Source of the DNA: Macrostomum lignano
Lineage: Eukaryota
Direction: 5' to 3'
Length of the DNA stretch: 64,000 bases
Assembly: GCA_002269645.1 (NCBI GenBank)
Contig: NIVC01000986.1
Location: 1-64,000, forward strand
Position numbers and translations under genes: made by a program. Shown here in pieces: positions 1-64,000 of the stretch. The notes under the pieces were generated by a model. The model saw nothing but the letters and a program-made list of their open reading frames with translations. It did no database searches and was not told where the DNA came from. Each line of letters opens with the position of its first letter. Within the stretch, counting starts at the first letter, position 1.

Positions 1-1730
1 AAAGCTTTTCTCGATTCTTATTCTGCTGGGAAGATACTCTCAGCCTGCCTGCTAACGCTGTCTTTTGCATCTCCTGGCACCTTCTTTTGAACTCATCTTC
101 TTCTGCGGCTGAATGCGTTTAATGCCCTGCTTCTTTCTGAATTCCACGCCTCCCATTTTTTTCTGTTTTCTTCTCGGATCCTATCCTGCTGATCCTTCTG
201 CTCTTTTATCTTTCTTTCGTCAAAGAGTGTCCGTTCTCTGTCACTCTGCTTCAGCTGCTCTCGAGCTGTTTGCATTTCTTTGCTCCCGCTCTGCGTTTCC
301 TGTCAGCAAACATAGACTTCGTTTCATATTTTATATTCTGCCTGCCTGTTTGCCGTCATAGCTCAGATGAATAAATCCCTCTGCCGGTGAATCCAGCTTC
401 CATTCTTTGTTTCTGATCCATTGCACCAAGACTGCATGTTTGGGTTTTGAATGGTCTCGTGTTTACCGTGCATTCCGTGTTTGAAGTAAATGTTAACCGG
501 TAGACCTGCGTAGTCATAATGAACTGATCTACCAGATGGCAAATTGATGAGCTCGGATCCAGCACCAACTCCTATCACCTTGTACTTCGCTGCCACGCTC
601 CAGTCCTCTTCTGTGTCGTTACAGAGCTTGCTCCCGGTGTTGCCCATGCTGCAAAGTTAATGCAGTTGTTATTAAATTGAAGCAAATCAAAAAACGCACG
701 GACACTAAAAGCAGCAAAAAATGGAGAATGTATGTTCCACGTTCTACGAGCTCGTACCTCGTTAACGAGAAGTTTGCTTCCACACCCTGATTGCTGCCCA
801 CATTCGCTACTGGAGAAGGGTAAGCCATCGATAGCAGGCGCTTTGGTCTGGAGCTGACCTTCGAGCTTCATTCTAGAGCCAGTTCATTCTAGCTTACGAA
901 AATCCTTATTTTATCCTTTTTATCCAATGGGACCCCAAGGAAGGGACTTTGGTGGGAAGTCTCGACATTAACTGGTTTAATTCTAGTCAACTGGTCTGAC
1001 AAGTTATCAATTGCAGTAGTTTGTTCAAATCCCCGCATTGAAACTTAATGTATAAAAAATGTAGTTTTTTTGTAAGCAATAAAATCACAGTGACCAACAG
1101 CCTATGAGCTATGAGTATGCAGTCAATTCCATATTGGAGCTTCAGTTATAAATTCAAATCCCATGCGAGTACATTATATGCTTGCACAAAGCAATAACGT
1201 TTCTTTCTTACCTTTGGGCATGTGACGTGTATAGCAACCAGGATCAAGATTTTTAAGCAGTGATTAATCGAGAATTTTTTTATTATGTTTTATATTTATA
1301 AATGTCTTACTTACCAGTCCACTTTATCTCATATTTGCGATGGTGCAAGAATTAGTACCTTGTAGAAGGTAACTGCAAGAAACAAACAGCATGGGTTAGA
1401 AATTTAGCGCACTGTAAGTACGCAATTATAGTGTAATACACTGCAAAATGTACGCAGAAATGGCCCGCCTCCTCGGGTCCATGAGCACACAAAACTGAAC
1501 TTCTCTTTCTGTTGAACAGTACGAGCGTAGACCGACTGCAGGTACAGATGAAACTTTCTCACCTTTTAAGAAAGGATAATTTTTTCGTATAGTGAATTTG
1601 CATGCACTCTGCCTCTTAGCTGAGCCACAATAAGTGAAGTTGTCTAGATTCCTAGAACCTCCTTCCCTAACAGGTACATGAATCTACTGTCAGATAAGAT
1701 TTTCTGACATATTTTTCTCAAAAACTTCAA

Positions 1731-4700
1731 ATGAACGACGACGGGCACGACTTAAAGCACCATTTTCGCTTTCTAGTCAAAAACAAAAGATCCACAAGGC
1801 AGAATGGAAGCCTGGAAAGTGTGCTCGTCTTTGATTTGGAAGGACCTCCTTCTTTTTCGTCCAGTAGATGGACAGAAGCGAGCAAGAAGCAAAAGACAAA
1901 CCACGCGGAAGTCGAAAAATGGTTTGTCAAGTTTAGGAGGAGCCATGAGGAGGTAAGACCACTTTTGAAGAGATTTTGATTTACATCATTTTCAAATTCA
2001 AGGTGCCGCCTGTACTTTAGGTCAAAAGCTCACTGTAATCAGCAAGCTCACTAGATGCAGAACAATAATTGTAGTCAATTATTTTTCTGAAATCTATAGC
2101 ACACATACATACAGACAACTCATTTTTTGTATATAGGATCCTGTGATGCCAGTCGGCTTATTCATACTCGTACCTTTCCTTAAAGCTTGAGGCTAGAGGC
2201 TAGCTAGCCTAGATGCATAAGGCTTGTATTGTACGAGCGTACTTTACTCTCTCGTGTTGCACTGGCGCATTTGGTGGTGGTTGGCGTTGCAAATCGTCCT
2301 GAACAAGTGCAAGCAGTGTAAAGCAGGCTCCTAGCTGCAGGCTGCAGTCCAAGGACAGCGGGGGAGGCAGGAGTCGCTCATTCCTCATCTAATTAATGAA
2401 AAAACGAATTATCTTCCATTTTTTCTCCATTAAGGTTCCAAGTGAATTTTCAAACAAAACTACTGAGGAACAGTTAGGTGCGAATCAAGTGCAATACTGT
2501 GGCTAGACATGCTTTTTGGTCTATTGTCTACACACGTCATTCCTCTCTTCCCGGGAAATAGGAGTTTATGCGCCATTTTTTAGTTCTCGGCTCACGGTGC
2601 GCCGTTGCAAATGAAGAGTCCTTAGCTATCCATACTAGAAATTATCTGTACCAAGAATATGTTTTCGTTCCCTGCCATCTTCCACCTTCACCAAAATAGA
2701 CATGAGCTCGCGCTAGATGGCTTGAGTAACCAAATACTGAGATGCGATTCTATCATTCTCAAACCGCTGTGAGCGGACAATAAGTTCGGGCTTGGAGGTA
2801 AGTTTGGGACTACTTCGAACAGTGAGCAGTTTTCTCTTTGCTTGCGATTCTCCTGATCGCCCTGTGTGCTGCAATTCCGCCGAGCGTTTCAACTTGCATT
2901 GTTTTATGGAACGGGCGCTCTATAGCTCCCAGTTTATGATAAGATGACGCGGTTGTGTTCAATCAAAATTCGTCAATGCAGACCTCGAGTTCTTTGTGTT
3001 TTTTTACTCCCCATACCCACTCGCTCCAGATCAGATCTACACGTGGGATGTAGAAGAAGGGTGTTTGATTTGCGTTTTAGTTTGTAAACAGTGAGTTCGT
3101 GCTGCATTTAACCGTCTCTCTATACCCTTGTAGATTAATGTGTAGTGCGTATGCTGTGTCATCTCAATTCAGAATCGTCCTATTTCCTTTGCTACTCCTT
3201 TCAGAGGAAGGAACAATGGAGCTGCAATGTCGAAGTAAATAAAAAAAGAAGAGAAGTGTCTTTGGCAGTATTAGGCATGACAATCTTGGATAATATCAAA
3301 ATTAGTTCGACAAAGATCACGGTGGCCGACTGCAAGCAGGAATTTAACCAATTGGTCTTGGAGTCCACAAAGGGAATTAATATCTCATCTAGATGCATGC
3401 AAGGGTCCAAAATAAAACTTCTTTCTTCAGAAGTTGTGTTGGCAGAAAGCTCAGTTGTTCAGTGCTCGCAGTTGCTATGCGAATCAACGATCCGGGAGGT
3501 GTCATCCAGCCTGATTGTGTTTGGCAGCATCTTGCCGCTTCCCTGTTCAACTGAGGAAGCTGATGGCAGCCTTTCCATTCGAGTTAATGGAAATATTGTA
3601 GTAAAAATGGATGCAAAAATCGGATATTCGGACCGGCATAAAAAGGCCAAAGAAGTAAGTTTGATCAGTACTGATGGCATAACAAATGTTGGAGTCGTAT
3701 TTGCTGAACACAAGATAGAAATCTCGGCAAAGCAGATTCGCTCTCCAGTATCGAGCAAGGAGTCTGCAGCTCGTGTGTCAAAATACCTCAGTAACGCTGG
3801 CAAGCAAAGCAAGGCTGAAAGGAAAGCGAGAGACGCCGACAAGCAACTGATCGATTCGTCCACAGGTGATTCTGCAGCAATGAAAAAGCTGCTATTTTCT
3901 GGGGCTGATCCTACATTCAGAGACAAAAAAGGTGAAAGCGCCATTGCGAAGCTCAGAAAGGCGATTGCTGATCTGGGAACTGCGCCGAATCCACCAGGTG
4001 TCGCTGAAAAGAATAAACTCAATAAGAACGCGATACTCCTGAAGTGGGAGGCAAACAGTAAGGGAAAATACCAGTCACAGAGTATCTGCTGTCTTGTTAG
4101 TGAGGATGTTGCCAACCTCAGCCAGTTTCTGGGTGCAAAAGTTCATCTTGAAATTGGTGGGGATGCGTTTGTCGAAGAAAGGTCTGTATGGAAAAGTGGG
4201 TCAATCAGCGGTTGGTGCCGCGGTAGGCTCAATGTCCAAGGAGAAGTCAAGATAGAAGAGCTGAATAAATTCGAGGTTGGAAAATGCAGAGTCCAAGCAG
4301 GGGCAGAATTGTGGTTAGTGAATGGCGGTACATTAAGAGTAGTACGTAGTCTTGAAAACATTGGATGCATATACAACAGCTTCAAGAAGCTCTCAATGGA
4401 TGTTGAAAGTTTCTCACAGAGTGTAGTTGCAGCTGCTTATTCTGAGAAGGAGAACAAAGCTGAGCTTCAAATTATCACAAGGAGACCAAGTGAGTCCGTG
4501 TTTGGCAGGCTGGGTGGCTACCGAGTCACCGTCTGCGCATATGCTCGGCTTACGCTTCAGGCTGAAGTTGAGGCCATGGAGTCTTTGGTAGGTGTCATTT
4601 GTAGTCCAGCTGGTCATATTTCGCTGCAAGGAAATATTAAAATAATCGAAGGACCACTTGTTGTACATTCCTGGCTTCGAACCTGTGGCTTTGGACCTGA

Positions 4701-7700
4701 CGTAGATTTAAACTGCAGCATAGAGTGCGCGGGCATAGTCATTCCTGCTGCAACAGTGAACTTTGGTCCTAATAGCCAGTTGCTGTGTCCTCCACAGTGT
4801 AGTCCAGAATATTGCGCGAATAGCATCGAAATCGTGTTAAACAAAGCTCAAACACAAAGCGGATCAGTATGGGAGTTCTTTACTCGCGAAGTGAGCATCT
4901 TCATCGGAACTAAATTCACTCACCAAGGCAGCCTGAAGCTTTGCAAGAAAGGCGAAACAGGTCTTGAGACAAGAGAAGAGCATGGAGCGTCTGTATACAT
5001 AAGGGGAAACCGATTTGTTAACAAAGGAATGATAAGTGGCATGAAGGCCTTATGCATTGATTTAGACAGTGATTGTGAGCTAGACAGAAACCTTGAAGTA
5101 CATGACTCCATTTCAGTTTTGACAAGAAAGCATCTTACAATATCGTCAAATACTAACTTGAAGTCCGCTAACGGAAGCTTGGCGATCAGTGCAAATTTCA
5201 TAGCTAATTTTGGTGCTGTTCACAGCCACACGGATTTGATCATCGAGTCCGGAGACATTGATAATTCAGCTGGGAGCATTGCATCAGACCATGGAATCGT
5301 CTTTATTGCCTGGTTAGGGCCACAGGAAAGCTGCTACCTCGAGGGCCATGTACAAGCGGGTTCGCAGCTCGTGTGCACAGCAGCAAATTCTAATATGCTG
5401 CATATCCACGCCAAATCTCACAGCCAGCCATTGCAACTGCAAATTCCAATGAACGGCGCCAGCTTCCAATGCTTGTCAGGATCCGTGGCACTTCATTCAA
5501 AAGTGTGCTCGCCTGAGCAAACTTTTCTTCATTTAAGAGCTTCCGAATTAATCGAACTGCAGCGAAGCGTCACTTGCGACACACTCCTCGTTCAGCCGGC
5601 CGCGTCTGCTTCGGAGATGAAGCTGACAGTATCGAAACTGGAGAAAATAGCGGTGGGCTGTTTGTTAATCAGCCACGTGAACGACCGGCAGAACCAAAAT
5701 GCTAAAGCAATTGTAATTGAAGGCCAGCAAGGGTCAAAATTAAAATGCAACAAATTTATGGGGTCTGAAATCAGTCTTGAGCTGAAAATAGCCGCTGAAA
5801 TGGATATGCCAAGCCAGATTATGGCACAGCAGCTGTTTATTTCACAGGACTTGACCGTTCAAAGCCAGCAAGGCGTGTGCGGAGAATTTCTAGTCAGCTG
5901 CGAAACTGAACTGAAGATTAGTGGCAATGCGGAGTTCGTTGGGGCAAGCAGCTGTCTTGTGAGAGCTCGCAGACTGTTACTCTGTGATGCGGCCGTACTT
6001 CGCCTCTTGCGTCTGACACACGTGACTATTCTGGCAAAGGAAGTCGTGACTAAAGGTATTTTTTTCGCTTCTTTAAAAGATAAAGACCGTGCCGCGATAG
6101 TGATACATGCGGATGAGTTTTATTGTCATGGATTGATTCAGTTTGGAAGTGAAAGCTCGACAAATCTCATTTTGCATGTCAACGAATGCACAATAAGCGG
6201 TCGCATCGTTCACGGCAATCAGCCATCGCTGATGCTGATTGAATTCTCCAAAAGTGCCACGGTTCTGCCGGAGAGCGAAATTGATTTAGGGAAACTTCTG
6301 CTAATTGGGGGATGCGAAGGTACATGCAATTTTAAGTCTGCAACCCTTTCAGTGTCTGAGTTAATGGCTATAAAATCTGTGCGCCGGTTGTCCTGGGAGA
6401 CCAGCAAAGTCAAGCTGAACCAGGCACGCTTCATTGTAAAAAACGTTGAGCAGGTCGCTCTTAAAAAAACTGAAATCATCTGCCCTCAAGGTGTTGTGCT
6501 TGACGAGTCACTAGTGGGAAGCTATGAAGTGAGCACAGCTAAAGTAAAAATCTGTGCTCAAAAGTTCACCCTGGAAACTGGTTCCGAGATTCGCAACATT
6601 GATACACTTGAAATTCACGCCTGGAAATGCGCCCGTTTTGAACTAGGCAGCAAAGTACAATTTTGCAATAACTTTTATCTAAGAAGCAGATTCATTTACT
6701 TTCAGGCGTCCGTACACGATACGGGTGGCATTGATTGTCAAGCGGAAAGTATCGTAGTGACTGGGAGGGTGGATTGCTTTAGATCGCTGTCCATTGCTGC
6801 ATCTCAGCTGCTGCACAATCAGGGAACGTTGAGTGCAAAAGATGTCAGACTCGATGCTACCGCTAAGCTGCACATGTGCTCGAGCAGCGAGGATCAGTTC
6901 TACCCAGCGATAATTTCGGCAAAAAGCTCACTGCAGCTGAATAGCTACATCATGTTGTCTATATATGCCGAACTACGCAGCCCCACAATAGCAGTCAAGA
7001 ACATTGCTCACTTTGGCTTTGCTGAGCACGTGTGCACAACAGGCGAATCTAAAGTTGGGCAACAAAGCGCGAGTCGTGAAGAAGTTGAAAAATTCCTGGG
7101 TGCCAACTCTACAGTTGTCCCCCAGCCAAACAGCGAGATGCAAAATCTATTTGAATTCATGGTGCTTGAATCGGTAAAAATGTTTTTAGAAGATCACAGG
7201 CGGTGTGCACAGCTCGTCTTCACTGCCACTAAATGGTTGGCAGAGACGCTAAAACGAATCCGGACTTCTAGCCCTGAGCAAAATTCAATGGATGAATTCG
7301 TTTGTTTAGTCGCGAAGCTCACTAATGCGGTCAGAGAAGGCTCGCCTGAGCCAGAAGAAGAACTAATCGCCTTCTGGGAAGAATTATGCCACAGCGACTG
7401 GCTTCCGCTAAAGCTTCAAGGGATTTTCGAACGCAGCCACTGCCTGTGTCTGGTGGGGCCAACTCGAATAGAAGCGGCGAAAATAATTCACGAGTGCAAA
7501 TTCTGGCGTTGCGATGGGTCCATATCCGTAAAGGACGGAGTCCTCATCAAGGCTGTCCACGTGCAGCTGTGGTCCGAACAGCCAACAACTTGGCTTGTGT
7601 GCACTGCAGATGTGCACATTTTAGCGGATGAAAAATTGAGAGTTCGATTCTTGACATCAAGCGAGGGCTCAGTCACTCTGAGGGGTGGGGTAATCGAAGC

Positions 7701-10700
7701 ACACGGAATCTGGTCTGCAGAGACCATGTTGATGTCGACTGATCAGAGTCTGGTGATTGACGAACTCCTTGGTGAGACTGGTGTCTGGATTTCGGCTGTG
7801 GATGCCACGGTGACTAACGCAGCTGCCTGGAAAATGCACCTTCTGTCTGAATCAGGAAGTATAGAAAACAGTATAATTACCAAAGCACTGGAGGTAAGTT
7901 GTTCAGAAGAATTTAATGCAAAGCTAATTTTTACAAAGCATGCGCACCTGCTTGCCTCTGAGAAATCCGGCATGGGAAGGATAAAGTTGGAGTCTTCTAA
8001 AATAAAAGTCTGCATTGTTTCGAGCGACTTTTGCCAGACGCTGAAGTGCTCTTTTGTCGATTGGCATTGTCTGATTACACGCGACCTGTTACTCAGATCA
8101 TCGAAAGTGCATAATATTTTCGTAGCTAATGTTTGCAATGAGCTTACTATTACTGCCGGTTGCCACCTTGAGAAATTACAATGCAGAGTACACCAGACAC
8201 TGAGCATTGACCAACTCAAAGCACAAGATATATCTGTGGCTTGCTCAGATTTCAAGGCTTCCTTTTTATCGGCGAGAACATTAGAGGTTGTTGCTACAGA
8301 AACCATTACAATAAGCGACTCCAGTATTATGGACCTGACGGCTCGCTCAGGCAACAATTTGGAGATTTCAGGCAATACGGCTAAGACAGACCTCGGAACT
8401 GCAATCTGCGTGAGCGGAAAATCTCTCGCAATAATAAATGCTTACGCTACTGAAAAGCTGGTCGTATGTTCCAATTGCGTTAGCATTAGAGGCACCATGC
8501 TTTCGGAGCTCCGAGTAATTTGTCCGGGCAAAGGTGAAATCGTCATTGAGAGCTCGATGGTCGGTAATGATTTCGTGGCTCTGTGCCGGAAACTTGCCTC
8601 AAAGCAAAGCAAATTTGTTCGGTTGTTCTTCAGGGGCAAGCAGTTAAGCGTGTTCCAGACAGAGGCAAAGCAGATTTATGCAGATGCTGACGAATGCTTC
8701 CGCCTGTCAAAGTCAAGTGTCTCAGAAAATCTCATCGCTTGGTCCGAAGCTGCGCATTCATTTTTAAGTTACCTGGGCTCAATGAAACTTCGCCACTGCT
8801 CAGTGGGATCTACAGTGAGAACGTGCGAAGTGGAGGGGAACATGGAGATTCTCTGTCGCATGCTCAAAATGTCCGATTCCAGCGCAAATTCTCTCATGAT
8901 CCTGTCAGGAGGAAATACCAAATTGGAGAGGCTGATGATTACGAATTCCTGTGATGCTGCCATTGTAGGCTCAACTACCTTGAAAGATTGTCAGCTGGGG
9001 CAACTAAATCTGCTGACTGATTCCTCACTGCAAGTCAGTAAACTTATCGTTAATGGCGGTGCTTGCATTGCTGCCAAAGGCGATGCAGCACTTCGACAAA
9101 TCATGGTGGGAAGTCTAAATATAGACACGAGGAACTTCCGTCTGTTCGTTTCTGACCTCAATTCTGCCGGCCTGAGTCATTTGAAGTCGGGGAGATTGTG
9201 CGTGTCCGGATGCCAGTGTCTGTCGGATCTGCAGCTGACAGCTGTGTTCTCAGCCCGAGTTTCTCAGTGCTTCGCCACATGCTCTGTCGTTATTCGGGGC
9301 GCCGAATGCGGGCTGCTGAGAGTAGGGCTAATGGAACTACAGGCAGAAGAGCTGACCATTTTGAATTCCCTCTTCGTGGTAGTTAGTTCCATAGAAGTTT
9401 TGGAAAATGCCGTCTTTAAAAACATTTTGGGTGATGTACGAATCAAGTCAAACTGCAGTGTGCATAATTTACAGGTGCAGACAGAAGGCATTTTGGCAGT
9501 CAGTAACTCTGAAGTTGGTCAGATTACATCCCAGTGTCGGCGCTGCTGCATCTCCACCACGTGCGGACTCCAGAAAAACTTCTTCATTCGAGCTGCGGAA
9601 ACAGAGCCCGGACCCACTGTTTTACTGGACACAATATCGAGAATCAACTTGATAGATGCTGCCGGAAGAGAAATTCGCCTGATGGAATGCGTCTTTAACC
9701 TCGGCATCATTCGGACTCACGCACGTGTCCGATTGGAGGGCTGCATGGTCAAAGCGAATGTCGATATTCAGAGCCCCATCGTGAGCGTGTCCGACACAAG
9801 TTCTGATAAAATCCGAATTAGTGACTCAGAATTCTGTGAATTCAAGGAGGTAAAACACGCGCAGATCTGGACGAAGACTTGGGAACTGAAGCTTTTGGAC
9901 TGCTGTCTTCAGGAATTGCAAGCGGAAGTCACTGGTACGGCACGAGTTACTGGTTGCGCGTTCATCGAGAACCTCCTGCTCAAAGCCATCAAGGTGGAAA
10001 TACGCGGTGTAATGGTTCAAAATCGCTTGCAAGTACAAGCGAGGAGGCTTCAGCTGGATGGCAGAGATCCAGACAAGAAGAATGAAGGATACTCTAAAGA
10101 GCTTATGGTGATCTCTGACTCGAGTACGTGCGGTGAAGCAGCATCGGTTTGTGTAAGTGATATCCGAATCGTTCGATTGCAAGTGATCAAGAAACCCAAG
10201 ACCTTAAAACTTGCTCGGGTGACGGTTGAGAAAGCCGTTGTCTTGCCCGCCAATGAGATTGAGCTAGATAATTTTGTCGCCCCGGAGCTATTATTGGACG
10301 CAGATCCTCTGAACTGTGCGATCAATTCAGGATCCATCCATGTTCTTATTGGCTCTGTGCGAAATCTGTCCGTGCTGAAATCTTCATTGAATCGAGTCCG
10401 AATTTCATGCGACACTCTGGTCCTAGCTGATGGAACAGACGTTCAGCAGGAGCTGATAGCTGAAGTAAGGGACGTGCGGATCTCAGACTCTAAATTTGGG
10501 TCAGTTTTTATTTCGCCAGAAGTCCCATACGAAAACAATTGCACAGCTATCGCAAAGATTCAAAGTGTCGTAACGGAATCTACCTTTCAAATATTAGACT
10601 TTCGGGATATTTTACTCGGCAATTATTGCATATTCAATGGCGAATCAATACTAAAGTGCCGTACATTCAAAGCAACGGAGTTCAGCCGATTTGACTTAGA

Positions 10701-12594
10701 TGTGACTATTGACTGTGAGTCTTGCGAATGGAAAGATCCAGTGTTATGTGCATCCTTGACACTACGCTGCTGCACCGGATTCATCGAGAAGGCGAAGGTG
10801 TCCAAGAGCTGCGATTTATTTGTGTCTGGCTCATTGCGAATTGCCGATTGTCAGTTCACCGAGTGTCTTCAGTCGTTCGGAAAGCAAGCAACGCTGGAAC
10901 TCGTGAGCCCAAGGCTTGGCCGGTTCAAGTTGGAGAGCCATCGACTGACGCTGATGGGCGCAGACGTACAGGACGGATCCTCGACATCCTCGATAAGCGC
11001 GGCCAGCAATGCGCACCTTAGTCGATGCCAGATTGGCGGAAACCTGCAAATAGCATCAAGATGCGTCAGAATCGACAGTCATACTTCAGTCAGCGAGTCG
11101 CTTCGAATAGAATGCTCTGACGGCCTGCACTTGGAGGACACGACTGTGGGCTCACAACTGACAGCCTGTGCCAAAGGCCAAATCTCAGTGAACTCCGGAG
11201 TCACAGCTAAAAATTTTCTCATGCGCTCCGAAATCATTCCAACTTTTCAGCGTGCAAAAAGCTGCAAGTTTGAGCAACTAAAAATAGATTGTTCGAATTT
11301 GAATACAAAAAACTTGATTTGCTTTCTCAGTGAATCGAACTTACAGTGCGTAAGAGAGCTCCTCTGGCTGAGCACTAAACTCGAATTGGATATTCGTAGC
11401 ACTGAACTTGCTCTGGTGTTCGGCCTAACCCTATCTGCCTCATCAATCAGCATCAGCAACTCCAGCCTGATGTCCATCAAGCCGATTTCTTTGATAGCAA
11501 ACAATGGTACAATTGCGCTACAGGAATACACAATAGAAGCTCCACATATTAAACTGGACTGTCAAAATTTGCAGCGAAACAACGGAAAGTACACCCAGCA
11601 TCTCGGATTGGTTGGTACGGTTGAGATAAATAGCAGCGCCCAGCAATCTTTTGAAGATTTTTTAAGCGCTGAGATAAAACTTGATACGCACGCCAGCTTT
11701 CCCAACCCAAATTCAGTCCGAAGCATTTCGATGAGAATAGGCGAATCTTCTGCAGTAACTCCCGAGTTTGCTAGCATTGAGTATCTTCAGCTGTCCGAAG
11801 AAAATTGCTCCCCGAATGGAACTCAGGTATTCTCGAGTACCGAAAGAACTAGGGCCCTTTGCGAGCCCCAACAACAGTCAGCTGCAATCGATTTCAACTC
11901 TGATGCAGCCACAGCCTGCGAACGAACGGGAGGCACCAAAGCCTCCGATCCGGATTGGCAGAAGTTCGATAAAGAATGCCGCTCGGCCGAGGCAGAAATC
12001 CGGGGGGCAATGGACACAGTGCCCACTCAGCTTAACTGCGACTTTATTTTACCGAGTATTGACAAATCACGACGGGAGTTTGAGAAGTTAATGAAGACAG
12101 CAGAGGCTGAGTTTAACCTCGAGTTCCAAGCATCTGATGATGTCTCGGATAGAAGCCGGAGCTGGCGAGACTTCAGGAATGTCTGCTCAGAATGCGCAGT
12201 TCCAGAAGATCCAGAAGATTCAGAAGATTGCTTTCAGAAAGCCAGAGAAGCACAGCGGTCTTTTCTGAGCAGCTGCACGAGCATTCCTGCGAGTACCTCG
12301 GCCATTTGGGAGAAACTGCCCAGCCATCTGCCGCAGGAGCTGGAGAGCTACATGAGCCGCACTCAGCCACTGGCGCGTCGGTCCGAGCTTCGCGTGACCA
12401 TCGGGCCCTCCGGAGTGACCAGCATCGAGGGCGTCATCGCACGGGCCACCTTCTCCAGCGCTGACGTCATGTTGGGCCCCGCCTTTCTGGTGCCGATTTC
12501 CCGAGATCCGGAGGAGCTCTCTGCCAGGAGATTCGACACGAGCAAGCCAGATTTCTTCAAAAACTATTACCAAAGTGACAGCGCTTCAGCTTAA
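1731..12594 (+). CDS. Giant (~3,200 aa) beta-solenoid protein with haemagglutinin-like repeats and one ankyrin-like motif; model: exon 1731-1952 + exon 3205-12594
   Basis: Open frame 3145-12594 (3149 codons). The upstream ORF 1731 (in-frame TAA at 1695) ends ...SHEE at a phase-0 donor GAG|GTAAGA (1952/1953). A phase-0 acceptor TTCCTTTGCTACTCCTTTCAG|AGG lies at 3204/3205, so the join is in frame. Ankyrin-like KKLLFSGADPTFRDKKGESAI at ~3880-3950; FHA-like turns FVNKGMISG, IANFGAVHS, IDNSAGSIAS, LHNQGTLSA; ~17-19-aa beta-coil periodicity downstream. Confidence 0.8.
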
Positions 12595-13817
12595 CGGCAC
12601 ACTAACGAATTTCAGTAAGTGCTTGATTATTTTGTGTCGGGGTGCATCTGCACTGCCTAGCCATCTCGGGCTTGCAGTCAGTGCACCAGTCACTGCACTT
12701 TTATCCCTTCAGTTGTTTAGGCAGTTGTGTACGCGCCACCCACCCCACTGCCTGTCTGGGCCAGCCTGCTTTGGCTGGCTGCGCCCTCTGCTCGCCCTGC
12801 CCCTCGCTTGCCCCACGATTGGCTGGCGGCCCAGTTGATCAATTAGATTGCTTTTTTTCTCCAATCACGACCCCTTCGCGTTCTGCAAGTCGTGAATTTT
12901 GTAATTTTGGCCTCTGCATACTATCGCCAGTAACTGAGAAAAAATCAGTATGCACTCAAAAGCATTCACTGTCAGAATTGGAGAGAGTCCGCCCCTACCG
13001 CCGCCACTGTCACTGCTGTGTCAAGTCAAAGAGTGAGTCGCGTCTCTTATTTATTTGCAGGTTTGGCTGGGTTCGAATCGCGCCATAGGGACGGCTGACA
13101 AAGTCTCGTGACGCGATTCCACGCTTGGAGTCTGAAGTCAGTTCGGCCAGTTGACTAACGCCATCTCTGTGCTCGTCCGCTGAATTAGTTCAGGTTACGA
13201 TCCGGCCTTTCACGACAATTATATGCAGTTTGACTTCTATTTTATTCAAGGACATGCGGCTCCACAAAAGTACAGCCATTTAAAAGTTTCCTTTAAGTCC
13301 GATTTTAAATACTTTACGCACTACCCCCTTTGGTTCATTGATACCCTTTGATATCTTTTCATGTGTATAAGCGTTACTTTTTTAAGTTCACTTATTGTCT
13401 TAGAAATTTTAAATGTTCAATTTTCAACTTATTAACAATTCCATTATCAATTATGAAGTGACAAAAACCCAATAGAAACCAGCAATACGAGTATTCCGTG
13501 TGCGAAGTGCAACTGATTGAAGTAAAACAAAATGAGCATCATAGTTCTGAAATATTTCTCAGAAGAAAATTAATTCATCAAGTTACCTTCAGTACATGAT
13601 TAGGGTATACTCGTACGACAAACACTTGAAGAATTTCGGTTAGACTTCGTTTTTTACTTGCATCTCCGTCCTGTTTTTTCTGTTGCAGTTCGTTCTTTTT
13701 AGATCAAATTTCTTCTTTCACTCCAGACTCTTATTTAGATTCTCTTTCTTTCCTGGCTTCCGGTTTTTCCTTGTTCGGCCTTCATCGTTTGATATTTTTC
13801 TGATTTGGTTCCTCATT

Positions 13818-14003
13818 CTGCTTTGGATCCCCTTTCTTCTTTGAATCCTCTTTCTTATTTATATCACCATTCTTCTTTGGATCCTTTTTCCTCTTTGGAT
13901 CCTCTTTCTTCTTTATATCACTTTTCTTCTTTGGATCCTCTTTCCTCTTTGGATCCTCTTTCTTCTTTATATCACTTTTCTTCTTTGGATCCTCTTTCCT
14001 CTT
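13818..14003 (-). repeat. 51-bp Lys/Asp/Pro-rich tandem repeat (KKKEDPKRKEDPKKKSDI), ~3-4 copies; probably the former C-terminal tail of the MGAT1 pseudogene
   Basis: Repeated TTCTTCTTTGGATCCTCTTTCCTCTTTGGATCC on +; ORF 13782-14054 shows the peptide repeat. Confidence 0.7.
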
Positions 14004-14072
14004 TGGTTTCTCTTTCTTCTTTGATGCTCTTTCTGCTTCTTCCGCACGTTCCACGGGTAAAGGATCTTTTTA

Positions 14073-14290
14073 TTGGGTAAAAAAGAAAGTTCTCGCGGTT
14101 TTTGAAGCCTTCTATGAAGTGAAGTACTTGAAGTACGAGTATATGTAATGGTACTTTAGCACTGTAGCTGAAACTTGAATTCGGGTTGCTCTACATCTGT
14201 CAATGGCCTTTTTATACATCTGCACACGTGGCTTCCAGAAATTGTGTAGTCTTTTCTTCACAAACCGTGAGAACTTTCTGTTTTACCCAA
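14073..14290. mobile_element. Mariner-type MITE, 218 bp
   Basis: Imperfect ~35-bp TIRs (TTGGGTAAAAAAGAAAGTTCTCGCGGTTTTTGAAG / reverse complement at 14256-14290) and TA duplication at 14071-72 and 14291-92. The TIR resembles the Hsmar1/MADE1 pattern TTxGGT...AAAGT...GCGGTTTT. Confidence 0.8.
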
Positions 14291-14513
14291 TACTTATAGG
14301 AAGCCATTTGTCCGGAACAGTCCAAGTTCTTCTCAGCGAAATCACGGAAATTCCGAGGATGGAGGCGCGAGGGGCGCCAAACCACACCTCTGGAATGGCG
14401 CCGATTGTCTCAGATATGCCGATAAATTCTTCCGCTGTAGCGTAACAAAGACGCACAGCCGATGGCGGCTTCTTCTGGGACAGCAGCGTCGAAAAACTCG
14501 TCACAGGTAGACT

Positions 14514-15912
14514 TGACTTACTTGACTAAGCTGCAGGGCTGTCCCGGGGGGACACAGCGGGAAGGCGCGAACGCCCATTCGGCTAATCCCTGAACGGCCG
14601 ACGCGTCGCTATGGACGAAGGGTTGGCGCCGCCCAGGGAGGTCCCCCAGTGTCGCCAGCAGCTATAGTGCTCTCTGGAAAGGAGAGTTCAGCCCTGCGGG
14701 TGGCCCGGAGGTAGCGCATGAGCTGATTAAAGTTTTCGGGTTTGCACGTTTCAGTACGAGCTAATAGATGTGTGTGGCCCGAGGTAAGTGAGTCTGGCTC
14801 GCGTAAAGGCGGGACAGATGCTGACGAAATGCTCAGCGGTTTCGTCACCTGAGTTACAGAAACTGCAGATGGCGTTGGTGGCGTGGCCCTGCAGGTACTG
14901 GTGCCTAGAGAAGCAGCCGTGACCTGAGAGGGTCATGGTGGCAGCCCGGATGTCTCTGCGCGAGAGGCGCAAGAGGAGCTTCCGGAGCTGGTGAGAGGGC
15001 TGAGGGACAGCGCCTCTGGATGGCCTGCAGGTAGTGCAGTTTGCCCAAGTCGAGCGGTGCTGAGTTCTGATCCACGCTTTGATGCGCGAGTCGATGACAC
15101 AGCCGGGAATCGGGACAAGGGGTTCGGGACCGAGAGAGGAGCCGGAGGCGCCAACTTTCGCAAGGGCGTCAGCCAACTCATTTCCTCGGATCCCCACATG
15201 CCCCGGAACCCACTTGAGGGTGATTTTGTTGGTGGAGCCCAACATTTTGAGGAGTTTGATACAGTCGAAGACTTTCGCAGAATTGGTGCTGCAGCCACTG
15301 ATGGCGTGCAAGGCAGCTTGGCTGTCCGAATGGAAAATGATGTTCTTACCGGTTAGGCCAGTGGCGAGGAGCTCTGCGATGTAGGAGCTGATGGCGAGAA
15401 CTTCATTTTGGAAGACACCGGAGTTGACCCCAGTGTACTGAGCGTGGGTTGCGATGACCCTCCCGTTCAGGAAGATTCCAACACCAAAAAACGGTGTTGG
15501 CTGACTGCTTAGAACCATCGGTGTAGCAATGAAGCTCACCAGGGTTCCAGTGGTCATTGATGGTATCGCGCGAGTCGATAGCTACGGAGTAGCGTTGTCT
15601 CAGGTTGAGCTTTGAGGCAATGCCGTCGGTGAAGATGCGATTGGCCTGACACTCGTTGAGAAAGTTGAGGCACAGGTCGCTATGCGGGACGAGGTTCCGC
15701 TTAGCAGGTGCCCTCATGTAAAGGAATTTGACACCGGCATCAAGTAAACGCCGGGTCGTTCTAGCCGCCTCACCCCTGACGAAGAGGTCAAGAGGCGGTA
15801 GATTAAGGAAGGCCCCCACGCCGGCAAAGGACGTGGACTTGGTGGCGTTGCAGATGAGCCCACACGCTCTGCCCTGGATCGTGTTGAGAAAATCGGCATG
15901 GCTTTTGATCAG
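14514..15912 (-). mobile_element. 5'-truncated I-group (Loa/R1-like) LINE with RNase H and C-terminal CCHC
   Basis: YTDGSK, VFQNEVLAI, HSDSQAAL, WVPGHVGIRGNELADALAK and CSFCNSGDETAEHFVSICP. 8-bp TSD GGTAGACT at 14506-13 and 15913-20; short repeat tail (TAAGTCAAG). One frameshift separates ORFs 15403-15819 and 14751-15557. Confidence 0.9.
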
Positions 15913-16677
15913 GGTAGACTGCGAGAAAACTTTTCTAGCTTATTATCAGCTGAGCGACCAATTATCTTGTCAATGGCGCTGTCGAGCAGAGTGACATTGA
16001 ACCTGCTTAGAGTCATTTGACTCAGATAGTTGTGGTAGAACGTCGAACTGTACCCGCTTTTTTCCTGACGCGACTCGCCCACCGTTCCGCCCGATGTTGA
16101 ACGTCCGGGACAGCTCGGGGCGCACGCAGACCAGCCGATTATTCATCATGTAGTGCCTCAGGAAGCCGTCGTAATCCGTCTTCGGCCAAACTTTCCTGAC
16201 CTGCAGCCAGTGGCGTCGGTTGATCATCAAGCCTTGATCATCAAGCCTCTTGTCATCGGTTAACTTCAACAGTTTAACGTCCGGAGTCTCGATCTGCTGC
16301 AGGACCTCCTTTGTTTTCTTTTCTGTGCCATCGAGCGATGCCATGATGCGAAATCCGCTATCAGGCTTTTGAGAAACCAACTGTCTCACCAGCTGATGCA
16401 CTTCTGGCCTCTTAGCAGATAGCATGACCACAGCAATCTCCTTGTTCTGTTGGGCATCTGGCGCTCGAACCGACGAGTTCGTTGAGTTCATTTGATGAAG
16501 ACGAACTGAGGAGTTGCTCAAAGACATATTATAACTCCGCATATGACGAAAATAAGTCAGATGTGTTGGTATCTTTGACTTTTGCTTTTCTGTAGTCTAT
16601 AATATTATTTTCCAGGATGCAGCAGACCCAGGGCCAGTAACAAAACCACGATTAAAAGTCTTTGTCTGCGCGTTGCG

Positions 16678-17060
16678 CCGAGAGCCGAGAGCCGAGAGCC
16701 GAGAGCCGAGAGCCGAGAGCCGAGAGCCGAGAGCCGAGAGCCGAGAGCCGAGAGCCGAGAGCCGAGAGCCGAGAGCCGAGAGCCGAGAGCCGAGAGCCGA
16801 GAGCCGAGAGCCGAGAGCCGAGAGCCGAGAGCCGAGAGCCGAGAGCCGAGAGCCGAGAGCCGAGAGCCGAGAGCCGAGAGCCGAGAGCCGAGAGCCGAGA
16901 GCCGAGAGCCGAGAGCCGAGAGCCGAGAGCCGAGAGCCGAGAGCCGAGAGCCGAGAGCCGAGAGCCGAGAGCCGAGAGCCGAGAGCCGAGAGCCGAGAGC
17001 CGAGAGCCGAGAGCCGAGAGCCGAGAGCCGAGAGCCGAGAGCCGAGAGCCGAGAGCCGAG
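16678..17060. repeat. (GAGAGCC)n heptamer array, ~54 copies
   Basis: Perfect 7-bp repeat; 126 codons of RLSALGS in ORF 16597-17106 equals 378 nt. Confidence 0.98.
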
Positions 17061-18054
17061 CGAAGGATGCTATTTTTCTACAAAATCGAATTAAAGAAAG
17101 AAGCATCGATCGCAGCGAATTTTTTTACTCAAGTGGCCCTGAGTAGCTGAGGTTGCCAGCGCGTAGGGAAGTCTGATGGTCTCTTTTGCCTTAGAGTTTC
17201 GCTGACTCACGCACTAATGATGCTTACGAAGGCTAGGTGCTAAAGATGCTCACTGAAAATGCCGCAAGAAAGTGCTATATAGGCATAGAACAGTTTATGT
17301 TTTTTATGCACCAGTAACTGGTGTATAGGGTTTAGAAACCCACAAGAATCGGCCACATAAAAAGAAGCCAAATTGAAAGAACGCCAAGCATGGTGAGGTT
17401 AATTAGTTCAAAAAGTAAAAGTGAAGATAAGGTACCCAAATGGAGCGATTCTAGAGAGGTCAGTAGGGGAGGCATAAGCATGATAAGAGTATTACGGCCT
17501 CAATCCAATCCAGATAGCCGGCAAAGCGAGAAAACCTCAACGCCAGCCGACGTGCCGCATTTTGGGTGTCAAAATAAAAACTGCTGAGTTCGGCCCACAG
17601 TGCACTCAGTGGGCGGCGCATTGCATTCGTTTTCTGCCATCGCAAACGAACCCCTTGATTGAAATCCACAAAGTTAAATTTCGATTTTGGCCATTCCCAC
17701 CGCATTCATACTCCTTCTGCGAGCTATGATCTCACTGAAGAACTGAAGAAAAAGATTTATAAAAAGCTTTAAAAGTACAATTGGAGCAAAGGATGCAGGA
17801 AGGGAATTGTTACTGAGGCAAATTTTGGAAATGCAAATGGAAATTTTCTTCCTGAAAAAAACATGCTTGAAAAATCTATTCATGAGCAGTTTGTTCTCTG
17901 TAGTCTTGAGCCATGAATAATAACTTCTTTGTGAGAATGCCACACAGACAAGGCCCGTTTGCATTTCATGTTCAACCGTTTGCATTTATGAAACACGCGA
18001 ACACTAATGTACTTGGACTGGCACTCGCGAATCGAGAAGTATCTAATTTTATAA

Positions 18055-18158
18055 ATGTGAGATCTTCGTGTTGGTTCAACTGGGGTCTTCAGCATCAGAG
18101 CGCTGACCCCCAAATTTAAGGCAGACGAGCAATCTACCATATGGTTTGTTCATCCATA
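18055..18158 (-). mobile_element. Internally deleted copy of the THAP/P-like element at 19154
   Basis: The reverse complement matches 19154-19205 and then jumps to 19684-19720 (GATGCTGAAGACCC.AGTTGAACCAACACG.AGATCTC), skipping the THAP ORF. Confidence 0.7.
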
Positions 18159-18567
18159 GGGGTAGCGCTAGAGGACATTGGTAACAGTACCTTCAGCCTT
18201 GGCCCTCTTGTTTGAATCGCAATTCACTTCCAGACCAGCCATCTTCTGAAGAGAATACATGTACATGTAAGTCCTTGTATGACTGTATGCTACTTATCGC
18301 TCTGTTGTTTATATTTATTATTTTGTGTTTTTCTCATAAATTTAATACGAGGTAGATATCTGTCATAAAATTGCATGCAAAAGTTTCTATAAAATGATAG
18401 TACTGACCGCTATGTATACGTACAATACACCAATAATGATGGGCTGCACAGGACAGAAACAATTGCTATAAATAACGTTTGGGGGGCGACGAGCCCCCCA
18501 CTAGCCCCGCTTGCCCCCCCCCCCCAAACCCCGTGTTAGCTCATTTCTACCCTCTGCAGCCCATCGA

Positions 18568-18997
18568 TAATATAGCATTTTCCAAGCCAATTGAGCCTAG
18601 GAGCAATCAATTTAATCCTTATTGGGAGAAGCTATTGAAGACTTGCTTTTCATTGTCTATGGCCCAAAAGGGGGTCTATGGAGCAACCAATTTGAGAATC
18701 TAGGCGCGCAATTTCACAGCGCTCGTATATCTTTCACGGATAACTTCACTAAAATAACGTCTGCCGTCTGTCATATCTATGTTTGTCTAATGAAGTCTAC
18801 TATTTTCTATGGTCTAAGGCTTGCAAAACTGTGGAAAGGATTAATTGCGTGCCCAGATTCTCAAATTGGTTGCTCCATAGACCCCCCTTTCAGGCCATAG
18901 ACAATGAAAAGCAAGTCTTCAACAGCTTGATTTTCCCACTAAGGATTAAATTGCTTGCTCCTTAGGCTCAATTGGCTTGAAAAATGCCATAGTGTTA
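18568..18997. mobile_element. Fold-back MITE (~430 bp, ~145-bp inverted arms), related to the Tc1/IS630-like element at 52089
   Basis: 18571-18713 is the imperfect reverse complement of 18843-18990. The terminal TAATATAGCATTTTCCAAGCC resembles TAACATAGCTTTTTGCAGCC at 52089; TA follows the right end. Confidence 0.75.
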
Positions 18998-19370
18998 TAC
19001 GAGCTAGTTAGTGGGCGAGAAACTGCGTTTCACGGCACGCTAAGACTGTCTATGGTAAAATCCCATTTAATCCAATGCATTCAGCCGGTTTCACGGCCCG
19101 CTGAAAATGTTCATGGCAACGTCAGAAGAAAGCGGGGTCAGGGGGCGCTGAGCCATGGATGAATAAAACCATGGATTGCTCGACTGCCTTAAATTTAGGG
19201 GTGCAATTTTGCCTCGCGAAGCCCCCGTTCGCACCGATTGGCTACTCGAAGATTTCTTAGTTGTCTATGGTAAAAACGTTGTAAGCTGCAGTGCTGATTC
19301 ATAGTAAACCCTTCCTGAGAGCTGTCGAATTCTCGAGTCCATATTTCCTCAGTCAAGCAGTGGCCTGCAG

Positions 19371-19790
19371 ATGGCTGCAAGGATTAAAAGAAGCTGTTCA
19401 GCCAAATCGTGCACATCAAATTCGAAAACTTTAAACAACTGCGATGGCCTGTCTTTATTTGCATATCCTGTCAAAGATGAACAGAGGCTGGCTATTTGGC
19501 TAGACAACGTTGAAACAGATCGAGGATTCGCACCGACATCTAACAAGTACCTGTGTGAGCTCCATTTCAAGAACGAAGATTTTCTCACTTTGACACAGGG
19601 TAGCCAATCTCCTGGTAAGAGTAGAAAAAGATTGAGACCGGGAGCGGTTCCGAAATACGAATGTCCCGATCCTCCGGTCCTGCAGCGCTTTGATGCTGAA
19701 GACCCAGTTGAACCAACACGGAGATCTCGCATTGGTAAACGAAGCTTGAAACCTGATTCAAGCAAAAGAAGCCTTATTCCATCGAGATAG
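19371..19790 (+). CDS. THAP zinc-finger domain, N-terminus of a truncated P-like DNA transposase (element begins ~19154)
   Basis: CSAKSC...LFAYP...RLAIW...YLCELHF...LRPGAVP is the THAP C2CH signature. The upstream CATGGATGAATAAAACCATG resembles the P-element terminus CATGATGAAATAACAT. Confidence 0.8.
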   Translation: MAARIKRSCSAKSCTSNSKTLNNCDGLSLFAYPVKDEQRLAIWLDNVETDRGFAPTSNKYLCELHFKNEDFLTLTQGSQSPGKSRKRLRPGAVPKYECPDPPVLQRFDAEDPVEPTRRSRIGKRSLKPDSSKRSLIPSR

Positions 19791-19869
19791 CGCTTCTACA
19801 AAATATTTCTAAAAGCCAAGTCTTAGGCATTTGCCTCTGCAGTGGTAATCAAACAACTGAAGAGAAGTG

Positions 19870-22800
19870 GACGGGTGAAGGAAATGCTTCGATCCAACCC
19901 GAGCAAGCGTCAACCACAATTAGCAGATTTCCTGCTTCTTGTACGAATGCCCAGTCAATGTGGACCCTCTGGAATGGTCTTGCTGCGGGTGGCCAGTGAT
20001 CCCTCATTTTCAATAGGCGTGGCCGCAGTCGATTGCAGACGGAACACTGGTGTACGAAACTGCTCGACGTCCTTCTGCATGCCGGGCCACCAGCACGATA
20101 GCGAAAGAAGGCTATAGGCTGCAGCCACACCTGAGTGGGTGTCGCGGATGGCATTAAAGGCCTCTCTCCGAAGACGCAGAGGAATAAAAACTCGTCGACG
20201 CATGTACAGTAGTCCGTTCTCGAGCGTCAGGCACTCCGAAATCTTCTTGAAAGGTAACTCAGCTTATGAACAGCCTTTCCAATCACCTGAGCGAATTCGG
20301 CTCAAAATTCTCGGCATGAGGGGATCGCGAGCCAACTCTGAAGCAATGCGGGTGGAGAAGATAGTCGAAGTTTCAAAGATGACGCAGTTGATTGCCTAAG
20401 CTGTTTCGGGGGGTTCTTCGTCTTGCTTGCCGTTCAGAAAAGACAGCCGAGACAGAGCGTCGGCATGAGGAATTTTTGAGCCTGGGATGTATTTGAGTTC
20501 AAAATTAAACTGCATTAGCGAAAGTGCCCATCTACTTATTCTCGCCGAGGTGCCGGTAGGAATGCTGCCACCATAGAGCCGGAGCAGCGGCTGATGGTCA
20601 GTGTGGATCTCAAACTTTCGACCTTGTAGGTAATGCTTTAGACGAGAGACAGCCCAGACAATGGCTAGAGCCTCTCTTTCAATATTGGAGTAATTTTCCT
20701 CTGCCTTCGATAGAGTCCTGGAAATATAAATCACAGGGTGACCCTCCTGAGTCAGGACGCCGGCAAGAGCCCCTTTAGATGCATCAGTGGTCAAAGTGGC
20801 TTCCTTATCAAGACTGTATGGCTGAACAACCGGCCGAGAAGAGAGCTCCTTTTTAAGTTGGTCAAATGCCCGTTGGCATTCGTCGGTCCACACGAAGGCG
20901 GCACCTGACTTACGCAGCTTGTTAAGGGGAGCGACCTTTGATGAGAACTCTGGAATCAGGCGCCCAAAGAAGTTAACAAGTCCGAGAAACTGCTCATTCT
21001 CCTTTTTGGATGTCGGCGGAGCAATTTGGCGCACTTTCTTAACCAACCGATCGTCTGGCCAGATGCCAGCGGCTGAAACCTTGAAGCCAAGGAAAGAGAT
21101 CTCGTCGCTCATATTGATGCATTTGCTTTCATTGATCGTAACTTTCTTTTCCAGCAGCCGAGTCTTGACAGCCTTAAGACGCTTGTCCAAGGTGGCAGAA
21201 TTTTCAGCGAAAACTAAAACGTCGTCCTGGTAAATCAAGATGCCTTTGAGATCGGCCAAAATGCTCTCCATCGCTCTTTGAAATATATAGGAGGCATTTT
21301 TCATCCCCATTTGAAGACGCGTGGCGCGATATAGGTCCCGGGATGTGTTGATGTTGGACAATTCCTGTGCCTCCTTATCCAGAGCGATTTGCTAATATGC
21401 CGATCTCAGATCTATCTTTGCAAACTTTATTGCATTTTTTAGTTCGGAGAACAGGTGCTCGATTGACGGTATAGAGTAAGACTCTGACTTGATCTTTCCG
21501 TTTATATGTACTTTATCACCCAAACTACCGGCGAATCGTTACTCACAGGACCTTCGATAGTCTCGATGATGCCCAGCTGTTGTAGCCGGTCGAGCTCCGC
21601 GTTAATCTTCTCCTCCAGCGCAAGTGGCACAGGCCGAGCTCTGCAGAACCGGGTTGCGCTCCGTCAATCAGCTCCATCCGCGCAGTGATGCCTTTGATGG
21701 TAGGCAGGGGCTCCACAGAAGGCAAAGACGATTTCGAATTTGTATGAAAAGCTGCGTCTGCATCAAGCAGGTTTCGTCCTAGGAGACCAAAAGGCTTCTC
21801 CGCAGGTTGCAGCCGGCCTCTCATTTCGATGGTCGCGGAAAGCTTCCCGAGTGTTTTCATTGTGTGTCCGTCATAGGCCTCGAGCTTGCGATGACATGCA
21901 GTAAGAACAGGACAATTGAGAGACTTCCAGATTTTGCTTGAAAGCACGGAGACGGAAGCCCCAGTGTCGAGCTGCATGGGCACTTTAGTACCATTGACTA
22001 CGATGTCCTCCGATGCTTCAGCTATAGCGTGAACGCTGTTCGTGTCCGTAAGGTGAAGAACTTCGGATTTATTGTCATCACAGGCCTCATCAGGTCGGAC
22101 ATCCGAGTGATGCACTGGTTTCACCCCAGCCGAGCGGCAAACTGAGGCAAAATGATTGCGCTTTCCGCATTTTGAGCAGCTTTTGCCGTAAGCCGGGCAT
22201 TTGCCGAACGGATGAGACTTGCCACAAAACTTACAGTTTCTCGCAATAGAGTTGCCTCCAGGTGCTCGACTCTCTTTGGCATAATGAAAAAGATCACCAT
22301 CTACCTGGGACTGCTGCATCTTCGCCGCAGCTCTCTCGTGTTGAACAAACGACGATACCTGCTCAATGTTCCTAACGAGGTCGACAATATCCGAGATTGG
22401 CAGTTCCTTCGTTTGCCTTTGTCCTTCTTCGCCAGACACGCCAGTCGAGGTCTGAATTGCACCCAGCACGCGCCTCTGAACTTCTGGATTGCTGATTCCC
22501 GCAATGAGCGCCAATATCACCATCTCGTCCTCCGGGCTTGTGCAAGTCTTCAGGTTGTCAAAGGCGCAGCGAGAGGCTGCCTTGCGCAGGCGGGATAGAA
22601 AATCCGTGATGGACTCACCAGCTGCCTGGCGCAGGCGGGATAGAAAATCCGTGATGGACTCACCAGCTGCCTGGCGCAGGCGGGATAGAAAATCCGTGAT
22701 GGACTCACCAGCTGCCTGGCGCAGGCGGGATAGAAAATCCGTGATGGACTCACCAGCTGCCTTGCGCAGGCGGGATAGAAAATCCGTGATGGACTCACCA

Positions 22801-23390
22801 GCTGCCTTGCGCAGGCGGGATAGAAAATCCGTGATGGACTCACCAGCTGCCTGGCGCAGGCGGGATAGAAAATCCGTGATGGACTCACCAGCTGCCTTGC
22901 GCAGGCGGGATAGAAAATCCGTGATGGACTCACCAGCTGCCTGGCGAAGGCCAAAGAACCTCGTGCGCTCAGCTATCATTATAAAAGACTTCTTGGGCTT
23001 TAAATAGTTTATCGCAGTTTCAATCTCTTGGAATAGCAGCGTCTCGATTTCCTTCGGCGCAACAATATGAGTCAGCTTCTCAAGTGTGTCCAGTCCACAC
23101 AAGGCCAGAAAGTTGTCGGCAATCGTTTTAGACGATTCTGAATCTTCCCACTTCTTCGAGCGAGCAAGAGCTTTGAAAGCTTTCAGCCAGCTTAAGGCGC
23201 GGTCTGCCTCCGCGAGATTTAAGGTGTCGAGCCGCGACGCCATTGTGATGACTCGCTTGAAGCAATTACATGCGGTGAAGCCAGCTAGGGACGAGCCCAG
23301 AATTCAGATTTATTTCAATAAAGCCAAAAAGTTGTCTCACACTCCTGACTACTAACTTGGGTACTTTTAATCGCTGCAATACTTTAGCAC
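19870..23390 (-). mobile_element. Ty3/Gypsy (Mag-like) LTR retrotransposon, 3'-truncated in integrase and decayed
   Basis: Gag from 23243 with zinc knuckle CSKCGKRNHFASVC; protease LDTGASVS; RT DLRSAY*Q and YQDDVLV; RNase H TDAS...NYSNIEREALA; integrase H..H..C..C and RVHIDW...VVDACSGW, cut at ~19870. PBS-like TGGCGTCGCGG directly follows ...CATCACA; AATAAA at ~23311-16 on -. The outer LTR boundary is uncertain. Confidence 0.92.
22583..22943 (-). repeat. 8 x 45-bp in-frame tandem repeat inside gag ([Q/K]AAGESITDFLSRLR)
   Basis: Units start every 45 bp from 22581 to 22896 on +; order in coding sense is Q,K,Q,K,K,Q,Q,Q. Confidence 0.95.
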
Positions 23391-24223
23391 ATAGACAGAA
23401 TTACGAAAACATACGATTGTAGAAACGCAAACAGAAACAATAGCATAGCCGATCTATGTCAATTTTTATTTTCACCAAAAGATGAACAAGGTGTGAAAGT
23501 TTAAAAAAGAACGAAGAAATACCCAGAAATTACCTATGCGTTTCTAAAGTGTGGAAGCAACGAGGAAGTAGCAAGGATAGCAACAACAAGAATAATAATG
23601 TCATGAATGTGTTATTACGACTTAAGTGCAATATTCTCGCTCTCGCTATTCTTCTTTTTTACATTTTTTAATGTCGGCTGTTCCTAATCTTTAAGAAGTC
23701 CGTTCCAGGAATCGTTCCTTGGATTATTGTACAATTGTACAATGAAGACAACTACGAACTCAAAACTGAATATCTGTTCTTGTGTCTTTCCGTCAATTGC
23801 TTTCATTTGCCATGGAAATTTACTATTAATTCTTCGCTCTCATGCATGTCTCTCTACCTTCTCGCTGCCACTCTTAGGTCGCAAAAAGCCCCACTGCATA
23901 CTCCGAACCCTGTTGAACTGCAGTCTACAAAGGGTTTCTATTTTTATGGATGAGACTCAAAGGTTGCAGTTGCAGCACCCCTCCCTACTCCAAACTGTGC
24001 ATACGCTTAACAATAGGAGCCAAGGAGCCGCAGCACCACAGGCGGTCTTAAGGCAAAGCATACTGACCAGACCCTGCATACGCTCAGCAATGAGCGCGAG
24101 AGAAGGCAATAAAGTTTCGCTCCGAGCCGAGAACGCCACCAGCGCATTGGCACTGCATAGAATTTTTGCATTTCGCACTCAGGTTTCAGCCAGGGTAGAG
24201 CAGCAATTGACCCGGCAATCTCA

Positions 24224-25642
24224 ATGGACTCGACACCGTTCGGTCTACGAGTTTCAAAATTCAGTTTGCTGCTACGCCAGGGTCTACGGCGTCTTTCGTA
24301 TAGAAAAAAACTTGGCCTCGTCTTGATGTTTGTCATCTTGACTGTCCTTGGATTTCTAGTTCCTTTTCTGGTTCTGCAAAGCCACATAAAAAAGACAGAA
24401 AATCCAAAGCCGAAAGAGACTGAAGAACCGGACGATAATTTGCCAGAGTTTCAGGAGCCTGATTTTTTTCGGCTGAATTCAATGAACGCAACGGATGAAC
24501 CCCCCGAGCAAAACCAAGGCAGAGACATCGCTGTGGTGGTGCTGGCCGCAAGGAGACCAGAAGTGCATCAGCTGGTCAACCAGCTGCTTGCTCAGAAGCC
24601 GGCGAGCGGGTTCCGCATCCTGATGTCGCTGGATGGAGCAGAAAAGCAAACAACTGCTGTGCTGCAGCAGATAAAATCCAATGAGGTCAAACTGTTACGC
24701 TTAGCCGATGACAAAAGTCGCAACTTTACTGCGTCAAACGATAGCTACGTGAAGATTGCGCGGCATTACCTGCGCGTGTTGGACTACCTGATACTGAGGC
24801 TGAACTTCTCCTATGTCATACTGATGGAGGACGACATGCTGATTGCGCCGGACTTCTACCAGTATTTTCGCTCACTGCGAAGAGCGCTCGACTCCGACGA
24901 CAGCATCTTCTGCGTGTCCGCGTGGAACGACAACGGCCAGATTGGCCTCGTGACCGAGGACCCGCAGCTGCTGCACCGGACTGACTTCTTCCCTGGACTC
25001 GGCTGGATGATCAACCGGCGCCACTGGCTGCAGGTCAGGAAATTCTGGCCGAAGACGCAATACGACGACTTTCTGAGGCACTACATGATGAATAACAGCC
25101 TCGTCTGCGTGCGTCCCGAGCTGTCCCGGACGTTCAACATCGGCCGGAACGGTGGCCGAAGCAGCGAGCCCGGAAAGAGCTACGCGTACGGCGACATTTT
25201 CTACCACAACTACCTGAGCCGGATGGCGCTGAACACGTTCAATGTCACTCTGACCAAGAGCGCCATCGACAAAGTGATCGGTCGCTCAGCTGACCACGAC
25301 CTGGACAAGTTTGCTCGAAGTCTGCCGGCTATGAACGTATCGCAGCTGTTGTCGATGCCGGTCCAGGAGTTACCGCCGGCGGTTCGCCTTCGCTACGCAA
25401 CAGTGAATGACTTTATCGAGCTGGCGCTGAGCATCGGCGCCATCCCGGAGGTGTGGTTTGGCGCTCCGCGGGCCTCGATCCTCGGCATCTCCATGGTGTC
25501 AGTGCGCGGCAGCCGAGTGTTCATTGTTCCGGATAAAAGACTGCCTGTTCGAAAAAAGATCTACATACCGCGGATGAAGCCGAAGCCGAAGCCGAAGCCG
25601 GAGCCAAATCCGGCTCCCTCGCGTCGTTTTTGGTTCTTCTGA
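24224..25642 (+). CDS. MGAT1: Alpha-1,3-mannosyl-glycoprotein 2-beta-N-acetylglucosaminyltransferase (GnT-I, GT13), single exon, 472 aa
   Basis: Type II anchor LGLVLMFVILTVLGFLVPFLVL; YVKIARHY, ILMEDDMLIAPDFYQYF, CVSAWNDNG, RTDFFPGLGWM, YDDFLR, RPELSRTFNIG. Confidence 0.93.
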   Translation: MDSTPFGLRVSKFSLLLRQGLRRLSYRKKLGLVLMFVILTVLGFLVPFLVLQSHIKKTENPKPKETEEPDDNLPEFQEPDFFRLNSMNATDEPPEQNQGRDIAVVVLAARRPEVHQLVNQLLAQKPASGFRILMSLDGAEKQTTAVLQQIKSNEVKLLRLADDKSRNFTASNDSYVKIARHYLRVLDYLILRLNFSYVILMEDDMLIAPDFYQYFRSLRRALDSDDSIFCVSAWNDNGQIGLVTEDPQLLHRTDFFPGLGWMINRRHWLQVRKFWPKTQYDDFLRHYMMNNSLVCVRPELSRTFNIGRNGGRSSEPGKSYAYGDIFYHNYLSRMALNTFNVTLTKSAIDKVIGRSADHDLDKFARSLPAMNVSQLLSMPVQELPPAVRLRYATVNDFIELALSIGAIPEVWFGAPRASILGISMVSVRGSRVFIVPDKRLPVRKKIYIPRMKPKPKPKPEPNPAPSRRFWFF

Positions 25643-26192
25643 GCTCCTTTGTTCGATTCTCTCTGGTCTGTGGACATGCCTTTCTGTTTATGACGCTAGC
25701 TGTGGCAGTTCGAATTTTCACATGTTGGAGGGCAAAATTTTCTATGGATTAATGTGCACGAATTATTTTGTAAGACTCCTTCAAACGTGTTTTCGGGGGA
25801 GCCCGAAAATCTTTTTTTCAGTTTTGTCTTTGTGATACTTGAGTATTTGTTGAACGGTTTCTTTGAAAAGCAGCACCTTCCTGCCAGCTCACTCCATCAG
25901 AGTCCCGATCGGATCCCTTGCCAATCTCATTTTTGCTCTCGATCAACATCTGAAGACTTTATGTGTGTTTGAGAATTAACGGATTGTTAAGAATTTTATT
26001 ACGCTCGTATTAATGGGTAATGCAATTTTACCCACATTCAGGTCCTGAAAGCCTTTTATTACTAATAAACCGAATAAAACTGATAAAACTGTTCGCTTCG
26101 TACAAACTGGATGAAGTTTTTAATAGACTCGTACACCTTTCCGTTCATAATTTAACAAAACTCTTATTCTATTTCGGCAATTAGATATTCTA

Positions 26193-26223
26193 CTAGTATG
26201 GCGGACCCGATTCGCGGGTCCGC
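26193..26223 (-). other. Possible Helitron 3' terminus (GC hairpin + CTAG|T)
   Basis: A 9-bp stem GCGGACCCG/CGGGTCCGC is followed on - by CATA-CTAG-T. No matching 5' end was found. Confidence 0.3.
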
Positions 26224-26730
26224 GTTTTGTTACGAGCTAGCTACAAGAAGGCCTTTCATTACACCGATTCAAAAATCAAAATCGGTTCGGAACTTTTCAT
26301 TTCGACGGTTCCGTTTCTAGAATCAGTTCCAGAACCGTGACCAAAATCAATACAGAGATGTCCACTTAGTTTCGGACTTCACCAGTTCCGTATGAGTCGT
26401 AAATAGTCACAATTTGTCCCAAATACTCGCCGAATAATCTAGCACCAGAAGTCGACTATGCAGGCGTTGTGTCGCAGAAAAAAAGAGTTCCTTAGAGAGT
26501 TCTTAGATCACTCCAGAAGCTGATTAATTTGCTTGTAATTTCACTTGTATTTATATACTGCTAAGAACACGGTGTGACGGTTTGAGCTTTTGTAGATCGT
26601 TTCGTGTGCCCTCGTTGTGAAAGTCTTTACAAAGTAAAGTCAGGAAAATGAAAGCAAAGGCGAACATTTGCATTTTATCTTTGATAATACGAAATTACGA
26701 AATTATAATTTATTAGTCAATTTACGCGCG

Positions 26731-26762
26731 ACATGTTTCGACGAACACTCGGCATCTTCAGG
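26731..26762 (-). ncRNA. Minimal hammerhead-ribozyme-like motif in the PLE pseudo-LTR (second copy at 44951-44981 on +, core mutated)
   Basis: CTGAAGA-TGCCGAGTGTTCGTC-GAAAC gives a CUGANGA...GAAA core with a short stem II (one mismatch). PLE pLTRs are known to carry minimal hammerheads. Confidence 0.55.
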
Positions 26763-27141
26763 TAAGGCAATAATATATTTTCAGAGAGCTAGTAAATCAT
26801 TTAAAGTCTAGTAGGTCAAAAAGATTGTAAGAATGGGTAACCGAGTTAGATGGCCCTAAATAAGAGGCAAGCGCATGGGGTCAGAACACCCTTAGATAGA
26901 CACTCGCCCCTCTACCACCAAGTTGGATGTTCATGGTGGGCTTTAGCTGTTTAATGTACAACGCCTCAAGAGTAGACAACTTCAAACTCTGGCGATTACG
27001 ATCGATAGGGTCGAGTTGTCCATCTTCACCCAGGTGTTCATGTCCCTTGCACTTACTGATCAAGCACTCGACGTCAGCCTGGATGTCCCTGGCGGCGGGC
27101 GTGGCGCCAGAACATTAAATACATTAAATTAAATACATATT

Positions 27142-27996
27142 TTGCCTAACATTAAATTCACTGCTGAGATTGGTGACAAAATTTTAAACTTTCTCGATGT
27201 CACTGCTCACCACAATGGCCGCAACCTCGAAACGTCTGTTTATCGCAAGAAAACGTTTACTGGGCTCATGCTCAACTACCGTGCCATTTGCACCAACTCT
27301 TGGAAGGTTGGTTTGATTCGCGGTTTGCTGCACCGGGCTTACCGTGTGTGCAGCTCATGGCTTACGTTCCATAAAGAGCTGACTCAGGTCAAACAGATCT
27401 TCAGATCTAACAACCATCCTGGCGAGCTGATTGACGCTGAAATTAAGGAATTCTTGAACAAGAAAATGAACAAGAAAATTGACACCATGGAAAATGTTAA
27501 GAACGACAGAGTTTCCCGTTCCAATATCATTCAAGTGCCATACATTGGGCTGCCTAGCCTTAGGTTCTGCCGTAAAATAACGGCCATCTGCCATGCCCAC
27601 CTGAACACTAAGGTCTCCCCTGTGCTCTATACTACGAAGGTGTCGCAATACGTCCAAAGACTCAATTGCAGTGTACCGAAAACCTTGTGTGCGGGAGTTA
27701 TCTACAAAGTCTCGTGCGTTGCTGACCAACGCCGGTTTTACATAGGTAAAACCGAAAGGCACCTACACACAAGGGTAAAGGAGCATTGTACAAGAGCTAG
27801 CGCTGTGTACGACCACCTCCTGATGTGCAATCAATTTGCTAAAGTTAGAAATGCTGAGAAATTTGAAATTATCGATCGTAATCGCCAGAGTTTGAAGTTG
27901 TCTACTCTTGAGGCGTTGTACATTAAACAGCTAAAGCCCACCATGAACATCCAACTTGGTGGTAGAGGGGCGAGTGTCTATCTAAGGGTGTTCTGA
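27142..27996 (+). CDS. PLE ORF C-terminal part: RT thumb + GIY-YIG endonuclease
   Basis: IKFTAE...LNFLDV...TSVYRKKTFTG...LLHRAYRVCS; GVIYKVSC...FYIGKTERHLHTRVKEH...LEALYI...N. Confidence 0.92.
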   Translation: MPNIKFTAEIGDKILNFLDVTAHHNGRNLETSVYRKKTFTGLMLNYRAICTNSWKVGLIRGLLHRAYRVCSSWLTFHKELTQVKQIFRSNNHPGELIDAEIKEFLNKKMNKKIDTMENVKNDRVSRSNIIQVPYIGLPSLRFCRKITAICHAHLNTKVSPVLYTTKVSQYVQRLNCSVPKTLCAGVIYKVSCVADQRRFYIGKTERHLHTRVKEHCTRASAVYDHLLMCNQFAKVRNAEKFEIIDRNRQSLKLSTLEALYIKQLKPTMNIQLGGRGASVYLRVF

Positions 27997-28046
27997 CCCC
28001 ATGCGCTTGCCTCTTATTTAGGGCCATCTAACTCGGTTACCCATTC

Positions 28047-28325
28047 AGTAGAAGGCATGAGGGGGCTTCTGGGACAAAATTTTTCACCTCCTCCATAATC
28101 CCATTAAATCCATCTATATTATCCCTGACAGAATCAGAAAAAAGGGGGGTCGCACTCGCTCACAAAACGTCCTCCATAATCCCATTAAATCCATCCATAT
28201 TATCCCCGACAGAATCATGAAAAAGTGGAGGGGTCGCACTTGCTCCGAAAACTTCGAACATAATCGTATTAAATCCATCCATATTATCCCTGACAGAATC
28301 AGTGCATAACAGATGTCCACTAACA
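28047..28325 (+). repeat. Left TIR (279 bp; diverged extension to ~28438)
   Basis: Reverse complement of 44596-44875 except one A6/A7 run; contains three ~83-bp subrepeats. Confidence 0.95.
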
Positions 28326-28445
28326 AATAATCTGCATTCTTCTCCCCACATTCAATCCAAAGCGGCGAAACCAGATCCCAAAGACTTTAAATCCCCTAAC
28401 CCAGGGTCCTTACCCTTTGGAAAAAAATCTAAATTCTCAATAAAA

Positions 28446-28688
28446 ATGTTTCCAGTCGTCTCTCCAGGTTCTTATTACAAAGCGCACGAGCCTAATTACA
28501 AGAGCAAGTACCAATGCAAACTAGAATGCAGCGAGTACATGAGAAAATATTGGCCCGACGTTGATATCAATGTCCCTAATATTAATCTAGCTCTCCAAAG
28601 ACACTGGTTTCATAAGTATGGAGTAACCTACGTAAAATATTACGACAGCTACTATAACTTTGCAGAAATCATTAGGCAATTGCGTTAA
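28446..28688 (+). CDS. Small Tyr-rich Polinton ORF (80 aa), unknown function
   Basis: AAAAATG start context as in other element genes; MFPVVSPGSYYKAHEP... Confidence 0.5.
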   Translation: MFPVVSPGSYYKAHEPNYKSKYQCKLECSEYMRKYWPDVDINVPNINLALQRHWFHKYGVTYVKYYDSYYNFAEIIRQLR

Positions 28689-28810
28689 ACAACCGAAAGG
28701 CCAAAAAGCCGAAAGGCCAAAAGGCCAAAAGGCCAAAAGGCCAAAATCGTTTGCATTCTGGCCTTGCGCGAGGCCGAAATCCTTTGCATTCTGGCCTTCC
28801 CTCGAGACGG

Positions 28811-28867
28811 AATTCTTCCTCGGCTGGGCTCAGTTAAAGTAAAAATCTCTCTCCCCCCACGCGCGCT
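28811..28867. repeat. 57-bp inner inverted repeat (partner 41803-41859)
   Basis: AATTCTTCCTCGGCTGGGCTCAGTTAAAGT(A/G)AAAATCTCTCTCCCCC(C/A)ACGCGCGCT, 2 mismatches. Confidence 0.92.
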
Positions 28868-29346
28868 CTCTCTACCCCCATATCTTTCAAGAGCCTTCCC
28901 AATTCATTGTTAGGAGCGCACAAAATAAACCCTGATCCCGAGCACTCCGCACACCCACCCTCTCTCCCCAAACACCCACCCTCGTCGTCGATCCCCAACC
29001 CCAACTTAGACTTACCAAAAATAACCGCCTTGACTAATTTCCTAGCAATCGACTCACGAAATCCGCTTGAAGCCCCCATATGGTCTAATCTCCTAAGCAT
29101 TTCTTTGTCCCACCGATTCTTCTCCTCAGGAAAATCTCTATACTTAACGTCGTGCCACATGCAGACAGAGTCTAGCTCGTTCACAGGCTCATGACCAGGA
29201 TGTGGATTATTGTTTTTATCTAACTGTATTTCAAGTGGATTCAAAGGCCCGCAATATTTATAGCCGGGAAGTGTCCAGCCTTTGTTTGGATGAGGAAGCT
29301 TTTCTATCAGTCCATGTGAATCTAACTTACCACCAGAGCGTTGCAT
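28834..29346 (-). CDS. Parvovirus-VP1-type phospholipase A2 virion protein
   Basis: LPGYKYCGPLN Ca-loop and EPVNELDSVCMWHDVKY catalytic HD; C-terminal KSKLGLG. Confidence 0.9.
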   Translation of the reverse strand: MQRSGGKLDSHGLIEKLPHPNKGWTLPGYKYCGPLNPLEIQLDKNNNPHPGHEPVNELDSVCMWHDVKYRDFPEEKNRWDKEMLRRLDHMGASSGFRESIARKLVKAVIFGKSKLGLGIDDEGGCLGREGGCAECSGSGFILCAPNNELGRLLKDMGVERARVGGERFLL

Positions 29347-29376
29347 TATTTTATTTTAAATTTTCTTTTTAAAAAA

Positions 29377-30372
29377 ATGACAGATCAGAAACTTAAAAAA
29401 CTCTACTACAGCGACAAAGGATTCTTTGTAGGAAAAAATGCAGTCACCAAACTCGCAGAACTAAGTAAGGAACCAAAAGCTAAAGTAGAAAAGTGGCTCT
29501 CTAAGCAAGCAGTCTACCAAGTCTATTTCCCACCAGTAAAATTTGAAAGGCCCCATTTCAGTATTTATAAACCTAATGAGGCGCACCAAGCAGATCTTCT
29601 GTTTCTCCCCAATGACTCGGGCTACAAGTATGCTCTCACAATTACAGACGTTGCCTCCAGATATAAGGAAGCGAGACCGCTTAAGACGAAGAAGTCAGAA
29701 GCAGTTGCAACCGCACTCCAAGATATTTATAAAAACTCACCCCTTAGTTACCCCCAAATCTTTATGACTGACCCGGGTAAAGAATTCTTTGGGGCAGTCA
29801 AATCCCTTATGGAAAAGAAAAATACAGAGATTCGCTATGGCAGAACTGAGCTCCACAGAGACCAGGCTTTTGTGGAAAGATTCAATCTAACTCTAGCCAA
29901 GAGGCTATTCACTAAGCAGACAGCTGAAGAGCTGAAACTAAAAAGTGGTCAGTACTATTCAAAATGGACAGACCGGCTCCCCACTGTTCTAGAGCAACTG
30001 AACAATGAAGTCACGCGCATGACTGGATTGAAACCATCCCATGCAATTAAACAAGACACTGTCGAACTTAAGTCATCTCATAGAACAGACACCTCAAACT
30101 ACCCTAAGCTTCCAGGAGTTGAATCACCATACATACTGACAAACTCTGAGTTTCTACGCTTTTTATATCTACCTGGAGAGCTAGAGAAGGACACTAAAAG
30201 AAGAGCTACAGATCCATACTTCAGCCTTGATGTACATAAAATAGACAGACATTTTACCTCCGACTCCGGTGACTATTACTTTTTATCTCAAGCCTTTAAC
30301 CCTAAATCCCCCACACGGTCATTCACTAGAGCTGAACTCCTAGTGATACCAGCTGACACGGAAATTAATTAA
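29377..30372 (+). CDS. Retroviral-type (rve) DDE integrase
   Basis: HQADLLF...LTITDVASRY, MTDPGKEF, AFVERFNLTL. The ATG at 29377 is preferred over the TTG at 29341. Confidence 0.93.
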   Translation: MTDQKLKKLYYSDKGFFVGKNAVTKLAELSKEPKAKVEKWLSKQAVYQVYFPPVKFERPHFSIYKPNEAHQADLLFLPNDSGYKYALTITDVASRYKEARPLKTKKSEAVATALQDIYKNSPLSYPQIFMTDPGKEFFGAVKSLMEKKNTEIRYGRTELHRDQAFVERFNLTLAKRLFTKQTAEELKLKSGQYYSKWTDRLPTVLEQLNNEVTRMTGLKPSHAIKQDTVELKSSHRTDTSNYPKLPGVESPYILTNSEFLRFLYLPGELEKDTKRRATDPYFSLDVHKIDRHFTSDSGDYYFLSQAFNPKSPTRSFTRAELLVIPADTEIN

Positions 30373-30388
30373 AATATTAAAATAAAAA

Positions 30389-30835
30389 ATGACAAAGATT
30401 GAAACCAGAACCATCAATAAACTCAATAAAATCATTGAATCAAAGAAACCAGGTCTTATATCAATTAAAGGTATCAAAGTAAAAATCGATCCCACGCAGC
30501 AAATAGTTCAGTGTAATGAACAAAGACACAGCATCACAGATGAAAAGTCAGGAGGAATCCTACCATTAGCAGCTCTTATTCCGATCATTGCAGGCGCTGT
30601 AAGTGCCGCAGGTGGTGTAGCTGGAGGTGTAGCAACTGCTGTTAAAGCTGGTAATGATAGAGCCCACCAGCTTGAATTGCAAAAGATTGCAAGAGACAAA
30701 GGTATAACAATTAAGGCAGGAGAGGGCTGCCCCGATCGTGATGATTGTGAGCATGAAAATTCTGTAAGCAAGTCTGACATTGTCAAAGCCATCATGACAC
30801 TGCACAATGCTGGGTTTACAATAATGCGGATGTGA
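30389..30835 (+). CDS. Core/membrane-active protein with adenovirus pX-like hydrophobic peptide
   Basis: SGG-ILPLAALIPIIAGAVSAAGGVA parallels adenovirus pX MRGG-ILPLLIPLIAAAIGAVPGIA (recalled sequence). Confidence 0.7.
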   Translation: MTKIETRTINKLNKIIESKKPGLISIKGIKVKIDPTQQIVQCNEQRHSITDEKSGGILPLAALIPIIAGAVSAAGGVAGGVATAVKAGNDRAHQLELQKIARDKGITIKAGEGCPDRDDCEHENSVSKSDIVKAIMTLHNAGFTIMRM

Positions 30836-30971
30836 ATGCGGATGTGATGAGGTTTAAAACCCCACTTTATCCAGCTTCATAAACCTAACGCTACTGATAG
30901 GGTGTAGAAACAGTTCAACTTTTCTATCAGGGTGGTCACCCTCAAAAATTTTTTTTATTTTATAGAAAAAA

Positions 30972-33900
30972 ATGCCAAAAGCTAATCCAGCAAAAGATTT
31001 AGTCAACAAATATTTTTCAAAAGGCGTCTCATTTCAAGACAAAAGTAATTTACTAAGAGAAGCATGTAAACAAACGTTTAACACCGACCCTGGTCACCTG
31101 GGAAGCTATGAAAAACAGTTGGAAATCATCAAACAATTAGAATCCAACCAGTATGCGCCTATAAAAAATCCTGCAAAGGAACACCAAGAGAGGAGTCGCA
31201 ACTTAGTTAACAAATACGAAACTCTCACTGGTGAAAAAGCAAAGTACCCACAAAATAAGCAGGAACAAGAGAAATTAGAGCAATTAATCCATTTAAAAGA
31301 GTCGGAGCTTGCCATTGAAGAGATTAATTTTGCACAGAGGAAGTTTACAGAACATTACATAGAGTACACAATCCCAATTAAGGATACCACCGCAAACATC
31401 TACGACTATAAAGACAGCATCCAATCAGTTGTTGATCACACACTCAAAACACGCAAGACCTTTAAACTACAGATATCATTCAAGATTGCGTTTTATATGC
31501 CTGCGAAACCCACTGAGCATCTCGAGTATTACATGACAACAAAGGCAAAGCCATTCACCCCAACAGACACACTGGATCCTTTCCTTCAAGATGTCAATAA
31601 GAAAATTGAAGCGTTTACATCCAGAGGTTCCGGATGGGTCGTGGGAGGGATTCAAAGAGCGACTGTCATGGTCATGAAATATGACCCACTTAAAGCCTCC
31701 TCTTATATAGAGCTCCCGCATAAGCTAGCCGGCAAAAAAGCTTGCATAAATGTTAAAAATAAAGACAATTGCTGTGCCCTATGGGCAGTTCTTTCTGCAC
31801 TTCTTCATGATAGTGTCCCTCACCACCCCGAAAGAACCTCAAATTATCAAAATTATTTCAACTACTATCTCATCGAATGTGAAAAGAAGGGAATCAGGTT
31901 TGACAAAGGAGGCTTGGCGATTTCTCAGATCCCAAAGCTAGAAGAAGTGTTTAATAACAAAATTAGAATCACAGTCTTTGAGTGGAGTGAAAAAACTGAG
32001 ATAGTTCAACTGGTCAGATGTAGCAAAGACGTTTTAGATCCTGAGGGAAAAAGGCGGACTGAAGTGGATCTTCTAGTGATTGGTAATTTACTAGAGGAGG
32101 CTCACTATGTTTGGATTAAAGATCTTTCAAGACTCATTCACAAGCAGTTGAATAATCATCACGAGGCTGTTGCCATCTGCCGCTTGTGCCTTAAGCATTA
32201 CAGTGGACCTGAACGCTTTGAAAAGCTAACAGAGCATGAATTATCATGCGAGGATCACCCAACAAACTGCTCTCTTCCTTCAGCTGAAGAGAAGTATCTC
32301 CGGTTTAAGAACTATCACAAGATGGAGAAGCTCCCATTTGTTGTATATGCTGATTTCGAATGCTCAATCGTGCCGGAAACTCAAGAACAAACTCAAACAC
32401 AAAAACAAACTCAAACTCGAAGACATGTCCCCAATTCAGTAGCATATGCCTTTATTAATACAAAAGGACTTGTTGAGTCTAATTATTTCATTGGAGAGCA
32501 GTGTGTGGAGCAGTTTATTGCCAGAATGTTAGAGTTGCAAAAAGTGATTAGCACCCTTCAACCTGTTCCAATAATGATGACTGAGGAGGATGAACGTAAT
32601 TTCCTATCAGCAACTCATTGCCACATCTGCAGGAAACATTTAACTTGCACTGATGTTAAAAACCCCACCGTTAGGGACCACTGCCACTTTACTGGGAAAT
32701 TTAGAGGTGCAGCGCATAACACCTGTAATCTAAAGCTAAAATCGAACATTCATGATCTAACGATATTTTGTCACAACGCAAAAAACTATGACATGCATTT
32801 AATAGTTGAAAAAATCGGCATGATTCCAGACATACACCTTGACTGCATCGCAGAGAACAAGGAGAAGTTTAAGTGTGTTGATATTAAACAGGATAATTCG
32901 GGTACAGGTAAAATAAGACTGAAGGATTCATATCAATTTCTAGCTGCCAGTCTAGACGAACTAAGCAAGAATCTAAAAGATGAACAATGTACATATACAA
33001 AGATGTTTGCAAGTAAAATTTACAACAGTGATGAATCATTTAAACTCCTGAGAACCAAAGGCTTCTACCCCTATGAAAATATTACTGGGTATCACGTATT
33101 TGAAGAAGGTTTACCACCACAGGAGAAGTTCTTTTCAAAGCTAACAGACTCTGGAATCTCTGACAAAGACTATGAGCACGCGAAGCATGTCTATAATTAC
33201 TTTAATTGTCAAAACTTCTTCCAGTATCACCTGCTTTACCTCTTCACAGATGTGTTTCTGCTGGCTGATGTGTTTGAAACCTTCAGATACACCTGGTACA
33301 CAGCATATGGCCTCGATCCAGCACATTATGTGTCTCTGCCTGCCACTAGCTGGGAATCTTTGCTTAAAATGAAATGGGATCAAGATCCAGATTGGTACAT
33401 TGAACTTCTTACAGACATTGACATGTACAATTTTGTCGAATCGTCAAAGCGAGGGGGATCTCAATTTGCACCATAGATATGCAAAAGCAAACAATCCCTA
33501 CATTGAATCTTACAATAAGGAGCAGCCCTCAAACTACATTACTTACTTGGACGCTAATAATCTCTACGGGTGGGCGATGAGTCAAGATCTTCCAGTTAGA
33601 GATTTTCGATGGCTACCCTCATCAGAATTCAAACAGGACTTTTCATTGGCTGCCATTTATGAGGTTGATGTTTACATTCCACCAGAGCTTCACGACTATT
33701 TCTCTGACTTTCCACCCTTCCCAGAGAACATAAGTGCCCGAAAATAATCGAAACTCCCAATGATAATAATGGAACTTGGCACCTGTCAGGAACAGAAAAA
33801 GAACATACAGAGAAACTAACACAGAATCTAAACAACAAGACACGTTATAAAATCCATTACAAACTGCTTCAGTATTTTATCTCACTTGGTTGTAGGGTCA

Positions 33901-34817
33901 CCAAAGTTCACAGGGCTCTTACATTTACAGAGGAAGCGTGGATGAAACCCTACATTGATAAGAACACCCAGTTTAGGACCAAAGCAACCAACGACTTTGA
34001 CAAGAACCTCTTTAAGTTGGCCAACAACTCTGTCTATGGCAAGACTCTTGAGAATGAGCGGAAAAGAACAAACCTGAAACTTGTTACCTCATCAGAGCCT
34101 GCTGTTATTCAGGCAAATATGTCAAAGCCAACATTCAAAGAACTCCATATCTTTAATAGCTACTTAGGTGTGATCATATTTTACAAAACCAAGGTGACGC
34201 TGCGCAAGCGATCTATACAGGTGTCACTGTACTCGACGAATCAAAACGTCTGATGTACCAGTTCTTCTATGGCATGAAGCAGCAGTACAAGGATAAAATG
34301 AAACTCTTGTACACTGACACAGACAGTTTTATTATGACATTCAAACAGAAGACATTTATCAGGACATGCTGCAGCAAAAAGTTGTTTGACTTGTCTGAGT
34401 ATGATGAATCTTTCAGGACACAGAATGGCGATCAAGTGTTTGACGCACTAACAAGAAAGTGATTGGGAAAATGAAGGACGAGATTGCTGGTGACATAATC
34501 ACTGAATTCATTGGGTTGAGAGCAAAGTCCTATTTTGTAAAATGTGAGTCGTCAGACCCAATTAAAAAATCAAAGGGAATTCCGAAACGTGGTGTAGGAA
34601 GGAAATTAATGAAGCTAAATACAGAGACGCCTTGAATTGCAACAAAAAGACATCACATGAGTTCTCAAAGCTACAATCTAAAAACCATATTATTCACACA
34701 ATTCAGCAAAAGAAGATTGGACTGTCAGGTGCAGATAACAAGAGATTCATTTTTGATGACAATATTAACAGTCTACCGTTCGGGCACTGGAGATTAGGTT
34801 TAGGAGGTGGAGGTTAG
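30972..34817 (+). CDS. Protein-primed DNA polymerase B (terminal-protein, exonuclease and polymerase domains); several frameshifts after 33450
   Basis: Exo YADFE, HNAKNYD, YLFTDVFLL; zinc module CHICRK...VRDHCHFTGKFRGAAHNTCNL; Pol A YLDANNLYGWAM, Pol B KLANNSVYGK, Pol C LLYTDTDSF; C-terminus DNKR...LPFGH. Confidence 0.95.
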
Positions 34818-34900
34818 ATTCGGGCACTGGAGATTAGGAGATTGGAGGTTGGGTTTAGATTTAAGAGAAGTTTAATAAACCTCATAAAAATGACATAAAA

Positions 34901-35280
34901 ATGACGACAAATAACTTTCTTGAAGATTTGGCTAACGAACTGGAAATCCCAACTTTAGAGGAATATTTATGAGGGACACTCTGCCTGATTTTCCTCTAAG
35001 AAAGGAATGCGGCATCATGAACTTTGACACCACCGATAAGCCAGGATTCATTGGGTTTGCTGGGTGATTGATCCGATCGCAAGCACAAGTGTTATTACTT
35101 CGATAGCTATGGGACGGCAGTACCAGAAGAGCTAAGAAATTATATGAAGGGAAAAAATAATAAAAAAATTTATCGCTCAGACTTTATTCTCCAAGGTCTT
35201 AGCAGTGATATTTGCGGTGAGCTGTGCATGATTGCAATACAAAAGACCTACAAGGAAATTATTCTTGCTGTGTTTCATAG
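34901..35280 (+). CDS. Adenain-like cysteine (maturation) protease, frameshifted
   Basis: Across frames: FRGIFMRDTLP...ECGIMNFD...HWVCW...YYFDSYG...Q.LSSDICGELC (His/Asp/Gln/Cys set). Confidence 0.85.
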
Positions 35281-35283
35281 GGT

Positions 35284-35920
35284 TCATTGTGCATTTCTCG
35301 TCGTCCTTCTTGCCGAATTCTTTCCACATAATGTTGAAAAACTTTCTTCATTTTTGTCTGACTCATGTCATCAGTACCGACCATGTTCATTCGAATTGAT
35401 TGTTCATAAAGATCCTGAATGGTTTTGAACTCATCCTCTGAAATGAACTTATCCTCGATTGCCCTTGAAATGTACCCTATGATTGAGTGTGCACCCTTTC
35501 TCTTTTACTTGCTTCCTGTAGCTGCTTTAGTTTTTTTCGCCTGTTTCGCCGCTACTGCTCCAGTAATTGCTGAAATAAGTCCACATGCAGCACCACTGAG
35601 CCGAGCGGGAATTGCGATTGGGGCTGTGATGGCTGGCAACACTGAGACAGCGCAGCAGATCCAGATAGAACAGACACAGATCCTAGAATCATATTGCTGT
35701 AGTCGAAAATTTACAGTGGTTGTCATAGCTTAATTTTCTTTGTGTTGTGGAAAATATTTTTTTCAAGATCATCACGCATTTTTTGAATCTCCACCAGTCG
35801 AAACTGCTGAGAGTTACAAGTAATGACGGGGTAGAGTTTTTGTTGCTCATATTGGGGTGCACTAGGTGCTGTGGGTGCTGTGGGAGCATTCGGATCATAA
35901 AGAGAATTTTGAGCATCCAT
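35284..35920 (-). CDS. Polinton membrane-associated protein, frameshifted
   Basis: MDAQ...KLYP...FRLVEIQKMRDDLEK; hydrophobic VSVLPAITAPIAIP...GLISAITG; ISRAIEDKFISEDEF. I recognise this pattern from Polintons. Confidence 0.6.
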
Positions 35921-36033
35921 TTTTAGAGAATTTTTAAAAAAAATTGACAACTCGTTGGTGGTGGTTGGATTTGTTTTACGTTTAATTGTTTCGTCTGCAG
36001 TTGGCGCCAGCAGGTCTCTTCGAATCTACCTAT

Positions 36034-36828
36034 TTATTTGTCTATGCGCTCCATTCTACACTTGATCTCAAACAAACCGGTTGGCTCACGAAATTTTGGG
36101 TTAGTGGTCAAACTGGTTGGCTCACGAAATTTGTGGTCAGTGGTCAAGTCGGTTGGATCACTTATTTCCCTTGTGGTCTGTGGTGCCTCTTCAACAGTAT
36201 CAATATCAGGAAGATTGTGTACTCCCTCAAGACGACTGATTCTTCTCAACGATTTCTGCCATTCGGTAAAAATTAAATCTAAATAGACTTTAATTGCATC
36301 AAGTCTTTCTTTAATTCTATCATGCAACGCTGTTGACTGGTTCATGAACTCTTCTAAATTATTGACTTTAACTGTGTTGGTTGCGACGTTTTCTTTAATT
36401 CTATCATGCAACGCTGTTGACTGGTTCATGAACTCTTCTAAATTATTCACTTTAGCTGTGTTTGTGAAAACTCCTCCTTCGAGAATACGCATCCGTCTAT
36501 CAGTGGAATTTCCCAGAAGATTAACTGATGATCTCAAGCCGTTGATTAGCGAGACTATCGAAGTTATTTCTGACCTTAGTTCATTAGTTGCGTTTAACAA
36601 CGGCGCATAAAGCTTATCACTTTCAAACTTCTGCCTAGCTACTTTAAGCCTGAGATCTTCCATGTTGATTTGCAACTGGTGCATGGAGCGCTCTAGGGCT
36701 TTCAGTCTGTTTTTATTCAGTTTGATCTCTGGGATCTCTTCATCAATGTTAATGTAGCGCTTGTCAAGGAAGGAATTTGTGAGAGTGCTGTTGCCAGAAA
36801 TGGATTCACCTGCAAAGTTTATCGACAT
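36034..36828 (-). CDS. Coiled-coil protein (candidate fibre/spike), 264 aa
   Basis: Long heptad pattern, a 78-bp internal duplication (TNT.KVNNLEEFMNQSTALHDRIKE x2), 12-aa C-terminal repeats, and an A-rich ATG context. Confidence 0.6.
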   Translation of the reverse strand: MSINFAGESISGNSTLTNSFLDKRYINIDEEIPEIKLNKNRLKALERSMHQLQINMEDLRLKVARQKFESDKLYAPLLNATNELRSEITSIVSLINGLRSSVNLLGNSTDRRMRILEGGVFTNTAKVNNLEEFMNQSTALHDRIKENVATNTVKVNNLEEFMNQSTALHDRIKERLDAIKVYLDLIFTEWQKSLRRISRLEGVHNLPDIDTVEEAPQTTREISDPTDLTTDHKFREPTSLTTNPKFREPTGLFEIKCRMERIDK

Positions 36829-36844
36829 CTTTTAATAGCAAATT

Positions 36845-37644
36845 TTAAATTACAGTTCTTTTTTCTTTGCTGATAATCACAAACTGGTAAGGCTGATTCC
36901 ACTTGTCATAGCAAAGATTAACGAATTCCTCTTGTGAAATCTTTCTGCTTGAGTTTTTTGTTGGATTTATGAAATAGGCAGGCGCAATGACCTCATTGTA
37001 AAATCTTTTTAGCCTGTCCTGTGGAATGGTTGGAAACAGGAGAATCAGATTGCAGTTCCACGAATTGTTTTGTTCGGGAGCTCGAACCAATTCTGTGCAA
37101 TGTAAATTACATTGCAATTGTTATGTCGCCCTCTTGTAAAATAGTTTTCTATCTGCTTCTGTGGGCCTGTCATACAATCATCAAAGACGATCAAATGCTT
37201 TCTCCCCTTTTCTAGCTCATCTGGTTGGGGTAGAAGTTTGGTCTTTGGATCAGCCTGTGGATCTCCATAGGTGAACACTTTAATGTTCTGCCATTTTTCA
37301 TTGTCTTTGAGGTGCTTTGCATATTCAGCAGCTACAATTTCAGGGTTACTGGGAAGGCTCATTTGGTTATTAAAACATGCAATAATGTCCTCTTTGTGCA
37401 GTTTGTTTTGCAATCCAGAAATCAACATTTTATACTCATCTTGATACAGTGTGGGAGAGTAGATGTGCAGAGTGTCATAGTCGATAAAGCCAGGTCTAAG
37501 AAGCATGTTAAAGACTCTGAATGTTTTACCTGAACCTGATGAACCAACAACAATGCATCTGAAGTGACTCGGAATTGACTCGTGATGAGAAAACTTAATC
37601 TGATTACGCGTCCAGTGAGGATTGAAGTCGTTTGAAAAGTCCAT
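36845..37644 (-). CDS. A32/FtsK-type DNA-packaging ATPase, one frameshift near 37070
   Basis: Walker A VVGSSGSGKT, Walker B LIVFDD, YFTRGRHNNCNVIYIAQ. Confidence 0.93.
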
Positions 37645-37680
37645 TTTTTCTATGAAAAAAAAATTTAAATAATAAATAAT

Positions 37681-37827
37681 TTAGATGTGTCATTTCGGGA
37701 CTTAGATGTGTCATTTTGGGACTTAGATGTGTCATTTTGGTACTTAATTGTGTCATTTCGGGACTTAGATGTGTCATTTCGGGACTTAGATGTGTCATTT
37801 TGGGACTTAGATGTGTCATTTCGGGAC
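37681..37827. repeat. 7 x 21-bp tandem repeat between the core-protein gene and the ATPase
   Basis: TTAGATGTGTCATTT(C/T)GGGAC units. Confidence 0.95.
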
Positions 37828-38243
37828 TAGTCTTGTACCCTCGGAAAGTACCCTTTAGTCAAATTTGAAACCACTTCCTTTTTTAATGCTAGCCTCATCT
37901 TCTCATAGACTGCAGGGTCCACACTGTCTGGATTTGGGGCCAATGGAGCCAGCGGGGCCAGTGGAGGCTGAATCTCTTGTTTAGGTGTTACAGTATCCTT
38001 TATCTTTTTGGCTGCTGTGGCTACACTGCCAGCCGCTTCGGCAACGTTCTTGATGTTCTCTTTGTTCTCTCCAATGACCTTAAAAATCTTGGCCCCCTGA
38101 GCGATCAAATCGGCAAGACCGTTCCCTGAGCGTTCTTTTCTTGGATAGTGGCCTGCAGGGAAAAGTCCAGATCCGCGTTTAATGAGATTAAGTTCCTCTT
38201 TGTCGTAGTATTTGTCAATGTCTTTTTCGAAAATAATTGGCAT
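37827..38243 (-). CDS. Small core protein with G-x-G putative protease sites (138 aa)
   Basis: ATG at 38243 in AAAAAGATG context; KRGSG-LF, RSGNG-LA; amphipathic DLIAQGAKIFKVI. Confidence 0.65.
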   Translation of the reverse strand: MPIIFEKDIDKYYDKEELNLIKRGSGLFPAGHYPRKERSGNGLADLIAQGAKIFKVIGENKENIKNVAEAAGSVATAAKKIKDTVTPKQEIQPPLAPLAPLAPNPDSVDPAVYEKMRLALKKEVVSNLTKGYFPRVQD

Positions 38244-38259
38244 CTTTTTAAATAGAAAT

Positions 38260-39453
38260 TTATTTTTTGTTGAACCGCGAAAGCAGAAGCTCTCTCGCCC
38301 TCTTATCGATGTATTTTCTCTCAAGCATTTTATTGAGGATGTTGACAAATTCTTTTCTATTCTCGTCTTTCATTCCGGTCTTTGCCGCTCCTAGAAGAAC
38401 CGCTACTCGCTTGTAGATTTCAGAAATTCCTTTTCCAGTTGAGGGCGGTTGGTCTTGAGGTTGTGGAGTTGGTTGGGCTTGTGGCTGCTGGGGAGGTGAT
38501 GCAAAAGACTGCTCACTTTCAGAGATGGAACTGTCATGTGGTGCCTGTCTTTGTTGAGGTGTGAAAACTCTTTGCTTGATTCTGTTCATTCGATCTGGAG
38601 AGTGTTGTTCTAAGTGTTGCCAATCTGTTGGGTTTTGTTTCTTATATTCAGCTACTTGAGTCGGATCTGCATTTTCCAGTTGCCTGAGTACTTCTGTGAA
38701 ATGTTGCTGCTGCTGTGGTTGTGGTTGTTGTTGCTGTTGTTGTTGTTGTTCTAGATATTTTATGACTTCCGCCTGATCTGGCAAATCGAACCATTGTTTA
38801 AAGTGCTTGTACTTTTTGAATCTAGTCAGGTTGACACCGTTATCATACATAAGTCTCAGGACTTCTGGGGCCTTTAGTATTTCTATATCTCTAGCAAGAG
38901 CAAAAGTCACTAGATCTCTATAGTTCTTTAGCTGTTTGTCCGAGATTCTCTCTTGGTTCTTGGTCATAAAAGTCAGTAAGGTTTCTGTGAAAGGAATGCT
39001 CTTAGTTTCCGAGCCTTTGACAACAGAAATATGTTTCTTATTTATGTCGATATAATATTCCACTGGTTCATTATAAATGTTTTTTCTCCACATACTTATT
39101 CCAAATACATATTTCCCATCATGTTCTACACGCTCTACTGGTCCAAAAATGTTATCTGTCACTTTTAGTTGCTGTTGTGGTTGTGGTTGTTGTGGTTGCG
39201 GCTGTATCTGTGGTGCTTCTGGAATTTTGCCCAAAACCTTTTGCACTTGGGTTTCCTGTATGTCGTCGATAGTTTCTTTGACCTGATCAAAATTTTTCTT
39301 AGCTTCTCCATACCCGGGTTTATGAAACTCTGTGGCTGCTTGGACAAACTCATTGTAGGATTGTTGCTCCTTATTTATTAGCCCGGTAACTCGTTTCTCT
39401 GCTTGTGCTAGCTTCTCCAATTCAGATATCTGCTGTGTACTTTTCCGCTTCAT
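38260..39453 (-). CDS. Conserved Polinton core protein, 397 aa
   Basis: N-terminal coiled coil, DNIFG...YYID module, Gln-rich linkers, C-terminal TGKG-IS...RVAVLLGAAKTG. Confidence 0.65.
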   Translation of the reverse strand: MKRKSTQQISELEKLAQAEKRVTGLINKEQQSYNEFVQAATEFHKPGYGEAKKNFDQVKETIDDIQETQVQKVLGKIPEAPQIQPQPQQPQPQQQLKVTDNIFGPVERVEHDGKYVFGISMWRKNIYNEPVEYYIDINKKHISVVKGSETKSIPFTETLLTFMTKNQERISDKQLKNYRDLVTFALARDIEILKAPEVLRLMYDNGVNLTRFKKYKHFKQWFDLPDQAEVIKYLEQQQQQQQQPQPQQQQHFTEVLRQLENADPTQVAEYKKQNPTDWQHLEQHSPDRMNRIKQRVFTPQQRQAPHDSSISESEQSFASPPQQPQAQPTPQPQDQPPSTGKGISEIYKRVAVLLGAAKTGMKDENRKEFVNILNKMLERKYIDKRARELLLSRFNKK

Positions 39454-39483
39454 TTCTTATTTTATTTTATTTTTAGTTAAAAA

Positions 39484-40770
39484 ATGAACGACCCACTGAC
39501 ACCAGTTTTCTACAAAATTAACAAGCCTATTTTGAGTGATAATAGCACAATCAAAGCGACTCAGGTAAGAGTTCCCAGTCAGGAAAATCAGAATGAAACT
39601 AATCTTGGTCCTGGTCAAACACTGACATTTACATACAATGGATGTTCGTCTTTGGTTAGTGTGCACAGTCTTAAGAGCGGCTTCCATATGACATTTCAAT
39701 TCAAGACAAAGGGTGGTGCGGATGCGGCTCGTGCTAACGTTGACAAGCATGATGCGGATGTGGCTCTGATCAGTAACTTTTGGGCGTACATGTTCAAGGA
39801 GTTTAGTGTATCGAATGGGAGCACTGAGTTGGAGCGAATCGCCAACTTTGGAATTGTCTATGACGCTCATTTTTTGATCGAGAATCCTGATTTTATTCAA
39901 TTGGGAAGTGGTGCGGGTTTTATCGCAGATGAAAAAGAAGGAGACATCAATGACAGTGGCTATAAAAAGAGGAAGAAGAGATACAACTATGCATTGCAAG
40001 GTGCAGATGATGCTGCTAAGAACCCGCAGTATCGGTCTGTTGATGTATTTGTACCATTGAGATTCATGAGTGGATTCTGTAATACATTTAATCGACTGAC
40101 TAGTAACTTTAGCTACACATTTAGACTGACTAGAGATGATCGCAGTAGAGTGTTGTGGACTGGGGCGGACCACACAAGGATGGAGGTGAAGCTAACCGGA
40201 ATCGAGCTGTATTTGGAAGTCATTGAGCCAAAGACTGCACTAAAAGCGGATTATCTTAAGGCAATAGAGAAGGACATTGATGTTGCATACACAGCCTACA
40301 TGTGTCGAGATGAGCGAAACGAAACTAGAACAAACATCTGCATTAAAGAGGGATCATGCAGCAATCCAAGGTATATTATTATTAACATGAGAAACCCAAA
40401 TAGCATTATACGCTACATGCATGAAGACGTGCGGTCCATTCAGCATGAAATCAGTGATAATCTTTACCCTGCACTGCCACAAAATGGAGATTTCAGTCAG
40501 AACAAGATTAGCAAATTTTACAGCGAGTTAGTCGACTTGGCTGTGAAAGAGAACAATGGAATTGCTATCACTGCTCTTCAATATGGAACTCTATATCCGA
40601 TGTTTGGCGCTGATGTGTCTGCCAGACAAATGCCTACTGATAACAGCCCTGTGAATATCGTGACTAACATTGAAAGGACTGCCGCAACACCCGTGGACCT
40701 GTACATTGTCTATGCATTTGAGAGGAAGGTGAAGCTTAACATGATCAACAATTCATCCAGTAAAGTTTAA
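39484..40770 (+). CDS. Major capsid protein (double jelly-roll), 428 aa
   Basis: Size, beta-rich composition, position upstream of the minor capsid gene; LYPALP...DFSQNKISKFY and YGTLYPMFGADVS are typical Polinton MCP motifs. Confidence 0.85.
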   Translation: MNDPLTPVFYKINKPILSDNSTIKATQVRVPSQENQNETNLGPGQTLTFTYNGCSSLVSVHSLKSGFHMTFQFKTKGGADAARANVDKHDADVALISNFWAYMFKEFSVSNGSTELERIANFGIVYDAHFLIENPDFIQLGSGAGFIADEKEGDINDSGYKKRKKRYNYALQGADDAAKNPQYRSVDVFVPLRFMSGFCNTFNRLTSNFSYTFRLTRDDRSRVLWTGADHTRMEVKLTGIELYLEVIEPKTALKADYLKAIEKDIDVAYTAYMCRDERNETRTNICIKEGSCSNPRYIIINMRNPNSIIRYMHEDVRSIQHEISDNLYPALPQNGDFSQNKISKFYSELVDLAVKENNGIAITALQYGTLYPMFGADVSARQMPTDNSPVNIVTNIERTAATPVDLYIVYAFERKVKLNMINNSSSKV

Positions 40771-40793
40771 ATATTTTTTTTATGTGAAAAAAA

Positions 40794-41657
40794 ATGGAAG
40801 CGATTGCTGAAAGACCAAACAACATTGTTTCTCACTCTAAGGAGAGCATTCCTATTACAATAACTGGGCGAATTAATGACTCAAACGGGATATTTGTTGA
40901 AAAATTAGAGCAGGCGATTCGCCTGGATCCAGGCGCTAATTACCATGTCTATCTTAACGACTTCACTGGTTGGTCAAACGTTCCCAATGTGATGGCAGCA
41001 AATAATAAGTTTTATTACAAATGGAAAGGTGCAGCAGCAGACCCTGTGGTATTCCATGTGAGCACGCAAAGTGTGGATACCTACAATAACTTTCTAGAAA
41101 ATGTCTTTACTAAGAGAGGCCATTTTGAGACACCTGATGCGAGTAAGCCAGAGAAGAAACTGTTCCCTGTCAAACTAACCTATGATCTCACTGTAATGAG
41201 AGTGGTCATGCAAGTTCACAAAGATGCGGAGGTTGAGTTTAAAGATGACACTTGGTATAGGGAACTGGGATTCGAGAAGAAAGTTTATAAGGCAGAATCC
41301 GCGGCGCGGACCGCCACTCAAGCATCGGGGACTGTTAAAATGGCCCGGGAAAATGTAAGCGGTTTGTTCTTAGCACCCAATATTGCAGACATTGTAAAGG
41401 GTTTGAATATTCTAATCAGAAGCAATCTCAGTCTTGATTGGGTATTTAAGGGAAAGCGAACGAATATTTTGTACAACATCTCCAACTCTGTAGCTGGAGG
41501 ACAGATGGTGGTAGAGAAACCAAATCCAGTGAAAAGAGTTGTATTGAGTAATAAGGAGATTCATGAGATTGTGCTACAGTTTGAGACTGAAGATGGGGTG
41601 GGTGTTGATTTCAACGGTGAAGAGTTTGTATTGACGTTGATCATTGAGAGAATGTGA
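40794..41657 (+). CDS. Minor capsid (penton, single jelly-roll), 287 aa
   Basis: IRLDPGANYHVYL...WSNVPNV..NNKFYY; ILIRSNL...NILY; IVLQFETEDGVGVDFNGEEFVLTLII. Confidence 0.88.
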   Translation: MEAIAERPNNIVSHSKESIPITITGRINDSNGIFVEKLEQAIRLDPGANYHVYLNDFTGWSNVPNVMAANNKFYYKWKGAAADPVVFHVSTQSVDTYNNFLENVFTKRGHFETPDASKPEKKLFPVKLTYDLTVMRVVMQVHKDAEVEFKDDTWYRELGFEKKVYKAESAARTATQASGTVKMARENVSGLFLAPNIADIVKGLNILIRSNLSLDWVFKGKRTNILYNISNSVAGGQMVVEKPNPVKRVVLSNKEIHEIVLQFETEDGVGVDFNGEEFVLTLIIERM

Positions 41658-42184
41658 GAAAATGCGTTCCCTTTTACCGAGAATAGAGTGGTATGAAAAA
41701 ATGCGCGCATGTGTACTCAAAATCTCTTACCCCATTCTGACAGTTTGTGGGCGTGGGCGTCGCGTGTGTGGGGGAGAGGGGAGTGTGTGTGTGTGTGGGC
41801 GCAGCGCGCGTTGGGGGAGAGAGATTTTCACTTTAACTGAGCCCAGCCGAGGAAGAATTTCCTTGATTGATATTGGCCTTCGCTTCTCTTCTCTCCACAC
41901 AAGTGTACAGTCTTGAGCACACTGGTTTCGGCTACAATTTCTCTTTCCACCATGCTTCTCCTTGGGGGGGGGGGGGTGGGGGGGGTTTGTATTATATGCT
42001 TCTAATAAAGAAATAGGCAGACTGCTGAAAGAAATAGGAGAAATTTGTTTCTAGCGGACGCTCGAACTCGCATCGTATCTTCGTAAGTAAATCCTGACTT
42101 ACTTTAAACCATTTTCTGTAACTTTCAGTTGCTTTTTTAATTCTAAACTATTTAAAACACTCTACTTATATATTTGTAGACAAA

Positions 42185-42823
42185 ATGTTTAATGCAACTA
42201 CAGCCAGAATCACCATGCAAGATCTCACAGGTTTTATCGATTCCATCGATCAATTTATTGTTGAGGAGCATAAGGATGACGTTAAAGACATGGTTCGAGA
42301 ACTCTGGGAAAGATTATCTGAAGATGAAGAAAGGCATCTGCGAGTCAGTGAAGAAATGAAAATACGGAAGATGAAGGAAAGAGCCACGGATGTATTCCAT
42401 AAACTTCGAAGTTCGCTTCAATATGAGAACGAGCAAGCGGCTCAGGCAGAGGTAATTAGTGAGGGGGAGTTAGAAGCCATCTGCAACGACATCACAAACC
42501 GAGGTCCTGTTGACAATGGGGTGCCAGAACTGCATGAAAACCTGGTTAAGCAGGGCCAAATTTACAACCGGCGAACTTGGGTGGCAGCATTTTTTCTTGG
42601 AAAAGTGTATGACCAATTTATTACGAGGCATCAGCAGACATTAACAAGCCTGGCGGAACTGTTCAGCGTGAGTTACTACTACGTGCAATCCCGCCATAAC
42701 ATCTATACTCTGGTGATCGAGCTTCCACGGCTCCGCTTTTGCTCTGTTTCGGCTACATTCCTGCATGACAACTCTAGGACGATTCGGAGCGAAAGGTGGT
42801 GGCAAACGGATGCAGCAGATTAG
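42185..42823 (+). CDS. Polinton cargo gene (212 aa; HTH-like segment), apparently spliced
   Basis: Open frame with helical content and LTSLAELFSVSYYYVQSR. Upstream GTAAGT (42083) ... TTTGTAG (42179); downstream GTGAGT (42891) ... TTTTTGCTGCAG (43518). Confidence 0.6.
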   Translation: MFNATTARITMQDLTGFIDSIDQFIVEEHKDDVKDMVRELWERLSEDEERHLRVSEEMKIRKMKERATDVFHKLRSSLQYENEQAAQAEVISEGELEAICNDITNRGPVDNGVPELHENLVKQGQIYNRRTWVAAFFLGKVYDQFITRHQQTLTSLAELFSVSYYYVQSRHNIYTLVIELPRLRFCSVSATFLHDNSRTIRSERWWQTDAAD

Positions 42824-42895
42824 CTAGATCCGACTCCCCCAACAAGACCTCCATCGGCGGCTGAACTTCAGGGCCTTCTCGATGCTTACTGTGAG

Positions 42896-43440
42896 TTATC
42901 TGTGTGAAATGAAGGAAAAAACCGTGTGTATTATTGGCCCACCCAATATGTGTGAAATGAAGGAAAAAACCGTGTGTATTATTGGCCCACCCAATATGTG
43001 TGAAATGAAGGAAAAAACCGTGTGTATTATTGGCCCACCCAATATGTGTGAAATGAAGGAAAAAACTGTGTGTATTATTGGCCCACCCAATATGTGTGTC
43101 TTGTGCTAAAAATAGCCAGAGCTTGCTGTGTAAAAAAGCACGCGACAGTGTGGAATGTGGAACGTGGGGGGGGAGATTTTCTCAACTGTAGCTGGACCAA
43201 TATGTGAGGTGGTGGAAAAACCTTGTGTATTATTGGTAGAACCAATATGTGTGGGACAATGGAAAAACCTTGTGTATTATTGGTAGAACCAATATGTGTG
43301 GGACAATGGAAAAACCGTGTGTATTATTGGTAGAACCAATATGTGTGGGACAATGGAAAAACCGTGTGTATTATTGGTAGAACCAATATGTGTGGGACAA
43401 TGGAAAAACCGTGTGTATTATTGGTAGCACCAATATGTGT
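42896..43440. repeat. Two related minisatellites (4 x 48 bp; ~5 x 46 bp)
   Basis: Shared core CCAATATGTG...GAAAAACCGTGTGTATTATTGG. Confidence 0.92.
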
Positions 43441-43729
43441 CCTGCGCTCTCCCCACTGCCTCTCTTTTATAAAAATATAGTACTAATGTGAATACTACCA
43501 CTCAACTTTTTGCTGCAGATGATGAAGCTGGCCAGCCTGCTGCTGTTGGAGACGGCAAGCAGCTATGGATGACTGAGCTCTTTTGAACAACTTAGCATTG
43601 ATATCATGGACTTAAAGTCGCTAATCTAAATACACTATGGTTGTAATTTTTAAGCCTCTTCTAACTTCAAAGCCTGCTTATTAAAATAAATGATAACTGA
43701 ATCAACATATTCCGGTTTTTTTGTTAATT

Positions 43730-44410
43730 GACGAAGCTTCGTAAACTCTTTAATGAAAAAGCAGAAAATGCTAAAATATATTTTTAACCTAATGCTAGTA
43801 AAAGTAGTAGTTCAGAGTGAAAATTCTAAGCGACAGAAAATTTCAACTTACGAAGCTTCGTAAACTCTTTAATAAGAAAGCAGAAAATGCAAAAATATAT
43901 ATTTAACCTACTGCTAATAGAAGTAGTAGTTCAGAGTGAAAAGCATAAAATGCTAAAGTATATTTTTAACCTACTACTAGTAGAAGTAGTAGTTCAGAGT
44001 GAAAATTTTAAGCGACAGAAAATTTCAATTTATGGAGCATTGTAAACTCTTTAATGAAAAAAGCGTAAGATGCTAAAATATATTTTTAAACTACTGCTAA
44101 TAGAAGTAGTAGTTCAGAGTGAAAATTTTAAGCGACAGAAAATTTCAATTTATGGAGCATTGTAAACTCTTTAATGAAAAAAGCGTAAGATGCTAAAATA
44201 TATTTTTAAACTACTGCTAATAGAAGTAGTAGTTCAGAGTGAAATTTTAAGCGACAGAAAATTTCAATTTACGAAGCTTTGTAAACTCTTTAATGAAAAA
44301 GCATAAAATGCTAAAAAATATTTTTAACCCACTGCTAATAGAAGTAGTAGTTTAGAGTGAATATCTTTAGCGACAGAAAAATTCAATTTACGAAGCTTCG
44401 TAAACATATA
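43730..44410. repeat. ~120-bp AT-rich tandem repeat, ~5-6 copies, next to the right TIR
   Basis: Repeated GTAAACTCTTTAAT...AGAAGTAGTAGTTCAGAGTGAAAATTTTAAGCGACAGAAAATTTCAA. Confidence 0.9.
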
Positions 44411-44595
44411 AAAGACAATCAAGATTCAGAGAAAATTTAGATTTTTTCAAAGGGTAAGGACCCTGCGCTGATGATTTAAAGTCTTAGGGATCTGGTTTCA
44501 TGTTGCGAATTGAATGTGGGGATAAGAATGCAGATTGTTTTCTGATTGTTTCGAAGATGCTATGGGTGGATGTTGGTGTCAATGAACATAACAGG

Positions 44596-44875
44596 TGTTA
44601 GTGGACATCTGTTATGCACTGATTCTGTCAGGGATAATATGGATGGATTTAATACGATTATGTTCGAAGTTTTCGGAGCAAGTGCGACCCCTCCACTTTT
44701 TCATGATTCTGTCGGGGATAATATGGATGGATTTAATGGGATTATGGAGGACGTTTTGTGAGCGAGTGCGACCCCCCTTTTTTTCTGATTCTGTCAGGGA
44801 TAATATAGATGGATTTAATGGGATTATGGAGGAGGTGAAAAATTTTGTCCCAGAAGCCCCCTCATGCCTTCTACT
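44596..44875 (-). repeat. Right TIR (280 bp; diverged extension ~44430-44545)
   Basis: Reverse complement of 28047-28325. Confidence 0.95.
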
Positions 44876-45953
44876 CCATTCTTACAATCTTTTTGACCTA
44901 CTAGACTTTAAATAATTTACTAGCTCTCTGAAAATATATTATTGCCTTGCCTGAAGTTGCCGAGTGTTCGTCGAAACATGTCGCGCGTAAATTGACTAAT
45001 AAATTATAATTTCGTAATTTCGTATTATCAAAGATAAAATGCGAATTTTCGCCTTTGCTTTCATTTTCCTGACTTTCCTCAAACGGTGTACCTTACCTGG
45101 ACTTTACAAAGTAACTATTGGTATTTGATTATTCTATTTAATTGGACATCTGCACGTATTGTTTGACACGTTAAGCAGATTAAGTTTACTCTCTTTTGTT
45201 TAAATCTTTATACTCCAATTTCAAATTACTATAAAAACGTTTTGAATTTCGCCTCCAAGCTGGTGGTCCGGTTTTGTCGCTCGTCGCTCTTGACTTTGTG
45301 CTGGCTCAAATATTTATAGGGAAATATATTGAATACTCGTGTTCGACAGTATTTCGACAGCTCCCTGTAATTCGCCAAGTTTACTACTACTTCTTCATAC
45401 TGATGAGGACGCACTTTTTTTCCAAATCCCGCGCTAGCACATGGGCTCTAAACTTACTAGCCTACTAACAGTGGGCAATGGGCATTTTTATCCTGTTTCT
45501 GCGAATTGTCATAGAATCTATACTAGATATAATGTTTGGTCATACTAGTAGTCATAATAACATAGGCGCAGCTTTTTGGGTCAGGAATCATCGCTTACGA
45601 AGCTGGTCTGACAGCCACCTGCGCCTCACTCAGTGTTGAGGCGGGCGCCAGATGGTCTGAGGGGGTGCGAATGATAGCTTTTTTCTCATCATTTTGACAG
45701 GCCATCAAGATTTATGAGGTCAGGGCCTATTGTTCGTGTTCACTCAAGCGTGTGACAGTTTTGACAGCTATGCGTTTTACCCCTAAAAGTACTTTGGGAT
45801 TAGCAATTAGCGATTTCTCTTCATTATCTTCACTTTCTATTTACTCGTAATAAGAGCTTTCTAATGTATATTTTCTCATTAATTTTTGTCAATTCTACGC
45901 GAAAAGTCATAAATCATTTTGTTGCGATTTTGATTGATTTATGGCCGCACCTG

Positions 45954-46339
45954 TGATGTTTTTACGACCCCGAGGGAACTGATAGGATCTCCCGGTCACG
46001 TGATTCTGGGTAGCAACAAGCTTAGCCAATCAGATAATTCGACGCTCATTTTAACAGATCGGCTCAGCCAATCAGAAAATTCGACGCTCATTTTAACAAA
46101 TCGGCTCAGCCAATCAGAATCGACGTGTTCCATTATAACAAACTGCGGTCCAGTTGGCGGCTATTTAAACCGGTGTTTTTGGCCCGCTCGGACCTCACCT
46201 CTCCTGGGATCTTGGCCTAACTTAGACCTCCCGGAGCTCGACCGTCGTCTCTTGATCCCCGGATCACGACTCCCCCCATCATCATCAAGGACGAATCCCC
46301 CCGGGTCGTCAGCAGCGAACACCAAGATTAAGAACATCA
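45954..46339 (+). mobile_element. Solo LTR, 386 bp
   Basis: TGATGTT...AACATCA termini, 4-bp TSD CCTG on both sides, CACGTG, three AGCCAATCAG boxes and TATTTAAA. Confidence 0.85.
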
Positions 46340-46519
46340 CCTGCTAGCTATCTGCGAAGCAAGGGACAACTAAAACTACCAGGAAGCGAAACAAGCCAAA
46401 GCATGGTGAAAAAAAGTTGGGGGCTCGTTTGAAAGCAGTGTTCTATGGCCGTTCCAACGGCAACTCTTGAGTCTAAAGAGGTGTGAGGGCAAATTAAAAG
46501 CCCTCAACTCTTGTGCGAC

Positions 46520-47274
46520 GGTGAAAAGGTCGAGAAAGTGCAGCGTCTTTAACTGCAGATCAAACTATAACTCAGAAGAAAGCCGAACAACGATATTACG
46601 CTCGTAGCTCTTCCTTGAGATGCACGAGAACGGGAGCGTTGGAGACAAAGCCTACCAAATACTTTTGAGGTAAGAATTAGGTTGTTAATTCTAAGCGATC
46701 ATACGCTGGTATGCGTGGAGGAATTTATTGCAAACTTGCAAACTGCAAATTGTTAAAAATAACCACTGCGATAAAATTTACCATTCTAGAAAGTGACTGA
46801 GCACATGGACATATGCCAAAAGCACTGGCCAAGTGACACCCCATGTTAGAGAATGGTCGCCATGAAAGACCGAAAGATCCGCCTTCTGTTTTCTCTGGCT
46901 TTCCCTCTTCGTGCTTGATACAAACGGACAGACAGACAGTTTTTATTGCCCCAAACTTCTCCGTTCGCGCATTCATTATGCACACGCCAGTTTTGATTCG
47001 AGACTTGCAACAATTGGCAAACTGAATCCAATGGACAATTTAACTATTCAACCGCCAGGTGCAGACAGTTATATCGGCCGAATGGATGGACGCGATCCGA
47101 CTGTACAAATCAGAAGAATATCACGTTGTCAAACGAACGGAATTAACCCATGAAGCTTGCTATCCTTCAGTTCAAGCATACAGAAAAACGAAGGTAACAC
47201 TCGCTCTACAAGTCTTCAATGAAAAGGTTGTTGCAGCACTGAAGTGCGACAGCTCCATAGACACGACAGTATAA
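46520..47274 (+). pseudogene. Degenerate THAP/P-element-like transposase remnant
   Basis: KCSVFNCRSNY...LP*DARERERWRQSLP (THAP start); NNWQT...; AEWMDAIRLY...LTHEACYPS...VTLALQVFNEKVVAAL (P-transposase-like). Confidence 0.6.
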
Positions 47275-49155
47275 GTCGTCGGCTTACGAATGGTTATTTT
47301 AAAGGCCTGGTAAAGCTCTCATCGAAGGTTGCACCTGTGCCGACTCATCGCACGACAGGAAGCTACGCAAACTGGGAGGCCAGTGAATTTGCGGTATAGT
47401 TTTTAGTATTCTGTCTTTGGAGTTTCAAATTTTCCAATCCGAAATCTTTCATATCTAGCTGCTCCTCATCTGGGTTCCTCCTAAAATTCGTTCTGTTTAG
47501 TCCTGATTTTCTGTGTTCTATCCTACGAGTAAGAGTTGCCTTGTACTCTTGTACACACACCATTTCATGCTTTTAAAACTTTTTTCTCTTGTGCTTATCT
47601 CACATGCTTAAATATATGTAATTTTCGCTTATTACCCCAGTTTTTCCTATGCATTATACAGGTCCCCGTATAAGTTCCTCCTCAAAAAAGTTATGTTCAG
47701 TTCCGTTCCACGATATATACACCATGCTAAGTTTAAAACCTTTTCTTCGTGAATATCTCGCGTGTCTAATTGTATGTCATTGTGCTCTGTACGGACGTTT
47801 TTTAGTACTCAAGAAAAACAAAAACATATTTAAAACTGAATAAAAAACCTTTTAGACAACTTACTGAACCTTTTAAAAGCAAAAATAATACTGGGGCCTT
47901 AGTCTTTTCAGCAGCTAAGCTAAGCATTTAATGCATGAAATATCGGGCGCCCATTGACTCAAACGAGCCCCCAACTTTTTTCGCCATGATTTGGCTTGTT
48001 TCGCGTCCCGGTAGTTTAAGTTGTCCCTGCTGCGAAGATTGTGACATCAGCATCATCCCGGGTCTACAGCTGCGAAGCACTAAGCCGATTCGGTCACTGT
48101 GGATTACCTGGTCTCCGGCTGTTGAGTTTCTGATTGGTTGGGTGAGAGGCTACCTAGAATTGCTTGATTGGGTGATTCCTTATCTGTCCCCTGTTTCAGT
48201 AGCTGGATTAGGCGCACACTTTTGCTCATTTTGTTCAGTAGTGCTGTAATCGAGGCAGAAGTCATTCAATAATACTGCTAGTAGTCTGAAGCTCCAATTC
48301 AATCTGAGGTGTGAAGTGATTCAAGGAGAAGGTTAAATCTGAAATTGAATAACGACCCTACTACTGTTTCATTCACCTTTCGATATCGAAATTAAAATCG
48401 TTTTTGATCGTAATCGAAATTAAAATTCGTGAGGCTAAAAAATGAAACCAATCTCTTACGAAATTTGCAACGCCAATCTTCCTTTGCTGCTTATGTTTTA
48501 ACTTTGCATGCGATTCGCTTTCACGCTTTAAATATAAAAGTACTTTAAAAACTGTGCTAAATTATATCGTAGCTTCTACTGATGCAGTACACGTACTCTA
48601 CACGCACATACACCACATGTATTAAGTTCAAAAGCATTCAACTCAAATTTATTTAAACTGAATCAGGACCAGCTCACTAAGCAGGATACCTGCCTGCGTG
48701 CGTATCCGCATGCGAGTTCAGGGGCAGCGGAATGGGCCTGACTGCTTGTGTCACAAATCAGATTGAAGAAGACAAGCAAAAATGCCCCCGCCGCAACAAA
48801 CCGAATGAGCTGCCAGATTCCCCAGCTGCAGGCAGGAAGTAAATCGAACTCAAACTCCCACTGAATTTCAAATTAGAAGCATCCATTCTGTAGTAGAATT
48901 TATTAATTTTTCTACAGACTGACTGGTCTGCAAACACTGAGCAGACGCGATTCGCAATTTAGAGTGCCTGATGTACTTTATATTCAAAATTCTGACTGAG
49001 TGTTTCAGAACAGCAAAGTTCAGATAAAAAATTATCCACAACATCGGCGCTTCGCTTCTTCTGAGAGCGCAAGAGCGCCGGAATGAGTGGCGGAAGGCAC
49101 GCGGTGACAGACAGAAACACGTCTAGAAGAAACATGAACTGGCTACTCATAGTAA

Positions 49156-49270
49156 GCAGGATCAGGATCAGGATTAGGGATCAGGATCAGGGATCAGGAT
49201 CAGGGATCAGGATCAGGATCAGGATCAGGATCAGGATCAGGATCAGGATCAGGATCAGGATCAGGGATCT
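49156..49270. repeat. (GGATCA)n hexamer repeat
   Basis: Direct reading. Confidence 0.95.
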
Positions 49271-49692
49271 GGATAGAGTTTTTCAGTTGAATTGATGAAT
49301 AAAATATAAAGTCAGGAATCAGCTCTAAGGCACTGGCAAAGTACAGCGTGACTAAAGATCAGCAAATCATTGATAAGATCGATTGATAATCTGCGGTCCA
49401 CACCCGGACCTGAGCCGTCATTCGCAGTCGAATGGGACTGCTGCGTCATCGTTACCTTGGTTACAAAAGCAATTAAAAGAGCGCGAGAAAAGAACACAGT
49501 GACAGGAAAACAGCTGGCATGATGCGCATCTCGAGAAACGATGCATCTCTGAAAAATCTCAGGTAAAAAAGCAAGGAATGTACAAAAATAAAAAAGATCA
49601 ATCAGGACGGAATGTTTCTCTGCAGCCGACTAACAAAGGATACGGTCGAAATTCGTTGACTTGATTCGCTTGGTCTGCGGCACAGGCGCTGA

Positions 49693-50215
49693 AGCACTGG
49701 ATGGTCCACTGGATGTCCCACTGGATGGCCCACTGGATGGCCCACTGGATGGCCCACTGGATGGCCCACTGGATGGCCCACTGGATGTCCCACTGGATGG
49801 CCCACTGGATGTCCCACTGGATGTCCCACTGGATGGCCCATTGGATGGCCGACTGGATGGCCCATTGGATGGCCCACTAGATGGCCCACTGGATGGCCCA
49901 TTGGATGGCCCACTGGATGTCCCACTGGATGGCCCATTGGATGGCCCACTGGATGGCCCACTGGATGGCCCACTGGATGGCCCACTGGATGGCCCATTGG
50001 ATGGCCCATTGGATGGCCCATTGGATGGCCCACTGGATGGCCCACTGGATGGCCCACTGGATGGCCCATTGGATGGCCCATTGGATGGCCCACTGGATGG
50101 CCCACTGGATGGCCCATTGGATGGCCCACTGGATGGCCCATTGGATGGCCCACTGGATGGCCCACTGGATGGCCCATTGGATGTCCCACTGGATGTCCCA
50201 CTGGATGGCCCATTA
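49693..50215. repeat. 12-bp minisatellite (GGATGGCCCAYT)n, ~43 copies
   Basis: Direct reading; it produces the spurious GHPV/DGPL/MAHW ORFs. Confidence 0.97.
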
Positions 50216-50280
50216 GAAAGTAGGCTGTGAAAGTTGGTCTTCGTAGTGCATGGATACTGAGCGGCCCCTCCAGTGCTTCA

Positions 50281-56599
<6,319 letters not shown>

Positions 56600-59294
56600 C
56601 TGTTCAAAGGGAAGTTTTTGACTTAGCAACTCGATGGAGCCTCGGGTGTCTTGCTGATGCTGCGGCTGAAGATCCGGAAGTCGGAGACCCACAATCAGTT
56701 TAAGTATTTAACATTTTCGCTCACATTAGAATAAATCATTTTCGACTTCAGTAGATTAATGACTGAGTGACAGAGTTTTGAATTAATAATTAACTTGTAA
56801 ATATTTTATTCTAATAACTATTTCATAATATTCTATTTTATATATTTCTTATTCATAGGAAATGGCTGTGGAATGAGATAAGAGCAATAATTTCCTAACA
56901 ATATCTATTAAATATCAACCAAATTTTCCCAAAACCTTCTTTCCACATTCCATAAACTAAACCAATATTATTGCACAAAAATACTCTCTCTATTTTAAGT
57001 GCGACAGATATCAAGAGTAGATTTTAATTTTTAAGCCAGTGGATCTACAATTAAAAAGAACTCTATTGGTTAATATGTGAAAGAAATATATATTTGAAAA
57101 AAACAGTTCTTAAGGCTTTTGTGCTATTCAAAATTTTATTCATAGAAAAATTATAAAAGGAAAACTTTAAGCCTTTTAAATTTAAGAGTGACTGATTAGT
57201 GCAATATATTTATATGAGAGTTGAGATCAGCAACAATACATTTATACATTTTTATTTAGTAATATGTTTATAAATGGTTAAACTGTCAGTCTAATCGAAT
57301 TTACTACTTATTAAAATGTTATACATCTACTTAAATCTAAAATCTGAAGAATCAAATGTGATTATAATTAAATTAATATGAACGAAGGCTTATTTTTGTT
57401 GGACGAAAACCTATTTTATTACTATATTATGGAATTTTAATGCCTAAGTTATAAAAGTAGATTCTCTATAGTCGTATAGAGACGTTTTTAATGGACCAAG
57501 TCATAAAAATATGTTACGAACGAAGAAATACAAGACGAAAAAACAACAAACAGATAATCTTAATAGTAGCATTAACATCATTATAATCTTTTCTGTATGA
57601 CCTAAATTAAAACGATAACGATACAGATCTTCAATGAAAAAATAGTTTTCAGAAACTAAATTAAACGAACAATTGACTGTAGCAATCAAGTATTTTTAGT
57701 TCATAGATTTCCGCTCAATTTTTGTTGTAGAAGTGCAATTTAAAAATTTGCACTTTTTTAAAAGAATTTTTTTTAAGATTCTACTTTATCTTGTTTTATA
57801 CAGTTAAAAATATTTTGTTTTACTAAAAAAAATTTCCGGAGATCTAACACGTCTTTAATTCGAAAAAACTACCCAATGTTACTCTTTAAATCTAACTTGC
57901 TGTGCTTTTTAGTGTAGTTAATTCATGATTTAGACGATTCGTAAATAGGGTTTCTAAAAGCATCTCCAGTACTTCGTTACCACACACCAAAAAATCTTCG
58001 TAATTTGCAAACGTAATAATCGTATTTAAATAAGTCTAATGCAAGTCGTGGTGAGGGACAATTATGTAAACTTAAGCTCATAAGGCGGAGTCCCTAATTA
58101 TCCCCTTGCTTGTTCTCTCCTATCCCAGGTCTAATTGTTGTCACTGTGCCAAATCCAGCTTCCTTGTTTTACTGTTAGCAGAATTGCGTACATCTATCGT
58201 ACATAGGTTACTCGGGCTCCACTTTATGAGCTGAAGTTGACAGGCCCTTTTGCTGAGAAGATTCATTTGAGTTAAAAACATGTTTTTAGCTGCTATGTAT
58301 TGTGTGTATTTTATGTACATGAGTCAAGTGCTTTGAATTGATTTGAATTGGCTCACAACATATGGAAATTTACATGTATGATTACCTTGAAGCCATTGAG
58401 ACTGAGCTTAGATTTTATTAAAATTCGTGAATGAAAATGAATAACACAATATATTCAGCACATTTTCCACCGAATTATTGCACAAAAATTCACAGAACCA
58501 AAACAAAACGAACCCCTCTCAGAAAGGTTCGGCAGTGTATTATAATTTATTAGAACATCTTAGCTCGTAATTCAGCTGGTTAGACTACCAGATCGGTCCC
58601 GTGCACGAAGTCAGCCTGTCACCAGCGGCAATTGTAAAAAACATCAGCAAAAGTGCAAGAGGCAATACAAGACAAATAGAGCTAGAGGCTTCGGAGCAGG
58701 CCAACTCAGACTGTTAATCGTTGACTGTGCGGCATGTGGGCTGCGGACTCACTGCGATTGAATTCGAGTACAGGGCAATCGGCTGCATCAAGAATCCTCA
58801 CATCTGATATGCATCGGATTTAACGGACATGAGCAGTGAGAGCAGCCGACACAGAGAAACTGATAACGGAATAAAATGTGCGGAACTCGAGACAAAATGA
58901 TAAATGTGCGCAGTCCATACAGAATCAGTAATACAATTATTTATCAGCATGAAGGCAGTTCAGCAAAGTCTTCTGGAGCCTCAGTGATAAGCAGGCAGTG
59001 CCTGGGACCAGACTAGAGCGGAGTGAGTAAACAGTAAAACACAATGAGAAAGAGATTCAGTTGAAAATGCAGACACGTTAAAATATTTGACCAGTAGATA
59101 AATATTCAGCATGTTACATGTAATGTAAAACTTCTGGCTACCAATAAAAAGCAGGAATTAAACGAACGGCGCCCGTGTGGGATTTTTATCCCCAGCCTGG
59201 TTTTGCTGCCCGCTTATTTTTTAAAATACGTTTCCTGTCTTGCTCTGTCCAGTGGCGAACTGATAGGGCTAAACTGCTCTATGTGCATAAGCCC

Positions 59295-60710
59295 TAGCTG
59301 AACATTCCTCAGTGTACACAGGTGCTGACTGAAAATTGCTCAGCGTACACAGGTGCTGACTGAACATTCCTCAGTGTACACAGGTGCTGACTGAAAATTG
59401 CTCAGTGTACACAGGTGCTGATTGCTCAGCGTACACAGGTGCTGACTGAACATTGCTCAGCGTACACAGGTGCTGACTGAAAATTGCTCAGTGTACACAG
59501 GTGCTGACTGAACATGGCTCAGCGTACACAGGTGCTGACTGAACATGGCTCAGTGTACACAGGTGCTGACTGAAAATTGCTCAGCGTACACAGGTGCTGA
59601 CTGAACATTGCTCAGCGTACACAGGTGCTGACTGAAAATTGCTCAGTGTACACAGGTGCTGACTGAACATTGCTCAGCGTACACAGGTGCTGACTGAACA
59701 TGGCTCAGTGTACACAGGTGCTGACTGAACATGGCTCAGTGTACACAGGTGCTGACTGAGCATTGCTCAGCGTACACAGGTGCTGACTGAGCATTGCTCA
59801 GCGTACACAGGTGCTGACTGAACATTGCTCAGCGTACACAGGTGCTGACTGAACATTGCTCAGTGTACACAGGTGCTGACTGAACATTGCTCAGCGTACA
59901 CAGGTGCTGATTGCTCAGTGTACACAGGTGCTGACTGAACATTGCTCAGCGTACACAGGTGCTGACTGAACATTGCTCAGCGTACACAGGTGCTGACTGA
60001 ACATTGCTCAGTGTACACAAGTGCTGACTGAACATTGCTCAGCGTACACAGGTGCTGACTGAACATTGCTCAGCGTACACAGGTGCTGACTGAACATTGC
60101 TCAGCGTACACAGGTGCTGACTGAACATTGCTCAGCGTACACAGGTGCTGATTGCTCAGTGTACACAAGTGCTGACTGAGCATTGCTCAGCGTACACAGG
60201 TGCTGACTGAGCATTGCTCAGCGTACACAGGTGCTGACTGAACATTGCTCAGCGTACACAGGTGCTGACTGAACATTGCTCAGTGTACACAGGTGCTGAC
60301 TGAACATTGCTCAGCGTACACAGGTGCTGACTGAACATTGCTCAGCGTACACAGGTGCTGACTGAACATTGCTCAGCGTACACAGGTGCTGATTGCTCAG
60401 CGTACACAGGTGCTGACTGAACATTGCTCAGCGTACACAGGTGCTGACTGAAAATTGCTCAGTGTACACAGGTGCTGACTGAACATTGCTCAGCGTACAC
60501 AGGTGCTGACTGAACATGGCTCAGTGTACACAGGTGCTGACTGAACATGGCTCAGTGTACACAGGTGCTGACTGAGCATTGCTCAGCGTACACAGGTGCT
60601 GACTGAGCATTGCTCAGCGTACACAGGTGCTGAATGAACATTGCTCAGCGTATACAGGTGCTGAATGAACATTGCTCAGTGTACACAGGTGCTGACTGAA
60701 CATTGCTCAG
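59295..60710. repeat. ~31-bp minisatellite, ~45 copies (CTGACTGAACATTGCTCAGCGTACACAGGTG)
   Basis: Direct reading; lies between the CDK14 3' end and the DYRK 5' region. Confidence 0.97.
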
Positions 60711-61284
60711 ACCCGTCACTCAGCAAAACCAGGACGGGCGGGACCCTGCAGAGAGAAGAAACTGAGGAGCCAGAACGAATCGAGAAGCGCAGCTCAAATC
60801 ATTGGTCGCACAGATGCAAATGAAAAGGGCCCTGCTTCACAGAAGAAGCAAGTGTTTTCAATGCGCTCAATAAATGACCCGAGAGCAGACAAAGGTTAAA
60901 TGAGAGCAGAGGCCCAGAGAGCAACCACAGCAAGCCTAGTTGGACTTTACACAACATCATTATAAACATTTTAGCATTGCCAATTTCTATAAAGATACAA
61001 AAACGCACGGCGGCAAGATCAAAGAAAGAGTCGTCGGCGCGGTGACTAGCGGGGATGAGGGGTGGGGAATAAAGCGGGGCAATTGACAGCACAAGCGACA
61101 GGACTAGACTCACTACAAGCAGAAGCATTAAAAAAGATGAAGCAAGCAGAAGCGATCCAGATTTTATCAGCGAAAAACTAAAAACAAGAAAAACAAAAAT
61201 AAAATAATAAAAACTCCAAGTTAGACTAGAACAGCTGGACAGGCGGGGCGGGGACTCGAATCCGGGACCATGTCGCACCAGGCG

Positions 61285-64000
61285 TCACTTCAGCGCCAGG
61301 GCGGTAGTGGAGCGGCTGTGCTGGTGCTGCTGGGCAGCCGCTGACTGGCCGGCAGGCAGCCGCTGCCGCTGGGCGCCCTCGGGCAGCATGCGGACGCCGG
61401 GCACGGAGAAGATGGAGAGAGCTGCGGGCGGGAGTGGCCAAGCTGATGAGCTTCTCAAAGCTGAGCCTCAGATATTATAATACTGTTTTTTTATTTCGAT
61501 ACATATCGGCAGAGAGGCACTAAAGCTGCGGGAAACTCACTGGGCGGCAGGTCCTTCAGCGGCGCTGGCAGGCCGTCGAAGTACGGATGCGCCAGGGCCT
61601 CGGCGGCTGTCAGCCGCTCCTCCGGGAACAGCCGCAGGCAGGCCAGCACGAGGTCCTCGGCGTGCAGGATGGCCAGCAGGCGGGGTAGCAGCTTGTGCAG
61701 CCGGCAGCCGCGGTAGCGGGGCAGCGCTGGCGAGAAATTCGGCAGCTTTGACACGCCGGGCCACACGGACTCGCCAGGGGTGCCCATGATCTGCGGGCGG
61801 GCGGGGCGGCTGTGCTGGGACTGGCTGACAGACTATGGGACTGGCTGACAGACTATGGGACTGGCTGACAGACTATGGGACTGGCTGACAGACTATGGGA
61901 CTGGCTGACAGTCTATGGGACTGGCTGAGCAAGCACAGACTTACCCTGAAGATGCGGTCCAGTTGGTCCTCGGCATCGCGGACTCCGGGAAACAGCGGCG
62001 TCCCGCTGATCATCTCGGCGTGGATGCAGCCCACAGCCCACACGTCCAGAGTCGAGGAGTACTTGGTGCTGCCGAGCAGGACTTCCGGCGGCCGGTACCA
62101 CAGCGTGACGATCTCGGAGCTGTAGGTCTTGCTGGGCACGGTCTGGGCGCGGGCCAGGCCGAAGTCTGCCAGCTTGAGCTCGCCGATGGCCGAGATCAGC
62201 AGGTTCTGCGGCTTCAGGTCTCGGTGAAGGATTTTCTGCTTATGGCAGAACTCCAGGCCTCGGAGCAGTTGGAATAGAAACAGCTGTGGGGGAATGAGGA
62301 GTAATATGAGCCAGTGAGCTTGGGTCGGTGGCATCGAAGGAATCCGATTGGCTGGGAAGGCTGGGGTTGGTAGCAGCAAAATAATCCGATTGGCTGGGGA
62401 GGCTGGGGTTGGTAGCAGTGAAGGAATCCGATTGGCTGGGGAGGCTGTGGCAGTAAAGGACTCCGATTGGCTGGGGAGGCTGGGGTTGGTAGCAGTGAAG
62501 GAATCCGATTGGCTGGGGAGGCTGTGGCAGTAAAGGACTCCGATTGGCTGGGAGGCTGTCTGAATTTAGTTACGTAAATAAAATAATCAAACCAATCTAC
62601 CAGCAGCCCTACCTTGACATTGTGAGAACGCAGGCCTCCCGGATGCTTCTCCAAGTACTTGCTCAAATCCAGAGGCTGTAACCATAGTTGGAAGGCAATA
62701 CAAAAAACTACAAGCAATTCATAAAAAACTCAGTTCTATAGAGTCCTATCAGGTAACTTTTACTCACCACATATTCAAAGACAAAGGTAAGGCTGTTCTC
62801 GGTGTGAATAATATCGTGCAGGGTCACAATGTTGGCATGTTTCAGGCCCTTGAGAAGCGAGGCTGCAGAGGCAGGGTTTGGAGTGGCATCGCATACAGTT
62901 GCAAATACTAAAGCTACGATGAAGGCTGCAGCGCTCACCTTCTCTGATCGCGGTGAACGGCGTGCCCTCCTCGTGCTGCAGCCGAATGTCCTTCAGCGCC
63001 ACAATGGAGTTGGTGACGCTGCGCGTTGGAGGGGGTTTGAAATTGGTTAGCAGAGGGAGCTGCATGGCAGGCTGGAAGCCAGCTTTTATGAGCCTATCAG
63101 GTTAGATTTTAGGCTTAGAGAATGGCCAGCAAATATGAAGCCTGATAAGCTGCAAAGAGTCGTGCCGCTGATCTCTGAACACCTTTCTCATCCTCAGTCA
63201 GTCAGGTGCACACTGCGCCTGGGGGTTGTCAATCATATCGGGTGTGCTGCTAGGGAAAGCTGCGCTCCAAGACTTAAGAAGCCACCAGGCCCCAAGCACT
63301 CACTGTGAGAAGCCACCAGGCCCCACAAACTCACTGTGAGAAGCCACCAGGCCCCACAAACTCACTGAGAAGCCACCAGGCCCCACAAACTCACTGTGAG
63401 AAGCCCTTGTACACCGTAGCGTAGCTGCCCTCGCCCAGCGCCTCCAGCTTTTGGTAGGAGGCCGACCTGCCAAACGACAGGCCCTGCCGCATGGCCTGCC
63501 CGACACCGCCGATGCCGCTGCCGGCGCCGCCACCGGCGCCATAGTCCACGCCGTCAAAGAAGCCTTCAGATTTTGGCCTGTTGGCTTTCTTCTGCTTTTT
63601 AGTCAGCTGCTGTTGCTGCTGCTTCAGGCCGCGCATTGAGCTGGACGGCTGCAGGCCAGCGGCTGGCACTGCAGCGGCGGCTTCTTGCTGCTGCTTCTGC
63701 TGTTGCGGCTGCTGCTGCTGCTGCGGCTGTTGCTGCTTGCTGGTCACATTGCCAGTGGAATGGTGGCGCCGCATCAGACCGTTGCGTATGGAGAATGCTG
63801 GGAGGAGCAGCGGGGAGTGACAGCTTTCAGATCCCACAACCATTGCAACCTGCCTGCCCAACCGGGATTGCAGCTGTTAAAAACGCAGGCAATACTACTC
63901 AAAACAGTAGGCTAACTCACTCTTGAAGAACCGTTTCTGCTTCTCAATGTACTGGTCGCGCATTTCCTGCGTCAGCACTTTCTCCTGGCCGCCGCCCGCC
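61285..64000 (-). CDS. CDK14: PFTAIRE cyclin-dependent kinase (CDK14-like), 5'-partial; exons 64000-63921, 63797-63395, 63018-62939, 62862-62768, 62675-62613, 62283-61945, 61790-61541, 61421-61285
   Basis: [62 protein letters not shown]. All introns are GT-AG with matching phases. Confidence 0.95.

Follow-up and report, generated by a model that had tools for sequence, protein, structure and literature searches.

The window analysed here, the first 64,000 nucleotides of the Macrostomum lignano contig NIVC01000986.1, contains a 9.45-kb open reading frame that is real and whose predicted product of about 3,100-3,200 residues is an orphan in the searches made. Judged from its sequence, this giant protein is probably a new, lineage-restricted beta-solenoid rod that is FHA-like in geometry only, its function and expression being predictions. 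The features of the locus and of the product are as follows.

1731-1952, plus strand: putative exon 1, opening with an ATG; 74 codons, basic and hydrophilic, without signal peptide.
1953-3204, plus strand: putative intron; 1,252 nt, GT...polypyrimidine-CAG.
3145-12594, plus strand: open frame; 9.45 kb, 3,149 codons, no interruption.
3205-12594, plus strand: giant exon; 9,390 nt including the TAA stop, the frame itself opening at 3145.
3205-3717, plus strand: N-terminal beta region, aa 75-245; clearest rhythm, period 6.6-6.75, multiples 13, 20 and 27.
3727-3945, plus strand: ankyrin-like helical stretch, aa 249-321 (...AAMKKLLFSGADPTFRDKKGESAI...); about two degenerate repeats.
4108-7074, plus strand: beta region 1, aa 376-1364; hydrophobic period 6.75, carrying FHA-like h-x-N-x-G-x-I turns.
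6784-6870, plus strand: faint match to TIGR01731, a filamentous-haemagglutinin 20-residue repeat model, aa 1268-1296.
7075-7452, plus strand: helix-prone insert, aa 1365-1490; breaks the beta rhythm.
7453-11652, plus strand: beta region 2, aa 1491-2890; hydrophobic period 6.25, weak internal 50-residue similarity units.
11653-12591, plus strand: C-terminal region, aa 2891-3203; acidic, Ser/Pro-rich, without solenoid rhythm.

The frame bears out the uninterrupted exon of about 9.4 kb claimed in a previous, sequence-only reading of this DNA: the probability of meeting no stop across it is about 1e-77, and the longest run in the remaining five frames of the locus spans 232 codons. The start placed at 1731 by the same reading also holds up, the 74-codon exon that it opens ending in a donor (GAG/GTAAGA at 1952/1953) in phase 0 with a pyrimidine-rich acceptor (...CTCCTTTCAG) at 3204/3205. 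A GT-AG intron joining this exon to the 9.4-kb frame is plausible from these signals, and its length fits the mean of 1.1-1.4 kb reported for M. lignano introns (PMC5730564). Alternatively, the acceptor at 3205 could be a trans-splice site; the gene would thus probably consist of two exons or be trans-spliced at this position. ORFs as small as putative exon 1 are common in the flank, and none of at least 150 aa flanks the gene on either side.

GC content and codon positions of the ORF are host-like. The lack of any AATAAA or ATTAAA within 1.4 kb of the stop, together with the absence of the product from the transcript-based annotation, is what might be expected of an unexpressed or recently silenced relic without current function. 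We consider such a relic distinctly improbable given that a 3,149-codon frame cannot long remain open without selection, that GC1 exceeds GC2 as in coding sequence, and that a search for repeats at the DNA level of the giant exon found none, which speaks against a recent expansion.

The assignment of the gene to an animal genome is borne out by its surroundings, which consist of animal genes and animal-type transposons and include, on the same contig, a DYRK2-like exon (146 bits against human DYRK2). Contamination by diatom food was rejected because the contig is 392 kb long and bears this exon. Mobile elements are dense in the window (LTR retrotransposon, Polinton/Maverick, Crypton-like recombinase), and the ORF could itself be part of a repetitive, mobile or endogenous viral element that has escaped recognition, and not of a host gene. 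Such an origin would explain why the GenBank annotation of M. lignano, which is transcript-based and repeat-filtered, models overlapping repeats having been removed (PMC5730564), holds no model for it, and an intact giant ORF devoid of homologues and annotation would fit a young selfish element. This origin nevertheless appears unlikely, as terminal repeats, whether direct or inverted, are missing from the flanks of the ORF within 30 kb, neither the ORF nor the sequence next to it encodes a transposase, reverse transcriptase, integrase, polymerase or capsid domain, the window holds no second copy, IMG/VR and BFVD contain no relative, and the locus has a canonical intron-like junction. Scans for Rfam families and tRNAs in the window returned no matches. 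Protein collections that hold the neighbouring GenBank-annotated M. lignano GNT-I protein contain nothing resembling the product of the giant ORF and thus leave its expression unsupported; exact look-ups of this product with three alternative starts, and of the products of two neighbouring ORFs, gave no match, and no report of such a giant protein in Macrostomum was found in the literature.

Homology searches agree with the earlier statement that the protein belongs to no recognisable animal family. Pfam, including the Fil_haemagg and ankyrin profiles that had been suggested as a check, returned no match at E<=10 with the whole protein or with ten chunks of it, and NCBIfam and PDB sequences nothing beyond a sub-threshold FHA-repeat match. 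An exhaustive HMMER scan of 1.84 billion proteins with aa 900-2099, a region that encompasses the helix-prone insert, produced 0 matches at E<=1e-3. Word-index searches with the whole protein, its N-terminal part and its C-terminal part, as well as scans of viral, prokaryote-genome and metagenome collections, revealed no relatives, and neither family nor homologue was found for the C-terminal 600 residues. The sole match among 43,686 library models is the FHA repeat model TIGR01731, which scores 18.0 bits in a 767-aa chunk (E 0.0022), equal to the model's cut-off of 18 bits, and 16.2 bits, below it, with the whole protein; a second stretch scores 7.2 bits.

In composition the product is of the folded rather than the disordered type (36% LIVFMC, 2.2% Pro). 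About 2,560 of its residues display a single strong hydrophobic periodicity of 6.25-6.75 residues (pooled z 9.5), with peaks of z 5.1-7.1 in the individual beta regions against a null whose 95th percentile of the maximum is about 3.5. Pairs of hydrophobic residues are underrepresented at lags 3 and 4 (z -6.6 and -5.8) and overrepresented at lags 13 and 19-20. The period of beta region 1 and its self-consistent set of enriched lags (6, 8, 12, 14 and 20) point to a coil of about 20 residues, and those of beta region 2 (lags 5, 13 and 18, also self-consistent) to a coil of about 18-19 residues. The regular 17-19-residue coil previously described in the latter region was overstated: lags 18 and 19 attain only z 2.7-3.1, there are no BLAST-alignable repeats, and the robust signal is the third harmonic at 6.25. 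Across the beta regions, the lag of the 18-20-residue coil itself attains a z of only 2.5-3.1. Locally the periodicity is patchy, with p<0.05 in 12 of 63 windows and p<0.003 in the N-terminal window covering aa 101-200. Hydrophobic anchors are surrounded by charged residues at +/-1, Ala/Gly at +/-2 and Gly/Asn/Ser/Asp at +/-3-4.

The same spectral signature was obtained with three bacterial beta-helix proteins used as positive controls (Ag43, YfaL and a plasmid TpsA), and it is missing from all five non-solenoid controls (an Ig-array adhesin, a jelly-roll capsid protein, a polymerase, a glycosyltransferase and a recombinase) and from the giant protein's own helical and C-terminal parts. Since a YadA-like trimeric adhesin peaks at 6.75 too, the signature is taken to mark the solenoid or roll class and no particular fold.

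Internal similarity is weak but real: the top score reaches 12.9 bits, where shuffles attain no more than 8.2, and 39 chunk pairs score above 5 bits against 0-8 in shuffles. Self-BLASTP detected no internal repeats, matches to a coil regex built by hand showed no enrichment (z 1.8), BLOSUM lag scores over windows of 100 residues scarcely rose above the null, and an HMM seeded on the N-x-G-x-I turns failed to recruit further coils. Another HMM, seeded on aa 2678-2740, gathered 6-10 units against 1-5 in shuffles; the profile of these units matched only the leucine-rich repeats of SKP2 in the PDB (E 0.94).

These properties, together with a structural model, make a solenoid-type all-beta architecture the best reading of the giant protein. 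AlphaFold, run without homologues or alignment and with low confidence in both runs, predicted an all-beta fold for aa 660-1010 (24 strands and one 4-residue helix at the C-terminal end; pLDDT 45, pTM 0.46); the AlphaFold2 model of aa 1489-2688 was unusable (pLDDT 31). About 20 of the 25 PDB folds nearest to the former are solenoids, the first being an FHA secretion domain, although none is significant and Foldseek searches of the PDB and BFVD yielded no significant match.

The low confidence of these predictions, the lack of alignable repeats, the weakness of the coil-length lag and a hydrophobic fraction (0.36) exceeding that of the secreted beta-helix controls would also suit a real protein of another beta-rich or mixed fold, such as an array of small beta-domains or a VPS13/BLTP-like rod with a lipid-transfer groove. 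We see this as a minority prospect, though one to be taken seriously. No domain-sized period was detected at 80-120 residues or anywhere up to 400, and neither the Ig-array nor the jelly-roll control has the 6-7 residue peak. The absence of hydrophobic enrichment at lag 2 and the depletion of h-x-h-x-h runs (z -4.2) argue against long amphipathic strands; VPS13/BLTP proteins combine such strands with Chorein_N and other family domains, and the giant protein matches neither Chorein/VPS13/BLTP nor any other Pfam model. The leucine-rich-repeat core motif LxxLxLxx(N/C)xL is not enriched (2 against 1.5 expected), and no LRR model of Pfam is matched.

Among known solenoid proteins, a close resemblance exists to TpsA exoproteins (FhaB/FHA, HMW1, HpmA/ShlA, CdiA), which are likewise very long, mostly beta and non-globular, and share a single hydrophobic period near 6.5-7 (a third of a 19-21-residue coil), the depletion of lags 3 and 4, and occasional h-x-N-x-G-x-[ILV] turns. 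The protein carries 9 copies of the motif N-x-G-x-[ILVM] where 2.0 would be expected (z 5.1, 4.5-fold); the enrichment of the motif at 4900-6900, where such turns had been noted, was confirmed (3 against 0.5), but they are spread along the whole protein. These turns, the identity of the sole library match and of the top, non-significant, Foldseek match, and a spectrum that, like that of the TpsA control and unlike those of two autotransporters, has one peak near 6.5-7 and none near 9 could be remnants of a horizontally acquired bacterial TpsA of the FHA/CdiA type that was domesticated, diverged beyond recognition and gained an intron and host composition. We judge such a capture very improbable. 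NxG turns commonly arise by convergence in beta-helices. The giant protein lacks a Sec signal, a TPS domain (Haemagg_act), NPNL/NPNG motifs and the above-threshold tandem FHA repeats (Fil_haemagg_2, TIGR01731) of TpsA proteins, and its gene lacks the TpsB partner (ShlB/FhaC) that lies directly upstream of the TpsA control. Nor does it carry the VENN, ELYN or related motif, C-terminal toxin or immunity gene of CdiA and polymorphic toxins. Unlike TpsA it is animal-encoded, with an apparent intron and host-like base composition, it is interrupted by helical inserts, and it is poor in Gly and Asn and rich in Cys, Leu and hydrophobic residues (Gly 6.1%, Asn 4.3% and Cys 4.2%, against 13%, 6.6% and 0.2% in the TpsA control). 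Sequence similarity is missing even pairwise: phmmer gave no reportable score against one real TpsA, shuffled versions scoring about -4 bits, and the exhaustive scan with aa 900-2099 was equally barren. Membership of an FHA/CdiA-like family, as first proposed, is not supported, and the sequence-only reading stands confirmed in part as to what it observed and supported in part as to what it concluded.

Other solenoids show partial likenesses. Autotransporter passengers (Ag43, YfaL, pertactin class) share the peak at 6.25-7.0 and the depletion of lags 3 and 4 but have an additional, stronger peak near 9 residues, which the giant protein lacks along with their C-terminal beta-barrel translocator (Pfam). 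The period of 6.0-6.25 and lag 18 of beta region 2 would correspond to the three six-residue sides per coil of left-handed beta-helices (LpxA, LpxD, GlmU, gamma-carbonic anhydrase), and LpxD, GlmU and a gamma-carbonic-anhydrase-like chain are among the non-significant Foldseek neighbours of the aa 660-1010 model; handedness is not readable from sequence, no Hexapep Pfam match is present, and these proteins are short enzymes as opposed to a predicted rod of several thousand residues. Animals use right-handed beta-helices, the cytosol included, as in the PbH1/CASH domains of fibrocystin/PKHD1, CEMIP, SHCBP1 and FBXO11. Pfam and SMART recognise those domains, which are no longer than a few hundred residues; the giant protein matches none in Pfam and would be roughly ten times longer.

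Several statements of the sequence-only reading about the non-solenoid parts proved correct. The helical insert (about 7075-7452) is helix-prone and has no peak in the 6-7 residue band, and the C-terminal 313 residues are acidic, with 52 D+E against 34 K+R. No signal-peptide-like N-terminus is seen under either start model, and no transmembrane segment (maximum Kyte-Doolittle 19-mer 1.56). The ankyrin-like motif fared less well: the stretch scores 55 in a local alignment to a hand-written ankyrin consensus (shuffles 24.8 +/- 5.3, 0 of 500 reaching 55), but Pfam finds nothing in it at E<=10. A Cys content of 4% is high for a cytosolic protein and counts against an intracellular rod.

We put at about even the chances that the locus is a genuine lineage-restricted protein-coding gene of M. 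lignano whose product is mostly a long irregular beta-solenoid. In the model that we favour, most of the product would fold as one such solenoid, short strands every 6-7 residues supplying about three hydrophobic anchors per 18-20-residue coil. Its three stretches, some 2,560 residues in total, would amount to about 130 coils and a rod of about 60 nm, broken by a degenerate ankyrin-like helical pair and the 125-residue helical insert and ending in the acidic tail. Most likely the rod would provide a rigid structural spacer or scaffold whose candidate interaction sites are the tail and the helical inserts, and it would be intracellular provided that the modelled N-terminus is right. The fullest version of this model, an expressed and continuous three-sided beta-helix of more than 2,500 residues that founds a new family, by convergence or old TpsA capture, and acts as an intracellular spacer of about 60 nm with ankyrin-like and helical modules, is put forward tentatively, as possible rather than probable. 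The bacterial-toxin ancestry proposed for teneurins offers an analogy for an old capture of this kind.

Very long beta-helical rods are characteristic of phage tailspikes and of the adhesins and toxins that bacteria secrete; to our knowledge, animals use short beta-helix domains only, and if the giant protein is a beta-solenoid rod, we know of none longer in an animal. Should the gene lack expression or belong to a mobile element, it would be a curiosity of a repeat-rich genome. The locus illustrates that a large, probably functional gene can escape transcript-based flatworm annotation. If the proposed model is true, a rod of about 130 coils without signal peptide would represent a new structural building block in metazoan cells and a clean case in which to weigh convergence against ancient gene transfer in the origin of such folds.

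The longest open frame in the window (3145-12594, + strand, 3,149 codons), referred to here as the giant ORF, compares with a longest opening of 232 codons in the remaining five frames over the same span. The probability of 3,149 stop-free codons, computed from the base composition of the window, is about 1e-77, which bears out the giant uninterrupted exon proposed in a sequence-only reading of this DNA, and GC1 exceeds GC2 in the pattern of coding sequence. Upstream, an ATG at 1731 opens a 74-codon frame that closes on GAG followed by GTAAGA (1952/1953), and the acceptor side of the putative intron consists of a pyrimidine tract and then CAG, with its last base at 3204. The junctions share phase 0, and we infer a splice (1952/3205) joining the 74-codon exon to the giant exon to yield a 3,203-residue product, the giant protein, whose residue numbers are used throughout. 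The putative intron, at 1,252 nt, is consistent with the mean intron of 1.1-1.4 kb in M. lignano (PMC5730564). It is equally possible that the acceptor at 3205 is a trans-splice site, in which case the start codon would be the in-frame ATG at 3274. Neither AATAAA nor ATTAAA occurs in the 1.4 kb downstream of the stop, and a perfect GTAAGT donor lies 21 nt past it (12615-12620). The giant ORF is flanked on one side by a 94-aa ORF in divergent orientation (363-647, - strand), which starts MGNTGSK in the manner of an N-myristoylation start and returned no Pfam match or gene-product record, and on the other by an 18/54-nt tandem repeat (13804-14038) whose minus strand would encode a Lys/Glu-rich peptide.

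The window is animal DNA, as originally assumed. The NIVC prefix belongs to the Mlig_3_7 project of Macrostomum lignano, the GNT-I gene at 24224-25642 is recorded at identical coordinates on NIVC01000986.1 (GCA_002269645.1), and a kinase exon aligns with human DYRK2 at 146 bits over 76 residues. Bacterial or food-diatom contamination was ruled out by the contig record and this DYRK2-like exon. The protein collections searched hold the GNT-I protein annotated on this contig yet returned no product of the giant ORF, which thus appears to be without a GenBank gene model. Since the GenBank annotation of M. lignano was built from transcripts, with non-coding and repeat-overlapping models discarded (PMC5730564), expression of the giant ORF is unsupported, though possible. 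That the ORF is a silent relic would accord with the missing model and sits poorly with the intact frame; we consider it very unlikely.

Pfam returned nothing meaningful for the whole giant protein at E<=1 or for ten chunks at E<=10, and no match emerged among PDB sequences, among the 5.8 billion proteins searched by word index with the whole ORF, its N-terminal 632 aa and its C-terminal 604 aa, or, at E<=1e-3, among the 1.84 billion cluster representatives that phmmer compared exhaustively with aa 900-2099. The empty Pfam, PDB and 1.84-billion-protein searches uphold the earlier failure to place the protein in any animal family. NCBIfam yielded a single match, of aa 1268-1296 to the 20-residue repeat model of filamentous haemagglutinin (TIGR01731), scoring 18.0 bits in one chunk, which equals the cut-off, and 16.2 bits with the whole protein. 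Viral, prokaryote-genome and metagenome collections also held no relatives, and no tandem or dispersed DNA repeats were found inside the ORF; that it forms part of a mobile or viral element not recognised as such, as a sequence this isolated might, appears distinctly unlikely.

The fold was approached by averaging power spectra of the hydrophobic (LIVFMC) pattern, with block-shuffled sequences as the null (95th percentile of the null maximum, about z 3.5) and controls put through the identical analysis. Each beta region of the giant protein gave one dominant peak.

Hydrophobic periodicity in the giant protein and in controls
N-terminal beta region, aa 75-245: peak period 6.5-6.75 residues, z 6.8-7.1
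Region 1, aa 376-1364: peak period 6.75 residues, z 6.2-7.1
Region 2, aa 1491-2890: peak period 6.25 residues, z 5.1-5.3
Pooled beta regions, 2,560 residues: peak period 6.5 residues, z 9.5
Helical inserts and C-terminal tail of the giant protein: no significant peak
E. coli Ag43 passenger: peaks 9.0 and 6.25
E. coli YfaL passenger: peaks 9.25 and 7.0
Salmonella plasmid TpsA (TpsB gene upstream): lone peak 7.0, lag 21 enriched
YadA-like trimeric adhesin: peak 6.75
Ig-array adhesin YeeJ: no significant peak
Jelly-roll capsid, polymerase, GNT-I and recombinase from the window: no significant peak

Lags 3 (z -6.6) and 4 (z -5.8) show a strong deficit of hydrophobic pairs, which excludes helical structure, and this deficit is common to all three beta-helix controls (Ag43, YfaL, TpsA). 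The enriched lags form self-consistent sets, those of region 1 (6, 8, 12, 14, 20) suggestive of three anchors per 20-residue coil and those of region 2 (5, 13, 18) of an 18-residue coil. Hydrophobic anchors have charged residues as immediate neighbours (+/-1), Ala/Gly two positions away (+/-2) and Gly/Asn/Ser/Asp three or four away (+/-3-4), suggestive of short strands linked by turns. Because the YadA-like adhesin has the same peak, the signature denotes the solenoid or roll class and not FHA specifically. Leucine-rich-repeat core enrichment and a domain-sized period were both absent, and h-x-h-x-h runs are rarer than expected. Run with no homologues, AlphaFold2 gave no usable model for aa 1489-2688 (pLDDT 31) and, for aa 660-1010, an all-beta one of 24 strands at low confidence (pLDDT 45, pTM 0.46); solenoids made up about 20 of its 25 best PDB matches in Foldseek, led by the FHA secretion domain (E 0.9), but none was significant. 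A beta-rich fold of another kind, with which the low pLDDT is compatible, seems unlikely alongside the controlled periodicity test, which strengthens the beta-solenoid proposal.

All testable defining features of the TpsA/FHA/CdiA two-partner-secretion exoproteins fail in the giant protein. The TPS secretion domain, a signal peptide and the NPNL/NPNG and VENN motifs are absent, no gene for the transporter TpsB adjoins the ORF, no FHA-type repeat rises above threshold, and no pairwise similarity to a real TpsA was detected. Relative to the TpsA control, the giant protein is poorer in Gly (6.1% vs 13%) and Asn (4.3% vs 6.6%) and richer in Cys (4.2% vs 0.2%), with a hydrophobic fraction of 0.36 vs 0.21. 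It is like an FHA rod in geometry and is not assignable to the FHA family, so that the "FHA/CdiA-like" label holds as a resemblance but not as a family. An anciently captured TpsA, to which the rod-like geometry might point and which all of these absences oppose, is highly improbable.

The N-x-G-x-[ILVM] turns noted earlier are enriched (9 copies vs 2.0 expected, z 5.1), usually preceded by h-x-h (FIANFGAV, IDNSAGSI, LLHNQGTL, LIANNGTI), but are dispersed along the whole protein rather than restricted to 4900-6900. The regular 17-19-residue coils were overstated: self-BLAST revealed no internal repeats, lags 18/19 reach z of about 3 at most, and windowed lag scans scarcely exceed the null. Weak internal similarity does beat shuffles (best 12.9 bits vs <=8.2; 39 chunk pairs above 5 bits vs 0-8), marking loose 50-residue units such as RCQIGGNLQIASRCVRIDSHTSVSESLRIECSDG and TCEVEGNMEILCRMLKMSDSSANSLMILSGGN. 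The ankyrin-like stretch (aa 249-321) scores 55 against a hand-written ankyrin consensus, not a database profile, far above shuffles (24.8 +/- 5.3), although Pfam is blind to it. Other parts were as first described: aa 1365-1490 are helix-prone, the last 313 residues are acidic, and no signal peptide was detected. The protein also has no transmembrane segment.

The remainder of the window holds a Polinton/Maverick-like (adintovirus-like) element at 28834-42000, with the following ORFs.

28834-29346, - strand, parvovirus-type PLA2-like domain
29341-30372, + strand, rve integrase
30972-33476, + strand, protein-primed PolB with an endonuclease VII-like stretch
37045-37644, - strand, A32-like packaging ATPase
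39484-40770, + strand, double-jelly-roll capsid

The GenBank-annotated GNT-I (MGAT1-like) gene (+ strand) is intronless and is matched, at a distance of 8-11 kb, by an inverted copy that is diverged and broken (14338-16542, - strand); the arms are 70-91% complementary, with an RNase H ORF (14751-15557) and an ORF for a GNT-I fragment (15970-16542) located between them. A 14-nt tandem repeat of about 40 near-perfect copies occupies 16593-17145, and an LTR-retrotransposon fragment (20396-23243, - strand) carries gag/aspartyl protease and RT-RNase H ORFs, with a 45-nt tandem repeat (22486-23025) in gag. Two 177-nt arms (26831-27007 and 27870-28046), 100% complementary and 862 nt apart, enclose a Pfam-negative 284-aa ORF and could represent either an element of the foldback or TIR type or a palindrome arising from the assembly. 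The DYRK2-like exon lies at 50278-51309 (- strand), and a Crypton-like tyrosine recombinase ORF (Phage_integrase and DUF3504) at 53067-54587 (- strand).

Overall, the original observation is largely real, its solenoid reading firmer and FHA/CdiA only a resemblance. We see an even chance that the giant ORF represents a genuine gene, restricted to its lineage, whose product is a long and irregular beta-solenoid rod acting as a structural spacer or scaffold. Such a rod would comprise about 130 coils over roughly 60 nm, would be intracellular provided that the N-terminus is as modelled, and may engage partners through its ankyrin-like pair, helical insert and acidic tail. The giant protein probably varies a known architecture, in a host where it was not expected.

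Follow-up and report, generated by a model that had tools for sequence, protein, structure and literature searches.

The window analysed is a 64,000-nucleotide stretch of Macrostomum lignano contig NIVC01000986.1. It holds a Polinton element of 16,829 bp (28047-44875) that interrupts a pseudo-LTR of a Penelope-like element. Polintons are well-known virus-like mobile DNA, common in animal genomes. The features of the region are as follows.

26633-27007, minus: inverted 5' pseudo-LTR of the Penelope-like element, holding the empty site with a single CCATTC
26723-26761, minus: minimal hammerhead-like core motif inside the inverted arm (pattern match only)
27133-27996, plus: 5'-truncated Penelope-like ORF with a GIY-YIG endonuclease at its end
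27870-28046, plus: left portion of the interrupted 3' pseudo-LTR, 177/177 identical to the inverted arm
28041-28046: left target site duplication (TSD), CCATTC
28047-28325, plus: left terminal inverted repeat (TIR), 279 bp, with internal 84-bp subrepeats and a degenerate extension to about 28440
28446-28688, plus: 80-aa accessory ORF in which LxCxE occurs once, no family match
28811-28867: 57-bp internal repeat, inverted copy at 41803-41859
28834-29346, minus: parvovirus-type phospholipase A2 (PLA2), 170 aa, not fused to a pX domain (Pfam PF08398, E 4.3e-13)
29377-30372, plus: rve (DDE) integrase, 331 aa, open frame (Pfam PF00665, E 3.8e-9; PFV integrase, E 0.005)
30389-30835, plus: pX-like core protein, 148 aa (Pfam PF05829, E 4.5e-7)
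30972-34817, plus: protein-primed DNA polymerase B, pPolB (Pfam PF03175, E 1.8e-7)
34901-35305, plus: candidate adenain-like maturation protease, end uncertain (motifs read by eye)
35259-35920, minus: accessory gene with a hydrophobic two-helix (2-TM) segment (by eye and hydropathy; weak 2-TM Pfam match, E 0.009)
36034-36828, minus: 264-aa coiled-coil-like accessory ORF, open (SMC-like compositional matches below cut-off)
36845-37644, minus: A32/FtsK-type packaging ATPase (Pfam PF04665, E 1.3e-6; PHROG terminase, E 8.8e-6)
37681-37828: 21-bp tandem array, 7 copies
37827-38243, minus: 138-aa accessory ORF, no family match (Pfam, PHROGs, NCBIfam)
38260-39453, minus: 397-aa Q/P-rich accessory ORF, no credible family match
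39484-40770, plus: MCP, the major capsid protein, with a double jelly roll (model pLDDT 90.4; fold match to Sputnik MCP, E 1.4e-18)
40794-41657, plus: single-jelly-roll penton (minor capsid protein), 287 aa (fold match of a predicted model)
42185-42823, plus: 212-aa accessory ORF, no credible family match
42898-44405: subterminal non-coding tandem arrays with units of 48, 47, 63 and about 120 bp
44596-44875, minus: right TIR
44876-44881: right TSD, CCATTC
44876-45079, plus: right portion of the interrupted pseudo-LTR, 198/204 identical to the inverted arm

An earlier note on this DNA had claimed exact termini with a 6-bp TSD, TIRs identical save for one homopolymer, a young insertion, and nesting in a Penelope pseudo-LTR, and these claims hold. 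The element begins with AGTAG at 28047, ends with CTACT at 44875 and is flanked on both sides by CCATTC, a given 6-mer having a chance of about 2.4e-4. The TIRs match in 279 of 280 aligned columns, the sole gap being the length of an A-run, and the degenerate extension of about 110 bp adjoins the left one. Further inside, both copies of the 57-bp repeat are located at the 3' end of outward-reading genes. When the two flanks are joined and compared with the inverted arm at 26633-27007, they align over 376 columns with six substitutions, no gaps and a single CCATTC. Because the sister arm preserves the empty site, the order of events is settled: the Penelope-like copy is the older and the Polinton came later. 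One mobile element nested in another is routine, and the nesting is useful here mainly as proof of the TSD and of the insertion order.

The Penelope-like copy carries pseudo-LTRs over the 3' end of its ORF, in the direct or inverted arrangement that marks such elements. Its GIY-YIG endonuclease is recognised by Pfam (PF01541, E 1.9e-6) and NCBIfam (TIGR01453, E 1e-4), while only the C-terminal part of the reverse transcriptase (RT) remains when read by eye, with no RT profile match. The 5' truncation, C-terminal GIY-YIG domain and inverted pseudo-LTR at the 5' end are shared with endonuclease-bearing Penelope-like elements, as is a hammerhead-like motif in the pseudo-LTR, here by pattern match only (PMC8557442, PMC3846280); this copy differs in having lost most of its RT. 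A second hammerhead-like motif at 44951-44989, in the right pseudo-LTR part, is one base off the core pattern. The predicted monomer fold is not hammerhead-like (z 0.2-1.4), an Rfam scan over 25000-47000 gave one chance match and no hammerhead, and neither a TSD nor a tail was located for the Penelope-like element.

Not one substitution separates the TIRs over 279 bp (95% upper bound 1.1%), compared with 6/376 between the pseudo-LTR arms, and the Polinton insertion is therefore young. We rejected the pseudo-LTR arms as a means of dating the Polinton because all six differences fall on one side (Fisher 0.03) and because the arms need not be identical at birth.

The gene content identifies the element as a Polinton, as previously proposed: together with its size, TIRs, TSD and AG...CT ends, it has pPolB, an rve integrase, an ATPase, MCP and penton. 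The pPolB is colinear with 84 homologs from end to end and bears vOTU-type Cys/His columns and an endonuclease VII-like insert; the Cys and His columns upstream of the exonuclease are invariant in 119/119 homologs. We regard this N-terminal domain as a putative OTU-type one. A profile of the MCP found no match among PDB sequences; its identity was settled by the fold search. The penton model has a pLDDT of 65.2 and matches the mavirus penton (Z 9.7, rmsd 7.5, 206 aligned), and its frame is intact against relatives. The remaining core gene is a candidate protease: read by eye, motifs for His, Asp, Gln and Cys follow one another in order, spread across three frames. We presume it to be adenovirus-like on these motifs, and its short pieces gave no protease match in Pfam, PHROGs or PDB. 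Of the six core genes claimed in the earlier note, five thus stand by profile or fold and the protease by eye-read motifs.

The note had also counted at least 7 accessory ORFs, and we find eight, PLA2 and pX among them, each preceded by the same AT-rich start context as the core genes. We left uncounted the small ORFs at 41662, 37819, 35419, 42882 and 39870, which lack this start context or overlap real genes. Entry-type proteins are confirmed by the PLA2 and pX profiles; the PLA2 matches AAV VP1 weakly (E 0.016 or above). The claim of host-like cargo is not borne out by the searches. Scans of the accessory ORFs against Pfam, PHROGs and NCBIfam gave sub-threshold compositional matches only, with no host family above the cut-off, and these ORFs have a GC content of 0.39-0.47 along with the viral start context. 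In the ESM Atlas the 397-aa ORF had no match and the 212-aa ORF weak ones only, results that show neither absence nor novelty.

The element resembles Polintons/Mavericks in its 6-bp TSD, its AG...CT ends and a size and TIR length within the usual 13-25 kb and 100-1500 bp, which also fit published Mavericks (PMC8097293). It shares their pPolB, integrase, ATPase, MCP and penton, and has a candidate for their protease by motifs read by eye. It departs from vertebrate Polintons in its end motif (AGTAGA here versus (AGT)2 or (AG)3) and in a gene order that differs from their two-module layout. Adintoviruses of the Alpha PolB class, whose family is now Eupolintoviridae (PMC12451622), are alike by gene content: a PF03175-type PolB with a putative N-terminal OTU-type domain, rve integrase, FtsK-like ATPase, hexon, penton, parvovirus-type PLA2, pX and, close to the left end, a short ORF bearing LxCxE (PMC8502044). 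In contrast to the fused PLA2X of adintoviruses (PMC8502044), PLA2 and pX are here separate genes on opposite strands, the fusion being an accessory hallmark of the Alpha class and not a family definition. No gasdermin-like, IAP or Bcl2 match was found here, another contrast with adintoviruses.

The closest relatives (P0001-P0009, P0130-P0143) all lie on short contigs. Over full-length alignments their MCPs are 43-77% identical to ours and their pentons 55-64%, while P0143, which is internally deleted, reaches 95% in MCP. Other long MCP matches fall to 22-33%, and the best pPolB matches, among those listed, are 30-44% identical. The element comes from a thinly sampled capsid lineage. The window's pPolB forms the longest branch of its tree, which we set aside as a classifier given this long branch, no supported named sister and no outgroup. 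None of the 20 named sequences among the at least 120 pPolB matches listed is from a flatworm. The exemplar adintoviruses do not figure among the matches either. Polintons have already been reported in a planarian (PMC8532177); our literature search found no paper on Polintons in Macrostomum, and six flatworm names are absent from the part of the adintovirus supplement available to us.

An intact Maverick has been defined by uninterrupted core ORFs, TIRs and a 6-bp TSD (PMC8097293). As assembled, pPolB, protease and ATPase change frame, as does one accessory gene, all within 33.5-37.1 kb; in this the element falls short of that definition and is unlike Polintons/Mavericks. The description of the element as complete thus stands for length and gene inventory but not for coding integrity, with three of six core genes broken. 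Five frame changes in pPolB, near 33480, 33740, 34200, 34440 and 34600, are spread over 1.1 kb, four of the five having one sign, and the aligned path has no in-frame stop. Outside pPolB the breaks were placed by eye, with no homologs as a guide: the protease has about three (34950-35100), the ATPase one frame change near 37060, and the 2-TM gene breaks at three or more places, where one stop may be in frame. Programmed frameshifting was rejected: one gene would need five shifts within 1.1 kb, and three other genes would have to shift as well.

One explanation for these breaks is local small-indel assembly error, which, from the pattern in the sequence, we consider somewhat the better account than decay. 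It is favoured by the clustering, the lack of pPolB stops, the retention of conserved residues and the substitution-free TIRs. The coding span measures 14 kb, yet the breaks, about 12 in number, fall within 3.6 kb of it (range probability 3e-6, or 0.005 if only six are counted), although clustering inside pPolB alone is marginal (0.03). Conserved pPolB columns are kept in 46/48 cases in the broken part, with no excess of substitutions, versus 63/72 in the open part. If decay were neutral, with 2-10 substitutions for each indel, the TIRs should differ by 4-21 substitutions where none is observed, and an indel-only burst is unlike ordinary decay. For comparison, the neighbouring Gypsy has 3 stops with 3 frame changes. 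The absence of pPolB stops taken alone is weak, having a chance of 0.1-0.6 under neutral decay. Short-read polishing is described as unreliable in repeats (PMC8812927).

Alternatively, the breaks are real lesions, which has a fair chance though a lesser one. The copy might then be a young defective element whose centre was damaged, or recombined from a defective sister, and that was mobilised in trans; we hold this fuller scenario to be possible but doubtful. Most genomic Mavericks are defective (PMC8097293), and the internally deleted P0143 shows that defective relatives occur. The pPolB breaks are not enriched in homopolymers (longest runs of 2-3 bases, against a background with 69% at 3 or more). 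The same window has a 9.4-kb host ORF and most tandem arrays free of length errors, and the 264-aa ORF within the broken zone is open. Against real lesions stand the conserved columns, the missing stops and the clean TIRs noted above.

It is improbable that the region is an assembly mosaic, in which related Polinton copies collapsed to one consensus with real ends and a middle that is not one molecule: the breaks do cluster in one segment, near-identical relatives exist and assemblies are error-prone in repeats (PMC8812927), but both junctions, the TSD and the empty site agree, gene order is coherent and pPolB is colinear throughout. Equally improbable is an intact, inducible provirus carrying captured host genes, since three core genes are broken as assembled and the accessory ORFs look viral, despite intact MCP, penton and integrase, the PLA2 and pX, nematode Polintons reported with host cargo (PMC11131425) and one LxCxE motif, which some 2,500 residues should yield by chance from time to time.

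Taken together, these results make it very probable that the locus is a full-length Polinton, a polintovirus provirus, whose recent integration happened to strike the 3' pseudo-LTR of a Penelope-like copy that is older and 5'-truncated, its breaks being likelier assembly errors. By analogy with the family, the rve integrase would make a staggered cut giving the 6-bp duplication, and the protein-primed polymerase would copy the excised linear genome. MCP, penton, ATPase and protease would build and mature the particle, with pX condensing the DNA and PLA2 helping membrane passage. Read literally, the assembled copy would be able to integrate or to produce capsid proteins, while replication, packaging and maturation would be beyond it when alone; inducibility would require that the breaks are errors, or a helper copy.

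Virion formation by animal Polintons had yet to be settled in PMC8097293, and coral expression data lend it indirect support (PMC11131425). Testing it would be easier with a young intact copy in a tractable animal, and this copy qualifies only if the dozen breaks are artefacts. Unless the breaks are sequencing errors, the element is an ordinary family member, one more lineage in a family found in hundreds of genomes. It is conceivable, though on balance unlikely, that they are errors and that the provirus is intact and very recent. It would then represent, in an invertebrate, a distinct polintovirus capsid lineage that has hardly been sampled and keeps PLA2 and pX as separate genes. If so, the locus with its clean empty-site marker would be well suited to asking whether Polintons in animals really form particles and remain mobile.

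The Polinton is a real, young and full-length element that lies inside a Penelope pseudo-LTR and is not intact as assembled.

Polinton and the Penelope-like element that carries it
28047 (AGTAG) to 44875 (CTACT): Polinton, 16,829 bp, termini read in the sequence
27133-27996: Penelope-like ORF remnant with a C-terminal GIY-YIG domain (Pfam E 1.9e-6; NCBIfam E 1e-4)
26633-27007: inverted copy of the 3' end of the Penelope-like element

The exact termini and 6-bp TSD described in the earlier note are borne out by the AGTAG/CTACT ends, with CCATTC immediately outside both. When joined, the Polinton flanks align to the inverted arm without gaps across 376 columns, differing by 6 substitutions and containing a single CCATTC. 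This empty-site match agrees with the proposed nesting and shows both that the TSD is genuine and that the Polinton arrived after the Penelope-like element. The Polinton integrated with a 6-bp duplication into an already existing pseudo-LTR, 50 bp beyond the Penelope stop codon. The Penelope-like element is 5'-truncated, and an inverted 3'-end copy is a known arrangement for such elements in excerpts of PMC8557442 and PMC3846280. A hammerhead-like core was found in both pseudo-LTR arms by pattern match; Rfam gave no match and monomer folding no support. All 6 differences between the arms (44876-45079 versus 26633-26836) fall on the side displaced by the Polinton, and the 177 bp of the near part show none (Fisher 0.03 for one-sided differences); either gene conversion between neighbouring arms or an origin from two templates could account for this.

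The TIRs are, as previously noted, identical but for one homopolymer (279/280 columns, the sole gap being the length of an A-run). Because they carry no substitutions in 279 bp (divergence at most 1.1 %, 95 % upper bound), the element is young, as had been claimed. Beyond the TIR match, degenerate similarity extends for about 110 bp and must be older than the insertion. GC content is 40.3 % in the Polinton and 47.4 % in the remainder of the window.

Five of the six core genes previously noted are identified by Pfam or fold. Integrase (PF00665), the protein-primed DNA polymerase pPolB (PF03175) and the ATPase (PF04665) exceed Pfam cut-offs. The model of the 428-aa capsid protein (MCP; 54 sequences, pLDDT 90.4) matches double-jelly-roll capsid proteins of virophages and giant viruses in a fold search (Sputnik E 1.4e-18). 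The 287-aa model (13 sequences, pLDDT 65.2) has the mavirus penton as top match (Z 9.7, rmsd 7.5, 206 aligned), and the next five rows include other penton or capsid entries. Both MCP and penton are full-length in alignment to relatives. The sixth, a putative protease at ~34901-35305, we presume from catalytic-type motifs read by eye; its pieces gave no protease family match in Pfam, PHROGs or PDB.

The element had also been called complete, which holds for length and gene inventory but not for coding integrity: pPolB, the protease, the ATPase and the accessory 2-TM gene are broken as assembled, and this copy is not intact by the test excerpted from PMC8097293. The 834-aa ORF is the front of pPolB only, because full-length homologs (84, chosen by length from 129 proteins) run on through five frame switches. 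Frame-aware profile alignment places these near 33480, 33740, 34200, 34440 and 34600; four of the five have one sign and there are no in-frame stops. Inspection by eye puts about three breaks in the protease, at least three in the 2-TM gene and one in the ATPase; all breaks, those of pPolB included, fall inside 33.5-37.1 kb.

We lean, with modest confidence, towards local assembly errors rather than lesions. The breaks are clustered (range probability 3e-6 with 12 of them counted, 0.005 with six and 0.03 within pPolB alone), and pPolB retains 46/48 conserved columns in its broken part compared to 63/72 in its open part. Under neutral decay with 2-10 substitutions for each indel, 4-21 TIR substitutions would be expected where none is observed, and a nearby decayed Gypsy element has 3 in-frame stops alongside 3 frame changes. 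Excerpts of PMC8812927 describe polishing as unreliable in repeats. However, the pPolB breaks are not enriched at homopolymers, a 264-aa ORF within the broken zone is open, as is a 9.4-kb host ORF in the window, and unit length is constant in 5/6 tandem arrays checked. Furthermore, the lack of stops in pPolB is probable by chance alone (0.1-0.6) and the 2-TM gene has one stop possibly in frame.

Other features of the window
3151-12594 (+): single open frame of 3,147 aa, resembling a long, beta-rich protein built of repeats; weak filamentous-haemagglutinin repeat match (E 0.008, NCBIfam), no match in Pfam or PHROGs
14343-14461, 15913-16233, 16247-16440: partial copies in a diverged, fragmented inverted duplicate upstream of MGAT1
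14751-15557 (-): RNase H fragment (Pfam), which probably represents the terminal part of a non-LTR retrotransposon
18629-18928, 46362-48028, 52086-52854: pairs of short inverted repeats, possibly MITEs or small DNA transposons
~19300-23243 (-): decayed Ty3/Gypsy element interrupted by stops and frame changes, with an in-frame tandem array of 45-bp units in its gag
24224-25642 (+): gene for GlcNAc-transferase I (MGAT1), without introns, Pfam E 3.5e-70
53067-54557 (-): tyrosine recombinase, 496 aa, with DUF3504 (Pfam), which we take to be as in Crypton-type elements
49575-52060, 55271-55963, 59180-63405: numerous unrelated tandem arrays, units 12-42 bp

14/14 counted ORFs, compared to 5/513 other ATGs, follow an AT-rich leader that closes with an A run, a criterion fixed only after the genes had been seen. 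These 14 are the six core and eight accessory ORFs, consistent with the at least seven accessories reported before. Pfam names two of the eight accessories and supports the proposed entry-type proteins: a PLA2 of the parvovirus type (E 4.3e-13) and a core protein resembling pX (E 4.5e-7). Adintoviruses are known to carry both as accessories; in excerpts of PMC8502044 they are fused, whereas here they are two separate ORFs. The single LxCxE motif of an 80-aa ORF weakly resembles the 'Oncoid' class of the same source. The suggested host-like cargo finds no support, as no accessory ORF reached cut-off against a host family in Pfam, PHROGs and NCBIfam scans; an ESM Atlas search of two ORFs (212 and 397 aa) yielded no usable result. 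A purine-rich 57-bp repeat has near-identical inverted copies at 28811-28867 and 41803-41859 and a degenerate third at 43166-43192. Each coincides with or follows the 3' end of a gene that reads toward the nearer TIR; our guess is a common 3'-end signal.

The gene set covers replication, integration and capsid building. By analogy with the family (excerpts of PMC11071308 and PMC8502044), the TP-vOTU-exonuclease-palm polymerase would copy the linear genome by protein priming, the ATPase would drive packaging into a double-jelly-roll capsid, the protease would mature the particle and PLA2 would assist entry. Upstream of the exonuclease, one Cys and one His column that are invariant in 119/119 pPolB homologs are kept here, consistent with an active vOTU.

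MCP has 9 matches among 4,255 candidates (43-77 % identity); an exhaustive search gave 106, with long ones beyond that group at 22-33 % and one, with an internal deletion, at 95 %. Penton has 12 among 503 (55-64 %), and pPolB matches at 30-44 %. Among the 120 pPolB matches listed, the 20 named are arthropods, molluscs, corals and a crinoid, and a tree with 119 of the matches gives the window's sequence the longest branch. Excerpts report over 20,000 integrase-linked pPolB genes across 960 genomes (10.1101/2023.08.22.554363, PMC10748475) and Polintons in corals (PMC11131425), lizard (PMC3014272) and a planarian (PMC8532177), the family now being named Eupolintoviridae (PMC12451622; background, PMC6431247). 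This lineage is thus thinly sampled, within a kind of element that is itself well known.
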